Virus record (IMG/VR): IMGVR_UViG_2061766007_002383
DNA length: 64,000 bases
Strand: one strand, 5' to 3'
DNA from: an uncultured virus (IMG/VR IMGVR_UViG_2061766007_002383)
Taxonomy: Duplodnaviria > Heunggongvirae > Uroviricota > Caudoviricetes
This document shows positions 1 to 64,000 of the stretch, in pieces. The position numbers and the translations under genes are program-made. Positions within the stretch are counted from its first letter, which is position 1, and each line of letters begins with the position of its first letter. Under the pieces are notes generated by a model that saw only the letters and a program-made list of their open reading frames with translations, did no database searches and had not been told where the DNA came from.

Positions 1-1
1 C

Positions 2-190
2 ACAATTCCATTGTCCTTATCAGATGTAGCTTGGAGTGGGGATTACAATGATTTAAATAACATACCAGAAACCTTTAATCCATCGCAACATACTCACCAA
101 ATGGTCGATGTTACTGATTATGAAGATAATGTTAGCATGGATTTAAACGTCCTATTAGACTTTTTAGGCGATGAAATAAGCAAAGAGTGA
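2..190 (+). CDS. Partial (5'-truncated) tail fibre-like protein
   Basis: Open frame to TGA at 188-190. VAWSGDYNDLNNIPETFNPSQHTH matches VATSGSYADLNNIPATFTPSSHMH in the next gene. Confidence 0.7.
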   Translation, partial: TIPLSLSDVAWSGDYNDLNNIPETFNPSQHTHQMVDVTDYEDNVSMDLNVLLDFLGDEISKE

Positions 191-195
191 TAATT

Positions 196-1500
196 ATGGC
201 AATAGATAGTACAAAAATCGCAAAAGTAAAAAATGCGATGGATAATAGATATGAAAATAAACAGGCAAATAAAAAAACAGATATAAGCGGCGATTACAGT
301 GAAGACACTTCTTCATATCCAACTGCAGGTGCTGTACAGTCTTATGTTGAAGGCAAAGGTTATATTACAAGCCACCAAGACATTAGCGGTAAAGAAGACT
401 CTTCTAACAAAGTTACAACTTGGAGTTCAACCACCAATAATACAAGATATCCATCTGAAAAATTAGTAAAAGACTCATTAGATGGTAAAATAAGTACATC
501 CAACACCGCAGGTCTTGTTAAAAACGATGGTACAATTGATACAAACACTTATTTAACAGAGCACCAAAGTTTATCAAATTATATTCAAAAAGATAGTACA
601 AGTGGTCTTGTAAAAAATGACGGAACTATTGACACAACTACTTACTTAACTACTCACCAAGATATTAGTGGTAAAGCAAATAGTGCAGATTTAGCAACTG
701 TAGCTACATCAGGAAGTTATGCAGATTTAAACAACATTCCAGCAACCTTTACACCATCAAGCCACATGCATGGAAGTATCACCAACGATGGTAAAATCGG
801 AACTGAAGCAGGAAAGCCATTAATAACAACAACTGGTGGAGAAATCAGTAGGGGTGCATTCGGAACAAGTTCAGGCACATTTGCAGAAGGTGACCACACA
901 CATGCTCAATATTTAACAGCGCATCAATCATTATCTGATATCGGTGGTGTAGTAACAGTAGAAAAACAACAATCAGCAGAAACAGGATATGCACATACCT
1001 ACGTAGTTAAACAAAATGGTAGTCAAGTCGGTGCAAAAATCAATATCCCAAAAGACTTATTACTTAAAAGTGCAAGTAAAGAAGTTGTTGGAAGCACACC
1101 AACTACATTAGAGACTGAAAACAGTTTAACAACTGGCGATGTATATTTAAAATTCATTGTTAACACCGAAGATAATGATAATGCAACAACATTAATTATT
1201 CCTATCAACGATTTAGTAGAAGACACCACATATACTGCTGGTTCTGGTCTTACATTATCCAATAATGAATTTAGTATTGCAAATGGCGATATTAGTTTAT
1301 CAATGTTAGCAAGTGGAGTACAAACAAGTTTAGGATATGCAAATACATTTAATTCAAGCCCAGCATCAGGAATCACTTCCACACAAATCTCCAATTGGGA
1401 TACAATGGCAAGTGGTGGAATGACCGCTAATGATGTTGATGCAAGAATTAATCAAGCATTAGATGATTTAGCAGAGTTAATTTATCCAACATCAAATTAA
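196..1500 (+). CDS. Tail fibre protein with internal repeats
   Basis: Repeated Y(I/L)TxHQDISGK / YLTxHQSLS and GLVKNDGTIDT units, HxH motifs, Thr/Ser-rich. Start at ATG 196 or GTG 187. Confidence 0.7.
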   Translation: MAIDSTKIAKVKNAMDNRYENKQANKKTDISGDYSEDTSSYPTAGAVQSYVEGKGYITSHQDISGKEDSSNKVTTWSSTTNNTRYPSEKLVKDSLDGKISTSNTAGLVKNDGTIDTNTYLTEHQSLSNYIQKDSTSGLVKNDGTIDTTTYLTTHQDISGKANSADLATVATSGSYADLNNIPATFTPSSHMHGSITNDGKIGTEAGKPLITTTGGEISRGAFGTSSGTFAEGDHTHAQYLTAHQSLSDIGGVVTVEKQQSAETGYAHTYVVKQNGSQVGAKINIPKDLLLKSASKEVVGSTPTTLETENSLTTGDVYLKFIVNTEDNDNATTLIIPINDLVEDTTYTAGSGLTLSNNEFSIANGDISLSMLASGVQTSLGYANTFNSSPASGITSTQISNWDTMASGGMTANDVDARINQALDDLAELIYPTSN

Positions 1501-1516
1501 AAATGGAGGTATTTAA

Positions 1517-2464
1517 ATGACTTCTCAATATGAGGAGAAAATAAGTAAACTTAAAAACGCATTAGAAAATGTATTTTTAAAACAATCACAAGGTAGCAAT
1601 AACGCTAATAAAAATGTCACAACAGATAACACTGGACACATAATATTTGAAGATAAAACAGATTATAATTATGGATATGTTGACGAAAATATGCATTTAC
1701 AATTAAAACAAGCATCGTTAGTATTAACAACTACACAACCAATTACAACAAAAGGACAAAATTTTACTTTATCAGCAAATTTGATAGATGAAAACAATGA
1801 GGTTATAAAAAGCGACGAAAAAATTACTTTTATACAAATAAATGAAAATGCAAATAATATAACATTAGACACTATAAATGTGAATACTGGTACTGGTATA
1901 GCCACTTTTACTTCTTCATGCAATACAACTGGTACTATTAAATATATAGCAAAATGTGGTGATTTAGAAAGTAATTATATAGAAATTAATAGTGTATTAT
2001 TATATGATAAAGGTACATTGAATGATAATACTAATTGTTGGCAAACAAACAACATGACAATAACAAGACGAGAAAATGACACATTAATTACAGCACAAGA
2101 ACAAAATACTTTTATGTATATTGAAGGTTTCAGTAGTTTTTCAGAATGGAATACTGGAATAGTTATTGAAATGGATATTGTTGATATAGTTAATGGTGGG
2201 GGAGTAATGCTTTTTTTTAATTCTATAACAGCACCAACTTTTTTAAAAACGGTTTATCAACTTAATTGTGTAGGGAAAAAATTAAAAATAATAGCTCGAA
2301 TTGGTCAAAAAACAGAATATTGGGTTGACGATAACCTTGTTGGCTCTACAAGTTCAAAACTAAAATCAGTTCAAGATAAATTCTACTGCGAATCGGTAGG
2401 TGGTAATGGAACTGGTTTTATTTATAAAAATCTTATAATATATCCTTATATTTTTGAAGAATAG
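1517..2464 (+). CDS. Adhesin / receptor-binding-like protein (Ig-like domain plus beta-sandwich C-terminus)
   Basis: GGAGG RBS. Ig-like pattern (FTLSANLID..ITF..GIATFT..GTIKYIAK) followed by a beta-rich domain. Confidence 0.55.
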   Translation: MTSQYEEKISKLKNALENVFLKQSQGSNNANKNVTTDNTGHIIFEDKTDYNYGYVDENMHLQLKQASLVLTTTQPITTKGQNFTLSANLIDENNEVIKSDEKITFIQINENANNITLDTINVNTGTGIATFTSSCNTTGTIKYIAKCGDLESNYIEINSVLLYDKGTLNDNTNCWQTNNMTITRRENDTLITAQEQNTFMYIEGFSSFSEWNTGIVIEMDIVDIVNGGGVMLFFNSITAPTFLKTVYQLNCVGKKLKIIARIGQKTEYWVDDNLVGSTSSKLKSVQDKFYCESVGGNGTGFIYKNLIIYPYIFEE

Positions 2465-2494
2465 TATAATGAGCCTTTATAAAGAGATGGTAAT

Positions 2495-2809
2495 ATGTAT
2501 ATTAATTTAAATAAATTAAAAGATTTCTTTGTATGTAGAAACGACATTCAAGATAATTTAATATCAACAGATACAAATAAACCTTTAAGCGCTAACCAAG
2601 GAAAAGTAATTAAAGATACGATTGATAGTAAAGTAGATAAAACTGGTGGTGCATCTCAAATAACTGATAGTAATGCAAGTGAATATACTTATATATCCAG
2701 TAGTTTGACAAGTAGCAGTACACAAGCGAATATTAACTCTGCAATTAACACAAAATTAGATGACATTTCGGATACGATTGGTAACGCAATTACATACATA
2801 AATCAGTAG
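2495..2809 (+). CDS. Small tail fibre-associated protein
   Basis: DNLISTDTNKPLSANQGKVIKD motif, typical of tail fibre repeats. Confidence 0.6.
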   Translation: MYINLNKLKDFFVCRNDIQDNLISTDTNKPLSANQGKVIKDTIDSKVDKTGGASQITDSNASEYTYISSSLTSSSTQANINSAINTKLDDISDTIGNAITYINQ

Positions 2810-2817
2810 GTGATTAA

Positions 2818-4587
2818 TTGACTAATGATATAAATACTTTAAATGGGGCTTTACAAGAATTAGGAGAAACACTCGCAGATAATCTTGTCGCTATGGGAGT
2901 AACAGATGCAGAAGCGAGTGATGGGCTAACTACATTAGCAGGTAAAGTATTAGATATTACACCTGCTTTAACTGGTATTGAATTAAGTACTAACTTATCT
3001 TGTGACTCATCTATAGATATCATTGACATTGATGAAACTACAGATATTATTGGTGTTCTTACTGCAAGTTATGATGATACAAGTCAATCAAATGTAGATT
3101 TAACTGGTTTTTTACAGGGAGCAAACATTAAAATATATGAAGATGACACTCTTATTGACACAGTTACAACCAATAATAAAGGAGAATACACTTCTACTTA
3201 TTTGCCATCAAAAACTGGTAATGTTACAATTCATACCGCTTTTGAAGGAACAGAAGATTATGATTCATGTACAAGTAATAATAAGACTATTACTGTCGAT
3301 GAACTACTTAAATATGGATTTGATGGTACAACTCCATTTGTTGCATTTAGCGGAAGAAACACTACATATACAACCTTAAGTAACAATCAATTAACTCAAA
3401 TAAGTGGTAGCAAAGGTGGATGCCATAGTAAAACTACTATTTTTGAAACAGAAGCTGATTATACCATATCATTTAAAATCGTTGAATCAACACTTACCGT
3501 AAGTAATGGTATAAGAATAGGAATACATTCAGCAAATTATTCAGACCATCATGAAAGAGCATGTTTAGGTATAGGTTATACTGGAGATAGCACTTTAAAT
3601 AAAGTTACTTTTGATTATTCTGATACTACTGTAACAACAGTAACAAAAGATACAACAACCTTAACAAGTTTAAATGTTGGGGATGTTATAAAATTTGTTG
3701 TTATTGATGACACTTTTAGTGCTTATATCAATGACACTTTTTATACTTCTGCTACTTTAGACTGGTTACATGACCCCATATGGCTTTATGCTCAATCTTG
3801 GGGAACTGGAACTGCTAGTATGACTATAACAAACTTTAAAGTACAACAACATAAAGATAGTTTGACTTTAAGTGCTGATAAAGATGTTTTAAGTTATTCT
3901 GATAATGATACTGCAATATTAACTGCAACATATAAAGAAGAAGGTATCCGTACTGCTAATAAAAGCATAATATTCAAAAATGGTGATACAGTATTGGACA
4001 CAATAACCACAGACAATAATGGTGAAGCCGAGTACACTTATACTGCTACTGGTGATGGTGATGTAACAATTACTGCAAATTATAGTAATCTGAACAGTAA
4101 TATTCTCATTGAAGATTGTATATACTGGAATTCAAATGAAATCAGTTACACCAGTTCCAGTACAATTGTTGAAAATGCAATCATTAATAATCTATTTGAT
4201 ATTAATACTCAGAATTTCGTAATGGAATTTGATATTAAAGGATATGGTGGAGCAGGAGGATTAAATATAGGTGCAACAGCCCAATATAATCCACCATCAA
4301 ATGCTAATTATCGTATATTCATAGGATTAGATACTAATAAGTTTAGTTTAAATAATCGTACAACATCATCAAGCAATTCAACGGTAGGTTATTTCACAAA
4401 TAATACTTATTATCATATGAAACTTGTAAAAAGTGGAATTTCTTTTACTGGATATTATGGGGATAATGATACTTCCATTGCTACTAAAACCGCAAATTGG
4501 ATTAGTAATTATTCAAGTTGGTGTTTATATTGGATTAATTGGAATAATACAAATTATGTAAAAAACATTAAAATTAAAGTAACTTAA
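2818..4587 (+). CDS. Adhesin-like protein: two Ig-like domains, each followed by a lectin/ConA-like beta-sandwich
   Basis: Duplicated Ig-like motif (DTVTTNNKGEYT..GNVTIHTAF / DTITTDNNGEAEYTY..GDVTITANY). TTG start after GGTGA. Confidence 0.6.
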   Translation: MTNDINTLNGALQELGETLADNLVAMGVTDAEASDGLTTLAGKVLDITPALTGIELSTNLSCDSSIDIIDIDETTDIIGVLTASYDDTSQSNVDLTGFLQGANIKIYEDDTLIDTVTTNNKGEYTSTYLPSKTGNVTIHTAFEGTEDYDSCTSNNKTITVDELLKYGFDGTTPFVAFSGRNTTYTTLSNNQLTQISGSKGGCHSKTTIFETEADYTISFKIVESTLTVSNGIRIGIHSANYSDHHERACLGIGYTGDSTLNKVTFDYSDTTVTTVTKDTTTLTSLNVGDVIKFVVIDDTFSAYINDTFYTSATLDWLHDPIWLYAQSWGTGTASMTITNFKVQQHKDSLTLSADKDVLSYSDNDTAILTATYKEEGIRTANKSIIFKNGDTVLDTITTDNNGEAEYTYTATGDGDVTITANYSNLNSNILIEDCIYWNSNEISYTSSSTIVENAIINNLFDINTQNFVMEFDIKGYGGAGGLNIGATAQYNPPSNANYRIFIGLDTNKFSLNNRTTSSSNSTVGYFTNNTYYHMKLVKSGISFTGYYGDNDTSIATKTANWISNYSSWCLYWINWNNTNYVKNIKIKVT

Positions 4588-4606
4588 ATATAAGGAGAAA
4601 ATAAAA

Positions 4607-4807
4607 ATGTTAGAATTATTAGAAGCTTTCGGAATTGTAGGAATTATAGTATTACTAATTATAATTATTTTAATACCTTTCGTATTAACAATAATTGTAG
4701 GTGTAGGATTTGCAAACTTATTAGGATTCACAGGAATCTATTGGTGGGCATTCGTAATACTCTTCTACATCATAATAGGAGCTATACTCGGCGCTATAGG
4801 AGTATAA
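4607..4807 (+). CDS. Small membrane protein (holin candidate)
   Basis: 66 aa, almost entirely hydrophobic (2 TM), AGGAG RBS, upstream of the endolysin. Confidence 0.5.
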   Translation: MLELLEAFGIVGIIVLLIIIILIPFVLTIIVGVGFANLLGFTGIYWWAFVILFYIIIGAILGAIGV

Positions 4808-4857
4808 ATGAATACTTATTGGTTCATAATTTGTTTAGCAAGTATGTTAGTAATTAC

Positions 4858-4989
4858 TTACTTGCTTAATTCCATAAGTAAGTCATAGCACTTTTCCATA
4901 TCAGCAACGCTGATGAAACAATATTTCTCATTACTTTTTTTATCCAAGATACATTTTTGTATCGGTAATTTTTCAAAACGATTTTCCAT
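4858..4989 (-). CDS. 43-aa member of the 'xRF...CDLLNEL' small-protein family (not in ORF track)
   Basis: MENRFEKLPIQKCILDKKSNEKYCFISVADMEKCYDLLMELSK*. Has its own TTTAAGTA promoter about 29 nt upstream. Confidence 0.6.
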   Translation of the reverse strand: MENRFEKLPIQKCILDKKSNEKYCFISVADMEKCYDLLMELSK

Positions 4990-4997
4990 GTAATTAA

Positions 4998-5023
4998 TTA
5001 TGTAACTAATTACTTAAATACTT
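4998..5023 (-). promoter_or_regulatory. Conserved viral promoter/operator, copy 1 (AAGTATTTAAGTAATTAGTTACATAA)
   Basis: 24/26 identical to 57331-57356. TATA-like TTTAAGTA core. Confidence 0.6.
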
Positions 5024-5058
5024 TAGAGCTTACATATTTTTCCAAAGGTGATAAATTC

Positions 5059-5940
5059 ATGACAAAAAAAGAAACAATCGCTACGATTGCTAAAGAAGTG
5101 AAAACAAGCGTAGCAAAAGAATATAAGATACCTGCAAGTACAAAGGCTGGAATTGATTATACATACCCAGAATACGCATACGTGTTAGCAAAAGCGATTA
5201 TAACACCTGGGAAAGACGTCGAACACAAAAAAGGTATCGGTAAACCGCCAAGTCCAAAAGGAAGCACAATCTCAAGGACAATCAAGAAACAAGCATACAT
5301 TGAACTAGCCAAAAATTTAGTTAGTTATGTTAATAATAACGGAAGACTTCCAAATTATTTAACCTATAGTGGATATCAAATTGAACCTAAAGTATTTATT
5401 GATGCCTTTGCAAGAATCGTAGACTTCTATTTCACTAATAAAAGACTGCCAGATAGTGCAAACTTCAACAGTAAAGCATTCACAAAACCAACAAAAACAG
5501 CAAACACAAACACAAGCAAAGACGAAGTGTTCACTTACTTTGTTAAGAAATTCGGTAACGTGACAACTATTGATGGGGCATTAAAGAAAGTACAATCAAG
5601 GGGATATGGATATTATTACGACGATGTGTATTCTAATAAGACTGCAATTGACAGAATGTACTCCAAATCAGGAATCAACTGTACAGACTCATGTCAAGTA
5701 TTCTGGCACATTGCAAAAGCTTTAGGTTACGAAGTAAAATGTTTGCATGTACAATGCTCAACTGGCGGACATGTAAGGTTAAAATTAAGACATTCCAAGC
5801 ATACATCAGGCAATTGGATTAACAGAGACCCAGCATGCGTATTATCAGATAACGGAAAAGCATTAACCGCTATTTGGTGTGAGAATGCACCATTGAACGC
5901 AACCAACCCTAGTTGGTTCCTTGCCAATGTAAACAGATAA
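5059..5940 (+). CDS. pei: Pseudomurein endoisopeptidase (endolysin, PeiW/PeiP-like)
   Basis: N-terminal pseudomurein-binding repeats (YVNNNGRLPNY, FYFTNKRLPD). C-terminal Cys-His-Asp motifs GINCTDSCQ, GGHVRL and RDPA. Confidence 0.9.
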   Translation: MTKKETIATIAKEVKTSVAKEYKIPASTKAGIDYTYPEYAYVLAKAIITPGKDVEHKKGIGKPPSPKGSTISRTIKKQAYIELAKNLVSYVNNNGRLPNYLTYSGYQIEPKVFIDAFARIVDFYFTNKRLPDSANFNSKAFTKPTKTANTNTSKDEVFTYFVKKFGNVTTIDGALKKVQSRGYGYYYDDVYSNKTAIDRMYSKSGINCTDSCQVFWHIAKALGYEVKCLHVQCSTGGHVRLKLRHSKHTSGNWINRDPACVLSDNGKALTAIWCENAPLNATNPSWFLANVNR

Positions 5941-5969
5941 ATATTTAAGTACTTAAGAAATCAATTACT

Positions 5970-6185
5970 TAATTGCCTACATAGGCAATCACCTCCATTC
6001 CATAATAGGTCGGCGAAAGCCGACCAAAATCTTTATATNNNNNNNNNNGATGTATTAACTCTCTCTAACTCAAATACATCTTTTTTTTACTATATATCTG
6101 ATTCAATTTCGGATTGACATATCGTATAGAAACCTTCTCACACACCGATGGGGTACGAAAGTACCCCCAACAATCTTTTTTTAAT
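5970..6185 (+). ncRNA. Cluster of candidate small structured RNAs (hairpin - C-rich linker - GAAA hairpin - U tract)
   Basis: Hairpins ATTGCCT/AGGCAAT, GGTCGGC-GAAA-GCCGACC (6008-6025), GATGTATT/AATACATC and GGGGTAC-GAAA-GTACCCC (6150-6167). TTTAAGTA box at 5944. Confidence 0.5.
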
Positions 6186-6233
6186 ACTTTAGAAAAAAGA
6201 CCTTTATATAATTTATTTTAAACGAGGTCTTTT

Positions 6234-6977
6234 ATGGGAGTAACAAACACATTATCGAAATTGAAAGAATATTTTGAAGCATGGCACAATTCTAATTATG
6301 ATGCTTTACATATAAAAACAAAAAACAAAATTGATGAATTAGAAGCAACCATCAATAATTTAATTAACAATACTATTCCAAGTATCGGTAATCGTATCGG
6401 CATTGTCGAAAATCGATTGAACGAACTTGATGACCAAATTACACAAAATGCCCACAAACATGATGCTACCGACGTAAAATTTTCTGTTTCTAATAACGAA
6501 CTATGGCAAGGAATAAACTCACCAACAACTGTACAAAGTGCATTAGATAATTTATTAACATATACAAACGCTGGTCTTAATGATGTTATTAAAGTAGATG
6601 TTGATGCTGTTGATATTAGTACCTTTAATTCTAGTTTAACTTGGGATTCACACGCATATATACATTTTACAAAATTAGGTTCTTTTGGGTTCTGTGAGTT
6701 TTGGATAAGATTTACATCAAATATAGAAAAAAACACAGAAGTTAAAATTTGTACAATTCCACAAAAATATAGACCAGCATCAAATAAATACCAAGATACA
6801 TATAATTGGGGTAAAAGCATTACCGACCAAACAGATGATGGTGGAATTAGAGTTATTTTACGACCAGATGGAGAAATGCGTATTAGAAGTACAAGAAAAG
6901 GACCTGTAAATACTATTGGCACTATTATATATATAAACGATGATAATGTGTACGTACCAAGCACACCAGGTGGTTAA
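6234..6977 (+). CDS. Tail fibre-like protein
   Basis: Coiled coil, HKHDATDV motif, C-terminal 'ICTIPQKYRPA' tail-fibre tip motif. Confidence 0.65.
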   Translation: MGVTNTLSKLKEYFEAWHNSNYDALHIKTKNKIDELEATINNLINNTIPSIGNRIGIVENRLNELDDQITQNAHKHDATDVKFSVSNNELWQGINSPTTVQSALDNLLTYTNAGLNDVIKVDVDAVDISTFNSSLTWDSHAYIHFTKLGSFGFCEFWIRFTSNIEKNTEVKICTIPQKYRPASNKYQDTYNWGKSITDQTDDGGIRVILRPDGEMRIRSTRKGPVNTIGTIIYINDDNVYVPSTPGG

Positions 6978-6978
6978 A

Positions 6979-8061
6979 ATGGTTAAGATTTTTAATTTAC
7001 ACGATGAAGTACTTAAATTCGCTGCAAAGAAAAAACATACTTTTAAAGGCACTAATGTTGACGGAAATGATTATGGTATTGCTGATGACCAAAATTACGG
7101 TCACGTTAAAGTAGTTAATAGTGTTAACTCTGGTAGCAGTGATGTTGTAAGTGGTGATGCAATTTATAATCATGTTATCAATTCTGTTACTGATTCAATT
7201 AATACTCATGAAGATGTAACAGCTACTACAACCATATTAGGTCACGTTAAAGTTGACAGCACTATTAAAAATTCAACAAATCCAGTACAAAACAAAAAAA
7301 TTAAAGAAGCATTAGATAATAAAATTGACAAAGATGGAACAAAAGTTTTATCAACATATGATTTTAACGATGAATATAAAGATAAAATAGATGACCTTGT
7401 ATCTATTAATGTTCTACAAGAAGTATCAGATGATACAGACATTAACAATATTGATGATGTACTTGAAGAAGGAAGCTTTGTGTTTGATAAAACACCAACA
7501 GGTGCAAACGATAAAAAGGTTATATCATATGGTAATAGAACAAACATCTATTACACCAAAGGTATAATTGAAAATAAAAAAGTGAATAATCGTATTATAC
7601 AAAAAGTATACTCAACGAAGAACGTCAACAATGAATACTATTTAGATGGTTCAATTTATCAAAGAATCATCAATACAAACACAAATCCAGTATCATATGG
7701 ACAATGGCATTGTGTATACATCAATACAGTTAATCCTAATTTTATTTATTCAGCAGAAAGTCTTGGAACAGGTGTAGACTCTATTCAAGTGTTTGAGAAC
7801 ACAGCTGGATTTATTATTACATGGGAACAAGATAATCATACTGATTATAGTTATGAAATCCAAGAAGACTTATATAAATATGTGACTATATGTGATTTCA
7901 CTCCAAATCTACCTATTCAGGGAGAATATATATTTGGTAATTTAATCGGTAAAATTGATGTTAAAATCACATCTCAAAATATGCAAGTACGTTCTACATT
8001 AGCTAAAAATAATCATGTATATGACGTAAAAGCTTCTTACTTTGTTCCACGTGAATGTTAG
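6979..8061 (+). CDS. Tail fibre-like protein
   Basis: Repeated GHVKV, NPVQNKKIKEALD and KVLSTYDF tail-fibre motifs. Start probably MVKIF. Confidence 0.6.
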   Translation: MVKIFNLHDEVLKFAAKKKHTFKGTNVDGNDYGIADDQNYGHVKVVNSVNSGSSDVVSGDAIYNHVINSVTDSINTHEDVTATTTILGHVKVDSTIKNSTNPVQNKKIKEALDNKIDKDGTKVLSTYDFNDEYKDKIDDLVSINVLQEVSDDTDINNIDDVLEEGSFVFDKTPTGANDKKVISYGNRTNIYYTKGIIENKKVNNRIIQKVYSTKNVNNEYYLDGSIYQRIINTNTNPVSYGQWHCVYINTVNPNFIYSAESLGTGVDSIQVFENTAGFIITWEQDNHTDYSYEIQEDLYKYVTICDFTPNLPIQGEYIFGNLIGKIDVKITSQNMQVRSTLAKNNHVYDVKASYFVPREC

Positions 8062-10766
8062 GTGGTAAAATGACAGATGCAAGATTTCAATTAGATGTAA
8101 AAATAGATTACGAAGAAAATTGTGAATATAAAGCATCTACTATCAATAAAACTGTTTCAATACCATCACAAGATACCACTTGTTCTATTACAACAAGTGC
8201 TAATAGTGTAAACATAGGAAACAGTTGTACTATAACCGCTACAGTAAAAACATCTTATGCTAATAAGGTTGTTAAAAATGGTTATGTTAATTTCTTTTTT
8301 ACACCAAATCAAGATAAAACAAATGCTGTACAAATTAATAAAACTCCATACTCAATTAGTAAAGATGGAAAAGTATCTATTAAATATAAACCAGTAAGAA
8401 ATGGATATTTCTTTGCTAAATATGACGATTATAGTAATTTTTTCAATGAAAGTGAAAGTGCTGTAAAATCTATTACAGCAAATAAGATAGCAACAACTAT
8501 TCGTTTTATTAATAATAATACAGATACAGATAAGTATGTTGAAGATTTAAACGAAGAAATTACTGTCAAAGTACAAGTTAAAGATAATATTGGCAACCCA
8601 GTACAATATGGTACAGTTACATTCCTTCATTATCCTAAACCAATAAATGATTATAATCTTACAGATGACAGACATATCAGCATTATAGGTAATCCTATGT
8701 ATTTAGATGAAAATGGATACGCTACATTAACATATATACCTATGCAACATTATGACGAAGATAGTTTCTTATTAGACAATGAACAAGACGTTGAAATATA
8801 TAAAGAAGTTATAAAAGCTGCATACAACTATGATAATTCATGGGATTATTACGCATACTCTCAAAGTTACTGTGATATTTACCTTAAAAGACCTAATATT
8901 ATAAGAATAGAAGTTTTGAATTCCCAAGAATATGACTATAAATGGAATTATATCACAGAATCTAATAATATAAGACTTAAAGCAACACTATCCGATAATA
9001 TAAATACTCCTAATGCGAATAATGTACAGTTCAACAATGGAGATAAAATATTATTCCATATTAAAGGTACTCGTGCAATTCCAAATGGAGATGTTGATTT
9101 AGCAGAGAATAATGTTGATTATTTTGTTGAAAATAACTTTACATATACTGAAATAGAATATAACAATATTGTCGGTATATATAATAACGATGGATTCTAT
9201 GCACAGTTATCTAACAGTAATATTTATTTATATCCTGGCTTCTACACAATTACTGCCGAATTAGATGTAGATAAAGGCACACATAGTGGATACACCGAAT
9301 ATCTTGCTGACACAACACCAATAGAATTTTATCTGCAAGTAATTTATTCATCAAATAATTCTATACATATGTCAGCACCACAAGCACTATATAATTATAA
9401 TCGTGGACAAACCATCAATAATATCGTATTTACTGTAACCAATCTTACTCAAGATGAATTATATGTGTTAGCAGGTAAAAAATGTTACTTTTATTCTGTA
9501 ACAGACAATCATTATCTATACAGCACAGATTTAGTACAAGTCGGTTCAACATTACAAGCTACATTTTCAGGGTCAAGAATTGACAATACAGTAATGCAAG
9601 ACTATAAATTTTATGCATACATTATAGGTAAATATTATTCTAATGGAGATGTGAGCAAAAAAATCAATAGAATAGAAAGCAGTACTGTCACAGTATCCAT
9701 TAGAGATACATTAGATATTTCTATCAATGCTACCTTAAATAATAATGCATATCCTGCAAATGTAGAATATGATGCATCTATTGACAACATCTATCAAGGT
9801 AGTATTAAAGCATCTATTTATAATAAAAACAAAACAACAAATGTCGAACAGAAACTACAAGATGTTATATTCGGACCTAATGTGTCAGAGTATCATAATA
9901 GCATTACAAATCCTTTAACTCCTGCAAACTATTCATTAATTATACGTACACCTAATAATGCAGATGTAGTTAAAAACTATACAATTGTAAAGTCTGTCAT
10001 ATCACAAACACTTGCCAATGAAAGTGCAGAAGTCATCAACAACCCTAATGAAAGAGTTAATTTAATATTAACAGCATCTGGTAATGACTTTTTAGATATA
10101 GATAACAGTAACTTCCAACTTGAAATCAAAAAACACAACAGCAACAATTGGACTCAAGTACAAAACCCTGACATACTGTTTAATAAAGTACAAAACAATA
10201 CAGTAATGTACTTAAGATGCAAAACAGCACAATATGAAGTAGACGAATGGGATATCAGAATCAAATATAACGATACCAACTTCACAACCGACAATACATA
10301 CGGCACTTTTACAACTTGTAGTATCGCACCAACTTATGAAATTGTCGAATATCTTGAAGGCGATAAAATAAACATACAAATCAGCGGAACTTCATACCCA
10401 CAATGTGTTCCAATCTTAATCAAGGTATTCAATAGTAACAACATGGAAAAATTCATCGGCGTAACTAACCAAAATGGAGCTGTTTCAATTCCTTATCCGA
10501 ATGTTGAAGACTGGGATGAACTAACCAATATAGAATTAATAGTCAACCCAACTCACGCAGATTTAATCCAATCCATATCATCAAACACTACAAATCATTT
10601 ATCTTCTGCCATTAACGGATATAGTCGTGTTTATTTCGGATTAACAAGCGACAACGATGCAACAATATATAATTACTTGCGTAATCAATTAAGTACTTAC
10701 GAAAACAAATACTTATTTATCATTTATAAAGAAGATGACCAAGTCAAAAGCAGAACCTTTAGGTGA
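8055..10766 (+). CDS. Large Ig-like-domain virion/adhesin protein
   Basis: Big-type repeats (ITATVKT..GYVNFF..GKVSIKY; VKVQVKD..GTVTF..GYATLTY). Confidence 0.6.
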   Translation: MLGGKMTDARFQLDVKIDYEENCEYKASTINKTVSIPSQDTTCSITTSANSVNIGNSCTITATVKTSYANKVVKNGYVNFFFTPNQDKTNAVQINKTPYSISKDGKVSIKYKPVRNGYFFAKYDDYSNFFNESESAVKSITANKIATTIRFINNNTDTDKYVEDLNEEITVKVQVKDNIGNPVQYGTVTFLHYPKPINDYNLTDDRHISIIGNPMYLDENGYATLTYIPMQHYDEDSFLLDNEQDVEIYKEVIKAAYNYDNSWDYYAYSQSYCDIYLKRPNIIRIEVLNSQEYDYKWNYITESNNIRLKATLSDNINTPNANNVQFNNGDKILFHIKGTRAIPNGDVDLAENNVDYFVENNFTYTEIEYNNIVGIYNNDGFYAQLSNSNIYLYPGFYTITAELDVDKGTHSGYTEYLADTTPIEFYLQVIYSSNNSIHMSAPQALYNYNRGQTINNIVFTVTNLTQDELYVLAGKKCYFYSVTDNHYLYSTDLVQVGSTLQATFSGSRIDNTVMQDYKFYAYIIGKYYSNGDVSKKINRIESSTVTVSIRDTLDISINATLNNNAYPANVEYDASIDNIYQGSIKASIYNKNKTTNVEQKLQDVIFGPNVSEYHNSITNPLTPANYSLIIRTPNNADVVKNYTIVKSVISQTLANESAEVINNPNERVNLILTASGNDFLDIDNSNFQLEIKKHNSNNWTQVQNPDILFNKVQNNTVMYLRCKTAQYEVDEWDIRIKYNDTNFTTDNTYGTFTTCSIAPTYEIVEYLEGDKINIQISGTSYPQCVPILIKVFNSNNMEKFIGVTNQNGAVSIPYPNVEDWDELTNIELIVNPTHADLIQSISSNTTNHLSSAINGYSRVYFGLTSDNDATIYNYLRNQLSTYENKYLFIIYKEDDQVKSRTFR

Positions 10767-13619
10767 ATAGAATGGAATTAGACGAAATTAAACAATATTC
10801 CCATAAGATACTTCAAATCAATATCAATAATAAAAATAATGTCAGCAAATCAGCATATAATGAAGCTGCTCTTAAAATAACCATAGAAACATTAGATAAT
10901 GAAGTTATAAGGTTCAGCAAACAGGTTAATGATGGTTTTATTAACCATCAACATCATGGAAATGATTATTATTTAATGATTGATAATGTACAAGGTTTAA
11001 CTGTTCTCTATGCTCATTTCTTTATGAAAGATTTATATGATTATGAAGAACAAAGTAATGATTTATTTTTCTCATATGATTTTAATAACCTTACAGATGC
11101 ACACTTAACATCTGAAAGCAATTCAGAATATACTTTAGAACACATTGATGACAAAATAAGAGTAAAATCAGTATTAGATAAAAGTGTTACTGGCGATAAA
11201 GACCCTAACTATAAAGCATATACAGACATAGAAGAAAACAACAATAAAACAGAAAGTGGTTTCTTCCCATTAGTCAGTAGATATAGAAACCCTAATGAAC
11301 ATTCTAATTATAATGCACCATTAGGTAGTCATGAAAATGAAGATGGTGTAATAATTAATGATGAATTAGGACAATCAAAAAACCCACAATGGTATAAAAA
11401 TAATAAGAATATGCCAACATGGGAAATTAAAATACCTCGTACGGAATTAGGTAACTTAATAAAAGCCGACACAAATAAAGAAATTTATCCCATAAATGTT
11501 TATATTAATTATCAATATCTGCCAACATCAACAGAATATCATCAGCATTTTTATGGTTTTGAAGATGTAACAACTGATTGTAAAAGCGTAAATGTATTTG
11601 ATAATGTAAATATTAATACAGTCAATGATAATTTTCCTAACAGTACATATAGTATTATTAATGCAAAACATAAAGCTGATAACAGATACACAATGACAGT
11701 AGACCATTCTCATGTCATACCAATCGATTTTACAAATTATAATATTTATGATGAAAGCTGTTCTTGGGAACGTAATATGTGTGATGAATATTGGGTTTAC
11801 AAAACATTAGAACATGATGGAGACCAAGAAGGACTATATTTTGATGTACAACTTAAACCTAACACATCATATGTCCTGAAATATTATGTGTGGATACCAT
11901 ATGATGTAGATTTGAGTAATGGACCATGTGAAGTATCTGTATGTTATTATGAAAAAAATAGTCAAGTTTATATTGGTAAATTACATGAAGCTTTTATTAA
12001 ACAAGATGATATTTTAAGAAAAACAATAGGTTGGATTTATCATGAAATTCCTTTTACAACCTCTGTTAAAAGTAATCAAATTATCATAAAAGGACCTAAA
12101 AAAGTAAATGATGAAATATTCTTTACTGATATGGTTATTGAAGAGATTATACCATATAGTCCGACTCTTAAGTATACATCTAATGACCTTATCATTTCAG
12201 AAGGGTCAACATATCAAAAGAAACCTAATGGTCAAGAAAGCTGTCAAGATGTTCCTAATGCAACAAACAGCTGGAGCAAGAAAAAGAACATATCTGACAT
12301 TAAACCACATAAATATGCATATGTTGTTTTAAATGATGAATTTGATATCAGATATAATGAGTATTCATATGAAATTGTTGTTAATAATACAAATGTGGAT
12401 ATATTTAATATTACAGATAATGAAGATGTAACCTTTACGAAAACAGGTGATTTTACTTTTAATAATAATATTAATGATAGTACAAATGATTCAAATGGTA
12501 TTTTTGGTGATTTATTCTATAATAAAGCACCAGTAACTGTATTCACATATGGACCTAATAACTCATTTACATTACAAGTATACGATGATAATAATAGCAG
12601 AATCAATAAAGGATATACTGAATGCGCCATTACTACAGACTCATCATATAATGGTACTCCAATCAAAGATGAAGTATTTTATTTAGGAAAAAAAGATGTA
12701 GTTAATGGAAATGTATTATATAATAATATCAACTTTAAAACATTACCACATTCAAACAATTATTATTTAAGAATTGATTATTACGACCCATGTTACGAAA
12801 AAGTAACACATTATTATAAGAAAGTATCATTTGAAGAAGAAGATATTAAAATTCAAGCACAAATTATCCCTGAAGAAGGTAATCCAGTTATTATTCCAAC
12901 ACCTGCTACAACAGGAATTATCGCATCTAATGGTGCAAAATATAAAATACAAAACCAAGAAGAGTTTCCAATACAAATCAATGCAATAATCACTACACAA
13001 AATGGGGCGTTACCTGAAGGATATTGTGTATTGTCAATTGATGATGAAGTCAAACAAAATACTTTTGTCAATGGAGATGGTATTGCTGATTTCTTTTTAG
13101 ATATTGATGATTTACAAGAAGAACAAACAATTAAAATAGAATATTATAGAGAAATTGGCGAAATGATAACTTATATATACTTTACAATCGATATGGAAGA
13201 AGAGTATGATATTCGACCTGTTGTTCCAATTCGTTTTAATATNNNNNNNNNNACAAAAATCAGATACATATTATAGTATATCAGCAAGACATAAAGACGA
13301 TGATAATAATTGGAGTAGTGATAATTGTTTATTGTTTGACATAGATATAAGTGATGAAAATTATAGTAATTATCGTATTACATTAACAAGAAAATATGGA
13401 GATAATACACCTATTTTACAAAAAATAGATGGTAATAAAAAATATATAAATGTGTATGAAGCATCTGATGAAAGTATAATCATTGGAGATTATTACATAC
13501 CTGGTGAAGGACTAACAAAATATACAGGAAATGTGATATACACTATAACAACTGATAACATAGGAAATAACAATAAATATCGTCCATATAGTAAATCAAT
13601 TACAGTTAATTGGATATAA
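10763..13619 (+). CDS. Large virion protein; probably one ORF broken by the N gap at 13242-13252
   Basis: The 837-aa and 137-aa ORFs change frame exactly across the N run. Carbohydrate-binding-like (LKPNTSYVLKYYV) and Ig-like segments. Confidence 0.55.
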
Positions 13620-13631
13620 TGAGGCATATAA

Positions 13632-16600
13632 ATGACTGACAAAACTTTTTACCCATCAAAAATTAAAGGTACAACAGGACGTAACAAAGCAACTAATATA
13701 CAAACACAAGAAATAATTAATGCTAAAAATCTATGTTCTGGCAATACATCATTAGCATCATGGGGAGAATATACTCCAAGTAAATGTGGAAGTTCAAATC
13801 CACAACGCTGGTGGTGTAATACATTAACCACCAAATCAGGTTCATACGACCACCCAGAAGAAATATATGTTGATGAATGGAATATCAGCAGTAATATATC
13901 TAATGATATGGTCATCAAAAGTTTTAAAGTTGAATATGCATATGCATTAGCCAAATATAGCGGATGGGGTTCTCCACAAATACAAACTAAACCTACTTTT
14001 ACATTAAAAAAATCAGGCAAAAAAATTAGTAGTGCAACTGGGGTTTTACCTAAAGTTGTAAGTAATACTAAAACTGGTAGTTTTACCAATCATCCAATAA
14101 CATTTAGCTCATACCCTAAAACTATTGGTGATTTACGAAAAACAAAATTATATATTAAATGTGGTGGGAACACAGCTTCAGACATAGGTAGACTATTAAT
14201 GCAGTATGTAAGAGTTGTTGTTAAATATGAAGACCCTAACCCTAAATATACTATTTCTTTAGGAAAAAATATTACTCAAAAAATTAACACAACTTACACT
14301 TGTACATGTACAATAGGCAATTCAAATAATCATGATAAAGACTCAATATGTTATATACAGATACCTACTGATACAACTATTACAAATGCAAAATTTAATA
14401 ATAAAAAAATATCATTAAAAATAAATAAAACAGTTGCTGGCAAATATACAATATATCAATACACCATTTCTAAAAAGGGCTCAATTACTTTTGATTTAAA
14501 ACATAGTACAACTGGGGTTAAAACCATTAAAGCTTGGTTAAGTAAATATTGCTCAACAACCGCAGAAAAAAAAGTTACTGTCACCAAAACAAGTATTGAT
14601 TTTGATTTCATCCCACAACTTTATCAAAATAACACATGGCAAGATATTACTACAACCGATACAACAGTATATGATGATGACGGAGCTAAAATACGCTTTA
14701 AATGTAAGATAAAACGTGACGCTGTCACAGAAGGACAAGAATCAATATATATATCAGCAGAAGATTTAATTACAAGTTGGGCAACAGAACACGCTACAAT
14801 ACATTTTACAAAAAATACAAATAACGAATGGATTATTAATCAAAAATTCCCTGCAACTACAAATTATATAGAATACATTAGTGCCGCTGTTAATTTAACA
14901 AATGCTGATGTATACAATGTTATAGCAAAGTACGACGATACAGAAACGGACACAAAAATTACAAAAAATTATAATGTTAAAGTCTTAAGTCATCCATTAA
15001 AAAAAGAAAACTTTAAAATCAGATTAGAAGATGGTACTGATGTGCAATATAATTCCTTAAGCTTTTCAAGGGGTGATGATTTAACTATACCATTAGTCTA
15101 TACAACAGAAGACGCAAGCCCAATAAAAGATTCTGAAATTATGATTAATGGTGAAACAAAAAGAATCCCATTAGACGAAGTACAATATGTTAAATTTGAT
15201 ATATCAATAGAAAAAGCAAACACTAACTTAACAGACGTTTTAACATATATTGACATATATGATGCAGAAACTGGAGAAAACTGTAGCAGTATATTAAAAG
15301 ATATTAGCGACAATGCTGTATTATTAGAAAGTGACGAAAAAAAATATTGTATTATTAAAAATTTATCAAGCGAAGAACATACAACACTAAAACTTGCAGT
15401 TGAATCAGATATTATAAGAGAATGCATTATCAAGATTAAACCATATAACTATGATTTATATGACACTAAATGGAATCCAAGCAATGTATTATTTGATGAC
15501 TACCCTAATGTTAAAATTTATATCAAAGGTGAAAATGACATTCGTTCTCAAGATACATTAACATTATATTATTATATTGAAAATCAATCCGATATTGACG
15601 GACATAATTTACGTTTCCAACTGAAAGAACCAGCAAGTTTTGAAAAACTAACAGTAAATCATAGCGATAAACTTTCTTTTAATCCTAATACACGTATTAT
15701 TACCATACCATTATTAAACGCCCATAGTGAACAATACATTATAGAAGCCCAATATAAAGCGACAAAAAAGGGATACTATGATTTTGTCATCAGTACATTG
15801 GATGACCCCAATACTTTTAATGATGACCAAGTTCCAAACTCATACACACACAACGTAATGGTCGATATTGTAAGTGAAGTAAAAGTCAAAACAAGTGTAT
15901 CTAATACAAAACCATATGTTGGAGACTTAATTGACTTTGAAATTGATTTTAGAAACTACTATAAACCACAAAAAGAATTTACTTTTAACATATCAGATAT
16001 CGGTGATTATAACCCTATACATAATAGCAATGATTACACAGTAAAACGTGTTGATTGTGAAAATGGTACTTTTACAGAATCTACAGACTCATCTACAAAT
16101 AAAATAGGCAAATGGGTTATAGAAAATGTTGAAACAGATAAAGATTACAAACTTATATTAACTTTAGAGCCGAATGCAACAGGCGTTCATGTTATTAAAA
16201 CTCAATTTTTAGACTCTTTAGGCTCTGAAAAAACTCTTACAAATAGAGTTAAAGTGATAGAAAAAAGCAAAGAAATAGGCTTCAATGTTTACCACGCAAT
16301 AGGTGATGAAAATACTGACTGTTCAGATATAGACAAACTCACTCCTATCTGTGATGATGATTTCATCACATTATCCGACAACATCTATTACGTTTTTGAA
16401 ATAACTAACAACAACAGAGCACCAGTAAATCAACCAGTAAACATATATGCTCGTTTACCATCATCCTTTTTAGAAAACGGAATATTATGTTCATCAATAG
16501 ACAATTACGTAATTGATGAAGCAAGTAATTTAGTAAGTCTGTCATTAGATAAATTGGAAGGCTGTCAAACAAAACAAACAACAAAAATTGCAATAAAAGT

Positions 16601-19600
16601 CAAGCCAAGTCAGACTGGAAAATATGTCAGCAATTTCATGCTGTCCACCAAAAACTCAAAAGTACTCTATAAGCAACTTAAACTTACAGTAGATTCAGAA
16701 TTCGACAAGAAAGAACTTGAGCATGAAATTACAATTTATAACTTTGAAAAGACCAACAGATATTACAGATATGAGATTGATAATAATGGTGAAATATTCA
16801 AATTCTTCAATAAAGGTGACAAAACAGTTAGACCAATACAGATAGAAGATTATGATAAAAGTGCTGTAGAGACATATCGTGGCACAAACCTTAAAGATAT
16901 CGTCAGACAGATACAAGACAAGTCTCAATATGTTGAACCAGAATTCCTACGCATAGGAGCTAACAAATTAAAAGATAAAGGATATGAACTATACCCAGAC
17001 GGATTTATCCGCAGATTCGGATTATTAAACTCTGAAGTATTCCATGAAACAGGTCAACTCCCAATCATATCTAATTTAGGCGATAGAGTAATGAAATGGA
17101 ATATCGACGATTGGAACAGCAAGGTATGGGCTGGCGATAGATATGGAAATGGTATGTTTGATTTGGCGGTCGAATATGATAAAGTCCCAACAAACTTTAG
17201 TTTCCATGATATTGAAAACAGAACAGCAAGACTGCAACATATTGTTGACGAAACCAAACCTTATGGAAGTAAAGCATTCTGTTATGACCTTATACAATCT
17301 GAAATCGACCTACAACTTAACGTCAAAGATGTCTTATCAGAAATGCATTATACAACACCTATTGATTTAAAAATTGATGACATCAATACACTTATAACAA
17401 AATATAGAGATGACAACACAATATTATATTGCCACGACAACATATATGTAGACCTTAATTTAAACACACATTTGTCATCTGAATACGACTTAAATACTCT
17501 TAAACATTACACAGATGACGAAGAAGACTATATAGAAGACCAAAACGATACCATGGCAATGGATATCGAAACACAACTCTTATTATATGATGACATTACA
17601 TACAAACGCTACATAGATGAATGCTTCGACATTATCAAAAACATCTACTACAACGACAATCAAAACATAGACATCGTAATGCCATATACCAAACTTCCAA
17701 CAACCACAACACCGACATTCGCAACATTGAACAAGTCACAAATACTTAACTACGTAAACAATCACTTACTTAATGAATTAATCGGTTACGAAATTACTTA
17801 CAAGGACAATAAGATTGAATTCGGATATATTGAGAAGAAAGACTTCAAAGGATTCATGGTTATTAACAATGATGAAATTGTCAGTCAAAGATATATCGAT
17901 GAAGATGTAACAACATTTAATATTCAAGCACAGACAATTGACGTAGATGATAGTAATAAAATTGTACACTTCTGGGGTAGAGTAAATGATGGCGATTACT
18001 ATCATATAGGATTTGTAGAATTAGGTCATCTATCAGTATCAACAACTAATAGAACTAGAAGTGGCGATGCAAACGTAACATCATTATCATATATTCCAGA
18101 AATAACAGCAACACATACCGATAGTGTTACATACAGTTGGACATTAAAGCAAGAACCTATTGTGTTTAAAATAAGTGATAGAAAACAAATCGTACATGAA
18201 ACATTTGATTATATTAAAGAAGTAGATAGTGGCAAATGGTCAGGATTAATGAGCGTTAATAATGGTAAATATGCTCAATTTGATTATAAATCTAATATAG
18301 ACCCTGAATGTTCAGATATATCTATAGATGTGCCTAAAATATTGTTAAAGTATAATGATATTAATATAAGTAAATTAAGTGAAATAACAGATATTCAATT
18401 TAAAATTAAAGCTCAAAGTAATAAAGATAACTTTATGAATGATTTNNNNNNNNNNNNNNNTGGAGACTATTATGTACCTAATGATGGATTTTTACGCAAA
18501 GTATATTATCCAAGTAATATTAGCAACAACAAGAAAGAATTATTAAATCATATTATCATACATCAGCCTAATATGACAATATGTTCCGACTGCCTTAAAA
18601 CATCTTTAGGATACTATGATGAATGTAAGTACTGTCACTCCACAAATGTAACTCACTATGATAAAACACAGCCAGTAACGTTATGTTATCAATGCGGACG
18701 AGTTACTAATGGTACATACAACTACTGCAAACATTGCTTATCCAATGTGGTAGAAAATCTTGAGGTTGATTATAATAAAACATATTGTCAACATTGCGGA
18801 GCGTTATCAGACGATTATTATAAATATTGTCCACATTGTTTCTCAAAAAATACAATATATCTTGACAATAAGAGACAAGTATATCAACTATCTGATGCAA
18901 GCAAACAAAACATAGACCCAATTATTATTAATACCGATGAAGAAAGTGTCAATATTCTTAACGCTACTTTACCTTTCAATGAAGATACTGTCAAAGACCT
19001 TACAAAATTACTACTCAATATACATGTAACTAACAATAATGATGGCAAATATTATTATTGTCCAAACTGTAAACATGGTGGAGTAGGTAACTTTGATATA
19101 TGCCCTTACTGTCATGGCAAAGACGTCAACAATTATCAAGCACAACAACCTACATTTAGAGCTTATTTAAAAATAGATAATAAATTCTCATTAATAGATT
19201 TATCTCCTATAAATTCTATTCCATATGGCGAAACAGTTAAAACTTTACAACTATATGACATCATGAAAAACATTACTAACGAAAACTGTATGTTAATGTT
19301 ATATGTCGATAATAGTGGATGGAATATGAACTTAAATCAAATTCTATCATTGCCTATTAATGATAAATATATTGAAAAAATATTAAAAACAATAAACAAG
19401 ATTGATGTAAAAATTAGCAACTTATCATTAGATTATGAATTTACAGATAATAAAGATTGGACTGGATTATCTAATTTGCAAGGAGAAAATCATACTTATA
19501 TCAAATATGACGCAACAAATGATAGCAGTACAGATACAATTAGATTTGAAGAATTTAATATTCCAGCAGATTATTATGATAAAGTTATTTTAAATCTTGG

Positions 19601-20975
19601 TGGATTATGTAAGGTTACAAATAAATTTGGCATCAATATAGAATGTATACAAAATAATACATCAACAAATAAAAGAGTTTTACAAAATAGTGATATTTTC
19701 TACAGAAATATTGATATAACTGACATTGTTGATAACTATGTCGGTGACATAAATATCATTATTAGCTTTGATAGTGTTGATGATGCTGACGAAATTTATA
19801 TTACAAGCTGTAGTATTACAACTGAAAAACATAGTAATACTGATAATATCAAATACACAAAAATGAATGATACAGTATTTAATATTGAAGATTTAAACAG
19901 CAATTACTATTTATTAACATCAAATGACATTTGGACATTAAAAAATCAAGCACCATACTTCTTATCTTCAGAGCAGTTAGAAAGTAATCTTNNNNNNNNN
20001 NNNNNNNNNNNNNTAAAACCATCAGAATATATAAAATTATATAGCATAGACATGATTGTATATTATAAGACAAAATATGGAAAAATAACAACAGATAATA
20101 TCATATCTATGAACGAAGATAATACTGAATATTATATTACTGGACAAGTAAATAAAAATAATGGTGAATTTTGGACAAGTGTAAACGATGATGACGAAGG
20201 TTTAAATAATTTAGAATCTGAAGATTTAAACGTTGATGAAGATGGCAATATAGTGAACTCTATTCCATTATATAAGAGATTAGCGCAATCTTTCATCTAT
20301 ACTAATTCATCAAATATCAGTCGCATAACTCTTGGGTACGATGGACACCAAGGATATCCAAGCGACTTTATTAATATTTATTTATATGATGATAAAGACA
20401 ATAACCCTAATAATATAATTTTCAAGAGTAAAATAGATATGTCTGTGAATAAAAAAGGCTACATCAGTATCGATGTCGATGTCAACAATTTAACATCAGA
20501 TGAACAATACTGGATTGTTATCGAAGATAATAATGCAAATATAAATAATTATCATAAATTCACCTACAATAACAATATGAATGTGTATGGATTTTATGAT
20601 GAAGAAAATGAAAAAAATCCAGAAAATAATAAAATTGGAACAAATAATAAAGTTGGTAATCTAATTGTTGAAGGATTTAATGGAACAAGTCTTAATGACC
20701 AACAAACATTATCCTTTGCTATTGCTTCTTTACATAATAGAGCAATATTATATAATTTACCTGCAGAATTTTCAGATACATACACATTTGATGAAGACGA
20801 TTATTTATCAGTTGAAAAAACTCAATATGATAATCCTATTGGAAATCTTAATTCAGAAAAAGAATATAAAATCAGTAATACATTCTACAGGTTCAACACC
20901 AACTCAAATAATAATATATCATTATCAAACTTTACTGTTAAGAATGGTAGGTATTTAAATGAAGATGAAGATTAA
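13632..20975 (+). CDS. Giant (2447 aa) virion/baseplate protein with DUF11-like repeats and four CxxC..CxxC zinc ribbons
   Basis: Basic N-terminus, DUF11-like repeats (VKTSVSNTKPYVGDLIDFEI), Zn-ribbon cluster, 'LAQSF' C-terminal domain. Confidence 0.6.
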   Translation: MTDKTFYPSKIKGTTGRNKATNIQTQEIINAKNLCSGNTSLASWGEYTPSKCGSSNPQRWWCNTLTTKSGSYDHPEEIYVDEWNISSNISNDMVIKSFKVEYAYALAKYSGWGSPQIQTKPTFTLKKSGKKISSATGVLPKVVSNTKTGSFTNHPITFSSYPKTIGDLRKTKLYIKCGGNTASDIGRLLMQYVRVVVKYEDPNPKYTISLGKNITQKINTTYTCTCTIGNSNNHDKDSICYIQIPTDTTITNAKFNNKKISLKINKTVAGKYTIYQYTISKKGSITFDLKHSTTGVKTIKAWLSKYCSTTAEKKVTVTKTSIDFDFIPQLYQNNTWQDITTTDTTVYDDDGAKIRFKCKIKRDAVTEGQESIYISAEDLITSWATEHATIHFTKNTNNEWIINQKFPATTNYIEYISAAVNLTNADVYNVIAKYDDTETDTKITKNYNVKVLSHPLKKENFKIRLEDGTDVQYNSLSFSRGDDLTIPLVYTTEDASPIKDSEIMINGETKRIPLDEVQYVKFDISIEKANTNLTDVLTYIDIYDAETGENCSSILKDISDNAVLLESDEKKYCIIKNLSSEEHTTLKLAVESDIIRECIIKIKPYNYDLYDTKWNPSNVLFDDYPNVKIYIKGENDIRSQDTLTLYYYIENQSDIDGHNLRFQLKEPASFEKLTVNHSDKLSFNPNTRIITIPLLNAHSEQYIIEAQYKATKKGYYDFVISTLDDPNTFNDDQVPNSYTHNVMVDIVSEVKVKTSVSNTKPYVGDLIDFEIDFRNYYKPQKEFTFNISDIGDYNPIHNSNDYTVKRVDCENGTFTESTDSSTNKIGKWVIENVETDKDYKLILTLEPNATGVHVIKTQFLDSLGSEKTLTNRVKVIEKSKEIGFNVYHAIGDENTDCSDIDKLTPICDDDFITLSDNIYYVFEITNNNRAPVNQPVNIYARLPSSFLENGILCSSIDNYVIDEASNLVSLSLDKLEGCQTKQTTKIAIKVKPSQTGKYVSNFMLSTKNSKVLYKQLKLTVDSEFDKKELEHEITIYNFEKTNRYYRYEIDNNGEIFKFFNKGDKTVRPIQIEDYDKSAVETYRGTNLKDIVRQIQDKSQYVEPEFLRIGANKLKDKGYELYPDGFIRRFGLLNSEVFHETGQLPIISNLGDRVMKWNIDDWNSKVWAGDRYGNGMFDLAVEYDKVPTNFSFHDIENRTARLQHIVDETKPYGSKAFCYDLIQSEIDLQLNVKDVLSEMHYTTPIDLKIDDINTLITKYRDDNTILYCHDNIYVDLNLNTHLSSEYDLNTLKHYTDDEEDYIEDQNDTMAMDIETQLLLYDDITYKRYIDECFDIIKNIYYNDNQNIDIVMPYTKLPTTTTPTFATLNKSQILNYVNNHLLNELIGYEITYKDNKIEFGYIEKKDFKGFMVINNDEIVSQRYIDEDVTTFNIQAQTIDVDDSNKIVHFWGRVNDGDYYHIGFVELGHLSVSTTNRTRSGDANVTSLSYIPEITATHTDSVTYSWTLKQEPIVFKISDRKQIVHETFDYIKEVDSGKWSGLMSVNNGKYAQFDYKSNIDPECSDISIDVPKILLKYNDINISKLSEITDIQFKIKAQSNKDNFMNDXXXXXXGDYYVPNDGFLRKVYYPSNISNNKKELLNHIIIHQPNMTICSDCLKTSLGYYDECKYCHSTNVTHYDKTQPVTLCYQCGRVTNGTYNYCKHCLSNVVENLEVDYNKTYCQHCGALSDDYYKYCPHCFSKNTIYLDNKRQVYQLSDASKQNIDPIIINTDEESVNILNATLPFNEDTVKDLTKLLLNIHVTNNNDGKYYYCPNCKHGGVGNFDICPYCHGKDVNNYQAQQPTFRAYLKIDNKFSLIDLSPINSIPYGETVKTLQLYDIMKNITNENCMLMLYVDNSGWNMNLNQILSLPINDKYIEKILKTINKIDVKISNLSLDYEFTDNKDWTGLSNLQGENHTYIKYDATNDSSTDTIRFEEFNIPADYYDKVILNLGGLCKVTNKFGINIECIQNNTSTNKRVLQNSDIFYRNIDITDIVDNYVGDINIIISFDSVDDADEIYITSCSITTEKHSNTDNIKYTKMNDTVFNIEDLNSNYYLLTSNDIWTLKNQAPYFLSSEQLESNLXXXXXXXXKPSEYIKLYSIDMIVYYKTKYGKITTDNIISMNEDNTEYYITGQVNKNNGEFWTSVNDDDEGLNNLESEDLNVDEDGNIVNSIPLYKRLAQSFIYTNSSNISRITLGYDGHQGYPSDFINIYLYDDKDNNPNNIIFKSKIDMSVNKKGYISIDVDVNNLTSDEQYWIVIEDNNANINNYHKFTYNNNMNVYGFYDEENEKNPENNKIGTNNKVGNLIVEGFNGTSLNDQQTLSFAIASLHNRAILYNLPAEFSDTYTFDEDDYLSVEKTQYDNPIGNLNSEKEYKISNTFYRFNTNSNNNISLSNFTVKNGRYLNEDED

Positions 20976-21108
20976 CACACAACAGTTAATTGAAGTAGAT
21001 GGTGCAGATGAAAAGTACTATTTACTGTTTAAAAACGACGATTGGGTTCGTATTAACGAACAAGAATATAATAAAATTTTAGAGGACGATAAAAATGACA
21101 ACATATAA
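20959..21108 (+). CDS. Small hypothetical protein (49 aa, not in ORF track)
   Basis: MKMKINTQQLIEVDGADEKYYLLFKNDDWVRINEQEYNKILEDDKNDNI* fills the gap and overlaps both neighbours. Confidence 0.5.
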   Translation: MKMKINTQQLIEVDGADEKYYLLFKNDDWVRINEQEYNKILEDDKNDNI

Positions 21109-21499
21109 TAAATATGTGACAGATGAAGGTAAGACAGAGGTTTTAAGATTAGCCTTTGTCAATGGTGGAGTTCCATTTTCATACTTTGCATTAGGTAAAG
21201 AAACTAGTGATAAAGTGGGTGGAAACGAATGGCATGAGTTAGAAAATTACACAAGAGCACATTGTACTGTTGAAGAACCATTAGTTAATGATGGAAGTAA
21301 ACGTATTAAAATTTCAGCAACTTTTAATGAAAGTAATTTACAATACATCGGTGATGAAACCATAAAAGAGATTGCATTATGTTCAAATGAAAATAAAAGT
21401 GCAGAAAATGATATTTTCTTTGCATACTGTCAAGTGCCATCAATACCAATCAACAGTAGTTCAAGCTTTAAATACACTATGATTATCAGTATCGAATAG
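21095..21499 (+). CDS. Tail-collar / baseplate fibre-attachment-like protein
   Basis: VTDEG...FALG...ISATF...IKEIAL...FFAY pattern of phage tail-collar proteins. Confidence 0.55.
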   Translation: MTTYNKYVTDEGKTEVLRLAFVNGGVPFSYFALGKETSDKVGGNEWHELENYTRAHCTVEEPLVNDGSKRIKISATFNESNLQYIGDETIKEIALCSNENKSAENDIFFAYCQVPSIPINSSSSFKYTMIISIE

Positions 21500-21509
21500 G
21501 AGTTTTACA

Positions 21510-24500
21510 ATGTCTTCATATTATAAACAAGTTCACGAAAATTTAATCCCCAACAGAACAGCAAAAGTAGAAGATATTCATCTTATTCAATCAAATATTC
21601 AAGATGCGTTTGGAGAACTTGTTACTGATGTCCTTGGCGATGCTTTCATTTTAGGTGAAAATGAAGATGATTTAAAACTTATTCCAACAACTGACTACAT
21701 AGACCAATGTAATTATAACTATGATAGTGAAGATTGCTGGATTCATTTTTATGACAGATATTTAAGACAACCCATCTTTATTGAAAAATCTTCTATTGAG
21801 TCAATTACATTAGAAATGCAAAATAGAAGCAAAATCACAGTAACAGTTTATGCAGAAATTAGAGATAGCAATTTTGATATTTTAACATCACATGGAGAAG
21901 CAAGCGCTTTATTACCACCAACAGGAAGCGATGTTAAGGATTATACTCCTGTTACTTTTACTTTTAACGCAAACCATTTACCAGTTGGACAATATTATTT
22001 AGTATTAAGACCAATTGACATATCTGCTACAGATTTAACCATGAATGGCGATGAAACTGAATATGATGTTATATATACTGGTCAAGAAATAGACTATTAT
22101 GATTTCTTTTCTGAACAATTTATGGTAAGATTTGATATAAACGGTACATATACCATAGATGAAATTGGAGAAAATACAGATAATGGTGGCAGATTAGAAA
22201 TTTCATATGATGGTACAAATTATCTCAAAGCGTTTAGAGTAAGAGATTCAGTTGATACAGAATATGAAATCGAACTTGCAGATGACCCAGATGCAAAAGA
22301 AAAACAAAATTATGACTTATATTTTGAAGAAAGATACAGTTCAGGTCTTACTTATTTAATTAATCCTGGGACAGCTGTAATATCTGGTGAACCAGTAGAG
22401 TCCTTTGATACACATATTCAAATACCAGAAGCATCAAACGATGGAGATAGAGTAGATTTAGTCGTATTAACTGCTGATGGTAAATTAGAAGTTGTCAATG
22501 GAACGGTAGGTGGTGAATACCCACCAAGCAACAATGGGCTTAAAATCGCCTACATTACCAGTTATCAAGGTGGAACAAAAGTTCCAATGATAGAACAGAA
22601 TGACGAAAATAATATGACTCGTACAAGAGATATATTAGAACGTATCCGTCGTTTAGAAAAGAAAACAACATATCAAATGGAAAATAATTCTCCTACTCGT
22701 ATTAAATATAACTGTGTTGTTGACCCAGTAATGTTCAAAAACGGACTATCAACACAAGAAGACTTAAGTGAAGGTACTTATAAACTTGCTTTAGACTCTA
22801 ACGACAATGGAGATAGTGTTGTTACCAATAAAAATGGTATGTCATACATATGGTCTCTTATCAACAACAACATCAAATACACTTATACAGAAACAACAAA
22901 AACTAGTGCTTACTGTCAGACATTTGATGTGGATATACCTGTCAATAAACCGAAAAATATCGGTGCAGAAATGAAATATACAGCATTATTGTCTGAAGAA
23001 AAAATGACCACCACCATTAAAAAAGATAGTATCTCTAAACCAATCAAAAATGAAAAAATAAAAATCGTCGTTAAAAAAGGTAAAACAACTAAATACACCA
23101 AAACAATACAAACAAACAGTAAAGGAGTTGCTACATTTAACAACTTCTGGGCAGCTAAATTACCTGCAGGTAAATACACTATCGAAAGTACTGTAGGTGA
23201 TGCTACAATTAGTAACAAATTAACTGTACATAAATCTTCATATAGCGTTAAAACAATCGGTCAAAAGGTAAAAAAAGTTACCATTAAAGACAGCAATAAA
23301 AAAACAGTTACTACAGACTTTAGTGACAATATTATTACTGGAGATGCAGGTTTAACAAAAAGCAATATTACTGTAAATGTTAAAAAAGGTATTGCAGAAA
23401 TCAGTAAATTAAGTAATAAAGAAAATAAGTACACACATAATCACTTGCTTTCACCTACAAGTAATGGTACAAAGTCAACAACTGGTATTCCAAGAACCAC
23501 ACATGGATATAGAATCCACAGTAATAAGAAAAGCTTATCATCAGAGTTTCCAGTAATGCACTTCAAATTTGACCACGATACATATATCAAAAGCATTACA
23601 CCTTACATCAGAGACTTTAAAAATATGAAAAGTTTTGGTATTGTTTTCTTTAAAAATCCATATGTTACACAAGTTAAAAACCATAAAAGACAAACAATAC
23701 AAAAGAAAATGAATAACGATAAGACTTTTCCGAACGTCTATAAAGGTGAAAAGAAACTTACAAAATTTATACAAAATAATGACAAAAAACGTATTGAAGA
23801 ATTTGTCACTTTTGATGTTAATAAAACTATTGAAGCAGGTACATACACTTTAATTTGTTGGGGTAGAGTAAAAGACTCTTCATATGATGGTTATATGTAT
23901 ACTGGTGAGTACAAAACCAATAACAACCTAAAAGAATATGGAATTGGTCAAAAAAGTACAGGCTCATCTAATTTATCTTTATTTAAAATGCGAACAAGCA
24001 ACCTAACAGGTAGACATTGGAACGCAAAAATTGTATATAGAGAAGATAAATACCACGAAAAAGGTACATTAACATCTGTTGCGAAAAAAACAACACAAAA
24101 CATCAAATCATGTTCCATTAAAAAGAACATTAAAGTTCCAAATGGATGCAAATTAACACTTAAAGTTTCTAATGATGGTGGAAGTACATGGGTTGACGCT
24201 AGTACAGCCAAAAAAATCAACTTTACAACTCCAAACAACTCATTCAGATGGAAAATGATTTTTACAGGCAACCAATATACTACACCACAGCTCATATATA
24301 AGGAAAATAAAAAATACGCCATACAATTCAATCTAAATACAGAAGGATATGGTGATTCCACAAATCCTTTCTATGTACCATACGAAGATTATGGTAGTTG
24401 CTATGAAACTCCAATTTTAAATGCAAATGCTATTACAAAAACATACGTTAATAATAGTATGGTAACTAACAGATTTAACGAATGGGAATTCGCTAGAATC

Positions 24501-26426
24501 TGGATGGAAGATATAGATGACAATACAAAAATAGATATAGGTTTATCATATTCAGATAACGACACCATTAATGTTGCCACATTAAAATCAAATTGGAATG
24601 GAAATATATTTTTCAGTCAATTCTTTGCCGACTTACAATTATCTGATTTTACTACAACTTCAGTTGACTATGATAATTACGATGGTAATGTTGAATTTGA
24701 TGAACATAATTATCATTTTACCATGGATAGTGAATACTTTAAACATGACAATAGTTATGTAATAAACACTACTCCTACAAGTAATACAGAAAATTATCGC
24801 TATGGTAATATTAATGGAGATAGTATTGATGATATAATAAGTAGTATCTTTATTTATGATGATATCGATTATGATAAATCATATCAATATGAAGGAAATG
24901 CAGACAGCGAAGTTGATATGTATTCTGGCGTCAAAATAATAAGTGGACCTTATAAAAAAGCTACATTTATACCTAATACAGAAAATCTAGGAGAATTAAA
25001 CTCATTAAGAGAAAATCCAGTACATTATAATGCTACAGACTGTAATAGTGATAACGTAACTAGATATAGCCCTAAATATGTTATCAATGGAGTAAGCTTT
25101 GTAAAACCATTGAATGTTGATGAAAGTAAATCTACAATTACACTTTATTTATTCCCAGAAATAAGATATAAAATTAATATTCCAAAGACTACAATCAATG
25201 CAACTACTGGAGAAGAAGAAATCACTTTAGAACCATATACAAGAACTTTCTTCCCTGGTGGTACTTTTAGTGTTGTTGTAGGATTAACAACAGATGGTTC
25301 ACTCGCCGAAGACAGTTCCTATGGTAAATCATATGTTATTAATCAAGACTTAATTATTGGTCAATTTAATGAAGTTACAATTGATTTAAACGAAGACGTT
25401 AACGCTTATGCTGAAAGTGGTATCCACAGTATAGGTATCACAGTCAACGAACAAGTAGATGGTGAAGAAAATACTTATTTCATTGAAGGAGATAGTATTG
25501 GTATTGGACCTATTGGAACATCATCTTACAATATCAGACCATATACTCCATACTCATACACACAAAAATGGGACAGACTACAATGGCAATTAATAAATGG
25601 AGAAGAAAGTGGTGCTGAAATTTATAATATGTTTAAAAAATCAGGCTATACATTCTTCTACCCAACGTCAGCACTTTCAGCAACTAATGTTAACAGTACT
25701 GATTCTATTACTGAAAATTTACCAACTCAAAGTCAAAAGGCATATCAAACTACAGGTACATCTTTTAATGTAAATAATACAAAAACAGTAAAAGAATTTT
25801 CACGAAGCAACAGTACCCTTACAGCTAAAATTACAAATAATACTGAATATACAAGTACGTCAAGCAATAAAATTCTATTTAAAATGCAAGAAGATAAAGT
25901 TGGTAATATGTTTAAAGTAGAAACATCATTACCTTATACAATTTATGACTTTATTAAAATAGAATATTATGTATACAATACATATGGTGGAACTGAAACC
26001 CCACAAAATGGGGGCAATATAGTAAAAATAGATGGTACAAACTACGAATACAATGGCTATATATCTAAAGGTGATATCCTTATCAAATTCTACGATACAA
26101 CAGACATAACAAATAATGACCCTGTAGAAGTCTTTGCACTACCATCTTGGGGACGTGTACAGCAAGAAGGAAAAGTTACCGATAAAACTGTAACCGCATG
26201 GTTCAAAAAACGTAGCGACGTTCCATACATCAAAACAATTGTACTTGAACGTAGAAACCCATCTGGCAATGGTGTGCCTAAATTAGATTTAGTCTTAAAG
26301 AATATTACATTATATAATTCTTCAGATATGATTGCATTAGGTCCTCAAATGCAGATGAGAATTTATCCAAATAAAGACCTTAATGATATTCAAATTAGAA
26401 AAGTAGGTTGTATATACAGGATTTAG
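21510..26426 (+). CDS. Large virion structural protein (baseplate/tail-associated)
   Basis: 1638 aa. RVDLVVL and 'RDILERIRRLEK' segments, Ig-like and beta-rich domains, SNDGGSTW motif. Confidence 0.55.
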   Translation: MSSYYKQVHENLIPNRTAKVEDIHLIQSNIQDAFGELVTDVLGDAFILGENEDDLKLIPTTDYIDQCNYNYDSEDCWIHFYDRYLRQPIFIEKSSIESITLEMQNRSKITVTVYAEIRDSNFDILTSHGEASALLPPTGSDVKDYTPVTFTFNANHLPVGQYYLVLRPIDISATDLTMNGDETEYDVIYTGQEIDYYDFFSEQFMVRFDINGTYTIDEIGENTDNGGRLEISYDGTNYLKAFRVRDSVDTEYEIELADDPDAKEKQNYDLYFEERYSSGLTYLINPGTAVISGEPVESFDTHIQIPEASNDGDRVDLVVLTADGKLEVVNGTVGGEYPPSNNGLKIAYITSYQGGTKVPMIEQNDENNMTRTRDILERIRRLEKKTTYQMENNSPTRIKYNCVVDPVMFKNGLSTQEDLSEGTYKLALDSNDNGDSVVTNKNGMSYIWSLINNNIKYTYTETTKTSAYCQTFDVDIPVNKPKNIGAEMKYTALLSEEKMTTTIKKDSISKPIKNEKIKIVVKKGKTTKYTKTIQTNSKGVATFNNFWAAKLPAGKYTIESTVGDATISNKLTVHKSSYSVKTIGQKVKKVTIKDSNKKTVTTDFSDNIITGDAGLTKSNITVNVKKGIAEISKLSNKENKYTHNHLLSPTSNGTKSTTGIPRTTHGYRIHSNKKSLSSEFPVMHFKFDHDTYIKSITPYIRDFKNMKSFGIVFFKNPYVTQVKNHKRQTIQKKMNNDKTFPNVYKGEKKLTKFIQNNDKKRIEEFVTFDVNKTIEAGTYTLICWGRVKDSSYDGYMYTGEYKTNNNLKEYGIGQKSTGSSNLSLFKMRTSNLTGRHWNAKIVYREDKYHEKGTLTSVAKKTTQNIKSCSIKKNIKVPNGCKLTLKVSNDGGSTWVDASTAKKINFTTPNNSFRWKMIFTGNQYTTPQLIYKENKKYAIQFNLNTEGYGDSTNPFYVPYEDYGSCYETPILNANAITKTYVNNSMVTNRFNEWEFARIWMEDIDDNTKIDIGLSYSDNDTINVATLKSNWNGNIFFSQFFADLQLSDFTTTSVDYDNYDGNVEFDEHNYHFTMDSEYFKHDNSYVINTTPTSNTENYRYGNINGDSIDDIISSIFIYDDIDYDKSYQYEGNADSEVDMYSGVKIISGPYKKATFIPNTENLGELNSLRENPVHYNATDCNSDNVTRYSPKYVINGVSFVKPLNVDESKSTITLYLFPEIRYKINIPKTTINATTGEEEITLEPYTRTFFPGGTFSVVVGLTTDGSLAEDSSYGKSYVINQDLIIGQFNEVTIDLNEDVNAYAESGIHSIGITVNEQVDGEENTYFIEGDSIGIGPIGTSSYNIRPYTPYSYTQKWDRLQWQLINGEESGAEIYNMFKKSGYTFFYPTSALSATNVNSTDSITENLPTQSQKAYQTTGTSFNVNNTKTVKEFSRSNSTLTAKITNNTEYTSTSSNKILFKMQEDKVGNMFKVETSLPYTIYDFIKIEYYVYNTYGGTETPQNGGNIVKIDGTNYEYNGYISKGDILIKFYDTTDITNNDPVEVFALPSWGRVQQEGKVTDKTVTAWFKKRSDVPYIKTIVLERRNPSGNGVPKLDLVLKNITLYNSSDMIALGPQMQMRIYPNKDLNDIQIRKVGCIYRI

Positions 26427-26434
26427 GTGATAAT

Positions 26435-26785
26435 ATGGTAGAAGAGATTGAAATTCAAACAATAAACGATGTCAAAACTATTGACTATATGAGAACAACT
26501 AATGATATTATTAATACAACCATTGAAGAGCAAACAACTCAAACTGAAATAATATCAGAACAGCTTGATAATATACAAAGTAGTATTAATAATATAGAAG
26601 TTACTTCTGACATCGACCTAAATGAAGTTGTAGATAAAATTGATAACATAGATACGACTGTTATTGAAGCACAAGCACAGGATATTCTTTCTGTTGTTAA
26701 TCAACAACAAGAACAGATTGATGATATGAAAGAAAATATAAACGATATTAATGATAAACTTAATCAAATACTTGAAAGAATATAA
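26435..26785 (+). CDS. Acidic coiled-coil protein
   Basis: GGTGA RBS before MVEEIEI. Heptad pattern. Confidence 0.6.
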   Translation: MVEEIEIQTINDVKTIDYMRTTNDIINTTIEEQTTQTEIISEQLDNIQSSINNIEVTSDIDLNEVVDKIDNIDTTVIEAQAQDILSVVNQQQEQIDDMKENINDINDKLNQILERI

Positions 26786-26799
26786 AAGAGATGTTTTAG

Positions 26800-27384
26800 A
26801 TGGTAGAAAAAGAAATACGTCATGAAATACATGATATGTCTAGTAGGATATACGAATTACAGAACAAACAAAATACTTTAACTAATGGGCAGAGATATGC
26901 TGTCGTTAATGAAGTAGAAAAGAGTGCACGTATCCTACGAAACGATTTACGCCATCTGGAACGCAAATTATATTCTCAAGAATCTGATGATAAAATTCTT
27001 CAAGAACAGATTGATGGACTTATTCAACAAATTAATGCCCTTGAAGATATAAAATCTGATTTAATAACACGTATTAATACAGAAACAGAACATACAAGAC
27101 AAGAACTAAACGACAAAATTATTAATTTTATGTCAAGTGAGTTACAGCCCATTAAACAAAATATTGACGAAAATAAAAAAGAAATTAATTCTTTACGTGA
27201 AGACTTTAATCAATTAAGAATAGATATCGTAGAGAATGATAAAAAACGAGAAGTGAAAGCAGCAGAACGTTTTGATAGATTTAAAATGATTCTGACTGCT
27301 GTATTAGCAGTCATTGCTGGTCTATCCACATTATCTCTGTGGTTAGAACCATCTATAAGAATTTTAATGAACATTTTTTTATAA
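26800..27384 (+). CDS. Coiled-coil protein with C-terminal TM helix
   Basis: Long heptads followed by MILTAVLAVIAGLSTLSLWL. Last gene of the + strand block. Confidence 0.65.
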   Translation: MVEKEIRHEIHDMSSRIYELQNKQNTLTNGQRYAVVNEVEKSARILRNDLRHLERKLYSQESDDKILQEQIDGLIQQINALEDIKSDLITRINTETEHTRQELNDKIINFMSSELQPIKQNIDENKKEINSLREDFNQLRIDIVENDKKREVKAAERFDRFKMILTAVLAVIAGLSTLSLWLEPSIRILMNIFL

Positions 27385-27540
27385 TGAAAGTGGTAGTTCA
27401 AGAAAACAAAACAAAGAATATAGTAAATAATGATGTGAAGTTTGGGATAAACAATGAAAAAACATACTACCACTTTCATTTAGGAGATAAAAGTTATGAA
27501 TATGATGAATAGGTCGTAAAACATGCAAAAACAACCTATC
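27383..27540. terminator. Structured intergenic region between convergent transcription units
   Basis: 15-bp perfect inverted repeat (27383-27397 / 27466-27480), plus a hairpin at 27509-27539 that pairs best on the - strand. Confidence 0.5.
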
Positions 27541-27552
27541 CAATCAACGCAA

Positions 27553-27753
27553 TTATTGCATTGCCAATTTGATATCAGATGCTTTAACAGTTTTTCTGCC
27601 AGCATGATGAGCTAATTCGTTAGCTCTTGAAGCGATAGAAGTTCCATAATCTTCAATTGCTGCTAATAATTCATCGACAGCATCGCTACTTACTCTTTGT
27701 GCTCCTGCGTTTTTCATAATTCTTGTAGTTGGAGCTTTTGGAAATTCAGCCAT
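27553..27753 (-). CDS. Archaeal histone (HMfA/HMfB family)
   Basis: PKAPTTRIMKNAGAQRVSSDA...AHHAGRKTVKASDIKLA is the canonical archaeal histone fold. GAGGTG RBS. Confidence 0.95.
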   Translation of the reverse strand: MAEFPKAPTTRIMKNAGAQRVSSDAVDELLAAIEDYGTSIASRANELAHHAGRKTVKASDIKLAMQ

Positions 27754-27803
27754 AATTACACCTCGTTTTATATTTATATTTAAAAATTGCAGACCGATTA
27801 TTA

Positions 27804-28216
27804 TCAGCTGCTATTATTTATTTTAGTTTCATTAGTATTTAAACCTTTCGGTTCTATCCAGAAATTGTTGTTATGACAAGCCTCAATAATGACTTTATAC
27901 TCTTCATATGTAAGAGAATATTTTTTCAAAAAAACAGGTAAGTCTTTTAGCAAAGAACGAATCATACCTGGAAAATCATACATATTGATTCGTAAATTAT
28001 TTATTTTTTCTTTATCAACACCATATAATGGTATATCATGCTTTTTAAGCTCATCTATAATGATTTTCTCATATTCTTCTTTGCCATTTTCTTTATATTT
28101 ATGTACGCTGTATTGTATCTTTGTACAATCTCTACAATAATAAGATAATCCATCTTTATTGTTTTTATTCTTCGTAAAATTNNNNNNNNNNNNNCATAAC
28201 ATTTTTTTGTCTTCAC
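27804..28216 (-). CDS. Zn-finger protein (KKCxxC...KDGLxxYCRDC type), interrupted by an N gap
   Basis: GTG start gives MKTKKCY, then after the gap NFTKNKNNKDGLSYYCRDC. Confidence 0.55.
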
Positions 28217-28250
28217 ATTATCATCTAAAAAGTGAATAATGGGATTATAT

Positions 28251-28598
28251 TTATTTTTTAAAATGTGTTCGAGTTACAGTCGGATAAATGCTCCACCAAC
28301 TCCTTGGCAGGTCTCCAACATAATGATAATAGTATGGGTAATAAATATATTTAGGTTTATATCTTTTAAATGGTTCTTGAACCTCTTCCATTTCATCTTC
28401 AAAATCAGATGACAAAATATCATTTATGACTTTGTCTTTATTTTTTCTATTCTCCAATTGTCTAATTAATGTATCAATCTCATCACGTGTATGTTTTAAA
28501 TTGTCAATAACACTATCGTAATCAGCTGAATACATATTTTTAGACTCATTGCTACAAGAGCCTGTACAATCACAATATTTATCCATTATCATCACCAC
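28251..28598 (-). CDS. Hypothetical protein
   Basis: ORF in operon, short coiled coil. Confidence 0.55.
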   Translation of the reverse strand: MVMIMDKYCDCTGSCSNESKNMYSADYDSVIDNLKHTRDEIDTLIRQLENRKNKDKVINDILSSDFEDEMEEVQEPFKRYKPKYIYYPYYYHYVGDLPRSWWSIYPTVTRTHFKK

Positions 28599-28830
28599 TT
28601 ACATTAAAACCCTTCAATAAATGTTCCTTACTTTCTATCCAATCAATAACATACTTTAAATCTTCGACTGTGTCATATTCGTCTTCATCATTATTTAATG
28701 CACCGACTGCAAAACTGTAAAATATAGCATTTGCTAATACCTGTTCATTTATCAATCGTGCAAAATTTTGTGGCTGTGTAAATTCTCTAACAATTTCAAT
28801 AAGAATATCATCAATATCTTCAGGGTTCAT
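28579..28830 (-). CDS. Hypothetical protein
   Basis: ORF preceded by a TTTAAATA box (probably leaderless). Confidence 0.55.
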   Translation of the reverse strand: MNPEDIDDILIEIVREFTQPQNFARLINEQVLANAIFYSFAVGALNNDEDEYDTVEDLKYVIDWIESKEHLLKGFNVSGDDNG

Positions 28831-28884
28831 ATGATAATATTTATCACAAAAATAATATTTAAAGTTATTTGTTTTTTAAGGAAA

Positions 28885-29211
28885 CTATTGATACATTATA
28901 TCGCTTGGTTCTTCTGCATCTTCTTCTGTTAATATGCTGATATCTTGTTGATATAATATTTCTACATCAACAATATATTTTTTATTTATAACAACAAAGC
29001 GTTCTGTTCCGTCTTCAGATGTATAATTGATACCTAAAACATCATCTTCTTCATAATCAATAAATGCTAATGGATAACTTACATCAACTGTGTTGATAAC
29101 TAATGGTATATCTTGTACTGTAATATCTTTATGGTTTCTTATACCATTTAATAACATATTGCTATAATAATTCGATTCCTTGTCATCATAAGTAGTTGAA
29201 TAATTGTTCAT
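28885..29211 (-). CDS. Small beta-rich acidic protein (possible Sm/SH3-like fold)
   Basis: VLGINY..ERFVVINKKYIVDVEILY. Confidence 0.5.
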   Translation of the reverse strand: MNNYSTTYDDKESNYYSNMLLNGIRNHKDITVQDIPLVINTVDVSYPLAFIDYEEDDVLGINYTSEDGTERFVVINKKYIVDVEILYQQDISILTEEDAEEPSDIMYQ

Positions 29212-29728
29212 AAAAGTAACCTTGTGGATGATTGCACACAGGACATTGTAAAGGTGCGTTCTTACCTACATATTGATACCCACAATTAGAGCAAATCCAA
29301 TTTATATCATCATTCTTATGAAAAACACTATTTTTTCTAATGTTTTCTAAAAGTATTTGATATCTTTTACAATGTGCTTTTTCTATTTTGGCTATCTGAT
29401 AAAATAAATCTGCTATATCTTGATAACCTTCTTTATCGGCTGTCTTATAAAAATTTACATACATTTCTGATGCTTCATAATGTTCTCCTTTTATACCATC
29501 AACTAAATTTTCTATCGTGTCTGGTATATCTTTATCGTGTAATAATTTGAACCAAATTTTTGCATGTTCTTTTTCATTATGAGCCGTCTCATCAAATATA
29601 CCTTGAATTTGATTAAGACCTTCTTTTTTTGCTTTACTAGCATAGTATTGATATTTAGTGTATGCTTGAGATTCACCAGCGAATGCTGTTTGTAAATTTT
29701 TATATGTCTGTGACTCCTTAAAGTCCAT
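29186..29728 (-). CDS. rbr: Rubrerythrin
   Basis: AFAGESQA, EKEHA, EKAH di-iron motifs, and a C-terminal rubredoxin domain WICSNCGY..CPVC. Confidence 0.95.
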   Translation of the reverse strand: MDFKESQTYKNLQTAFAGESQAYTKYQYYASKAKKEGLNQIQGIFDETAHNEKEHAKIWFKLLHDKDIPDTIENLVDGIKGEHYEASEMYVNFYKTADKEGYQDIADLFYQIAKIEKAHCKRYQILLENIRKNSVFHKNDDINWICSNCGYQYVGKNAPLQCPVCNHPQGYFYEQLFNYL

Positions 29729-29765
29729 ATCATCACCTATAATTCAAAGTAAACATCTAATATAT

Positions 29766-30074
29766 TTAAAAATTATGTCGTGGAACAAAAGGTATATCTA
29801 ACTTACGACGTTCCCCTGACATAGAAACATATTCTATATCATCTTGTATTGATACATTAAGTGGTACAAAGTCTTCTTCTAAATCAAGCTCTTGCATTTC
29901 TTTAATAAACCCAGGGTCTAATTCTAATTGATTTTCGCATTCCATAAAAAATTCATCAACAACTTCCCAAACTTTTGCTGGGTCATCTTTTACTTTATCA
30001 AGTTTATCTTGAAAGCAAAAAATTTCGTGCATACTTATTTCTACAAATTGCATTTTTCCCCATTTCTGTTTCAT
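29766..30074 (-). CDS. Hypothetical protein
   Basis: ORF coupled to the upstream gene (ATGA overlap). Confidence 0.55.
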   Translation of the reverse strand: MKQKWGKMQFVEISMHEIFCFQDKLDKVKDDPAKVWEVVDEFFMECENQLELDPGFIKEMQELDLEEDFVPLNVSIQDDIEYVSMSGERRKLDIPFVPRHNF

Positions 30075-30394
30075 TTTCTCACTTCAATCATACTACAACC
30101 CTTATCATAGGCATTTACTTTTTCATCTGTCAAGAAACAATATCCTTCATCATCTGCAAAGTTTCTGAATCGTCTACAATCTTTATGCATTCTCACTTTT
30201 AATGAAGAATCTTCTAAAGTATGGTATTTAGCGTCATGCTCTTCAAAATAAAAAACATTATCACTCAACATTCCTATTTTACAGTACTCTTCATCCAGTC
30301 CAAGATGATACAAGTAGTCTCGTGCAAAGTCTTCATCTTTGAAAATGGCTATGACATCACCATCGTAATCAAAAATATAATAACTTTTCTGCAT
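30071..30394 (-). CDS. Hypothetical protein with C-terminal Cys cluster
   Basis: Preceded by a TTTAAGTA promoter, probably leaderless. Confidence 0.55.
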   Translation of the reverse strand: MQKSYYIFDYDGDVIAIFKDEDFARDYLYHLGLDEEYCKIGMLSDNVFYFEEHDAKYHTLEDSSLKVRMHKDCRRFRNFADDEGYCFLTDEKVNAYDKGCSMIEVRK

Positions 30395-30416
30395 AATTAA
30401 TTACATATTTTCTTAC

Positions 30417-30593
30417 TTACTTAAAGATGTACCGATAACCTATGCGATAATCATCATCTTTGAACCAGTACCAAGCTCCATCCCAATTACCATGACCATC
30501 GTTATTCATAGTCTTTGATACATGTGCTCTTTTATCTTCTTGTAATATATTATAACAAGTTTTCCAATACATTTTCCAAGCTGAAGACGCCAT
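30417..30593 (-). CDS. 58-aa Trp-rich hypothetical protein (not in ORF track)
   Basis: MASSAWKMYWKTCYNILQED...GAWYWFKDDDYRIGYRYIFK*. TAATG overlap with the nrdD stop. Confidence 0.6.
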   Translation of the reverse strand: MASSAWKMYWKTCYNILQEDKRAHVSKTMNNDGHGNWDGAWYWFKDDDYRIGYRYIFK

Positions 30594-32632
30594 TATATCG
30601 CATGCCTATATCTGTCTTTGAACTCTTGTTGTTTTCCGTTGTTGAAACCTTTTGTTGGGAGATAATAACCTGTACAACGGTCATAAGTTACTAATTTATC
30701 AGAACCACAGATAGGACATACATCTATATTGTCATTGATAGTAAATTGACATTCTTGACAAAATGTAAAGACTTTTGAATATGCCCAGAAGATTACTCCA
30801 GCTCTAATAATTTTTTTATTAAAACTCCAAATGGCTTCTGCATCTGACCAAACTTCTCCACTCCATATATGAAGAATACTACCGCCCATCGTCATTGGGT
30901 TAAAGATGGCAGCATTTTTTACATGGTCAATAATGTTAGTATCGTTTGAAACAGGTATATGATTAGAGTTAGTAAGATAGTAACTTCCTTTTACCCCTTG
31001 TACTTGTGCTTGTGGATATTTTTCCTTGATTATTTCTGCAAATCTATGAGCTGTTGATTCGGCAGGAGATGCTATTACACTCCATCTTAAACCATCACGT
31101 TTATGAAACTCATCTTTTTTCTTATTTAAAAATTCAATAACATTATTACCATACTCTGGCATATTTAATGCTAATAAACATTCATATAATCCACAAAATC
31201 CAAGAGTAATAGTTGTATTCTCTATATCATATAATGGTTTGTCTGTTTCCTTATCTTTTTGCAATAAAAAATTAGACATTTGCTTATTATATATTGTATC
31301 GATTACACATTCTCTACGATATATTAATGCATCATACGCTGTTTCACATATCTTATCTAACAAACCATAAAATTCATTTTCCAAACGATAACTATAATCA
31401 TCCCTACCTAAAAAATCAACAACATTTCTTTGTGCATCTAATGCAATCAATGGTAAATTAATAGTGGTATAAGCAAAATTACCTGTATTTAAACAATCCA
31501 CTTCATACTTACCTGTCCAATTCATAGGTAACGCTGTCCTGCACCCCATTACTGTTCTTTCTATATCCATGCAGTTGACATAATACAAGGTGGGATTATT
31601 AGCTCCCTTCTGATGCAACAACTTACAATTACCTTTATATTCATCTAAATCACCTTCACGTATGTTGAATAAAATATTTGGGAAACGATGATATGCCCCC
31701 ATACCATCCTTCTCTTCTGACACTTCAAGTATCGCTCTAAATATCAAATCAGCTTCTTCTTGATAATCGGCATACACTCCATGTGCTATACCATTAGGAC
31801 CGATTGCTGGTTCATCAGCGAGTACTGGCGGTATAGATAGGTCAACACCAATTGATGTGAATAATACTTGTCCACCCCTGCATATCAAACTCATATTACA
31901 ATTGAATATAAATCCTTGTATCGCCTGCTTGATATCCTCATAAGTTCTACCGTATGCAAAAGGAGCTAATAAAGTATTAAAATTAGCATATCCCTGTCCA
32001 CCTGAAAACACAGTTGCACCAGCCATCCAAGCCTGTAACAAGTGATTTAACAATACTTCTAATGATTTGGCTGGTTTTGCTGCACTTCCCATTAACCCAA
32101 CGCCATCAACGACCAATCCGTTTCGTGCAAAGAATCTCAAGTCATAGTTCATGCAGTTTGGTCTCAATTCAAAGTATTCTAAATCATGCAAATGATAATA
32201 TCCATCAATATGGGCTTGAGAACAATGCTCTGGCATTTTCAGTAAAGAATATTCTTTTGCGATACTATCATAAGCATATTTAGCTATCATTTCAGGAGAG
32301 TAACCTATATTAGCGTTATCTCTGCAACCATTCTGTAGTAAATCTTCAAATTCAGCAACGCTCATTCCAAGCTTTCTGCTCTGCTCTACAGCTTTAAATT
32401 GTCCTTCTTTTAATAATTGTGAAGATACTTCTGCTCTCAAATCTGAAGTAGATAGCTCTGTCAACCCTTCATTTTGTTTCAACTTATATAATTTCTTGGC
32501 TATTCTATCCTGTATACGTAACGCCAATTCTTCTTCTACTCCAGTCTCATCTATAATTGTCTGCGAAATCATTCGTGGTTTAAAATTTTCTTTAGTTCCA
32601 TCACTATGTATTACAATTATTTTATCAGTCAT
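30593..32632 (-). CDS. nrdD: Anaerobic (class III) ribonucleoside-triphosphate reductase with ATP-cone
   Basis: N-terminal ATP cone, HLHDL..PNC, MGCRT, PAESTAHRFA, CxxC..CPxCG and the glycyl-radical motif RCTGYY. Confidence 0.95.
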   Translation of the reverse strand: MTDKIIVIHSDGTKENFKPRMISQTIIDETGVEEELALRIQDRIAKKLYKLKQNEGLTELSTSDLRAEVSSQLLKEGQFKAVEQSRKLGMSVAEFEDLLQNGCRDNANIGYSPEMIAKYAYDSIAKEYSLLKMPEHCSQAHIDGYYHLHDLEYFELRPNCMNYDLRFFARNGLVVDGVGLMGSAAKPAKSLEVLLNHLLQAWMAGATVFSGGQGYANFNTLLAPFAYGRTYEDIKQAIQGFIFNCNMSLICRGGQVLFTSIGVDLSIPPVLADEPAIGPNGIAHGVYADYQEEADLIFRAILEVSEEKDGMGAYHRFPNILFNIREGDLDEYKGNCKLLHQKGANNPTLYYVNCMDIERTVMGCRTALPMNWTGKYEVDCLNTGNFAYTTINLPLIALDAQRNVVDFLGRDDYSYRLENEFYGLLDKICETAYDALIYRRECVIDTIYNKQMSNFLLQKDKETDKPLYDIENTTITLGFCGLYECLLALNMPEYGNNVIEFLNKKKDEFHKRDGLRWSVIASPAESTAHRFAEIIKEKYPQAQVQGVKGSYYLTNSNHIPVSNDTNIIDHVKNAAIFNPMTMGGSILHIWSGEVWSDAEAIWSFNKKIIRAGVIFWAYSKVFTFCQECQFTINDNIDVCPICGSDKLVTYDRCTGYYLPTKGFNNGKQQEFKDRYRHAI

Positions 32633-32651
32633 AAAGTATCTCCTTAAAATA

Positions 32652-33311
32652 CTACATTTTTATAGCATTATTTTTTTTCTCTATCATATATAAATCCACT
32701 TGAAGTTCAATATATAACATATTTATTCCATATATAGTCAGCTCACTAATTTTCCTATGCTTCTTCTGTTTCAGCTGTTGAGCGCCCATACGAAACTGTT
32801 GCAAAATATAAGCACCATCATTATCAGTCGTATTAATACTCATATCCACATCAAGTTCATCCAACTGATTATACAACTTACATGATTCTACAAAACTCTT
32901 TGTCCTTATAGGGTGAACTTCATCGGTACGTTCAAACCATTCAACCAATGTCTTGTCTATTAAATGAAGCGGTGGATTATTTACGCACTTACTTACTAAA
33001 TCATTGAATAAATTACTGTCAATTTCTATGTCGGAAGGGTGGGTCAGCTTCATAAAATGATGAATAGAGCCCATTTTGTATGCAAAAAGTAATAGCTGAC
33101 CCAATTCTTCCATAATAATGGTAGTGCCATCTATATCAGTTATCATATCCAGTAATGGTTCTTCTTGGAAAGATAAAGATTGTTGAAGTGGGAGTATATA
33201 AATCCCATGAATTCTATTGTCTTCAACAAATAATGACAGCACTTTAATTCCTTTTTGTTCTTCAAAGGATTCTTTTATCATTACAAGTATATCTTCTGTA
33301 ATGTTATTCAT
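32652..33311 (-). CDS. Possible degenerate Pol-beta-superfamily nucleotidyltransferase-like protein
   Basis: GIYILP...EELGQLLLFAYK resembles YcgL-like NTases, but no GS/DxD motif is visible. Confidence 0.35.
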   Translation of the reverse strand: MNNITEDILVMIKESFEEQKGIKVLSLFVEDNRIHGIYILPLQQSLSFQEEPLLDMITDIDGTTIIMEELGQLLLFAYKMGSIHHFMKLTHPSDIEIDSNLFNDLVSKCVNNPPLHLIDKTLVEWFERTDEVHPIRTKSFVESCKLYNQLDELDVDMSINTTDNDGAYILQQFRMGAQQLKQKKHRKISELTIYGINMLYIELQVDLYMIEKKNNAIKM

Positions 33312-33804
33312 TATAATCTCCATCGTATTCTTTATCAACATTGTCTGCTGACATATCAACTAATTGTGCAAATCGTGCGCCTTTTTCTATAACAAATAAC
33401 TCATCTGTATGATTAATTAATAAAAAACTTAAGTGTCCATTGAATCCTGGGTCTCCAAAAGCTGTACGAACATCTATTCCTGCCCTTAAAAGAGAGGAGC
33501 GTGGTAAATAAAATTGTCCAGCATATTTGCTAATTTTAATCTTTTCAGTAGTTTGAGCAACGTATGCTGTATGTGGTTTAAGTTTAAATACAGTCTTTAA
33601 CATTCCACCGACTTGAATATTAGATGTTTCACATTCAATTTGTTTAGGTAATACTTTCGCATCTTTTAGTAGTCCATAAATAGTTCCTTCATCATGCCTA
33701 AAAGTATATATTGTATCTAAAGTTAAATCAATTCCTGCAGGTTGATATTGATTTTCATCAAGGTCAGGATAAATTTGTCTTAAAGTTTTTTCTCCAGTAA
33801 TCAT
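33304..33804 (-). CDS. Trimeric dUTPase / dCTP deaminase family protein
   Basis: QPAGIDLTL, PRSSLLRAG, DPGFNGHL, GARFAQL. Confidence 0.9.
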   Translation of the reverse strand: MITGEKTLRQIYPDLDENQYQPAGIDLTLDTIYTFRHDEGTIYGLLKDAKVLPKQIECETSNIQVGGMLKTVFKLKPHTAYVAQTTEKIKISKYAGQFYLPRSSLLRAGIDVRTAFGDPGFNGHLSFLLINHTDELFVIEKGARFAQLVDMSADNVDKEYDGDYNE

Positions 33805-34055
33805 TCTAAACCCTCCATTAACTGTCTTGTAGCTCTTTCTACTTGTAATTTATTTATAAATCTATTAGCGCCTTCAACAAGGTCATCAAAGTTTAAACGT
33901 AAAACTGCATAACCTAATTGACCCATTTTTAATGCAAACTCCATATCATGTCTACCATCATCAGCTTCTATAATACCAACAAGTTCAGCTGTTCTGCTAT
34001 TTATTATCAAATAAGCGTCATTTACCGCTGATATTTGTTCTTCCCATTCTGTCAT
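33801..34055 (-). CDS. Hypothetical protein (paralog of 34956-35210)
   Basis: Shares Y.V.RLNFDDL. Confidence 0.6.
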   Translation of the reverse strand: MTEWEEQISAVNDAYLIINSRTAELVGIIEADDGRHDMEFALKMGQLGYAVLRLNFDDLVEGANRFINKLQVERATRQLMEGLE

Positions 34056-34451
34056 TTAATCACATCCATCTTCTTCTATTTCTTCGTACTCTGGTTCTCC
34101 TTCATGTCCACATTCATTACATAACATACACATTTTATTGTAATCAAAATGATAATCTGCTGTTCCACATTTAGGACAAGATTCTTTCTTTGCTATACCT
34201 AATATGCCCATAATACGTCGCAAATCTTTTAATTCTAATACATCTTCACCACAATCAAAACAGTAATCTAATGGTATTAAAGAATCACCACTAAAACAAT
34301 ATTGTTCTTCAAGGTCAAACTCTTCAAATATTTGATTGCAATCATCCCATCGTGCAATACCATAATTATAATCACATTCAGGCGAAAACGCCACACAATA
34401 TTCATTCAACACATCTTCAACTGTCATCTTCATCAAATCATCTATTTTCAT
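34056..34451 (-). CDS. Protein with C-terminal TFIIB-like zinc ribbon
   Basis: CPKCGTADYHFDYNKMCMLCNECGH. Confidence 0.55.
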   Translation of the reverse strand: MKIDDLMKMTVEDVLNEYCVAFSPECDYNYGIARWDDCNQIFEEFDLEEQYCFSGDSLIPLDYCFDCGEDVLELKDLRRIMGILGIAKKESCPKCGTADYHFDYNKMCMLCNECGHEGEPEYEEIEEDGCD

Positions 34452-34969
34452 ATACCTCGCTCCTTCATTAATTTATCTAAATATTTCCACCAATCTGTTG
34501 CACCTTCAGGTTTTTGCATATATGTTGTTACATAATTAATATCGTATTCATCAAATAATATATTATACACCCCTAGTCGTTTTATACGTTTTTTTAATCT
34601 TGCACCCTTCTTATTATTTTCTGCAATCATTGTCATATAAAATACTATCCACCATAAAATAGTATCTTCATTATAATGCATGTCAATATTAGATACTAAA
34701 TTTAATATTTCTTTTTGACAGACTTCATTACCTGCTATTTCATATACGCAACAAAAATCTCCCCACACTTGTTGTGTTCCATATCGATGAGCTAATCCTT
34801 TTATCCATTCAAAATATACATCATCTGTAGGTGCATATTGCCAATGTCCCCTGCCATTAATATACACACAATAACCATCATATACACCTTCATCAAAATA
34901 AATACAAGTCTTACCGCCATCTATCATAACCACCATACTAACACAACCATAAATATTAATATATATCAA
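34448..34969 (-). CDS. Conserved hypothetical protein (DUF7004-like)
   Basis: FDEG.YD.YCVY..AP.D..YF...MIAENNK...L.KRIKRLG pattern. The true start is probably around 34930. Confidence 0.5.
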   Translation of the reverse strand: MIYINIYGCVSMVVMIDGGKTCIYFDEGVYDGYCVYINGRGHWQYAPTDDVYFEWIKGLAHRYGTQQVWGDFCCVYEIAGNEVCQKEILNLVSNIDMHYNEDTILWWIVFYMTMIAENNKKGARLKKRIKRLGVYNILFDEYDINYVTTYMQKPEGATDWWKYLDKLMKERGI

Positions 34970-35210
34970 ACTCTTTACGTCTATCTACGCCTCTGTCTTT
35001 CAAATAGTTATATCCCTCAAGAATTAAATCATCAAAGTTTAAACGAACAACTTTATATATATCAGAATCAAATTGCCTTTTCAATGCCAAGGCTTTATCA
35101 TTATCTTCTGGTATCTCTAAAATAGCTTTAGGATGTCCATTTGTACAAATAACTAAAAAAACTTCTTCAGGTAACCTATAAAACTGCTGTTGAAAAGTTA
35201 AACCCATCAT
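34956..35210 (-). CDS. Hypothetical protein (paralog of 33801-34055)
   Basis: YKVVRLNFDDLILEG. Confidence 0.6.
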   Translation of the reverse strand: MMGLTFQQQFYRLPEEVFLVICTNGHPKAILEIPEDNDKALALKRQFDSDIYKVVRLNFDDLILEGYNYLKDRGVDRRKEFDIY

Positions 35211-35885
35211 CTATCACCTTGCTCATATGTTATACGTTCATAATCTTCCAAATCTTTTATCATTTTAAACTGTGAATACACTTCATTAGTAAATTTAATC
35301 GTTGTCTTTTTCAATGCCATTAAATGTAAGCGTTTCTTTCCATATTTAGGATGTTTAAACTGATAATACTTGAACTTCTTATCATAAAATCGCTTGTAAC
35401 TGTCATCATTATTAATAATTTTTTGTGTACATCGAGTAAGTGCTACTTTTAAGTTTTCACAATAATCAATATTATCATACTTTTTATTAGCAACACGCTT
35501 ACCTTTACTATGCTTTCTAATTTTATAGACTTTATTGTTACGTTTTTCAACAGGAGCTAAACCTGCATAAGAAATAAATTTTCTTCTATTATGAAAACGT
35601 CCAATATCACCGACTTCCACAATAATTTCAGCACAGTCGTATAANNNNNNNNNNNNNNNNNNNNNNNTACTCCCTTGTAAAAAGCAAACGAGTATATATC
35701 TCATGTCTAATCTTTTGTAAAGGCAAGTCTAACGGTGTGATACTGATATCATTCATATGCTGTTGAGCAGACTCATTCAATTCAATAATATTATCTAGTC
35801 GATATTTATTACTGGTCTGTGCTTCGTACAAAGTTTTATTAGTTGAGAATAATATCGTAAGTACTTTTCTTTCATATTCGTCCAT
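35207..35885 (-). CDS. IS110/Nop-domain protein lacking RuvC (TasA-like); single gene split by the N gap at 35645-35667
   Basis: AEIIVEVGDIGRF..RRKFISYAGLAP...Y..NLK...Y..FYD...HP...K..H.MA.KK. Helical N-terminus, no DEDD domain, no SG motif after GLAP. Confidence 0.75.
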
Positions 35886-36517
35886 TATCGCATTCTCCTA
35901 ATAGATTGTTTAGATTTTTCCTGCAAACGAGGAACACTATCTAATTCTTCGTCGGACGCATTAAACACACCACCAGGAGTCTTAAAATTATCAAGTAAGA
36001 CACGAGCCATCTTTTTACCTACTTTAGGTATACCAATTAAAACATTTATCATTTCGTTGCTATCTTTTTTTCTAACGATTGGGGGTTCAATAGGCTCATC
36101 ATTTTTATTAACATTAGATATAATAGCCTTAATACATTTAAGAAAATGATTAGTGTTATCACATTGGATAACTGGTACTTTATATCGTTGCATTAATGAT
36201 ACGATGTTGCCATATTTTTCATTCAATGTTAGTTGATTAACATATCGCTCATTCATCTTGCCATCATCATAAATGAGAATAAATGAGAATGGATATATTT
36301 TTTTCATATTCAAGGCTTCTTTTTGTATCTGTCTATCTCTACAGGATTTAGTAAAGTCTTGAATTGTTTTTGTTTCAATGCAGATGATAGGACTATCTCG
36401 TTGATAAATTAATATATCTCCAGCCAACAAACGTTTTACTTCAATCTTGCTATTAAATTCTTTTTTAATAGCAGCAACACGTTCTTTATCTTCTCTATCG
36501 TCTATATATATTTCCAT
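35885..36517 (-). CDS. ERCC4/XPF (Hef-like) structure-specific endonuclease with HhH
   Basis: IYIDDRE, GD, IETKTIQDF..S, and HhH motif IPKVGKKMA. Start taken at MEIYID. Confidence 0.9.
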   Translation of the reverse strand: MEIYIDDREDKERVAAIKKEFNSKIEVKRLLAGDILIYQRDSPIICIETKTIQDFTKSCRDRQIQKEALNMKKIYPFSFILIYDDGKMNERYVNQLTLNEKYGNIVSLMQRYKVPVIQCDNTNHFLKCIKAIISNVNKNDEPIEPPIVRKKDSNEMINVLIGIPKVGKKMARVLLDNFKTPGGVFNASDEELDSVPRLQEKSKQSIRRMR

Positions 36518-36524
36518 ATTATCC

Positions 36525-37481
36525 CTATAGATATAAATAACACCCATTACATTTATTGGGCGAACAAAAACCATTATCTTGTAATGTTCGACAAGATGCG
36601 AACAACAAGTCTTCCCTTGTATAATATAGATAATATGGTTGTTCTTCTTCGTGCACACAATGATGATATTTATGTTCAGATAAAATAGTTTTTAATATCA
36701 ATAGTATTTCTTCAAAACTATAACCATCATCCCTTAAATATAATATTAACTGTCCACGACCCCAATAACCTAATTCTGGACTTCTTAACATTTCTTCAAT
36801 ACAAGGCGGATACCCTTCTTGTACATGAATGTTATTTATATCAATGTTAGTTCTTAAATCTTTTGGTACATCTTCTTCAGTATCAAAACTAGATATATCT
36901 AAATATTTTTCACCAACAAAAACTTGGTCTACAATAGATGAGTCATCAATATCCTTTGCCATCTCACATATACTGTCATATGTAAAGTTCATCAATTCAT
37001 TATACTGAATAGGAATACAATACAGATGTGTTTTAAGGTTAATGGAATTAAGCATACGACTGACTCTTCTTAAGTCACCGACAACTGCAGAATCACTTTT
37101 AGTATTAGTTTTGGTATGCATATCTTTTACCCATTGTTTAATGGCTTTTTTAGGATTATATAATTTTTTACCAGAATCTAGATATATGAATATATGAAAT
37201 CCCCTGCCTGAAAACCTAATACAAAATGTGTATTGAGAGTCTGCTAAATACTTCGCAACTTTGCGAACATCATCAAAAAATATCAAATCTTTATCGTAAT
37301 CAAAGTCTAAAAAAATTTTGTCAACAATTGCATTATAAGCATTAATATCCCCATTATAATCATATACTGACCTATAAATGTTTTTTTTACCAGAATATAA
37401 CATGCGATACTCTTCTACATCTTCTTCTGTATTAACTGCAATTCTTTTTTTGGGAATAAAAATTTCTATCATATCAATCAA
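36525..37481 (-). CDS. Archaeo-eukaryotic primase: PriS catalytic domain fused to a PriL C-terminal-like domain
   Basis: FLDFD, FSGRGFH and D..RV.RM.NS.N.KT, followed by YPPCIEEML...GR..L..YL and C-terminal Cys cluster. Confidence 0.85.
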   Translation of the reverse strand: MIDMIEIFIPKKRIAVNTEEDVEEYRMLYSGKKNIYRSVYDYNGDINAYNAIVDKIFLDFDYDKDLIFFDDVRKVAKYLADSQYTFCIRFSGRGFHIFIYLDSGKKLYNPKKAIKQWVKDMHTKTNTKSDSAVVGDLRRVSRMLNSINLKTHLYCIPIQYNELMNFTYDSICEMAKDIDDSSIVDQVFVGEKYLDISSFDTEEDVPKDLRTNIDINNIHVQEGYPPCIEEMLRSPELGYWGRGQLILYLRDDGYSFEEILLILKTILSEHKYHHCVHEEEQPYYLYYTREDLLFASCRTLQDNGFCSPNKCNGCYLYL

Positions 37482-37866
37482 CTTCTAAAAATTCCATCTC
37501 TCTATCAAGTTCTTTTTTTAATATCATTTCTGCTAACTTAACAGCAAATTGACAATGTGGGTCTAACATCAGCCCTGTTTCGCCGTTAATTTCATACCAT
37601 GGAAATTCTGCACATGCATCAAAACGTGTTGCATATTCATTACATGTCCTTCCATTAAAATATTGACAATCTAATGTACGACAACATGCCCCACACTTTT
37701 TACAAAACTCTGGATAATCCTGTACTTGTTCATAAGTAAAATAAACGCCTGGTGTTACATTAAGTACAGTATCTATAATATCTACAAAAATATCTAATGG
37801 CAACGCTGTATAATAAGGTTCATATTTTTGTATCATTTTGAGAGAAAACTGAATATGATTAATCAT
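37474..37866 (-). CDS. YkgJ-family CxxCxxCC Zn/Fe-S cluster protein
   Basis: CKKCGACCR..C..CNEYATRFDACAEFPW. Confidence 0.8.
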   Translation of the reverse strand: MINHIQFSLKMIQKYEPYYTALPLDIFVDIIDTVLNVTPGVYFTYEQVQDYPEFCKKCGACCRTLDCQYFNGRTCNEYATRFDACAEFPWYEINGETGLMLDPHCQFAVKLAEMILKKELDREMEFLEVD

Positions 37867-38594
37867 TAAAATCCCCCATCAGCTTCACACATACTTTTAT
37901 ATCCACAATACTTACATATATATTGTTTATTTGGATAAAAACGTTGTGCTTTTACTTCTTCCCTAATAAAATCAAGTAACTCTAATGAAGCATTATAATC
38001 TTCTTCTGTACAAAAAGCACCTTTCTCTTGTACTTCAACAAAATTAATAAATCTAAACTTACCATCCTTGGTAAAAAATATACCTGCACTAATCACTTCC
38101 ACATTAGGGTATTTGTTCTCAATCATCATACGATAATACATTAATTCAAGTCTATATTTTTTAATAGAACCAGAACGTCCAGTCTTATAATCAATAATGA
38201 TTATATCATTATTTTCATCACGAACCACAAGGTCACAAAGTCCAGAAAAATCATGTTCTAGGTCATGTAAGTATTCTTCACAAGAAAACACTTCATATTT
38301 CATATCTGGATTATGAAAAACTTCTTCAAAAAATTCTGCCAAATGGTCAAGATGTGTCTTCAAATCAAACTTTGACCCTACTTCTATGGCAAGTTCGTCC
38401 AACTTGCTCCTATAATCTTCTGAACTTATACCACCTTCTTTGACAAATTTTTCAGCTATTTCATGCACGTCAAGCCCCAATTGCATATATTCGTTAGGTG
38501 CTTGTTGTATTTTATCTATATATTGATACTTAAATGCTCTACGACATTTAAGAAATTCATTGACTGATGATTTACTCAATTTCATATTTATCAT
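37866..38594 (-). CDS. PD-(D/E)XK RecB/Cas4-like exonuclease
   Basis: LSKSSVNEFLKC, G..VH, G.CDL, IIDYKTG, C-terminal CKYCGYKSMC. Confidence 0.9.
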   Translation of the reverse strand: MINMKLSKSSVNEFLKCRRAFKYQYIDKIQQAPNEYMQLGLDVHEIAEKFVKEGGISSEDYRSKLDELAIEVGSKFDLKTHLDHLAEFFEEVFHNPDMKYEVFSCEEYLHDLEHDFSGLCDLVVRDENNDIIIIDYKTGRSGSIKKYRLELMYYRMMIENKYPNVEVISAGIFFTKDGKFRFINFVEVQEKGAFCTEEDYNASLELLDFIREEVKAQRFYPNKQYICKYCGYKSMCEADGGF

Positions 38595-39069
38595 CCTCCT
38601 CTTCTGCTATTCTATGTAATACATAAATACTATACCATTCCATAAAATATCCAACTCTGACATAATATCCATGATAATACCAACGAAATGGTTTACTTCT
38701 ATTTTGATTTTTATGTGAGACATAATGCACTTTATCACTATCCCAAAAAGTATATTCAGATTTACCACCTTTACCATGTTTTTGATGAACATAATCCCCA
38801 CCTTTCGTACAATTATATTGTGGATTATATTCTTCAATATACTCTTTCTCTAGATTATTCAACTCATGTTCTTCACAAAATTCTTCAATATATAACACAT
38901 AACGTTTATTATCTTCCAATATTTTTAAATCAATTGGTTGATTAGCTTTTTTATCTCTTGAATGAGCACGATGTCTACGATAAATATCACGACTTTGTCC
39001 TATATATACAATTTTATATTTATTTTTTAAGTCCCTATATGAATAAATACCACATAATTTTTCAATCAC
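38572..39069 (-). CDS. GIY-YIG endonuclease
   Basis: GIYSY...YIGQS.DI.RR...E..YI..YNPQYN..KGG. Confidence 0.9.
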   Translation of the reverse strand: MIEKLCGIYSYRDLKNKYKIVYIGQSRDIYRRHRAHSRDKKANQPIDLKILEDNKRYVLYIEEFCEEHELNNLEKEYIEEYNPQYNCTKGGDYVHQKHGKGGKSEYTFWDSDKVHYVSHKNQNRSKPFRWYYHGYYVRVGYFMEWYSIYVLHRIAEEEDDKYEIE

Positions 39070-39098
39070 ATTTTCATATCCAAGAACTCATAATGGGA

Positions 39099-39812
39099 TT
39101 ATATTTGAGTTTCACATACGCTATTACAGAAAGCGCTGTTATCTGATGGGATATAAGATATAAACATTCCTGCTACAATATTTTTTGGCAAATTACTACA
39201 AGTAATATATGTTTTTGTATCACCTTTTTCATACACTTCCAATCGCAAACAATTATTTCCTTTTCTACTCTTGAAATATTTTGCTTGTTTAACTAATGCA
39301 ACTGGTACATACATACTATCATAATCAAGGTCATCTATCATACTTAAAGACACTCCATCAAGATAATTTCTTTCTCGAAGAAATGAATTATCTGTATTGT
39401 AATCTATTAAAAAATGCATATATATTTTGCCATTAAACGTATGTCCTTTGATAATAACAAGATGCCCCTTTTGTAAGTAATCCCCATACACATTCAAAAC
39501 ATTAGAATCAATAGATACACTCAAGTTCCACCCTTTATTTTGCAGATGTATGATACAATAGTTCTTCTTCATATCTATATCTACAATCACTCCTTTAACT
39601 AAAACTTCATTAATATCCATTTCTAACTCTTCCATTGGAGTTAATACATCATCATACTCTGTTTTAAAAACATCCACATATTCTTCTCGTGGGGAGAATG
39701 ACAAAGCTGAATACTCTTTATTAAGAATATCTAATTTCGTATACTTTTTCGATTGACCAAAAAAATAATTAAGCAATTGCGAACGTTTTTCCACAACTTC
39801 TTTCATATTCAT
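39099..39812 (-). CDS. OB-fold protein corresponding to the DnaE C-terminal region
   Basis: LNKEYSALSFS resembles the DnaE 'E.E.LGFY' segment, followed by OB-like VKGVIVD...GHLVIIKG and a second OB-like KSRKGNNCLRLEV. Confidence 0.6.
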   Translation of the reverse strand: MNMKEVVEKRSQLLNYFFGQSKKYTKLDILNKEYSALSFSPREEYVDVFKTEYDDVLTPMEELEMDINEVLVKGVIVDIDMKKNYCIIHLQNKGWNLSVSIDSNVLNVYGDYLQKGHLVIIKGHTFNGKIYMHFLIDYNTDNSFLRERNYLDGVSLSMIDDLDYDSMYVPVALVKQAKYFKSRKGNNCLRLEVYEKGDTKTYITCSNLPKNIVAGMFISYIPSDNSAFCNSVCETQI

Positions 39813-40009
39813 TTAATCACCTGTCGAAAACTTATTGTTATTTCATTCATATTATTATCAATATTTATTTCACGTAAATTAAATGCATCAAAATTATTTA
39901 TTAAAAAATCAAAATCGCTATGTAAAAATTCCCCTTTTAGTACTAATTCAACATACGTCGATTTTTGAAACAAATCATATATATGATTATACAATTCTTG
40001 ATTTAACAT
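39809..40009 (-). CDS. Small hypothetical protein inside the split polymerase locus
   Basis: Overlaps both neighbours (TAATG / ATGA). Confidence 0.6.
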   Translation of the reverse strand: MLNQELYNHIYDLFQKSTYVELVLKGEFLHSDFDFLINNFDAFNLREINIDNNMNEITISFRQVIK

Positions 40010-41808
40010 TATATCAACCTACTTTGATATTCCTTTTCTTCATGCACAATTGGTAAATTATCAAAAGCACCTGCATTAATAAGATTTTCTTTTACTCTCT
40101 TGTTACATTGTCTTGCACTTACCCTTGCACAAAAGTCATCAAAAGATTTAAAATCTCCATTCTTATTTCTTTCATTAATTATGTAATTACTTACTTTATC
40201 ACTTACTTTATCAATGAGATTAAAACCAATAAGTATCTCATTACCATTAATTGTTGTGTTCGCTTGACTACGATTAATGTCAGGACTTAAAAGTTCTGCA
40301 TTTGAGTCTTTAATCATATATAAAATGTCAATAATTTTCTCATCTTCTTTAGTGTTTTGAAGCATAGCAACTGCAAATTCTAACGGATAGTATGTTTTTA
40401 ACCATGCACTTTGATATGCTAAAACAGAGTATCCTACAGCATGTGAGCGATTAAAGGAGTAATCTGATGACTTTTCCATATCATTCCATAATTTTTCAGC
40501 GACTTCATCATCTACATTATTTTCTTTACAACCTTTTAAAAATTTAGGTTTAAACTCTGTAAACGCTTCCTTTTTCTTTTTAGATATCGCTCTACGTAAT
40601 TGGTCGGTTTCGAGGTCACTCATTCCCGCAAGGTCACGAGCAACAGCCATAGCATCTTCTTGAAATATCATAAGCCCTTGTGTGTCCTTAAGTGTTTCTT
40701 TAAGTCGTTCGTCAAGATATACTGGCTCTTTACGACCAAATTTGTAGTCACAATAAAGTTTATCCATACCAGAGTTCCTTGCTCCTGGTCTAATTAATGA
40801 TATAATTGCTGTTAATTCGCTAAAGTTTTCTGGTTGCACCATAGCAACTCCAGCTCTACCTGCACCTTTTTCTAACTGGAATAATCCTAGTGGATTCTTA
40901 CAAATAGTTTTATAAACTTTTGAGTCATCAAAAGTATAAGGTAATGTTACATCATCCTTAATCAATTCAAGACAATCTCTTTGAATATCCAACACAGCAA
41001 TACCTAATGTATCATTTTTTAAAAAACCCATCGCTTCACATTCAAGCCCATTATTAGATATAATTTCTTTACCAGTTATAGAAACTGTTGACACATATTT
41101 ATCCATAACATCATCAAAAACAATTAAAGCACCTGCATGTACACCCAATGACTTAACAATACCAATTAATGGGTCAATATAATCTCTAACTTCAGGATAT
41201 TGATTTAAAAAATCCATAACTTTTTCATTCTCTTTATAATCTTCATCAGAATCTAATTGCTTGGTTACTAAATTAACTTGCTGAAAATCAATACCTTGCC
41301 TTGATGATAAATCTTTTATCAACATCTTGGCGGAGAATGGTGTCTTTGTCATCACTTGACCACATTTATCTTCACCGAATGTCTTTTTAATAAGTTTTAA
41401 TACGTCATCACGACAATCAGAACTCACATCAGTATCTATATCTGGAAGTTGGGTCATTGCTCTTGTCTTATTAAGAAAACGTGCAAAAGAAAGATTATAT
41501 GGTTTTGGTGGTATCTTTGTAATGTTTAATCCATAACATACCACACTAGCAAGGCAACTTCCCCTTGCAGGACCACGAAATATATCCGCATCATCAATAA
41601 GAGCACATATATATGCTGTCTGTAAAAAGAAATCTTCTAACCCACATTCACCAATAATATCTAATTCTTCTTGAAGTCTGTCTTGATACCATTGGTCATC
41701 ATAAACTCCTTTCTTTTTGAGACCTTTAATAGCCATTTGTTTCATGAATTGAAAGTTCTCATCTTCATTGGCTTGGAAAGTAGATTGATACGTTGATAAT
41801 ATACTCAT
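40009..41808 (-). CDS. dnaE: Family C DNA polymerase (DnaE alpha) catalytic core: palm, thumb, fingers, HhH
   Basis: GPARGS, PDIDTD, GVHAGA, KNDTLG, FQLE, RPG, FQE, YSFNRSHA, LKTYYP, PDINRS, AGAFD. Confidence 0.95.
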   Translation of the reverse strand: MSILSTYQSTFQANEDENFQFMKQMAIKGLKKKGVYDDQWYQDRLQEELDIIGECGLEDFFLQTAYICALIDDADIFRGPARGSCLASVVCYGLNITKIPPKPYNLSFARFLNKTRAMTQLPDIDTDVSSDCRDDVLKLIKKTFGEDKCGQVMTKTPFSAKMLIKDLSSRQGIDFQQVNLVTKQLDSDEDYKENEKVMDFLNQYPEVRDYIDPLIGIVKSLGVHAGALIVFDDVMDKYVSTVSITGKEIISNNGLECEAMGFLKNDTLGIAVLDIQRDCLELIKDDVTLPYTFDDSKVYKTICKNPLGLFQLEKGAGRAGVAMVQPENFSELTAIISLIRPGARNSGMDKLYCDYKFGRKEPVYLDERLKETLKDTQGLMIFQEDAMAVARDLAGMSDLETDQLRRAISKKKKEAFTEFKPKFLKGCKENNVDDEVAEKLWNDMEKSSDYSFNRSHAVGYSVLAYQSAWLKTYYPLEFAVAMLQNTKEDEKIIDILYMIKDSNAELLSPDINRSQANTTINGNEILIGFNLIDKVSDKVSNYIINERNKNGDFKSFDDFCARVSARQCNKRVKENLINAGAFDNLPIVHEEKEYQSRLI

Positions 41809-42749
41809 TATACCACCTTCTTTAAGAATATTTCTTTAAAATGTTTGTGCTGCGTAAACTTCGGTATGACCCTATCGTATGATTTTGGTTCAAAATAACA
41901 CCTTTGTGCAATCTCATATGTATTATTAATACATAATTGTATCAATTCATCATCATCTATGCCAGATTCATGGGCAAGGTCAAAGGAAAGCTGACTTGAG
42001 CCAAGAACATTACTTTTTAATGTATCATTAATTTCATCTTCTGGCTTCTTCCAATTAATACTCTGTATCTTTTTTCGCAAAGGTCTACCTTTATCAGTCA
42101 ATACATGGCTATCGAATGTATTGATTATCCATTTAGCATTCATATCATAATACATTTCAATAAGTTTTCTGTTTAAATAATTTTGTGGATGTAATCCCTT
42201 ATCATCTTTCCACGTTGGATGATACTGCAACTCTACCGCTACATTATCTCTACCAAAACCGTCCAATAACTTACCAAAAAAATCATATGCTTCTTCATCG
42301 TCGCAATTAAGAAAACAATTATTTATATATGAAAGCGCACAAGCAGTTGAGCAAAAAAGCCCTTCCGTATTTTCAAAAATAAGTTCGTGTGGAGTCAATG
42401 GCTTATAATAAAAGTGGTCAGCCACAGACAATCTTTGAAGTTTTCTTAAATTAATAAGACCTGTTTCATTCATGGCAATTAAAACAAGATGGTATCGATT
42501 TTGGTCAGTAGGTTTTGCCATTGTTGTCTTACAATATAATTCGTTACCAAATAAGGGTTTGATGTTTGTATCTTTACATGCTTGTTGAAAACTGTAATGA
42601 TTCATTAATGAACCATGGTCTGTTATAGCACAATATTCCTGTTCATATTCCTGTAGTTTCTGAACAAGGCTTGGTACTGTAATGATAGAATCCCCTATTG
42701 AAGCATCTGTATGTAAATGTAAATTACAGAAAGAATCCATCAAATTCAC
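41808..42749 (-). CDS. Stand-alone PHP domain of DnaE (putative proofreading subunit)
   Basis: HLHTDAS..D, TDHG, G.E.Y, HLVLIA.N..G..NL, FYYKP, ELQ, DSH. Confidence 0.9.
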   Translation of the reverse strand: MNLMDSFCNLHLHTDASIGDSIITVPSLVQKLQEYEQEYCAITDHGSLMNHYSFQQACKDTNIKPLFGNELYCKTTMAKPTDQNRYHLVLIAMNETGLINLRKLQRLSVADHFYYKPLTPHELIFENTEGLFCSTACALSYINNCFLNCDDEEAYDFFGKLLDGFGRDNVAVELQYHPTWKDDKGLHPQNYLNRKLIEMYYDMNAKWIINTFDSHVLTDKGRPLRKKIQSINWKKPEDEINDTLKSNVLGSSQLSFDLAHESGIDDDELIQLCINNTYEIAQRCYFEPKSYDRVIPKFTQHKHFKEIFLKKVV

Positions 42750-42752
42750 CCC

Positions 42753-42974
42753 CTACATTTTTACTACTAAAAAACTTTCGATACACTCAATATCTATTCC
42801 GAATAAAATATCAGGTTCAGGTATAATAATCTCTACGACATTACCATTGATATCTTGTCCAAATTCTATACCATATTTACCATAAAAAGTTTTTACTGGT
42901 GTTTTGGATGGGGATTTAATGATATTAAGTGTATCTTCTTCGTAATCAATAAATATGTTATATGTATTCTTCAA
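42753..42974 (-). CDS. DUF2283-like small protein
   Basis: DYEEDTLNI...GIEFGQDINGNVVEIII. Confidence 0.55.
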   Translation of the reverse strand: MKNTYNIFIDYEEDTLNIIKSPSKTPVKTFYGKYGIEFGQDINGNVVEIIIPEPDILFGIDIECIESFLVVKM

Positions 42975-42984
42975 TACTTACCAC

Positions 42985-43872
42985 TTACACCTCTTCAGTT
43001 GATGGGAATATTAAATCTTTTACTGCTTCATAATTAGTTTCTGCTATACCTTCTTCGCTATTAACAGACATAAAAACAACTGGTATATTAACAGAAAAAA
43101 TATCAGAACGATTCTTTTTAACTTCAGCAATATAATTTTCAACATGATTATTATCAGAGCTTCGTTTCTTACTTAATACAACTCTAACACCACATTCATC
43201 AATTAACCTTTCTTTAACCGCAGGGAATGATTGACCTGGCTCTACCAATTCAGGTAAGAAATCTTGATGTGTTACGAATATAACAGGAATATCTAAAGCC
43301 ATATAAGCTGATGTAAATGCTCTAAAGTATTTTGCACGTATTTTCCATACGTGAGTTGGTGTACCACCATCAGGTGCAATATTTTTTTCCATTCTCATTT
43401 TAGATTCTGCAAATTCTAATAAAAATGACACACCATCTACAATAACACCTTTTACTTTGATGCCATTTGATAATGCCATTTTAATAGCTGCAGCAGTAGA
43501 AGTTACATTCTCTAATACTCTTTCTTCATCTTTAACTGATGCTCCACGGTCATTAATAGTGGTTGCATCAGGGTTAAAAGAAATAATTTGTCCACTATGA
43601 AGTTCTTTTTTGAAAAATTTATTGATAATTTCGTTACCTGAATTATCAATACCAATATAAATAACAACTTCATCTTTTTTTAAGTCGGAAGTAAACATTG
43701 TTAATGCTAATGATGTTTTTCCTAAACCATTTTCACCAGACAACACTATTTTTTGTGCAACTTTATCATGCTCAACTTGTTTTTTAGCTTCAAAAATTTT
43801 TTGATAGATTTCATCGGCTAAAGAAACTTGTGCATCTCTTGTTTGTTCTGCTTTCTTATCTAATAATGCCAT
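42985..43872 (-). CDS. P-loop ATPase (AAA_24/Sak4-like recombination protein)
   Basis: Walker A GENGLGKT, Walker B VIVDG, FVTH, KKNR. Confidence 0.75.
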   Translation of the reverse strand: MALLDKKAEQTRDAQVSLADEIYQKIFEAKKQVEHDKVAQKIVLSGENGLGKTSLALTMFTSDLKKDEVVIYIGIDNSGNEIINKFFKKELHSGQIISFNPDATTINDRGASVKDEERVLENVTSTAAAIKMALSNGIKVKGVIVDGVSFLLEFAESKMRMEKNIAPDGGTPTHVWKIRAKYFRAFTSAYMALDIPVIFVTHQDFLPELVEPGQSFPAVKERLIDECGVRVVLSKKRSSDNNHVENYIAEVKKNRSDIFSVNIPVVFMSVNSEEGIAETNYEAVKDLIFPSTEEV

Positions 43873-44056
43873 TGTATCTCTCCATTAAATTTAATAATAA
43901 ATACTCTTTCTTCTCTAAAAAGGTTTTGATTTGGCTTTTAACAATATCATCTGTAGATGATTCATAGTCATTGATTAGAGCTCTGATTTCAAGCTCTGTA
44001 TTATCAATCTGTCTACTAATTTCCTTCTTGTATTTTTCTTGCAACATATTCATCAA
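43856..44056 (-). CDS. Small helical hypothetical protein
   Basis: ORF in operon. Confidence 0.5.
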   Translation of the reverse strand: MMNMLQEKYKKEISRQIDNTELEIRALINDYESSTDDIVKSQIKTFLEKKEYLLLNLMERYNGIIR

Positions 44057-44252
44057 CTGATTTATTAATTTCTTGTTTGATTACTGCTTTACTGAAAGGA
44101 TGTTGTGCTATAACCAAATCATTTTGTAAATGTTGAATACGTACACGTAATTGACGTGTACGTATATCAAACATTTTTGCTGGGTTTTGAAAATCGTTAC
44201 TATTAAAACCCATAAAAAGCCACCTACTCATCAGCGAGAGGTAAGAAACCAC
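44016..44252 (-). CDS. Small helical hypothetical protein
   Basis: ORF in operon; likely start MGFNS after AGGTGG. Confidence 0.5.
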   Translation of the reverse strand: MVSYLSLMSRWLFMGFNSNDFQNPAKMFDIRTRQLRVRIQHLQNDLVIAQHPFSKAVIKQEINKSVDEYVARKIQEGN

Positions 44253-45207
44253 CTAATCTATAACCTACCACATCATCTTTATTGACATAAGTATTAATAA
44301 AAGCAAGACCAGTAATGCCTTCTTCAATGGTCAAATCCTTGAAGATATTCTTGGTTGCCCAAGCGGTAAACACTTCATCGTCAACTTCTAACTCAACTGG
44401 TACTGTACCATCATCAGACGGATTACCAAGTCTATTGACAATACAGAAAATTGCCGCATAATTAAAAGTATCTGTTGCATTTTGTCTTGCAAAATCATCT
44501 ATGTCAGATTTTAATGAGAAGAATATATCTCCACATCCACTCTCAATCATATCTGCATATGATTGGAAATCTTCTTCTGAATAGTAACGACTTGCTGTTG
44601 TACTTCTTGCTCCATTAAGATAATATTGATTCTTTTTAGGGAATACTTTCCCTGCATTGCCTGCGTCTTTAACACTTACAGAAATCTCTCTACAGATTGG
44701 AATGCTATCCCATACATTGAATTTACCGATGGTAAGGAATCTGATATCTGTTCCTTCATCTCCTTGGAAGATTCCTAGTGCATATCCACGAGCATCTTTT
44801 TTATCAATTACTTTACCCATTTGATTACTAAATTGGGTAGTAAATGATGTATGGACGTATTCGCCTTCTTCATTTATCATCCCTGACTCTTTGGCTTTTT
44901 CTTCACCATTTTCTTTGACATATTTGTCTACTCTATTCCATGCATTGACATTATAATCATTGTCACGGAATCTCATGAAAATAAAGGAATCCACATAGTT
45001 TGCATTACTGTTTGCAATTCTTCTTAATGCTCCCCTTGTTTTTCTTAAGGCTCTTAATTCTTTAGCCTTATCAGACAAATCGTCTGGCAGTTCACTGTAT
45101 ATTTTATCATATACTTCGTTAATTTCTTCGTCAGAGATATTGTTATCTTTTGCGAATTTTAAAGTTTTTTGCCTTTCTTTTTCGGCACTATTTATCTCAA
45201 ATTTCAT
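44224..45207 (-). CDS. Hypothetical protein, possibly SSB/OB-fold
   Basis: First gene of the replication operon, GGAGG RBS, beta-rich C-terminal half. Function inferred from context only. Confidence 0.4.
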   Translation of the reverse strand: MKFEINSAEKERQKTLKFAKDNNISDEEINEVYDKIYSELPDDLSDKAKELRALRKTRGALRRIANSNANYVDSFIFMRFRDNDYNVNAWNRVDKYVKENGEEKAKESGMINEEGEYVHTSFTTQFSNQMGKVIDKKDARGYALGIFQGDEGTDIRFLTIGKFNVWDSIPICREISVSVKDAGNAGKVFPKKNQYYLNGARSTTASRYYSEEDFQSYADMIESGCGDIFFSLKSDIDDFARQNATDTFNYAAIFCIVNRLGNPSDDGTVPVELEVDDEVFTAWATKNIFKDLTIEEGITGLAFINTYVNKDDVVGYRLGGFLPLADE

Positions 45208-45275
45208 TGAAATTCCTCCATTAATTTATTTTTTTGCTTACTAGCAATATAATTTTTGAAAAAGGTGATATATAA

Positions 45276-45935
45276 ATGTTTGGTTTATATACATCAGACA
45301 GCATTAACATATATATGGATAGTAGAGAACGCTTTTTTGTCAATAATTATTCATTGTATGGCGAAGCTTCCGCAAAGCGTTGCGGATATACAAAAAAGGA
45401 AGTTCAAGCTATCAAGGAAAAATATAAAAAACAGGGTATATATATGTTGCCAGTCAGAAAATTAGCTGAAAACAAGATGCCTGCTAAAAAAAGCAGTCGT
45501 AATATCTCAAGCGAATATAGTAGTATTGCTTTTGCTATCGCTTGTTTGGATTACGATGACCAAAATGCTTTAATCGAATTCAGTAAGAATGTCCCTAATC
45601 CATCTGTTCTTATCGACGAAGCCATCACCTTACAGCTTGGCAGACTTGGTAAAGCTCTTCGAGCAGAACAAGAACAAGGTAGAACTCTCGACACTACTTC
45701 TGATGTTATGAGAGACTATGTTAATATGATTCAAGCCAAGAAAACCATTGAAGATGGTCAAGACGTTAACCTAAAAGTAAGTAATACTGTCACTTCATTG
45801 TTGGATGAGCTTGACAAAGAAGAACAAAATGATGACGTCATAACTTTTGATTATGATAAGGAACAGAAGAAGGACGAAATTAAGAAATTACGTAAGCAAG
45901 GATTTACTGACTTGCTTGATGAATTAGAAGAATGA
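45276..45935 (+). CDS. Putative terminase small subunit-like protein
   Basis: RERFFVNNY...ASAKRCGYT resembles the TerS HTH. Helical core and DVNLKVS tail. Confidence 0.45.
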   Translation: MFGLYTSDSINIYMDSRERFFVNNYSLYGEASAKRCGYTKKEVQAIKEKYKKQGIYMLPVRKLAENKMPAKKSSRNISSEYSSIAFAIACLDYDDQNALIEFSKNVPNPSVLIDEAITLQLGRLGKALRAEQEQGRTLDTTSDVMRDYVNMIQAKKTIEDGQDVNLKVSNTVTSLLDELDKEEQNDDVITFDYDKEQKKDEIKKLRKQGFTDLLDELEE

Positions 45936-45944
45936 GGTGGTATC

Positions 45945-46169
45945 ATGACCGAAGAGGTCACTAAAGAACTTTTTATAGAACAAATGCAAAAATTTCAACA
46001 AGATACTTCAGAAAAAATTGTTAAAATTTTACAAGAAGAAAATTTTCTGCTTGATGTAGAAGTATTAGGATTAGTTGCTACAGCACGTGCATTAATTCAA
46101 ACATATGCACCTGATGACAGCGAAGATTTACTCACATCAGCTGTATACTTGTTAAAAAAAGAAGAATAA
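45945..46169 (+). CDS. Hypothetical protein
   Basis: GAGGTGG RBS. Confidence 0.6.
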   Translation: MTEEVTKELFIEQMQKFQQDTSEKIVKILQEENFLLDVEVLGLVATARALIQTYAPDDSEDLLTSAVYLLKKEE

Positions 46170-46382
46170 CTATTCTACAAACTTTAATATTTGTTCAATA
46201 GTCTTTACCTTTTTTTCATCCATCAATTGATTATTAAAAATCTTTTTTTTTCTTACCATATAACTATCGTTAACTGATACAATAGTGAAAGCAACATTAT
46301 TATTATAATAGTATATTAATTCTTCATCATCATCAAGATTCAAAACGTCTTGTTTTTTTAATTTACGTTTGTATACTATCAT
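46170..46382 (-). CDS. Hypothetical protein
   Basis: GAGTGA RBS. Confidence 0.55.
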   Translation of the reverse strand: MIVYKRKLKKQDVLNLDDDEELIYYYNNNVAFTIVSVNDSYMVRKKKIFNNQLMDEKKVKTIEQILKFVE

Positions 46383-46399
46383 AATATCACTCTTTTTAA

Positions 46400-46498
46400 A
46401 AAATAAAAGCCTCGATTTTTCATCCCATAAATATTAACCTTGCTAACGAAGTATTATAAGTACAAAATACTTAACGAGGCTTATCATAGCAAGATTAA
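46400..46498 (-). ncRNA. Candidate pseudoknotted RNA
   Basis: P1 TTAATCTTGCTA/TAGCAAGGTTAA (12 bp), P2 AAGCCTCG/CGAGGCTT (8 bp, crossing P1), P3 AAGTATT/AATACTT, then a U tract. Confidence 0.55.
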
Positions 46499-46530
46499 GA
46501 CCTTCGTACAACAAATGATACTAAAGGTAA

Positions 46531-46588
46531 CTCCAAAATCAGGAATCGAACCTAACAACATTTCTGTTGACTAACCATAATTTTTGGT
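46531..46588 (-). ncRNA. tRNA-like RNA lacking an anticodon loop
   Basis: CCAAAA/TTTTGG acceptor, TGG D-loop-like segment, CAACA-GAAA-TGTTG hairpin, T arm TTAGG-TTCGATT-CCTGA. Confidence 0.6.
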
Positions 46589-46690
46589 GAACACCCCATT
46601 GATGGGGCGTCCAAATGAAGAGAAAATCAATGAAGTATGCTCTTCTGTCAAATTATTAAATACACAAGCAAATATGGGGCGAACCCCAAA

Positions 46691-46765
46691 AGCCAAAGGA
46701 GAGACTCGAACTCCCACACTTCCGATTACAAGTCGGACGCTCTAACCAATTAGAGCTACTTTGGC
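46691..46765 (-). tRNA. tRNA-Thr(UGU), no encoded CCA
   Basis: GCCAAAG/CTTTGGC acceptor, GCTC..GAGC D arm, TCCGA-CTTGTAA-TCGGA anticodon arm, GGGAG-TTCGAGT-CTCTC T arm, U discriminator. Confidence 0.95.
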
Positions 46766-46775
46766 TAGAAGAAGT

Positions 46776-47129
46776 TTAAGCAACTTCTTCTGTTGCTTCT
46801 CCAGTTTCTGCATTATAGATAACATCTACATTATCTGCATCTACAGTTTTTCTTGTTCCATAAGTTAATACACCATCAACTAAATATGGAACACCTAAAG
46901 CAGTTGTAAATGCAACAGCTGGATTAGCAAAGGATGCTGGGTCTGTCATTGACAAAGTCAAAGCTGTGATAATTGCAAATATAATATTTGCAACTGACCC
47001 AAGGTTAAAACTTACTTCATTACCAGTCTTATAAACAGTCGGAAGGACAAATTTACCTTTGATAATGATAAGTTTGACAATGATTGCGCAAATCACTGCG
47101 AACCATGAGTATATGTCCACTCTAATCAC
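46776..47129 (-). CDS. Membrane protein (3 hydrophobic segments, holin-like)
   Basis: Hydrophobic helices with an acidic C-terminal tail. Confidence 0.55.
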   Translation of the reverse strand: MIRVDIYSWFAVICAIIVKLIIIKGKFVLPTVYKTGNEVSFNLGSVANIIFAIITALTLSMTDPASFANPAVAFTTALGVPYLVDGVLTYGTRKTVDADNVDVIYNAETGEATEEVA

Positions 47130-47166
47130 TCCTATAAATTATTTTATTAAACGTAATATATATAGT

Positions 47167-47454
47167 TTACTTTTTAAGTGAAGAAAAATCTACTCTTCCT
47201 TGAATGTTTTGACCATCAACATTAATATCAAACAAAATATTAGTATCTTCCATATGAATATTAGATAAAGATATATTATCTATTTTACCACAATTTAATT
47301 GACGTTCAAAATTAGGTAATACAAAACCTACACATTCATCTTCACAAAACTCTACTTCTGCACCATTGTCTAATCTATAAACTGCAACATCAGTATCACA
47401 TTCTGCAAAAATAAAGTGCAAATCACCTACATCATCAAGTTCAACGTGTGTCAT
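47167..47454 (-). CDS. DUF2283-like small protein
   Basis: LDDVGDLHFIF...LDNGAEVEF..DECVGFVLPN. Confidence 0.45.
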   Translation of the reverse strand: MTHVELDDVGDLHFIFAECDTDVAVYRLDNGAEVEFCEDECVGFVLPNFERQLNCGKIDNISLSNIHMEDTNILFDINVDGQNIQGRVDFSSLKK

Positions 47455-47878
47455 TGTACACCTGTATAATCATTGGCAGATTATTATTCCCAAGCTCCAT
47501 AAAATCTGGTTCTTGTATAACCACTTTATATCGTTTACCTATTTGTATATAATCAAAAATCTTACGATTATTATCATTATTGTCGACCATATAAGTCTTA
47601 TTGTTGTTATCTACAATCATATAATAATTATCATAAGTATTGTTATCATATCCTTTATTCTGTATAATAATTTCTTCAGCATGGATATGATTATCCACTA
47701 TACTATTATGCAAATATGTAATCGAGTAAGTTCCAATCCCCATTACGATGAGAAAAACGATAATAAAAATGATTACATATTTTTTCCATTTTTTATCGAA
47801 CAGACTATTCTGTATCATCTCTTTTATGTTCATTTCTTTCACGCTCTTTTCTAGCTTGCTCACAAGGACTGCAACCAA
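47441..47878 (-). CDS. Membrane-anchored protein
   Basis: TM helix YVIIFIIVFLIVMGIG followed by a beta-rich domain. Start probably around 47830. Confidence 0.55.
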   Translation of the reverse strand: MVAVLVSKLEKSVKEMNIKEMIQNSLFDKKWKKYVIIFIIVFLIVMGIGTYSITYLHNSIVDNHIHAEEIIIQNKGYDNNTYDNYYMIVDNNNKTYMVDNNDNNRKIFDYIQIGKRYKVVIQEPDFMELGNNNLPMIIQVYNDTR

Positions 47879-48473
47879 CTTCTTTATACGTATACTTTAT
47901 ATGAAAATTTAAGTCTTTAGTGACGTCCTTTCCTAACATAACTATTTCTTTGTTGATTTTATCTAATATAATTGTTGCATAATTAGTTTTCCTTACTTCA
48001 TCGACGAAAACAATATTATATACCAATTCTATATCAGATTCAGGATAATATTGATATGATATTTCTTCAATTGATGTTGACCATTTTTTTTGAAAATTAA
48101 ATAATGTATCTGTAACTGGTTTATACTTGTCGTAAAGCTCTGAAAATTCTCTTCTACCAGTATCTAAAGCATTAAATAAATCTTCTACATGAAACAGCCA
48201 CATAGTTGTAGCACCATTCCAAAATTTAAATCTTAATTTATCATCTCTCATGTCAATAGTTAAAGACATAATATTCTGTCGTTCTGGAATGTTTTCGGCT
48301 CTCATATCTTCTGGATAGAACATTGTAAGATGATTAATAAAGCCATTGTAGTTAAGAAAATTTAATATTTCAGTAATCTTTTCTGTCTTTAATCTGCATT
48401 CTGCATATAGTAATAAACGCAACTCAATATAGGTCATTTCCATATTGCGTTCTTCAATATAATATGTCTTCAT
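47805..48473 (-). CDS. Hypothetical protein
   Basis: 222-aa ORF with C-terminal GCSPCEQ. Confidence 0.6.
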   Translation of the reverse strand: MKTYYIEERNMEMTYIELRLLLYAECRLKTEKITEILNFLNYNGFINHLTMFYPEDMRAENIPERQNIMSLTIDMRDDKLRFKFWNGATTMWLFHVEDLFNALDTGRREFSELYDKYKPVTDTLFNFQKKWSTSIEEISYQYYPESDIELVYNIVFVDEVRKTNYATIILDKINKEIVMLGKDVTKDLNFHIKYTYKEVGCSPCEQARKERERNEHKRDDTE

Positions 48474-48620
48474 TCTTCATCATCCGTATAATCGCCCACA
48501 ATGTCGCTACCTAAAAGTATATTACCATAAAATATTTTAGTCATATATTGTTGAAATTCTGATGCATATCTTTGTATTATATTTCTTTGAAAGATAAATC
48601 TATTTAAATCATTCATCATA

Positions 48621-48908
48621 TTACTCATCTCTTATCAATAAGTATAAATCCTGTAAATTTTCATATTCTATTTCTATTATAGGTAATGTTTTTTTAATTG
48701 TATTAAAAGTGATAAAATTATTCTTTAATGTAATTTCCAATGTAGTATCTTCAGGTACAAATATAAACACATTATTAATCACAAGCTTACCTATATTACC
48801 GAAGTGATATACATTATCTTCATCATTATAATTGTCATTATCCTTAATACTATTTATCTTATTAAGTAAGGAGAGTTTTTTAGTAGTATCTGACATCTTA
48901 CCCCTCAC
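48621..48908 (-). CDS. Hypothetical protein
   Basis: ORF downstream of a TTTTATATA box. Confidence 0.5.
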   Translation of the reverse strand: MRGKMSDTTKKLSLLNKINSIKDNDNYNDEDNVYHFGNIGKLVINNVFIFVPEDTTLEITLKNNFITFNTIKKTLPIIEIEYENLQDLYLLIRDE

Positions 48909-48951
48909 TTAATAGTTTTATAAAAGTACATATATAAAAGTTTATTTTTTT

Positions 48952-49266
48952 TTACAATTGATAGACAGCACCTTTACAATCAAGATTAGTTCGTTTAAAA
49001 AACGATAATGTCGTACAATGATGCCTTGGGATACCAAAACGCTTATCTAAATAAATATAATATGTTAAATGTTTCCATGCTACATAATAATATTTAAAAG
49101 TATCCAATTGTTGATAGTATATTCTTTTACGCCTTTGACTTTNNNNNNNNNNNNNNNNNCTTTTAATTTGTAAACGTTTTTCATTCATACTTTCATATTC
49201 ACTATCCTTTGGTGGATATGAAAGAGTATAATACTCTTTTATGAAATTAGAAATCAATTTATTCAA
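48952..49266 (-). CDS. Basic hypothetical protein (contains N gap)
   Basis: TTG start after GAGAA. Confidence 0.4.
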   Translation of the reverse strand: MNKLISNFIKEYYTLSYPPKDSEYESMNEKRLQIKXXXXXXXSQRRKRIYYQQLDTFKYYYVAWKHLTYYIYLDKRFGIPRHHCTTLSFFKRTNLDCKGAVYQL

Positions 49267-49327
49267 CTTATATTCTCTATTAAAAAAAGTATTGTTATTA
49301 TTATTTTTTCTTTTTCTATTGCCTTTT

Positions 49328-49513
49328 TTATATCTTTTTGCTATTTTTATTCCTCCTTTTTAAATCTTTATTAATATCGTTGTTTGTTTTAGTCATACAC
49401 TTCTTCCACCTGCTGCAATTAAAAAGTTCACACTTCTTTAGTGGTATATCTTTTTGTTGCTTGATACAGTAGCATTTATCTTTAGATAATTTTTTTAATG
49501 TTGTCGATGACAT
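49328..49513 (-). CDS. Small basic Cys-rich protein
   Basis: CYC..C...C.....C, Lys-rich. Confidence 0.5.
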   Translation of the reverse strand: MSSTTLKKLSKDKCYCIKQQKDIPLKKCELFNCSRWKKCMTKTNNDINKDLKRRNKNSKKI

Positions 49514-49516
49514 TAT

Positions 49517-49771
49517 TTACCCCCCATAATATTCGATTTTTGTTATTGATGAATACATTATATCAGTACGATGAGAATCAAATTGTACAGTAATATAGTC
49601 AGGTGTTATTTTAGTAACTGATATTTTTCTATCACCCTTTACTCTTATACAATCATTATCAGCTGTATATATCTTTACAATTGTTGCAGACTTAATCTTA
49701 TCACCTAACTCATAATATAATGTATGAGAAGAAGATGAATTCATTAAACCTATTAAGTCTTCTTTACTCAT
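49517..49771 (-). CDS. Small beta-rich protein
   Basis: ORF coupled to the upstream gene; ends DIMYSSITKIEY. Confidence 0.55.
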   Translation of the reverse strand: MSKEDLIGLMNSSSSHTLYYELGDKIKSATIVKIYTADNDCIRVKGDRKISVTKITPDYITVQFDSHRTDIMYSSITKIEYYGG

Positions 49772-50070
49772 TCTATCACCTCATATAAATAACAAACAAA
49801 AAATTTATCAGATAAATGTTGTTCATAATCTGCAATAAAATTAGGATTGTCAATAACTTCAGCAACTTTCGATGGAACTCTATCTACAAAAATGACATTA
49901 GGAAAAGGATGATAATCGTATTCCTTTTCTAATTCATCAAGCTGTTTTTTTTCTTCATCACTAATAGCAAAAGGGTCATTTGATATTCTAATAGAATAAT
50001 GTGTCCAATTATCTGATATATCAATACCATATTGCATTACTCTATATAGATTATACATACTCATCATCAC
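49768..50070 (-). CDS. Hypothetical protein
   Basis: GGTGATG RBS, overlapping operon. Confidence 0.55.
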   Translation of the reverse strand: MMMSMYNLYRVMQYGIDISDNWTHYSIRISNDPFAISDEEKKQLDELEKEYDYHPFPNVIFVDRVPSKVAEVIDNPNFIADYEQHLSDKFFVCYLYEVIE

Positions 50071-50836
50071 CTACATAATCTTCTGCTATAGTCAAGCGTA
50101 AAACAAGTTCATCATACCCACGTTCTTTACAAAAACTATGTGCATGATAAGACATTCTTCCAACCAAGTTATCCATTACTGACCATTTGACATCATCATG
50201 AGTGTATTCTCCAATTACATGAAAATGTAAATATCCATCATAAATAGCAGGTTTATCATCTGGATTAATGACTACATCAAAATCAAACTCTTCATTAATC
50301 TTTTTAGATACATATTTACATAATTCTATATATTGTGATTGACATTGATACCATAATTGAGTCAAAAGAGAATGCTTAATGCTATCTAAAAATCTATATT
50401 GCATTTCAATATGTTCAATTTTATCTTGTAAAGTACAAACAACATGAGATGGCTTTGTAAAAAAATCAAAACCTACAAGAGCATTGATTGTATTTGCAAC
50501 AGATTCTATCTTATAATTATTGTCTATGCAAAAGTCTACATCTTCTCTTGCTGGAATACAAACATCTCTATCCGCTCTTACACAATCGACCATAATTTTC
50601 TCACGTCTGATTAAGATTGACATCACTTCCGCATATGGAAAAAATTTTAATGTATCATTAATACCATCAACATCTGCCACATATACATTAATTTTATTTT
50701 CATCAAATTGACGTTTTAAACTACAATATCTGTACCCATCTATCTCTGTTGAAGCTACAACTTCATCTGATTGAAGTAAAGCATCCATAAAATTAGTACT
50801 AATAAATTCATGCCCAAATTCATCGGCTTCTCTCAT
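50051..50836 (-). CDS. Hypothetical protein
   Basis: 261-aa ORF. Confidence 0.6.
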   Translation of the reverse strand: MREADEFGHEFISTNFMDALLQSDEVVASTEIDGYRYCSLKRQFDENKINVYVADVDGINDTLKFFPYAEVMSILIRREKIMVDCVRADRDVCIPAREDVDFCIDNNYKIESVANTINALVGFDFFTKPSHVVCTLQDKIEHIEMQYRFLDSIKHSLLTQLWYQCQSQYIELCKYVSKKINEEFDFDVVINPDDKPAIYDGYLHFHVIGEYTHDDVKWSVMDNLVGRMSYHAHSFCKERGYDELVLRLTIAEDYVGDDEYV

Positions 50837-51096
50837 TTCTCTATCGGTNNNNNNNNNNNNNNNNNNNNNNNNNNNNNNNNNNNNNNNNNNNNNNNNNNNN
50901 NNNNNNNNNNNNNNNNNNNNTAATCTTCATTGCATCACCCCTATATATTATCCCACCATTTTATAATTTGTTTGGCGGTAGTTTTAATTTTAAAGCCGCC
51001 AAAACGTTTCATTGAATAAAAAAAATCTTCTCTTTCTATTTCTGATACAATATAATCTGCTAATTCTTCAATTGATTCCTCCACTCTTATCTCTCC

Positions 51097-51312
51097 CTAA
51101 TTTTGTTTTTTCTCCAGCTCTTCATCATGGTGTCTTACAACACCTTCCAAAATAAAGGCATTATATTTTTTCAATTCTTCTATTTCGTTTTTAAGTTGTG
51201 TATTTTCTTCTTTTAATTTGTCAATTTGTTTTTCTAAACTTTTTATCACTTCGGATGATGAATAAGTCCATGTTAACCACCCATGTCGGTCTACTGGCTC
51301 ATACATATTCAT
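51097..51312 (-). CDS. Small coiled-coil protein
   Basis: LEKQIDKLKEENTQLKNEIEEL. Confidence 0.55.
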   Translation of the reverse strand: MNMYEPVDRHGWLTWTYSSSEVIKSLEKQIDKLKEENTQLKNEIEELKKYNAFILEGVVRHHDEELEKKQN

Positions 51313-51653
51313 TCACCCTTTTGTTTCTCATCATATTCTTTCACCACCATATTTAGATACTCTTTTACAAGTTCATAAAATCCTTCTTCAATCGGTTTTA
51401 AGTCAACATTTTTTTCTTTAATAAAAACATTATAGAAGTCAAAGCATTCTTCAACTTCATTATAAATATCTTGTGTATTAAATTGCTTATCTACTAAATC
51501 AATTATTTGTTGACTTACTTTCTCAACTATAAGGATGGCGATATCATTTTCACCAGGTTTATAATCCCTTATAGCACTTAATATGATTGTTAAATGTTCA
51601 TTATCACTCAACAGCATTTTCATCTTCACTTTCTTGTGTTTCTTCTTCAACAT
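51309..51653 (-). CDS. Hypothetical protein
   Basis: ORF in operon. Confidence 0.5.
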   Translation of the reverse strand: MLKKKHKKVKMKMLLSDNEHLTIILSAIRDYKPGENDIAILIVEKVSQQIIDLVDKQFNTQDIYNEVEECFDFYNVFIKEKNVDLKPIEEGFYELVKEYLNMVVKEYDEKQKGE

Positions 51654-51894
51654 GATAAAGCATCAATTTCACAGACTGAATTTCATTGGTATTAATTAAA
51701 GTAATCATTGACATACTTTGATTCGGAAAAACACGCTCTATTATTAAAGCAGTTGCACCTACTTGTGCATTGTCTCCAAAATTGATTTTATGTACATCGC
51801 TTCTTGTAGTTATTTCAATAAATGCGTTTTCATCCAATAAATTAATTAAGTCTGTAATAAATGAATTACCGACTGAATCTTTTACATGCCACAT
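51604..51894 (-). CDS. Small beta-rich protein
   Basis: GGTGA RBS; ends LINTNEIQSVKL. Confidence 0.55.
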   Translation of the reverse strand: MWHVKDSVGNSFITDLINLLDENAFIEITTRSDVHKINFGDNAQVGATALIIERVFPNQSMSMITLINTNEIQSVKLMLYHVEEETQESEDENAVE

Positions 51895-51903
51895 TTTATC
51901 ACC

Positions 51904-52296
51904 TTATTCAACTATATACATTCTGTTAAGTTCGATTAAAAATTCTTCACAATAGTCTTCTAAAGCAGGTTCTAATTCATTTTTGTAAAAAGTAGCAAAA
52001 ATATCATACTCACCTTTATTATTATTCCAATATAAAATATCAATTGAATCTTCACCTACATCAAGTTTTAAAGGTTCATGCTCATAATGTAATAACTTAT
52101 CTGATAATTCAAGATTTTTTAAAGTTAATTCATTATTTCTTTTACACATTTGATGATATTTCTCATTCCATTCCTTGCGAGCATGTTCACTTTTAGATAA
52201 TTCACCATGTAATTTATTTATTTCTTTTTTTAATTCTTTAATTTCTTTCTGCTTTCTTTCTATTAAACTATCATCTAAACTGTCTAATGTAAGCAT
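51904..52296 (-). CDS. Coiled-coil hypothetical protein
   Basis: GAGGTGA RBS. Confidence 0.6.
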   Translation of the reverse strand: MLTLDSLDDSLIERKQKEIKELKKEINKLHGELSKSEHARKEWNEKYHQMCKRNNELTLKNLELSDKLLHYEHEPLKLDVGEDSIDILYWNNNKGEYDIFATFYKNELEPALEDYCEEFLIELNRMYIVE

Positions 52297-52317
52297 TTAA
52301 TCACCTCATTCCATTTC

Positions 52318-52677
52318 TTACCAATGACATTTATGTCTATTTGCGGTAAATCGCATTGTACGATTATTTAATGATTGACAAGTTTCATTTGCAGTATTCT
52401 GTACATATTCGTAGTTATCATCATCAAAATGCCATGATAAAATGTCTTGACATCTTTTATTGTCATGTATGTAGAGTATTTTACCCCTTTTGACAACTGA
52501 ATATCTTTTAACTGAACGAACAAAGTCTGTCTTGATTTTTTCAATATCAAGTACTGTGGCGATAATAGTTTCTTCACCGACTTCTTCAATCATTTCATCT
52601 ATATATTCATCAATAGTTATATCTGATAACCATTTCAATAATTCACCTGCTGTGTATTCATGAAATATATCATCCAT
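52318..52677 (-). CDS. Hypothetical protein
   Basis: GGAGAG RBS. Confidence 0.55.
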   Translation of the reverse strand: MDDIFHEYTAGELLKWLSDITIDEYIDEMIEEVGEETIIATVLDIEKIKTDFVRSVKRYSVVKRGKILYIHDNKRCQDILSWHFDDDNYEYVQNTANETCQSLNNRTMRFTANRHKCHW

Positions 52678-52678
52678 A

Positions 52679-52936
52679 TTATTCTCTCCTTAATCTAATT
52701 TTAATATTTAAATTCATTACTCCATGTTTATTAAAGATTTTAAACACTACAATATCTGGTATTCTTTCATAAAAGTATTCTACATCAAGTATCACAAATT
52801 GACGTGGACAAAATTCAATATAAAAACAACCATCATTATAATGCTTAATAATATAATCTTTTGACAATCTGTAGTTATGCTCTGTTAATACATTTATAAC
52901 TCTGTCAAAAGCTTGCTTTTCATCCAAATCTATCAC
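52679..52936 (-). CDS. Hypothetical protein
   Basis: Coupled ORF. Confidence 0.5.
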   Translation of the reverse strand: MIDLDEKQAFDRVINVLTEHNYRLSKDYIIKHYNDGCFYIEFCPRQFVILDVEYFYERIPDIVVFKIFNKHGVMNLNIKIRLRRE

Positions 52937-53211
52937 CCTTTAACTTGTTCCCAATATTTAGCAATCTCTGCTTTATCTTCGGCATCATCACATCGTACAG
53001 TAATTTTATATCTACCACTTTCAATATTGGTATCGGATAAATACATCTCTAACTGCACATGCCAGTCACTTAAGACATAGATTTTATCTCTATAATTTTG
53101 TCTAATGACTCTTGTGGCATCGTTACATATTTGTGTACCATTATACTTTGTGGACACTTCTTCTAATAATCGTGCTATTTCTTGGGCATTTTCTTTTACT
53201 ATTTCGTGCAT
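52933..53211 (-). CDS. Hypothetical protein
   Basis: AGGTGA RBS. Confidence 0.55.
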   Translation of the reverse strand: MHEIVKENAQEIARLLEEVSTKYNGTQICNDATRVIRQNYRDKIYVLSDWHVQLEMYLSDTNIESGRYKITVRCDDAEDKAEIAKYWEQVKG

Positions 53212-53285
53212 TTAATCACCTGAATACCCATAAACTATTGCTACTGCAATAGCCAATAAAGCAACTAAAGATATTGCTAAAAACA

Positions 53286-54026
53286 TTATTTAACTCCTAT
53301 AATTTTTTTTATAATGTCATCAGTCACTACATCTGTATAATAATGTGCAGATGAACATTGATAATATATACCATTAAACTCTAAAGATGGATAATATTTT
53401 CTTAATGTTCTAACCATATTTAACCCTATATATGATATGAATAACATATTTGATGGAAAAGCATTATATATATCATTGGAACGAAACATGACTGATAAAA
53501 ATAATTTATCATCACGAATTAAGGCTTGTATCCAATTAAGACAAGGAATATGTTCTTCATTTCTGTCTAAACCTACATTATATAATGTAGCAACAGCACG
53601 ATTACTACCTTTATTTTTAATTAAACGTTCACACATAATTTCAATTTGGTCAAAAAATAAAGGCATACCAATTTCATTAACAGTATGCATATTTTTTAAT
53701 CGTTCTGGATAAGTATAAACAAAGTTATTATCTTCAAATAAAAAAATCTGTTTATCATCATCAAATGCGGATACATATTCTGCTAAAGCTTCACCTTTAA
53801 TTTCATATCCATCTATATCAAAGTAACCTTGCTTAATATAATCTAAATATTTTTCTTCTTCATATAAAAAAAGTTGCTCTAATGGATTATCTATCCATCC
53901 ACTTATATTAAGTATTTCTTTTATTTCTGCATCATCTTTATAATGAATATGTCCTTTTATATATATATCTCTTAATATTTTTCTCCATAATGATTTAATT
54001 GAACTCATGTAAGACAACACCCCCAT
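53286..54026 (-). CDS. thyA: Thymidylate synthase (archaeal ThyA-like)
   Basis: YTYPERL, SNRA, IPCLNWIQ, FRSNDIYNAFPSN, SAHYY. Confidence 0.85.
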   Translation of the reverse strand: MGVLSYMSSIKSLWRKILRDIYIKGHIHYKDDAEIKEILNISGWIDNPLEQLFLYEEEKYLDYIKQGYFDIDGYEIKGEALAEYVSAFDDDKQIFLFEDNNFVYTYPERLKNMHTVNEIGMPLFFDQIEIMCERLIKNKGSNRAVATLYNVGLDRNEEHIPCLNWIQALIRDDKLFLSVMFRSNDIYNAFPSNMLFISYIGLNMVRTLRKYYPSLEFNGIYYQCSSAHYYTDVVTDDIIKKIIGVK

Positions 54027-54048
54027 AAAAAAATAAGTACTTACGTAC

Positions 54049-54339
54049 TCATTCTCCTTCGCTTTGTTCTTCTACAGCTTCTGCAGAAAATAATTCTTCT
54101 TTAATTGCAGTATAAGCAGCAGTCTGTTCTTGTTCAGTCATAATATCTGTGCCAATACTGTCTAAAAGTTTCAATTTATTAGCAATTTTTAATTGTGCTT
54201 CTAAATTGTCTAAATCTAAATCTAATTCATCAATCTTTACATCCAAGTCTAAAGCGTCAATATTATTTGCAATTGCATCTAATTTTGCGTCTACAGACTC
54301 ATATATGTCTTGTAATATGTAATAATCACAGCTAGCCAT
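54049..54339 (-). CDS. Acidic helical protein
   Basis: GAGG RBS, LD repeats; QLKIANKLKLLDS is shared with the neighbouring gene. Confidence 0.6.
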   Translation of the reverse strand: MASCDYYILQDIYESVDAKLDAIANNIDALDLDVKIDELDLDLDNLEAQLKIANKLKLLDSIGTDIMTEQEQTAAYTAIKEELFSAEAVEEQSEGE

Positions 54340-54389
54340 GTTTTTTCCTCATTAATTTATATTAATTGTTGTTTTGTTGTATAATCTAT

Positions 54390-54584
54390 TTAATCTTTTA
54401 GATATGACTGCTTAATTTCATCAAAAACTTGTTGATAAAGTTCTTGAATTTCATTAATAGGAATGATAGAGTCAGGATGATTGTATTGACTATTTAATAT
54501 CTGTAACATATTACTTATTGTCAACTGTTTGACCAGTTCTTCTGCTAATTCTCTGTCTGATGATTTTTTTAAAAAATTAAACAT
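54390..54584 (-). CDS. Hypothetical protein (partial paralog of 54049-54339)
   Basis: QLTISNMLQILNS. Confidence 0.55.
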   Translation of the reverse strand: MFNFLKKSSDRELAEELVKQLTISNMLQILNSQYNHPDSIIPINEIQELYQQVFDEIKQSYLKD

Positions 54585-54588
54585 TTAC

Positions 54589-54948
54589 TCACCTAATTAA
54601 TGATTTAATTCTANNNNNNNNNNNTTCAAAAGAAACCTTCGCCTTTTGAGCCATTTTCCTTGCTTCTTTATAATCATATACAAACCAGTCAAAACCAGCT
54701 TCTAATACCTTGCCTTTTACTTTTAAAATATCTATAGATTGAAAGACATATGTCTTCTTATTAATGTTGCGAGCGTATCTCCAAGTAAATCCTTGTTTAC
54801 AGTCAGTACATTTAGTCAAAGCAAGATGAGATATACCAGTTTCAGTACTTCTTTTTCTACGACGAGTAGGATTCTTTTGCTTTTCTGTTGAATATTTGCT
54901 TCTTGCTTCTAGAAATAGTTCGCCTAAATTCCTTGTTTTTGTTGTAAT
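54589..54948 (-). CDS. Basic DNA-binding-like protein, probable ATT start
   Basis: The frame stays open 43 codons upstream of the TTG call, to ATT ATT right after GGTGGTGA. Motif STETG..L..TKCTDCKQGFTWRY. Confidence 0.5.
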   Translation of the reverse strand: MTTKTRNLGELFLEARSKYSTEKQKNPTRRRKRSTETGISHLALTKCTDCKQGFTWRYARNINKKTYVFQSIDILKVKGKVLEAGFDWFVYDYKEARKMAQKAKVSFEXXXXRIKSLIR

Positions 54949-55113
54949 AATATCACCACCAATATTTAACTTGACTATATGCTATATGATAGTTTTTATC
55001 ATGGCTAAAGATATATGAACTATCATTTGCTTTATATCTAATTTTCCATATTTTTTTATCGGCATTTCGACAAGCGATTGGATTAGCACAATAATTGTAG
55101 TGGATGAATGGCA

Positions 55114-55329
55114 TTATGTCACCACCTTCCACACATATCCATCTATGATTTCGCCACGAGTTTCATAATCTATTGCTCCTTCCAACTTTAACATATATTC
55201 GTTGGTTTCATCATCAAAGTAGAAGTCTGCAATGTCATAGTATTTATCACCAATAATTACGTTTATAGGTAGGTCATTAATTTTCCAATTACTTAATAAC
55301 GTAAGCACAAAATCACTTAATAACATCAT
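55114..55329 (-). CDS. Hypothetical protein
   Basis: Coupled ORF. Confidence 0.5.
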   Translation of the reverse strand: MMLLSDFVLTLLSNWKINDLPINVIIGDKYYDIADFYFDDETNEYMLKLEGAIDYETRGEIIDGYVWKVVT

Positions 55330-55649
55330 TATATTCCTGCTCTAAAATAATTGTTTTGTATCAAAAAGATACCATGTTTACCTACTGACAATATATTGAA
55401 TCCATATTCATCGCCTGCCATTGTAACGCAAAATATAGGTAACTTTAAAATGTTAAAAAATTCATTTATACCACTTGATTCATCGAGTATATCTGATATT
55501 GTAACACTTGTGCGAGATTCAACATGATTTTTTAATGCTAATGCTTTATTAAGTTCATCAATAAGTATACTCATGTCCACTTCATCACAACTGTTATAAA
55601 TGTTTTCTTTGTAGCATATAGTTTTTTCATCTTTATTGTAAGTAATCAT
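55329..55649 (-). CDS. Hypothetical protein
   Basis: GGAGA RBS. Confidence 0.55.
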   Translation of the reverse strand: MITYNKDEKTICYKENIYNSCDEVDMSILIDELNKALALKNHVESRTSVTISDILDESSGINEFFNILKLPIFCVTMAGDEYGFNILSVGKHGIFLIQNNYFRAGI

Positions 55650-55816
55650 TGTTATTCTCCATAAAAAAGAAACTTATTGCAAAGGATATATCAATTATTC
55701 CCATACATAAATTAAATAATTTTATCCAAAATTCATTCACAGTTAAAAAAAGACCTAAAAATAATATTCCACATAAAAATATCATTATTTTTGTCCATTC
55801 TTTCCAATCCATAATA

Positions 55817-56211
55817 TCACATTAAATATCCTGCTCTATCGCATTCATATCCAAGTTCAAACCACAAACTTTCATCATCAATTCCAACATCTGTCATTAC
55901 CATATTTTCTTCCCCAACATATCTACCAATTACTTCGACTGGCAAATCATCAGGTGCATCTTTAATTAATTCCTTAAGGTCTTTGATAGTAAAACCCATA
56001 TTTCTCACCTTTCTTCCTTGAAGTTTTAATATCTTCTTTGTAATCTCATCATTCTCTAACCATTCACCTTTTTCTATAAGCATAGTTTGGTCAATAGGAT
56101 TATATTCAACAATAACAACATTGCCTTCAATATAAGGTCTTCTTTGATAATAGCGCATGATAAAATCTTGCGCTATTTCAAGAGAAGCCCCTTTAGTGTG
56201 TCTTAATATCA
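55817..56211 (-). CDS. Hypothetical protein (internal RBS/ATG at MGFTIKDLKEL suggests two fused or nested genes)
   Basis: Open frame; internal AAGGTGAG before MGFTIK. The 5' start is uncertain. Confidence 0.4.
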
Positions 56212-56285
56212 TTGAACGCAAATATCGTTCTTCTTCAAGATAACATTTAATTATGCAATTATTAATATATTGTTGCAAATTTAAT

Positions 56286-56873
56286 TTAGCCATAAATACC
56301 TGCTTCTTTACGTTTTTCAGGATTGTTTTCATAAACAATTTCTTTTTGACCAACTCTTGGTTGAGTATTTCTATTCCATTGCTGAATGAATTGAGTGAAA
56401 TAACCTTGCTGTATATTATACACAAGTTTTCCGAAAGTGTACTCATTCAGATTGAGTCTTTTTCTTAATACCCTAGCTTCTTTTACTGTTGTCTTACGAG
56501 TTAATTCTTTCTGTGCAATGAATACTTCTTTAATCGTAATTTTTAATTTACGATTGTTAACAGTATAAAAGCGACCAAAATCATCCATACATGCAATATC
56601 CCATTTTGATTGTAATGATGGTGGCACTTTAAAAATGTCATCATCAGATACATTAACTCTTTTCCTTGGATATTTAGTCTTTTTAACTTCTTTCTGTTGA
56701 GTTTCAACATTTGGCTCATCTTCTCTTTTAACAGTACTTACATTAGTAGGTAAGCCATTAGTTAATTGGTTGATTTGAGTCATAGTTGCTCTCATAGTCG
56801 CAAGTTCTTTCTCCATTTTTTTAATTGTTTCCTTTTTGATGTATTCAACACCATTCAAATTGATTATCTCCAT
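56286..56873 (-). CDS. Hypothetical protein
   Basis: GGAGAGTG RBS, MEIINLNGVEYIKK. Confidence 0.6.
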   Translation of the reverse strand: MEIINLNGVEYIKKETIKKMEKELATMRATMTQINQLTNGLPTNVSTVKREDEPNVETQQKEVKKTKYPRKRVNVSDDDIFKVPPSLQSKWDIACMDDFGRFYTVNNRKLKITIKEVFIAQKELTRKTTVKEARVLRKRLNLNEYTFGKLVYNIQQGYFTQFIQQWNRNTQPRVGQKEIVYENNPEKRKEAGIYG

Positions 56874-56906
56874 ATTAAATCACTCTCCATTCTATTTTTT
56901 ATGGGT

Positions 56907-57305
56907 CTATAAATATTTTCCATTCTCTTTTAAAAATTTTGTCAAGGTCGCTGCACCCTCACTCCCCTTCCATTGCTCATGATATTTATTGTGACAAGTC
57001 TGACACAATACCATACCATTGTGGACGTCTGTCCCAAGTGTTGGATAAACAGATAATGGCATTACATGATGTACTTCAAGATGTGAATGTGTTCCACAAC
57101 ATTGACAAACCTTATCGTTCTGTTTTACTTTTTGCTTCCAAGAATTCATTCCTGGCGTATTTCTTAATGTCTGTGTCTTTTGTTTGTTTTTTGCGGTACT
57201 ATTATCAATAACAATATCTCCATTTATGACAATATCAGAATTATTATTCAATAGTTTGCTTAATTTTTCTAATGTGTCTAAATGGTCATCATTAAATTCT
57301 ACCAA
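56907..57305 (-). CDS. HNH endonuclease
   Basis: CQCCG...LEVHH...NGMVLCQTCHNKYH. TTG start after GGGGGTGA. Confidence 0.9.
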   Translation of the reverse strand: MVEFNDDHLDTLEKLSKLLNNNSDIVINGDIVIDNSTAKNKQKTQTLRNTPGMNSWKQKVKQNDKVCQCCGTHSHLEVHHVMPLSVYPTLGTDVHNGMVLCQTCHNKYHEQWKGSEGAATLTKFLKENGKYL

Positions 57306-57330
57306 TTTTATCACCCCCTTAATTATTTGT

Positions 57331-57356
57331 TTATGTAATTGATTACTTAAATACTT
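57331..57356 (-). promoter_or_regulatory. Conserved viral promoter/operator, copy 2
   Basis: AAGTATTTAAGTAATCAATTACATAA, 24/26 identical to 4998-5023, upstream of the HNH gene. Confidence 0.6.
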
Positions 57357-59550
57357 AATTGCTTGCTTGCTCAATATCGGTGAAGTATTGTATAGCCTTG
57401 TCAGATTTGGGTATGATGCCCTTGAAGTATACTACACCTTGTTTTTGAGTAGTATTATAGTTTGATGACAAGTTAAAAACATGCTTGACATGATTTATAA
57501 AAGTTTGAGCAACCCCCATTTTTAAGGTTGATTCAACCATCTTTTCATCAATACATTCTTTAACAAAAGCATGCATATCATCGTATTTAATTAATTCTGT
57601 AGTATCTATACTGCCATTCTCTAAATAACTGATTTCAAAATGCTTTTTAATAAAATATTGTTCAGGGAATGTACATAATTTGATTCTTTCCAATTTTTCG
57701 TTGTCATCTATGGATTGAATCGGAATGTTCTTTTCATGCAATCCTTGAGCAATATATTCTTTTGTAGCTTGTTGTACAAGCCATTGCTTACTTGAATCAG
57801 TAATTAAATCTCTCCATTGATATCCTAAATCTTGAATAGGTTGAGTTGGAATGATAATAAGGATTCTACGATTAACACCAGCATTATCTGACGCTTCAAA
57901 AAGTTTTTTACTAAAGTTGTTGCCGATAAAAAAGACTCTTGGTACACTTTCTGCAGGTACAGTAATTGTGTCATAATGTTTCTTTTCTACTGGTAAAGCA
58001 TCAGAACTTGATATGTTTTTTATTTTGTCGGCAAATTCTCTTGGTGCAGATTGTATTTCATCTATAACAACCACATCTGAATCTGTAAACATACTGAAAC
58101 CAAATTGATTTTTATCTGTCAATTTTGTTACAAGTTGATGTCCAACTTTATAAAAAATAGAACAGATGGCTTTAGTTAATGTTGTCTTACCTGTTCCACC
58201 TTTGCCCATTATAAATAAGGACTCTTGTCTTTGTGTATATCCTTTATCGTATAATGCACATCCTATATAGGCAAGTAATGTTTTTCTGTCTTTTTCGGTA
58301 AAACAAGTGGTAAAAATATGTTCCATAGGATTCCATTCGATTTCAGAATCTAAATACAACTCTGTTTTAGTGTTTTTCAATGGTAGAATAGGTGCTTTTG
58401 GATTTAATTTGACAATATTCCCATTTACTACATCATAAAAACAATTATTAAAGCCGACAAGGTTTGGGTTACGATATTGCACTTTATTACAGTACAATGG
58501 AATCTCTTCAAACAATACTTTGGAATTAATGATATCTCCTTTTTTGTACTGGTTTTTCTTGCCATGCTTGACAAAAGTTGTATTATTATTTACATATTGA
58601 AGGAATTGTCGGTTTAATTCGTAAGGTATAAGTCTGCCTTCTCCATTTGAGTAGAAAAAGGTATGTGTATTAGGTTCTTCGCAAAGACCTACTTGTTTTT
58701 CTAATTCTCTTGTTAAAGCAGACCTAATGTCTTCTTTATTAAAACCATCAACTCTAATATTGGCTTTATATTGTGTTATTCCACCGACATAATTGCAGAA
58801 TGTAAATATTCTGTCAAACTCATTAAGTACTTCATAATAAAGATTGTTAGTTAGTTCAACATCTGTGGAAGTCGGCTTAACTTCAATATTGTTTTTAAGC
58901 TGCTTCCATTTTTCAGTTTCTTTAATGTTCTTTTTGAGCCTTTCTATTTTTTCTTCAATCTGCTTTGGTGTTGTAACTTTATATAATCGCTCCATATCAT
59001 CATTAACATCATCTTCCCAAGTTTCAGGAGATTGTTTCGCTAATATATCACATTGATTCCAAATTTCAATATTTTTTCTTTGAGTGTTAATTTCAAATTG
59101 AATCAAATCAATCTTATCTTGGATTCGACTGTTTAATCCACTAATTAAAAATTCTCTATTTGGATATTTATTGGCTAATTCATTAAAACGAGTGAAAATA
59201 GGGTGGTCTGTGCCAGGAAATGATACAGTATTATTATCTTCCATACCATTAAAGTCATCCAACATCCTTTGAAACACACCAATACTCTCTTCATTCAAAT
59301 GTGCCAACTTGGAACTTTTGTTCTTCTGCAATTTCTTAATTTGTTCATTAAGTTTTTTATTACGATTTTTCAAATTAGTATTACTCTGTCGATACTGATT
59401 AAGAATACTTGGACTTCCACCATTAATCAATCTTTGGTTTTCTTGCTCCAATTGATTATTTTCTTGCTCAATCTGCTGGATATAAGATAAAAGTTCTTCA
59501 TCCATTCCTTTTTCCTGCGCTTCCTGCAGGATGTCATCAATTCTCTTCAT
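57355..59550 (-). CDS. SF3 (D5-like) helicase with N-terminal coiled coil
   Basis: D5_N-like VGFNNCFYD, Walker A GKGGTGKT, Walker B VVIDE, motif C FIGN, RRILII. Confidence 0.85.
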   Translation of the reverse strand: MKRIDDILQEAQEKGMDEELLSYIQQIEQENNQLEQENQRLINGGSPSILNQYRQSNTNLKNRNKKLNEQIKKLQKNKSSKLAHLNEESIGVFQRMLDDFNGMEDNNTVSFPGTDHPIFTRFNELANKYPNREFLISGLNSRIQDKIDLIQFEINTQRKNIEIWNQCDILAKQSPETWEDDVNDDMERLYKVTTPKQIEEKIERLKKNIKETEKWKQLKNNIEVKPTSTDVELTNNLYYEVLNEFDRIFTFCNYVGGITQYKANIRVDGFNKEDIRSALTRELEKQVGLCEEPNTHTFFYSNGEGRLIPYELNRQFLQYVNNNTTFVKHGKKNQYKKGDIINSKVLFEEIPLYCNKVQYRNPNLVGFNNCFYDVVNGNIVKLNPKAPILPLKNTKTELYLDSEIEWNPMEHIFTTCFTEKDRKTLLAYIGCALYDKGYTQRQESLFIMGKGGTGKTTLTKAICSIFYKVGHQLVTKLTDKNQFGFSMFTDSDVVVIDEIQSAPREFADKIKNISSSDALPVEKKHYDTITVPAESVPRVFFIGNNFSKKLFEASDNAGVNRRILIIIPTQPIQDLGYQWRDLITDSSKQWLVQQATKEYIAQGLHEKNIPIQSIDDNEKLERIKLCTFPEQYFIKKHFEISYLENGSIDTTELIKYDDMHAFVKECIDEKMVESTLKMGVAQTFINHVKHVFNLSSNYNTTQKQGVVYFKGIIPKSDKAIQYFTDIEQASN

Positions 59551-59552
59551 AC

Positions 59553-60020
59553 TTATCTATCCTCCCTTCGATTTTTTATGANNNNNNNNNNNNNNNNNNN
59601 NNNNNNNNNNNNNNNNNNNNNNNNNNNNNNNNNNNNNNNNNNNNNNNNNNNNNNNNNNNNNNNNNNNNNNNNNNNNNNNNNNNNNNNNNNNNNNNNNNNN
59701 NNNNNNNNNNNNNNNNNNNNNNNNNNNNNNNNNNNNNNNNNNNNNNNNNNNNNNNNNNNNNNNNNNNNNNNNNNNNNNNNNNNNNNNNNNNNNNNNNNNN
59801 NNNNNNNNNNNNNNNNNNNNNNNNNNNNNNNNTATTGGTTGCCATCTATCAAGTCAATATGAATTCTTTTAAAATTATTGCCAGTTATCATATCAATATC
59901 GATTAAATCGGCATATACAACTCCTTGTGTCCTAAAAATATCGTTCAACCATTTTTCTTGCTCTTCCATCAACCAGTCATCTTCTTCTTGTTCTAACAGT
60001 AATTCTTTCATTCTGCCCAT
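59553..60020 (-). CDS. Hypothetical protein(s), largely hidden by a ~250-nt N gap
   Basis: GAGGTG RBS, MGRMKELLLEQEE. Confidence 0.4.
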   Translation of the reverse strand: MGRMKELLLEQEEDDWLMEEQEKWLNDIFRTQGVVYADLIDIDMITGNNFKRIHIDLIDGNQXXXXXXXXXXXXXXXXXXXXXXXXXXXXXXXXXXXXXXXXXXXXXXXXXXXXXXXXXXXXXXXXXXXXXXXXXXXXXXXXXXXXXIKNRREDR

Positions 60021-60112
60021 TTTTTCACCTCGTATAATTACTTAATTGTTTTTGGTATAATCACTTAAATGTGTAAGACATTAATTGCTTAATTAAGTAA
60101 GCAATTACTTAC

Positions 60113-60460
60113 TTAATTCCAGTCATCGTTTTCAATCCAAGAGTATTGTGGGTATTCATTAGGTGGAAGTTTCGCTATAGCGTTAGGAACACCATTAGTA
60201 GAGTCAGATTTTAAAAGGAACACTCTTTGGTGTTTCAAGTGTTTAACTGACAACTCACCCTTATAATCTCCTTTAAACTGTAATAATAATTTACCAACTT
60301 TATCTTGTCCAAATAATTGAACAGACTGTATTCCATCAAACTGTTGGATTTCTAATTTTAAATACAAATTCTCTGTATCACTATACTTCATTCCGAAACC
60401 ATAATCAACGTCAAGTATGACTCCTTCAATGATTCTTTCTTCTGTCATGTTTATCACCAT
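60113..60460 (-). CDS. Hypothetical protein
   Basis: GGTGA RBS before MTEERIIEG. Confidence 0.6.
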   Translation of the reverse strand: MVINMTEERIIEGVILDVDYGFGMKYSDTENLYLKLEIQQFDGIQSVQLFGQDKVGKLLLQFKGDYKGELSVKHLKHQRVFLLKSDSTNGVPNAIAKLPPNEYPQYSWIENDDWN

Positions 60461-60666
60461 TAAAATTCAATATTTATATATCAGATTCTAAAAGTCATAT
60501 TCTTCTTCGCCATCTATCATTCCTTGTGTGATTGAAACTCTTTCATCAATATATATAATATCGCTTTCAAGATTATTTAATCGGTCTTCTAGTTTATTAA
60601 GTTTTTCTTCAAGAGTTTTAATTCTTTTAATTAAACCATTAAGACCTTCGTTCTCCATATTATCAC

Positions 60667-61176
60667 CTATAAATATACATTATTTTCAATATCTGACAAT
60701 ATATCCCTTATTGCTTTGATATGTTCGATATGTTCCATATTTTCTTCTGCTTGTGTCAATCTATACCTTAATAATGCTTCAACATTACTTTGGTAAGAAT
60801 TAAGTTCATCTCTAATCTCTCTATTTTCTTCAACCTTTTTTCGTAATACTTCATTTTCATCATATAATTGCCCCATTAAGTTAAGCCCATCCATATGACT
60901 TCTTGATAATTGTGCCATTTTCATCTCATTTCGATTTAATTTTCTTTGCAATTCATCGATTTTATCTTCTTTTTTATATATGATATNNNNNNNNNNNNNN
61001 NNNNNNNNNNTAACTGCATTCTTTATCTCCTCCTTTAATTCTTCAAGAACATTTATTTCACCAAGAATAATACCTGTTGGCATTCCTTTACTTGCTCCAA
61101 ACTGATATTCTTTTTCTTTTTCATTAATGTATTTGTTTATTAATTTAATTACTTGTTTACTGCATTTTTCATTCAT
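60667..61176 (-). CDS. Coiled-coil hypothetical protein(s), contains an N gap
   Basis: GGAGG RBS; may be two genes joined across the gap. Confidence 0.45.
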   Translation of the reverse strand: MNEKCSKQVIKLINKYINEKEKEYQFGASKGMPTGIILGEINVLEELKEEIKNAVXXXXXXXXXIIYKKEDKIDELQRKLNRNEMKMAQLSRSHMDGLNLMGQLYDENEVLRKKVEENREIRDELNSYQSNVEALLRYRLTQAEENMEHIEHIKAIRDILSDIENNVYL

Positions 61177-61274
61177 CAGTTAATTCCTCCATTGCCCCTT
61201 GATAATCACCTTTTTCATATTTTTCTTTAGCATTGCAATAATTTACATATTTAATTAATGCTTCAATTGTTTCT

Positions 61275-61493
61275 TTATCCAAATAAACCACCACCCATCA
61301 TGTCTGCCATCATCCTTTTCATTGCATCACGAAGTTCAGTATTATCTTTTTGCAATTTAGTAATACTCTGATGTAAGGCATTAAGTTTGTTTACGATTTT
61401 GTCGTAGTCTTCTTTGTCTATGTATTCATTGTTTTCGTGGTCGATGCAGAATATGTCTACATCACCATATATTCGTTCAAATCTTTCAGTCAT
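61275..61493 (-). CDS. 'MTxRF...LNEL' family protein
   Basis: MTERF...IVNKLNALHQSITKLQKDNTEL. Confidence 0.65.
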   Translation of the reverse strand: MTERFERIYGDVDIFCIDHENNEYIDKEDYDKIVNKLNALHQSITKLQKDNTELRDAMKRMMADMMGGGLFG

Positions 61494-61734
61494 TTTGTAT
61501 CTTCTCCCTAATTTCTTTTGGTGTAATTCGTGGAGTTTTATTCTTTGATTGTAATTTTTGTTCTTTATTCCATCGAATTTCTGCAATTAATAATTCATTC
61601 ATTTTTTGTAATTGTTGATTTTCTTCATAGAGATTATTCAATAAATCACAAACTTCTCTAATAGTAAATGAATAATATTCTCCATCTCTTTTTTCACAAA
61701 TAAAACCCAAATGATGTTTAAATCGTTTTGTCAT
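61486..61734 (-). CDS. 'MTxRF...LNEL' family protein
   Basis: MTKRF...VCDLLNNLYEENQQLQK. Confidence 0.7.
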   Translation of the reverse strand: MTKRFKHHLGFICEKRDGEYYSFTIREVCDLLNNLYEENQQLQKMNELLIAEIRWNKEQKLQSKNKTPRITPKEIREKIQND

Positions 61735-61963
61735 TAATATCACCCCAATGTTCATCTACTTTTTCAACTGCTTCTTTTAATCTCTCAAAAGAATGGCTAA
61801 ATCTTTTTTCTGCAAATTCTTTTCTCCTAATTCTTTCATCTTCATCAATGTAACCATATAATTGATTATTGATGATATACATTTTTGTCAGTAAAAGAAA
61901 ATTTAAAGCTTCAATATAGTCTGTACAAGCATACATTAAATCTTCTTCGTGTGTTTTCATCAT
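61718..61963 (-). CDS. Hypothetical protein
   Basis: GGAGATGA RBS. Confidence 0.5.
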   Translation of the reverse strand: MMKTHEEDLMYACTDYIEALNFLLLTKMYIINNQLYGYIDEDERIRRKEFAEKRFSHSFERLKEAVEKVDEHWGDINDKTI

Positions 61964-62059
61964 TTAAATCATCTCCATCTTTCAAAAATCAATGCTACAA
62001 ACATACAAGTAGCAAATCCAAATGCAGTACCACAAAAACTTGTGAAAAAAATACTTATT

Positions 62060-62194
62060 TCAGTCATTCAAAATCACCTCATATTTATTACAACATTTGA
62101 CCCAATATTCTAACATTATGTTATGAAAATTACAAAAACCACAATAAAATATTGGTATATAATGTTCGCAACTTTTACATTCTTTTTTGGTCAT
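62060..62194 (-). CDS. 44-aa Cys-rich microprotein (not in ORF track)
   Basis: MTKKECKSCEHYIPIFYCGFCNFHNIMLEYWVKCCNKYEVILND*, GGTGA RBS. Confidence 0.55.
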   Translation of the reverse strand: MTKKECKSCEHYIPIFYCGFCNFHNIMLEYWVKCCNKYEVILND

Positions 62195-62337
62195 TCTACA
62201 TCACCTTTTTTCCACCATTCAAAATAAATACAATCTGTTTCACACATATAACTTTCTTTTCCTTTTGGTTTATGAGTACACCATACATCACTTCCCCCAC
62301 CCATACCATATTTGCAATTTACACATTCTCTTATCAT
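62191..62337 (-). CDS. 48-aa Cys-rich microprotein (not in ORF track)
   Basis: MIRECVNCKYGMGGGSDVWCTHKPKGKESYMCETDCIYFEWWKKGDVE*, ATGA overlap. Confidence 0.55.
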   Translation of the reverse strand: MIRECVNCKYGMGGGSDVWCTHKPKGKESYMCETDCIYFEWWKKGDVE

Positions 62338-62792
62338 TCCACATCACCTTTAAATTCAGTATTATACACTTCAATTACCTTATCAATGAATTTCTGATAA
62401 GTTTTTTCATCTAACCAATTTGTAACTAATACTCTATCAAAATCACCAAACCATTGACCAGTAGCATAAATATGCCTTTGTAATTCACCAGTTTCAATAT
62501 TGATAGATAATCTTATATGTTCACCAGTATGCTCAAATTTTGACATATCTTTGATTTGTTGTTTTAACTCTTTTTTTTCATTATCAATAGTTTTTGCTAA
62601 ATCAATATATCTTTGAGTTTCTAATTCTTCACTCTTTAATTCTTTTCGTAACTGCTCATTTTCTTTTTTAACATCAACATACTCATTCAACAATATACAT
62701 ACTTGATATGTTGATAAATATGCTCCATCATACCATATACCCCATCGGTTTGGTTTTGGTAGTTCAACAGTAGTAAATCGTTTTTCAGTCAT
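62334..62792 (-). CDS. 'MTxKRF...LLNE' family protein with C-terminal extension
   Basis: MTEKRF...VCILLNE...ENEQLRKEL...LKQQIKDM. Confidence 0.7.
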   Translation of the reverse strand: MTEKRFTTVELPKPNRWGIWYDGAYLSTYQVCILLNEYVDVKKENEQLRKELKSEELETQRYIDLAKTIDNEKKELKQQIKDMSKFEHTGEHIRLSINIETGELQRHIYATGQWFGDFDRVLVTNWLDEKTYQKFIDKVIEVYNTEFKGDVE

Positions 62793-62796
62793 TATA

Positions 62797-63027
62797 TCAC
62801 CACTCCAATTCATCAACAATCTCATCAAATTCGTGGTCATATTTCCGTTTAAATCTAATTTTCATATCCTTGATTTGTTGTTTTAACTGCTCATTCTCAT
62901 CATTTAATTCATTTAACAAACCGACAACTTCTTCTTTCCATAAAGTCTTATATCCATCTCGTATTGCCCACCAAATACAATGTTGGTCATTTGTTTCATA
63001 AGCCAATGTAAATCGTTTTTTAGTCAT
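62797..63027 (-). CDS. 'MTxKRF...LLNEL' family protein
   Basis: MTKKRF...VVGLLNELNDENEQLKQQIKDM. Confidence 0.7.
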   Translation of the reverse strand: MTKKRFTLAYETNDQHCIWWAIRDGYKTLWKEEVVGLLNELNDENEQLKQQIKDMKIRFKRKYDHEFDEIVDELEW

Positions 63028-63287
63028 TCTAAATGCTCCTTTATCATTTCCCTTGCTTGATTTAAAGAATTTGCTTTATCGAATATGTCTAATATTCCTT
63101 TGCAGTATAGTTCTCTGCAATTCTTATCTGTTAATGCAGTTTCAACAAGTTCAAAGAATAATGTTTTGTAGTGTTCGTTTTCTTCGTGTAACTCATTTAA
63201 CAAATCGCAACAATCCCAAGCAGTTATCTCTTCTCTACATTCAAGTATTGTACTACCTTTCATCGTAAATCGTTTATTTTTAGTCAT
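63024..63287 (-). CDS. 'MTxKRF...LLNEL' family protein
   Basis: MTKNKRF...CCDLLNELHEENE. Confidence 0.7.
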   Translation of the reverse strand: MTKNKRFTMKGSTILECREEITAWDCCDLLNELHEENEHYKTLFFELVETALTDKNCRELYCKGILDIFDKANSLNQAREMIKEHLE

Positions 63288-63448
63288 TCATCATCACCTA
63301 CAACCCTAAAATATAATTCATTGTCATTGCTCATATCAAATTCAAGATTATGGATGGTTACTCCTTTGACTTCATCATAACAAGCCAATTTAACTATTAA
63401 TTTATTGTCAAAATCTCTTATAATTGTTCTCAACTCACCTAATCTCAT
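63284..63448 (-). CDS. 54-aa hypothetical protein (not in ORF track)
   Basis: MRLGELRTIIRDFDNKLIVKLACYDEVKG...VVGDDE*, ATGA overlaps on both sides. Confidence 0.55.
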   Translation of the reverse strand: MRLGELRTIIRDFDNKLIVKLACYDEVKGVTIHNLEFDMSNDNELYFRVVGDDE

Positions 63449-63780
63449 TTTTGCAACTCCTTTAATATTCGTATTGCTTTTTTTGTAGCAGTAGCCATAT
63501 AATAAGCATCTTTATTATCTAATTCATTTAATTCTATGTAAGCAATAATATTGTGTTCTGTTGCTTTATCGGAGAATACATCAACTTCATCAGATAACAA
63601 CTCAATAACTTCTTTTATTGTTGCTTTTAACTGCTCATTCTCATCTGCAAGTTCATTCAAAGAATCACAGAGTCTTTGTAAATCTTGCTTTTCATAAGCA
63701 TAATATCCATCAACAGTATTATCAACAATACAGTACCCATCGAATATTTGCTTTTCTACTCTAAATCGTTTTTTGGTCAT
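63445..63780 (-). CDS. 'MTxKRF...LNEL' family protein
   Basis: MTKKRF...LCDSLNELADENEQLK. Confidence 0.7.
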   Translation of the reverse strand: MTKKRFRVEKQIFDGYCIVDNTVDGYYAYEKQDLQRLCDSLNELADENEQLKATIKEVIELLSDEVDVFSDKATEHNIIAYIELNELDNKDAYYMATATKKAIRILKELQK

Positions 63781-64000
63781 TTTAACCATCCCAAGTACAT
63801 AAGAATAAACCCTATTAAAAATATTCCACCAAAAAACATTGCCGCTAAAACAATATCTGCAAAGATTACAGTCCAGAAATTATAATCCCAGCCAAGCCAT
63901 TGAATAAATNNNNNNNNNNNNNNNNNNNNNNNNTAGTTACATCAGTCATTTTACCACCTACTATTATCTAATATAAATCTGCGACCATCTTTCAAAGAGA

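Follow-up and report, generated by a model that had tools for sequence, protein, structure and literature searches.

Surveys of viral replication describe family C polymerases, in the passages that treat this family, as restricted to bacteriophages (PMC3201878, PMC4889955), and a 2024 survey names family B enzymes where it covers archaeal viruses (PMC11348598). A DnaE-type polymerase locus in a 64,000-nucleotide stretch of DNA from an uncultured tailed virus (hereafter the window) raises the question of whether a family C enzyme encoded by several separate genes could serve as the replicase of a virus of archaea. The locus comprises four abutting ORFs on the minus strand (39099-42749), which follow the domain order of DnaE, i.e., PHP, core, a 66-aa ORF and the OB C-terminus (Table 1), just as the initial annotation had delimited them. 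Adjacent ORFs share their stop and start codons in overlaps of TAATG, TAATG and ATGA with a change of frame, and each start, overlapping the preceding stop, has a Shine-Dalgarno-like AGGTG upstream, in agreement with the proposal of separate, translationally coupled genes. The absence of N gaps and intein motifs at the junctions was likewise confirmed: no N run lies within 39099-42749 (the nearest are at 35645-35667 and 49143-49159), no polymerase piece gave a Pfam match to an intein or Hint family, and the gene ends carry no split-intein halves, the junctions being plain stop/start overlaps. With three genes joined by overlapping codons in different frames, the locus is therefore a split variant of the DnaE family and not a one-polypeptide enzyme.

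Table 1. Features of the window discussed in the text.
Feature	Position	Strand	Basis or detail
Pseudomurein endoisopeptidase-type endolysin, on the polymerase contig	5059..5940	+	Peptidase_C71 52.2 bits (cut-off 22), PMBR 38.7 bits (cut-off 24.9)
Downstream replication/repair module	35885..38594	-	Pfam
ERCC4/XPF + HhH nuclease	35885-36658	-	Pfam
PriL-like protein	36525-37481	-	PF04104, 30 bits
PD-(D/E)XK/Cas4-like nuclease	37866-38594	-	Pfam
Free-standing GIY-YIG gene of homing-endonuclease type, immediately downstream of the polymerase	38572..39069	-	Pfam GIY-YIG 3.3e-08; phrog_7168 homing endonuclease
Detached DnaE C-terminal OB-fold module	39099..39812	-	237 aa; fusion homologs, structure, alignment
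66-aa ORF filling the core/OB junction	39809..40009	-	without Pfam or PHROG match
DnaE catalytic core (palm, thumb, fingers, helix-hairpin-helix)	40009..41808	-	599 aa; Pfam and phrog_405
PHP subunit	41808..42749	-	313 aa counted from GTG

The catalytic core matches the Pfam families DNA_pol3_alpha (PF07733, 5.8e-46), DNA_pol3_finger (PF17657, 3.2e-37) and HHH_6 (1e-24), covers positions 331-927 of phrog_405 (E 1.2e-170) and aligns to residues 320-891 of E. coli DnaE (5e-78). Its C-terminal end falls just past the HhH motif AGAFD, as had been noted before. Three catalytic aspartates are kept in the motifs PDIDTD and KNDTLG when aligned with E. coli DnaE, where we take their counterparts to be D401, D403 and D555. 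The name PolC used previously does not hold, the core being far nearer to DnaE structures (1.5e-78) than to PolC (2e-5). A short conserved tail, Q-[S/A]-[R/K]-L-[I/V], stands at the extreme end of split cores and is missing in the fused form.

The PHP gene gave a Pfam PHP match of 1.4e-31, which upholds the domain assigned to 41808-42749, and spans positions 41-342 of the 1190 of phrog_405; its product also aligns to the PHP domain of Thermus aquaticus DnaE (1.8e-12). The start at 42749, however, merely marks the longest ORF, and translation likely begins at the ATG at 42740 (MDSF..., 310 aa), which is preceded by a Shine-Dalgarno-like GGGGGTG run; relatives begin with MDKF or MDKY. All nine canonical PHP metal ligands (H11, H13, D20, H45, E70, H87, C127, D213 and H215) are kept in 7/7 viral orthologs; in E. 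coli DnaE, five of the nine are missing. Because all metal ligands are retained, the PHP subunit probably acts as a proofreading 3'-5' exonuclease.

The 237-aa protein is the detached OB-fold C-terminus of DnaE, as had been suggested. Its linker helices are followed by an OB fold at residues 70-137 and another beta domain at 171-235. It matches the stretch 584-830 of the fused homolog P0107/L003, 830 aa in length (46% identity, 4e-69), as well as residues 962-1156 of ORF57 of the methanogen virus PhiF1 (9e-6). In a MAFFT alignment it falls beside AGAFD, onto the linker that precedes the OB fold of full-length DnaEs, and 21 of 24 members of its family show weak matches to PF01336. Its AF2 model (pLDDT 88) retrieved, from 48,161 chains, the OB region of M. 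tuberculosis DnaE1 as top match (Z 11.7), and its top matches in BFVD are the C-terminal regions of viral polymerases of DnaE size (TMq 0.69 across 236 columns). In the PDB, the best Foldseek matches of the model are two-OB SSBs (2cwa, 2.7e-07), and SSBs also occur among several of the BFVD matches, so that this double-OB protein could alternatively have become an independent factor, e.g., an SSB or processivity protein, that is no longer a stably bound subunit; the higher dN/dS of the OB piece than of the core, and the fact that no further SSB or clamp was recognized near the locus, point in the same direction. We consider this rather improbable, as in every split relative the OB gene overlaps or adjoins that of the core, L003, L101 and PhiF1 still have core and module in one protein, the helices at the N-terminus of the module match the DnaE linker that comes after AGAFD, and the best viral structural matches are the polymerase C-termini mentioned above.

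The virus almost certainly infects a methanogen with a pseudomurein wall (Methanobacteriales, of gut or rumen), because the endolysin on the polymerase contig combines Peptidase_C71 with PMBR and, in a tblastn search of 50,697 phage records, matched 12, all 12 of them Methanobacteriales viruses. C71 and/or PMBR also share a contig with the polymerase in the independent assemblies G002:C64, G001 and G004. The replication/repair module downstream, to which a 130-aa ORF also belongs, includes the PriL-like gene, and the neighbors of the polymerase also include a primase-helicase that has an SF3-type domain (PF00910, DUF5906), in line with the archaeal primase and SF3 helicase of the initial annotation. 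Some relatives carry bacterial labels, a protein of P0099 being assigned to "MAG: Bacilli bacterium" and L085 to a "Clostridia bacterium" MAG, and the "Clostridia bacterium" MAG with a 147-kb relative contig possesses its own DnaE and PolC but no McrA. On these grounds the contig could be taken for a low-GC Firmicutes bacteriophage, for which a DnaE would be expected and nothing would have crossed between domains. This is very unlikely: a MAG label refers to a bin and not to each contig, and the "Clostridia" and "Bacilli" labels stem from such bins; this 147-kb contig of the Clostridia MAG, C64, itself encodes Peptidase_C71 (56.8 bits) and PMBR (32 bits). The restriction of the endolysin matches to Methanobacteriales viruses, the PriL-like and ERCC4+HhH genes of the module and a gene order as in the cultured Methanothermobacter virus PhiF1 also speak against a bacterial host.

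The split itself recurs in related genomes, as had been proposed as a check. Among the matches listed, 112 of 120 core homologs measure 587-607 aa and 118 of 120 C-terminal homologs 231-245 aa, which confirms that the stop codons are real. PHP and core are encoded by separate genes in 7/7 genomes (the window, L001-L004, L085 and L101), and a goat-gut contig spans the PHP/core junction with 0 gaps. In comparison with five relatives, pN lies far below pS for all three polymerase pieces, and dN/dS amounts to 0.09-0.46 in 13 of the 15 comparisons where dS could be estimated, values that are rough because dS is near saturation. Three breaks in one gene, the surrounding mobile elements and the lack of a clamp motif could be read as a polymerase gene in decay, its pieces being pseudogene fragments and the virus relying on PolB/PolD of its host. 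To this we attach very little probability, given that hundreds of sequences, with identities down to 63-68%, have pieces of conserved length, that every active-site and metal-ligand residue is retained, that pN is so far below pS and that the ribosome-binding-like AGGTG runs and stop/start overlaps are in place.

The 66-aa ORF is a different matter. It has a GC content of 21%, matches no Pfam or PHROG family, lacks a counterpart in the fused homolog and is unrelated to the GIY-YIG genes around the locus. Only three clusters of it were found, including the window's own, vs. at least 160 for the OB piece. The junction is empty in L002 and L085 and holds unrelated ORFs of 61 and 93 aa in L001 and L004; contigs X3 and X4, from two other studies, have 1495 or 395 other letters at this site. 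Among relatives, the core/OB site is thus fused or empty, or else holds small ORFs of unrelated sequence, a gene for a cytosine methylase or inserts of greater length. As the ORF is rare and swapped for other DNA in relatives, it represents sporadic cargo of an insertion hot spot and not a subunit, contrary to its earlier treatment as an insert gene of the set and possible fourth chain. It is highly improbable that the 66-aa protein serves as a fourth, adaptor subunit bridging core and OB module, even though it is translationally coupled on both sides, 82-88% identical in the two other clusters and present in contigs of another study (X5), since the adaptor would be missing from the empty junctions and the fused forms, replaced in L001, L004, X3 and X4, and far outnumbered in clusters by the OB piece.

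Sequencing or assembly errors at the stops, or a chimera of phage and archaeal virus, which the initial annotation had named as possible refutations and which a metagenomic assembly with masked N runs might suggest, have a negligible probability, as identical ORF lengths recur across independent assemblies from many sources, the polymerase shares its contig with an endolysin or PMBR gene in four separate assemblies (the window, G001, G002:C64 and G004) and contigs from three other studies map to the locus.

Concerning the history of the breaks, the polymerase tree places the window and PhiF1 in a 22-row clade (99/99) apart from cellular DnaEs and from 9 of 10 named phages. The fused L003 branches outside the eight split-core rows (94/85) and within a 100/100 clade, and the nearest outgroups L101, P0244, P0245 and P0247 are without PHP and have core and OB fused. 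The PHP/core break is old, being common to sister lineages and PhiF1. The core/OB (HhH-OB) break appears younger and derived within this clade, its polarity not being certain in a tree rooted at the midpoint only. PHP-fused members (P0249, P0251 and P0277) nest within the mostly split 22-row clade, and splits or re-fusions therefore occurred more than once, again with uncertain polarity.

Mobile genes are found in and around the polymerase in this group. In L002, L003 and L085, GIY-YIG paralogs border the polymerase genes or break them up; in L085 a GIY-YIG+NUMOD3 ORF sits exactly at the PHP/core boundary, and downstream of the OB gene such genes occur in the window as well as in all three of these relatives. 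Contiguous inteins occur inside the core of P0082 and P0246. No endonuclease gene was seen within the core/OB junction itself, where the cases seen hold non-endonuclease cargo, and the case for a homing-endonuclease origin of this break is circumstantial. From these genes and inteins, together with the variable junction, we infer that fragmentation arose as a by-product of selfish-gene invasion, which would be tolerated because the breaks are positioned between domains.

Taken together, we regard it as probable that the locus encodes a three-polypeptide replicative DnaE of a Methanobacteriales virus, with an old PHP/core break and a younger core/OB break caused by selfish genes. The enzyme would replicate the genome, about 140-150 kb long, of a tailed virus infecting gut or rumen Methanobacteriales and would belong to a virus-borne DnaE lineage, made as a PHP chain, a chain with the polymerase active site and an OB-fold chain. 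Translation would proceed through the overlapping codons at the junctions, and the chains would most likely reassociate non-covalently into one heteromeric enzyme. After the old PHP/core break, the later one may have arisen at a site repeatedly used by mobile or accessory DNA, the 66-aa ORF presumably being one passenger.

The clamp poses a further question. For E. coli DnaE, a passage of one survey places the internal beta-clamp motif at 920-QADMF-924, after the HhH domain (PMC3201878). In our alignment this segment is missing throughout the clade, while P0253 and P0254 keep GQGDLF and GQMDLF; regular expressions for beta-like or PIP motifs found no match, and a clamp gene was not found in a near-complete relative. 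How a bacterial-type DnaE devoid of the clamp motif copies DNA processively next to a primase of archaeal type, in a host whose clamp is PCNA, is hence a question raised by this locus. Fragmentation might be not merely tolerated: the lineage could have remodeled a bacterial replicase of one chain into a modular replicase of three subunits that works in the archaeal cell without a beta clamp, with the free double-OB subunit acting in trans in ssDNA handling or processivity and the conserved tail of split cores docking this subunit or a host factor, e.g., PCNA. We put this forward as a speculative and unlikely extension of the three-polypeptide reading.

The one-polypeptide DnaEs of Thermus aquaticus (2hpi) and M. 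tuberculosis (DnaE1, 7pu7/5lew), whose PHP exonuclease is active, agree with the pieces in the order of their domains, the ligands of PHP, the catalytic aspartates and the OB fold; they group in another half of the tree. Unlike the window's clade, E. coli and the cellular-type relatives have the internal clamp motif (QADMF, GQGDLF). Cyanobacterial DnaE is encoded by two genes whose halves are joined by a split intein; both systems are multi-gene, but the pieces of the window contain no intein family and their genes abut. Cellulophaga phage phi13:1 (gp038+gp039) and Mycobacterium phage MrMiyagi (gp83+gp84) carry DnaE on two adjacent genes without inteins. Their hosts, however, are bacterial, the break of phi13:1 lies within the palm (525-aa first piece) and not at the PHP/palm border, and neither record contains a three-gene form or a detached OB module. 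PHROGs includes PHP-only and core-only families.

In T4-like phages, genes are fragmented by free-standing homing endonuclease genes. As in the window and its relatives, an essential replication gene is severed at domain borders, endonuclease genes stand in or next to the breaks, and close relatives differ in their presence; here homing would be a putative cause, and the core/OB junctions seen contain cargo other than endonucleases. Replicases with one, two or three chains form a natural series that reveals at which points a DnaE tolerates a break while selection still maintains it, and presents mobile genes as agents of the cutting, with the reservation on the core/OB break made above.

The closest known system is PhiF1 (MK994522.1), cultured on Methanothermobacter thermautotrophicus. 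Like the window, it is a Methanobacteriales virus with a DnaE whose PHP gene (ORF58) lies directly upstream of the polymerase gene (ORF57), PHP being on a separate gene in L101 as well; the next genes, including ORF56-ORF54, encode in both a PD-(D/E)XK nuclease, a hypothetical protein, an ERCC4 nuclease, a transposase-20-like protein and NrdD. Its core is 33% identical to that of the window (2e-82), with which it shares the 22-row clade. PhiF1 differs in having two genes instead of three, with the OB C-terminus still fused in ORF57 as in L101 and L003, an N-terminal UDG domain on the PHP protein that the window lacks, an extra palm insertion of about 350 aa in ORF57 and a genome of 74 kb vs. 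about 140-150 kb. A two-gene DnaE in a methanogen virus is consequently not new, although our literature search found DnaE in such viruses only as GenBank annotation; new here is the third break, between HhH and OB. Because PhiF1 was already annotated with a two-gene DnaE, the view that DnaE is bacterial or bacteriophage, on which the initial annotation relied, is out of date, and the confinement of family C polymerases to phages is contradicted by an entire clade of abundant viruses of gut and rumen methanogens, to which PhiF1 belongs.

The polymerase locus of the window consists of four neighbouring minus-strand ORFs, as the initial annotation had placed them (see table), joined by TAATG, TAATG and ATGA overlaps and each preceded by an AGGTG-like ribosome-binding run. 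Since the PHP proteins of relatives begin with MDKF or MDKY, translation of PHP probably begins at the ATG at 42740. On PHROG 405 ("DNA polymerase", 1190 positions) the PHP protein covers positions 41–342 and the core 331–927. No masked N run was found inside the locus, and Pfam detected no intein family in any of its four proteins, in line with the first reading.

Coordinates of the polymerase locus and of further features in the window
Feature	Position	Strand	Length	Matches
PHP ORF	41808-42749	-	313 aa	Pfam PHP 1.4e-31
DnaE core ORF	40009-41808	-	599 aa	Pfam DNA_pol3_alpha 5.8e-46, DNA_pol3_finger 3.2e-37, HHH_6 1e-24
Conserved core tail	40009-40026			
66-aa ORF	39809-40009	-	66 aa	Pfam: no match
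OB piece	39099-39812	-	237 aa	Pfam: no match
Sak4-like ATPase	42985-43872	-		
327-aa protein	44224-45207	-	327 aa	no family match
Endolysin	5059-5940			Peptidase_C71 52.2 bits (cut-off 22); pseudomurein-binding repeat 38.7 bits (cut-off 24.9)
Structural-module ORF	13632-20975	+	2447 aa	no Pfam or PHROG match
Structural-module ORF	21510-26426	+	1638 aa	no Pfam or PHROG match
Nucleotide-metabolism and stress set	29186-34969; 53286-54026	-		
Transposase_20 (IS110-family) ORF	35207-35704	-		
tRNA-Thr (TGT)	46690-46766	-		
HNH endonuclease	56907-57374	-		
Primase-helicase	57355-59550	-		DUF5906, SF3 RNA_helicase; PHROG "DNA primase"

The stops that separate these genes are real. Sequencing error as their source is contradicted by the recurrence of the same piece lengths in homologs, with cores of 587–607 aa in 112 of the 120 best matches (the remaining eight being five shorter proteins of 438–582 aa, one with an intein at 1000 aa, one fused at 830 aa and one of 576 aa) and OB pieces of 231–245 aa in 118 of the best 120. 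PHP and core lie on separate genes in all seven genomes examined, so that the split recurs in related genomes. Moreover, contigs from three further studies map to the locus, and one from goat gut runs gap-free across the PHP/core junction, differing by 70 substitutions, of which the alignment displays a part.

Five lines of evidence concur in identifying the 237-aa protein as the detached C-terminus of DnaE, which establishes the identity of this gene and makes the reported three-gene split a real one. In the relative P0107 (830 aa, the same protein as at locus L003), a core 72–73% identical to that of the window is directly continued by a sequence homologous to the 237-aa protein (46% identity over P0107 residues 584–830, E 4e-69); no counterpart of the 66-aa ORF was found in this fused protein. 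ORF57 of PhiF1, a cultured Methanobacterium virus, is annotated as DnaE, matches the window core at 33% identity (2e-82) and aligns through its residues 962–1156 with the 237-aa protein (E 9e-6). When aligned together with full-length DnaEs, the latter falls right behind AGAFD, on the conserved linker that precedes the OB fold. The OB-fold family PF01336 matches 21 of the 24 members of the 237-aa family (best E 1.3e-5), the window's own copy staying under the cut-off at E 0.11.

The structural evidence points the same way. An AlphaFold model built from 24 input sequences (pLDDT 88, pTM 0.75) has three helices together with a beta1-3/alpha/beta4-5 OB unit (residues 70–137) and a second beta domain (residues 171–235). 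Compared with all 48,161 representative PDB chains, the model scores highest against the OB region of M. tuberculosis DnaE1 (7pu7_A, chain positions 988–1099; Z 11.7, rmsd 2.5, 96 residues), which by the rule of the search tool counts as tied with OB domains of tRNA synthetases (Z 10.7–10.9). The initial annotation had asked whether this protein is DnaE-like by structure, and the best chain is indeed a DnaE1 OB region, albeit within that tie. In the search of viral models, the three top-ranking proteins are all as large as polymerases and align over 203–236 columns. The first, which carries no name, is as long as PhiF1 ORF57 (1176 aa; TMq 0.69, E 5.5e-15); the second and third bear the name DNA polymerase and come from Streptomyces and Rhodococcus phages. 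The second beta domain is provisionally taken as OB-like from tandem-OB matches and viral matches of 235–236 columns, because the wide structural search mainly covered residues 52–142. The profile of the OB family returned only chance-level GpsB matches among PDB sequences (E 0.14), and a tblastn search of the phage records with the 237-aa protein found nothing; by sequence alone, DnaE C-termini thus appear reachable from this protein only via its fused relatives.

The enzyme is of the DnaE type, since solved DnaE structures match the core far better (1.5e-78) than PolC does (2e-5). The core keeps the catalytic aspartates (PDIDTD, KNDTLG). All nine PHP metal ligands are retained in seven of seven viral PHP proteins, whereas the inactive PHP of E. 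coli is without five of them; a proofreading PHP exonuclease is therefore likely here. In comparisons of the window with five relatives, pN lies far under pS in each piece; in the comparisons that allowed an estimate of dS, dN/dS ranges over 0.13–0.40 for PHP, 0.09–0.17 for the core and 0.20–0.46 for the OB piece, ratios that are rough because dS is close to saturation, fully so in two comparisons. Judged by these sequence features, the three-piece polymerase looks functional.

For the phylogeny, 11 of 125 collected sequences (no match or <80% core coverage) were left out, distant representatives were thinned to every fourth with PHP-less ones retained, and the duplicate P0248 was removed, leaving 68 rows and 606 columns (LG+G4, ultrafast bootstrap/SH-aLRT, midpoint root only). 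The window's clade comprises nine rows (100/100), within which the fused L003 branches outside the eight split-core rows (94/85). Together with L101 (a 136-kb relative) and the homologs P0244–P0247 and P0249 it forms a 15-row group (100/100), whose sister is a seven-row group containing PhiF1 (100/97), jointly 22 rows (99/99). A first, quicker tree had separated cellular DnaEs (E. coli, the Firmicute MAG, Bacteroidota) from virus-type DnaEs in two halves supported at 99 each. The DnaE of Streptomyces phage Izzy falls among the cellular sequences. On this evidence the polymerase is a member of the virus-borne DnaE radiation and was not recently acquired from a bacterial chromosome. The PHP-fused P0249, P0251 and P0277 nest within the 22-row clade, and the fusion state has therefore switched more than once.

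The two breaks differ in their history. That between PHP and core is common to the window's clade, PhiF1 and L101, in which a 312-aa PHP gene abuts an 804-aa core-OB gene (core 38% identical); among the nearest ten outgroup clusters scanned, seven are without PHP and three have it fused. The core/OB break was found in the window's clade only. The stretch at this junction is variable, limited by the TAATG of the core and the ribosome-binding region of the OB gene: it is absent from the fused L003, empty in the relatives L002 and L085, and occupied by the 66-aa ORF in the window and contigs of run X5, by an unrelated 61-aa ORF in L001, by a 93-aa ORF and a 487-aa C5 cytosine methylase in L004, and by 1495 and 395 other letters in runs X3 and X4, respectively. 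Selfish genes crowd the polymerase locus. A GIY-YIG+NUMOD3 ORF lies exactly at the PHP/core boundary of L085. Behind the OB gene, GIY-YIG genes are present in the window, L002, L003 and L085, and another stands ahead of PHP in L003. Inteins (Intein_splicing + LAGLIDADG_3) are lodged in the core palm at GPARG|S, both in P0082 and in the outgroup P0246. PhiF1 ORF57 (L114:25648-29178) has an insertion of ~350 aa in the same palm region, without an intein family match. For the nearest outgroups, IMG/VR yielded no relative of P0244 and, with P0246 as query, only distant phage DnaEs (~30% identity).

The whole clade is without the segment that bears the internal clamp motif, given for E. coli as 920-QADMF-924 in part of one survey (PMC3201878); cellular-type relatives keep GQGDLF or GQMDLF. 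The 237-aa protein opens with a conserved KRSQLLNYFF, which was rejected as a clamp-binding motif, as it aligns to E. coli GPHRAALMNSLGD and not to QADMF. A pattern search found no PIP or beta-like clamp motif in any polymerase piece, and a search of the relative G001, a genome 96% complete, for the DnaN and PCNA families (PF00712, PF00705) found neither, although a divergent clamp could escape it. A short conserved tail, Q-[S/A]-[R/K]-L-[I/V/C], closes the split cores (among 112 sequences KQSRLI 13, VQSRLI 11, VQARLC 9, and others); it is missing from the fused L003 and could be a docking peptide; the L004 core ends instead in QTTLGFFK, a PIP box minus one residue. The L101 PHP protein (L101:7063-8001) ends in the PIP-like KQKKLSDF; PHP proteins of the window's clade end in FLKKVV, without such a tail. 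Upstream of the PHP gene, every relative including L101 carries the 327-aa protein and the Sak4-like ATPase, possibly a recombination or accessory replication pair; the former is also the sole conserved protein without assignment that is big enough for a possible divergent clamp.

With regard to the host, the window's endolysin, used as protein query against 50,697 phage records, matched 12, all from Methanobacteriales viruses (MSTV1, vir249, vir323, PhiF1, Drs3, psiM100 and psiM2, some as duplicate entries). Bacterial labels do occur among relatives: one protein is labelled "Bacilli bacterium", and a 147-kb contig sits in a MAG titled "Clostridia bacterium", which has its own 1161-aa DnaE and 1497-aa PolC and in which McrA was not found, and is therefore a genuine Firmicute bin. 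That contig (C64) holds the split polymerase together with a C71+PMBR gene, and PMBR genes are also carried by two viral genomes, G001 and G004; we read the bacterial labels as probable binning artefacts. A chimera of bacterial phage and archaeal virus, considered in the initial annotation, is ruled out by the co-occurrence of endolysin/PMBR and polymerase on one contig in four assemblies. Runs carrying the window sequence are by record mostly bovine and goat gut, with one labelled soil.

Elsewhere in the window, the 2447-aa and 1638-aa ORFs, whose neighbours show weak Big/Ig-like matches, are probably tail-fibre or adhesin-like host-recognition proteins. The primase-helicase may be truncated because its N-terminus adjoins a 251-base N run; the HNH endonuclease gene lies directly downstream of it. 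The tRNA-Thr is the only tRNA.

Passages of two surveys state that family C polymerases occur in bacteriophages only (PMC3201878, PMC4889955), and part of a 2024 survey assigns family B polymerases to archaeal viruses (PMC11348598). The corresponding assumption of the initial annotation, that DnaE is bacterial or bacteriophage, does not hold, as the GenBank record of PhiF1 (MK994522.1; host Methanothermobacter thermautotrophicus) lists ORF58 (UDG+PHP) and ORF57 as "DNA polymerase III DnaE superfamily". Among the hits listed in our literature searches no paper joined DnaE with archaeal viruses, none combined DnaE with archaeal Caudoviricetes and methanogens, and the PhiF1 polymerase is not discussed in the searchable papers naming this virus. 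The public record hence already contains an archaeal virus with a family C polymerase; new here are the third break, probably a derived one, and the hot spot for insertions at its site. In unrelated IMG/VR phage loci (L007, L010, L012, L021 and L042, on contigs of up to 238 kb, with many others alike), the longest ORF of the DnaE region has ~620 aa and comprises PHP and only the first ~275 core residues, which suggests a further break point after the palm.

Among known systems, PhiF1 resembles the window in gene order downstream of the polymerase. Its ORF53, annotated "transposase 20 superfamily-like", occupies the position of the window's Transposase_20 ORF, which is broken by an N run; with gene order kept across distant viruses, this "transposase" piece may have another role. 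The nucleotide-metabolism and stress set of the window (rubrerythrin, NrdD with ATP-cone, dCTP deaminase/dUTPase-like, DUF7004 and thymidylate-synthase-like) is likewise paralleled in PhiF1 by annotated NrdD, dCTP deaminase and "methanogen-type thymidylate synthase". Split DnaE genes are annotated, too, in the bacteriophages Cellulophaga phi13:1 and Mycobacterium MrMiyagi.
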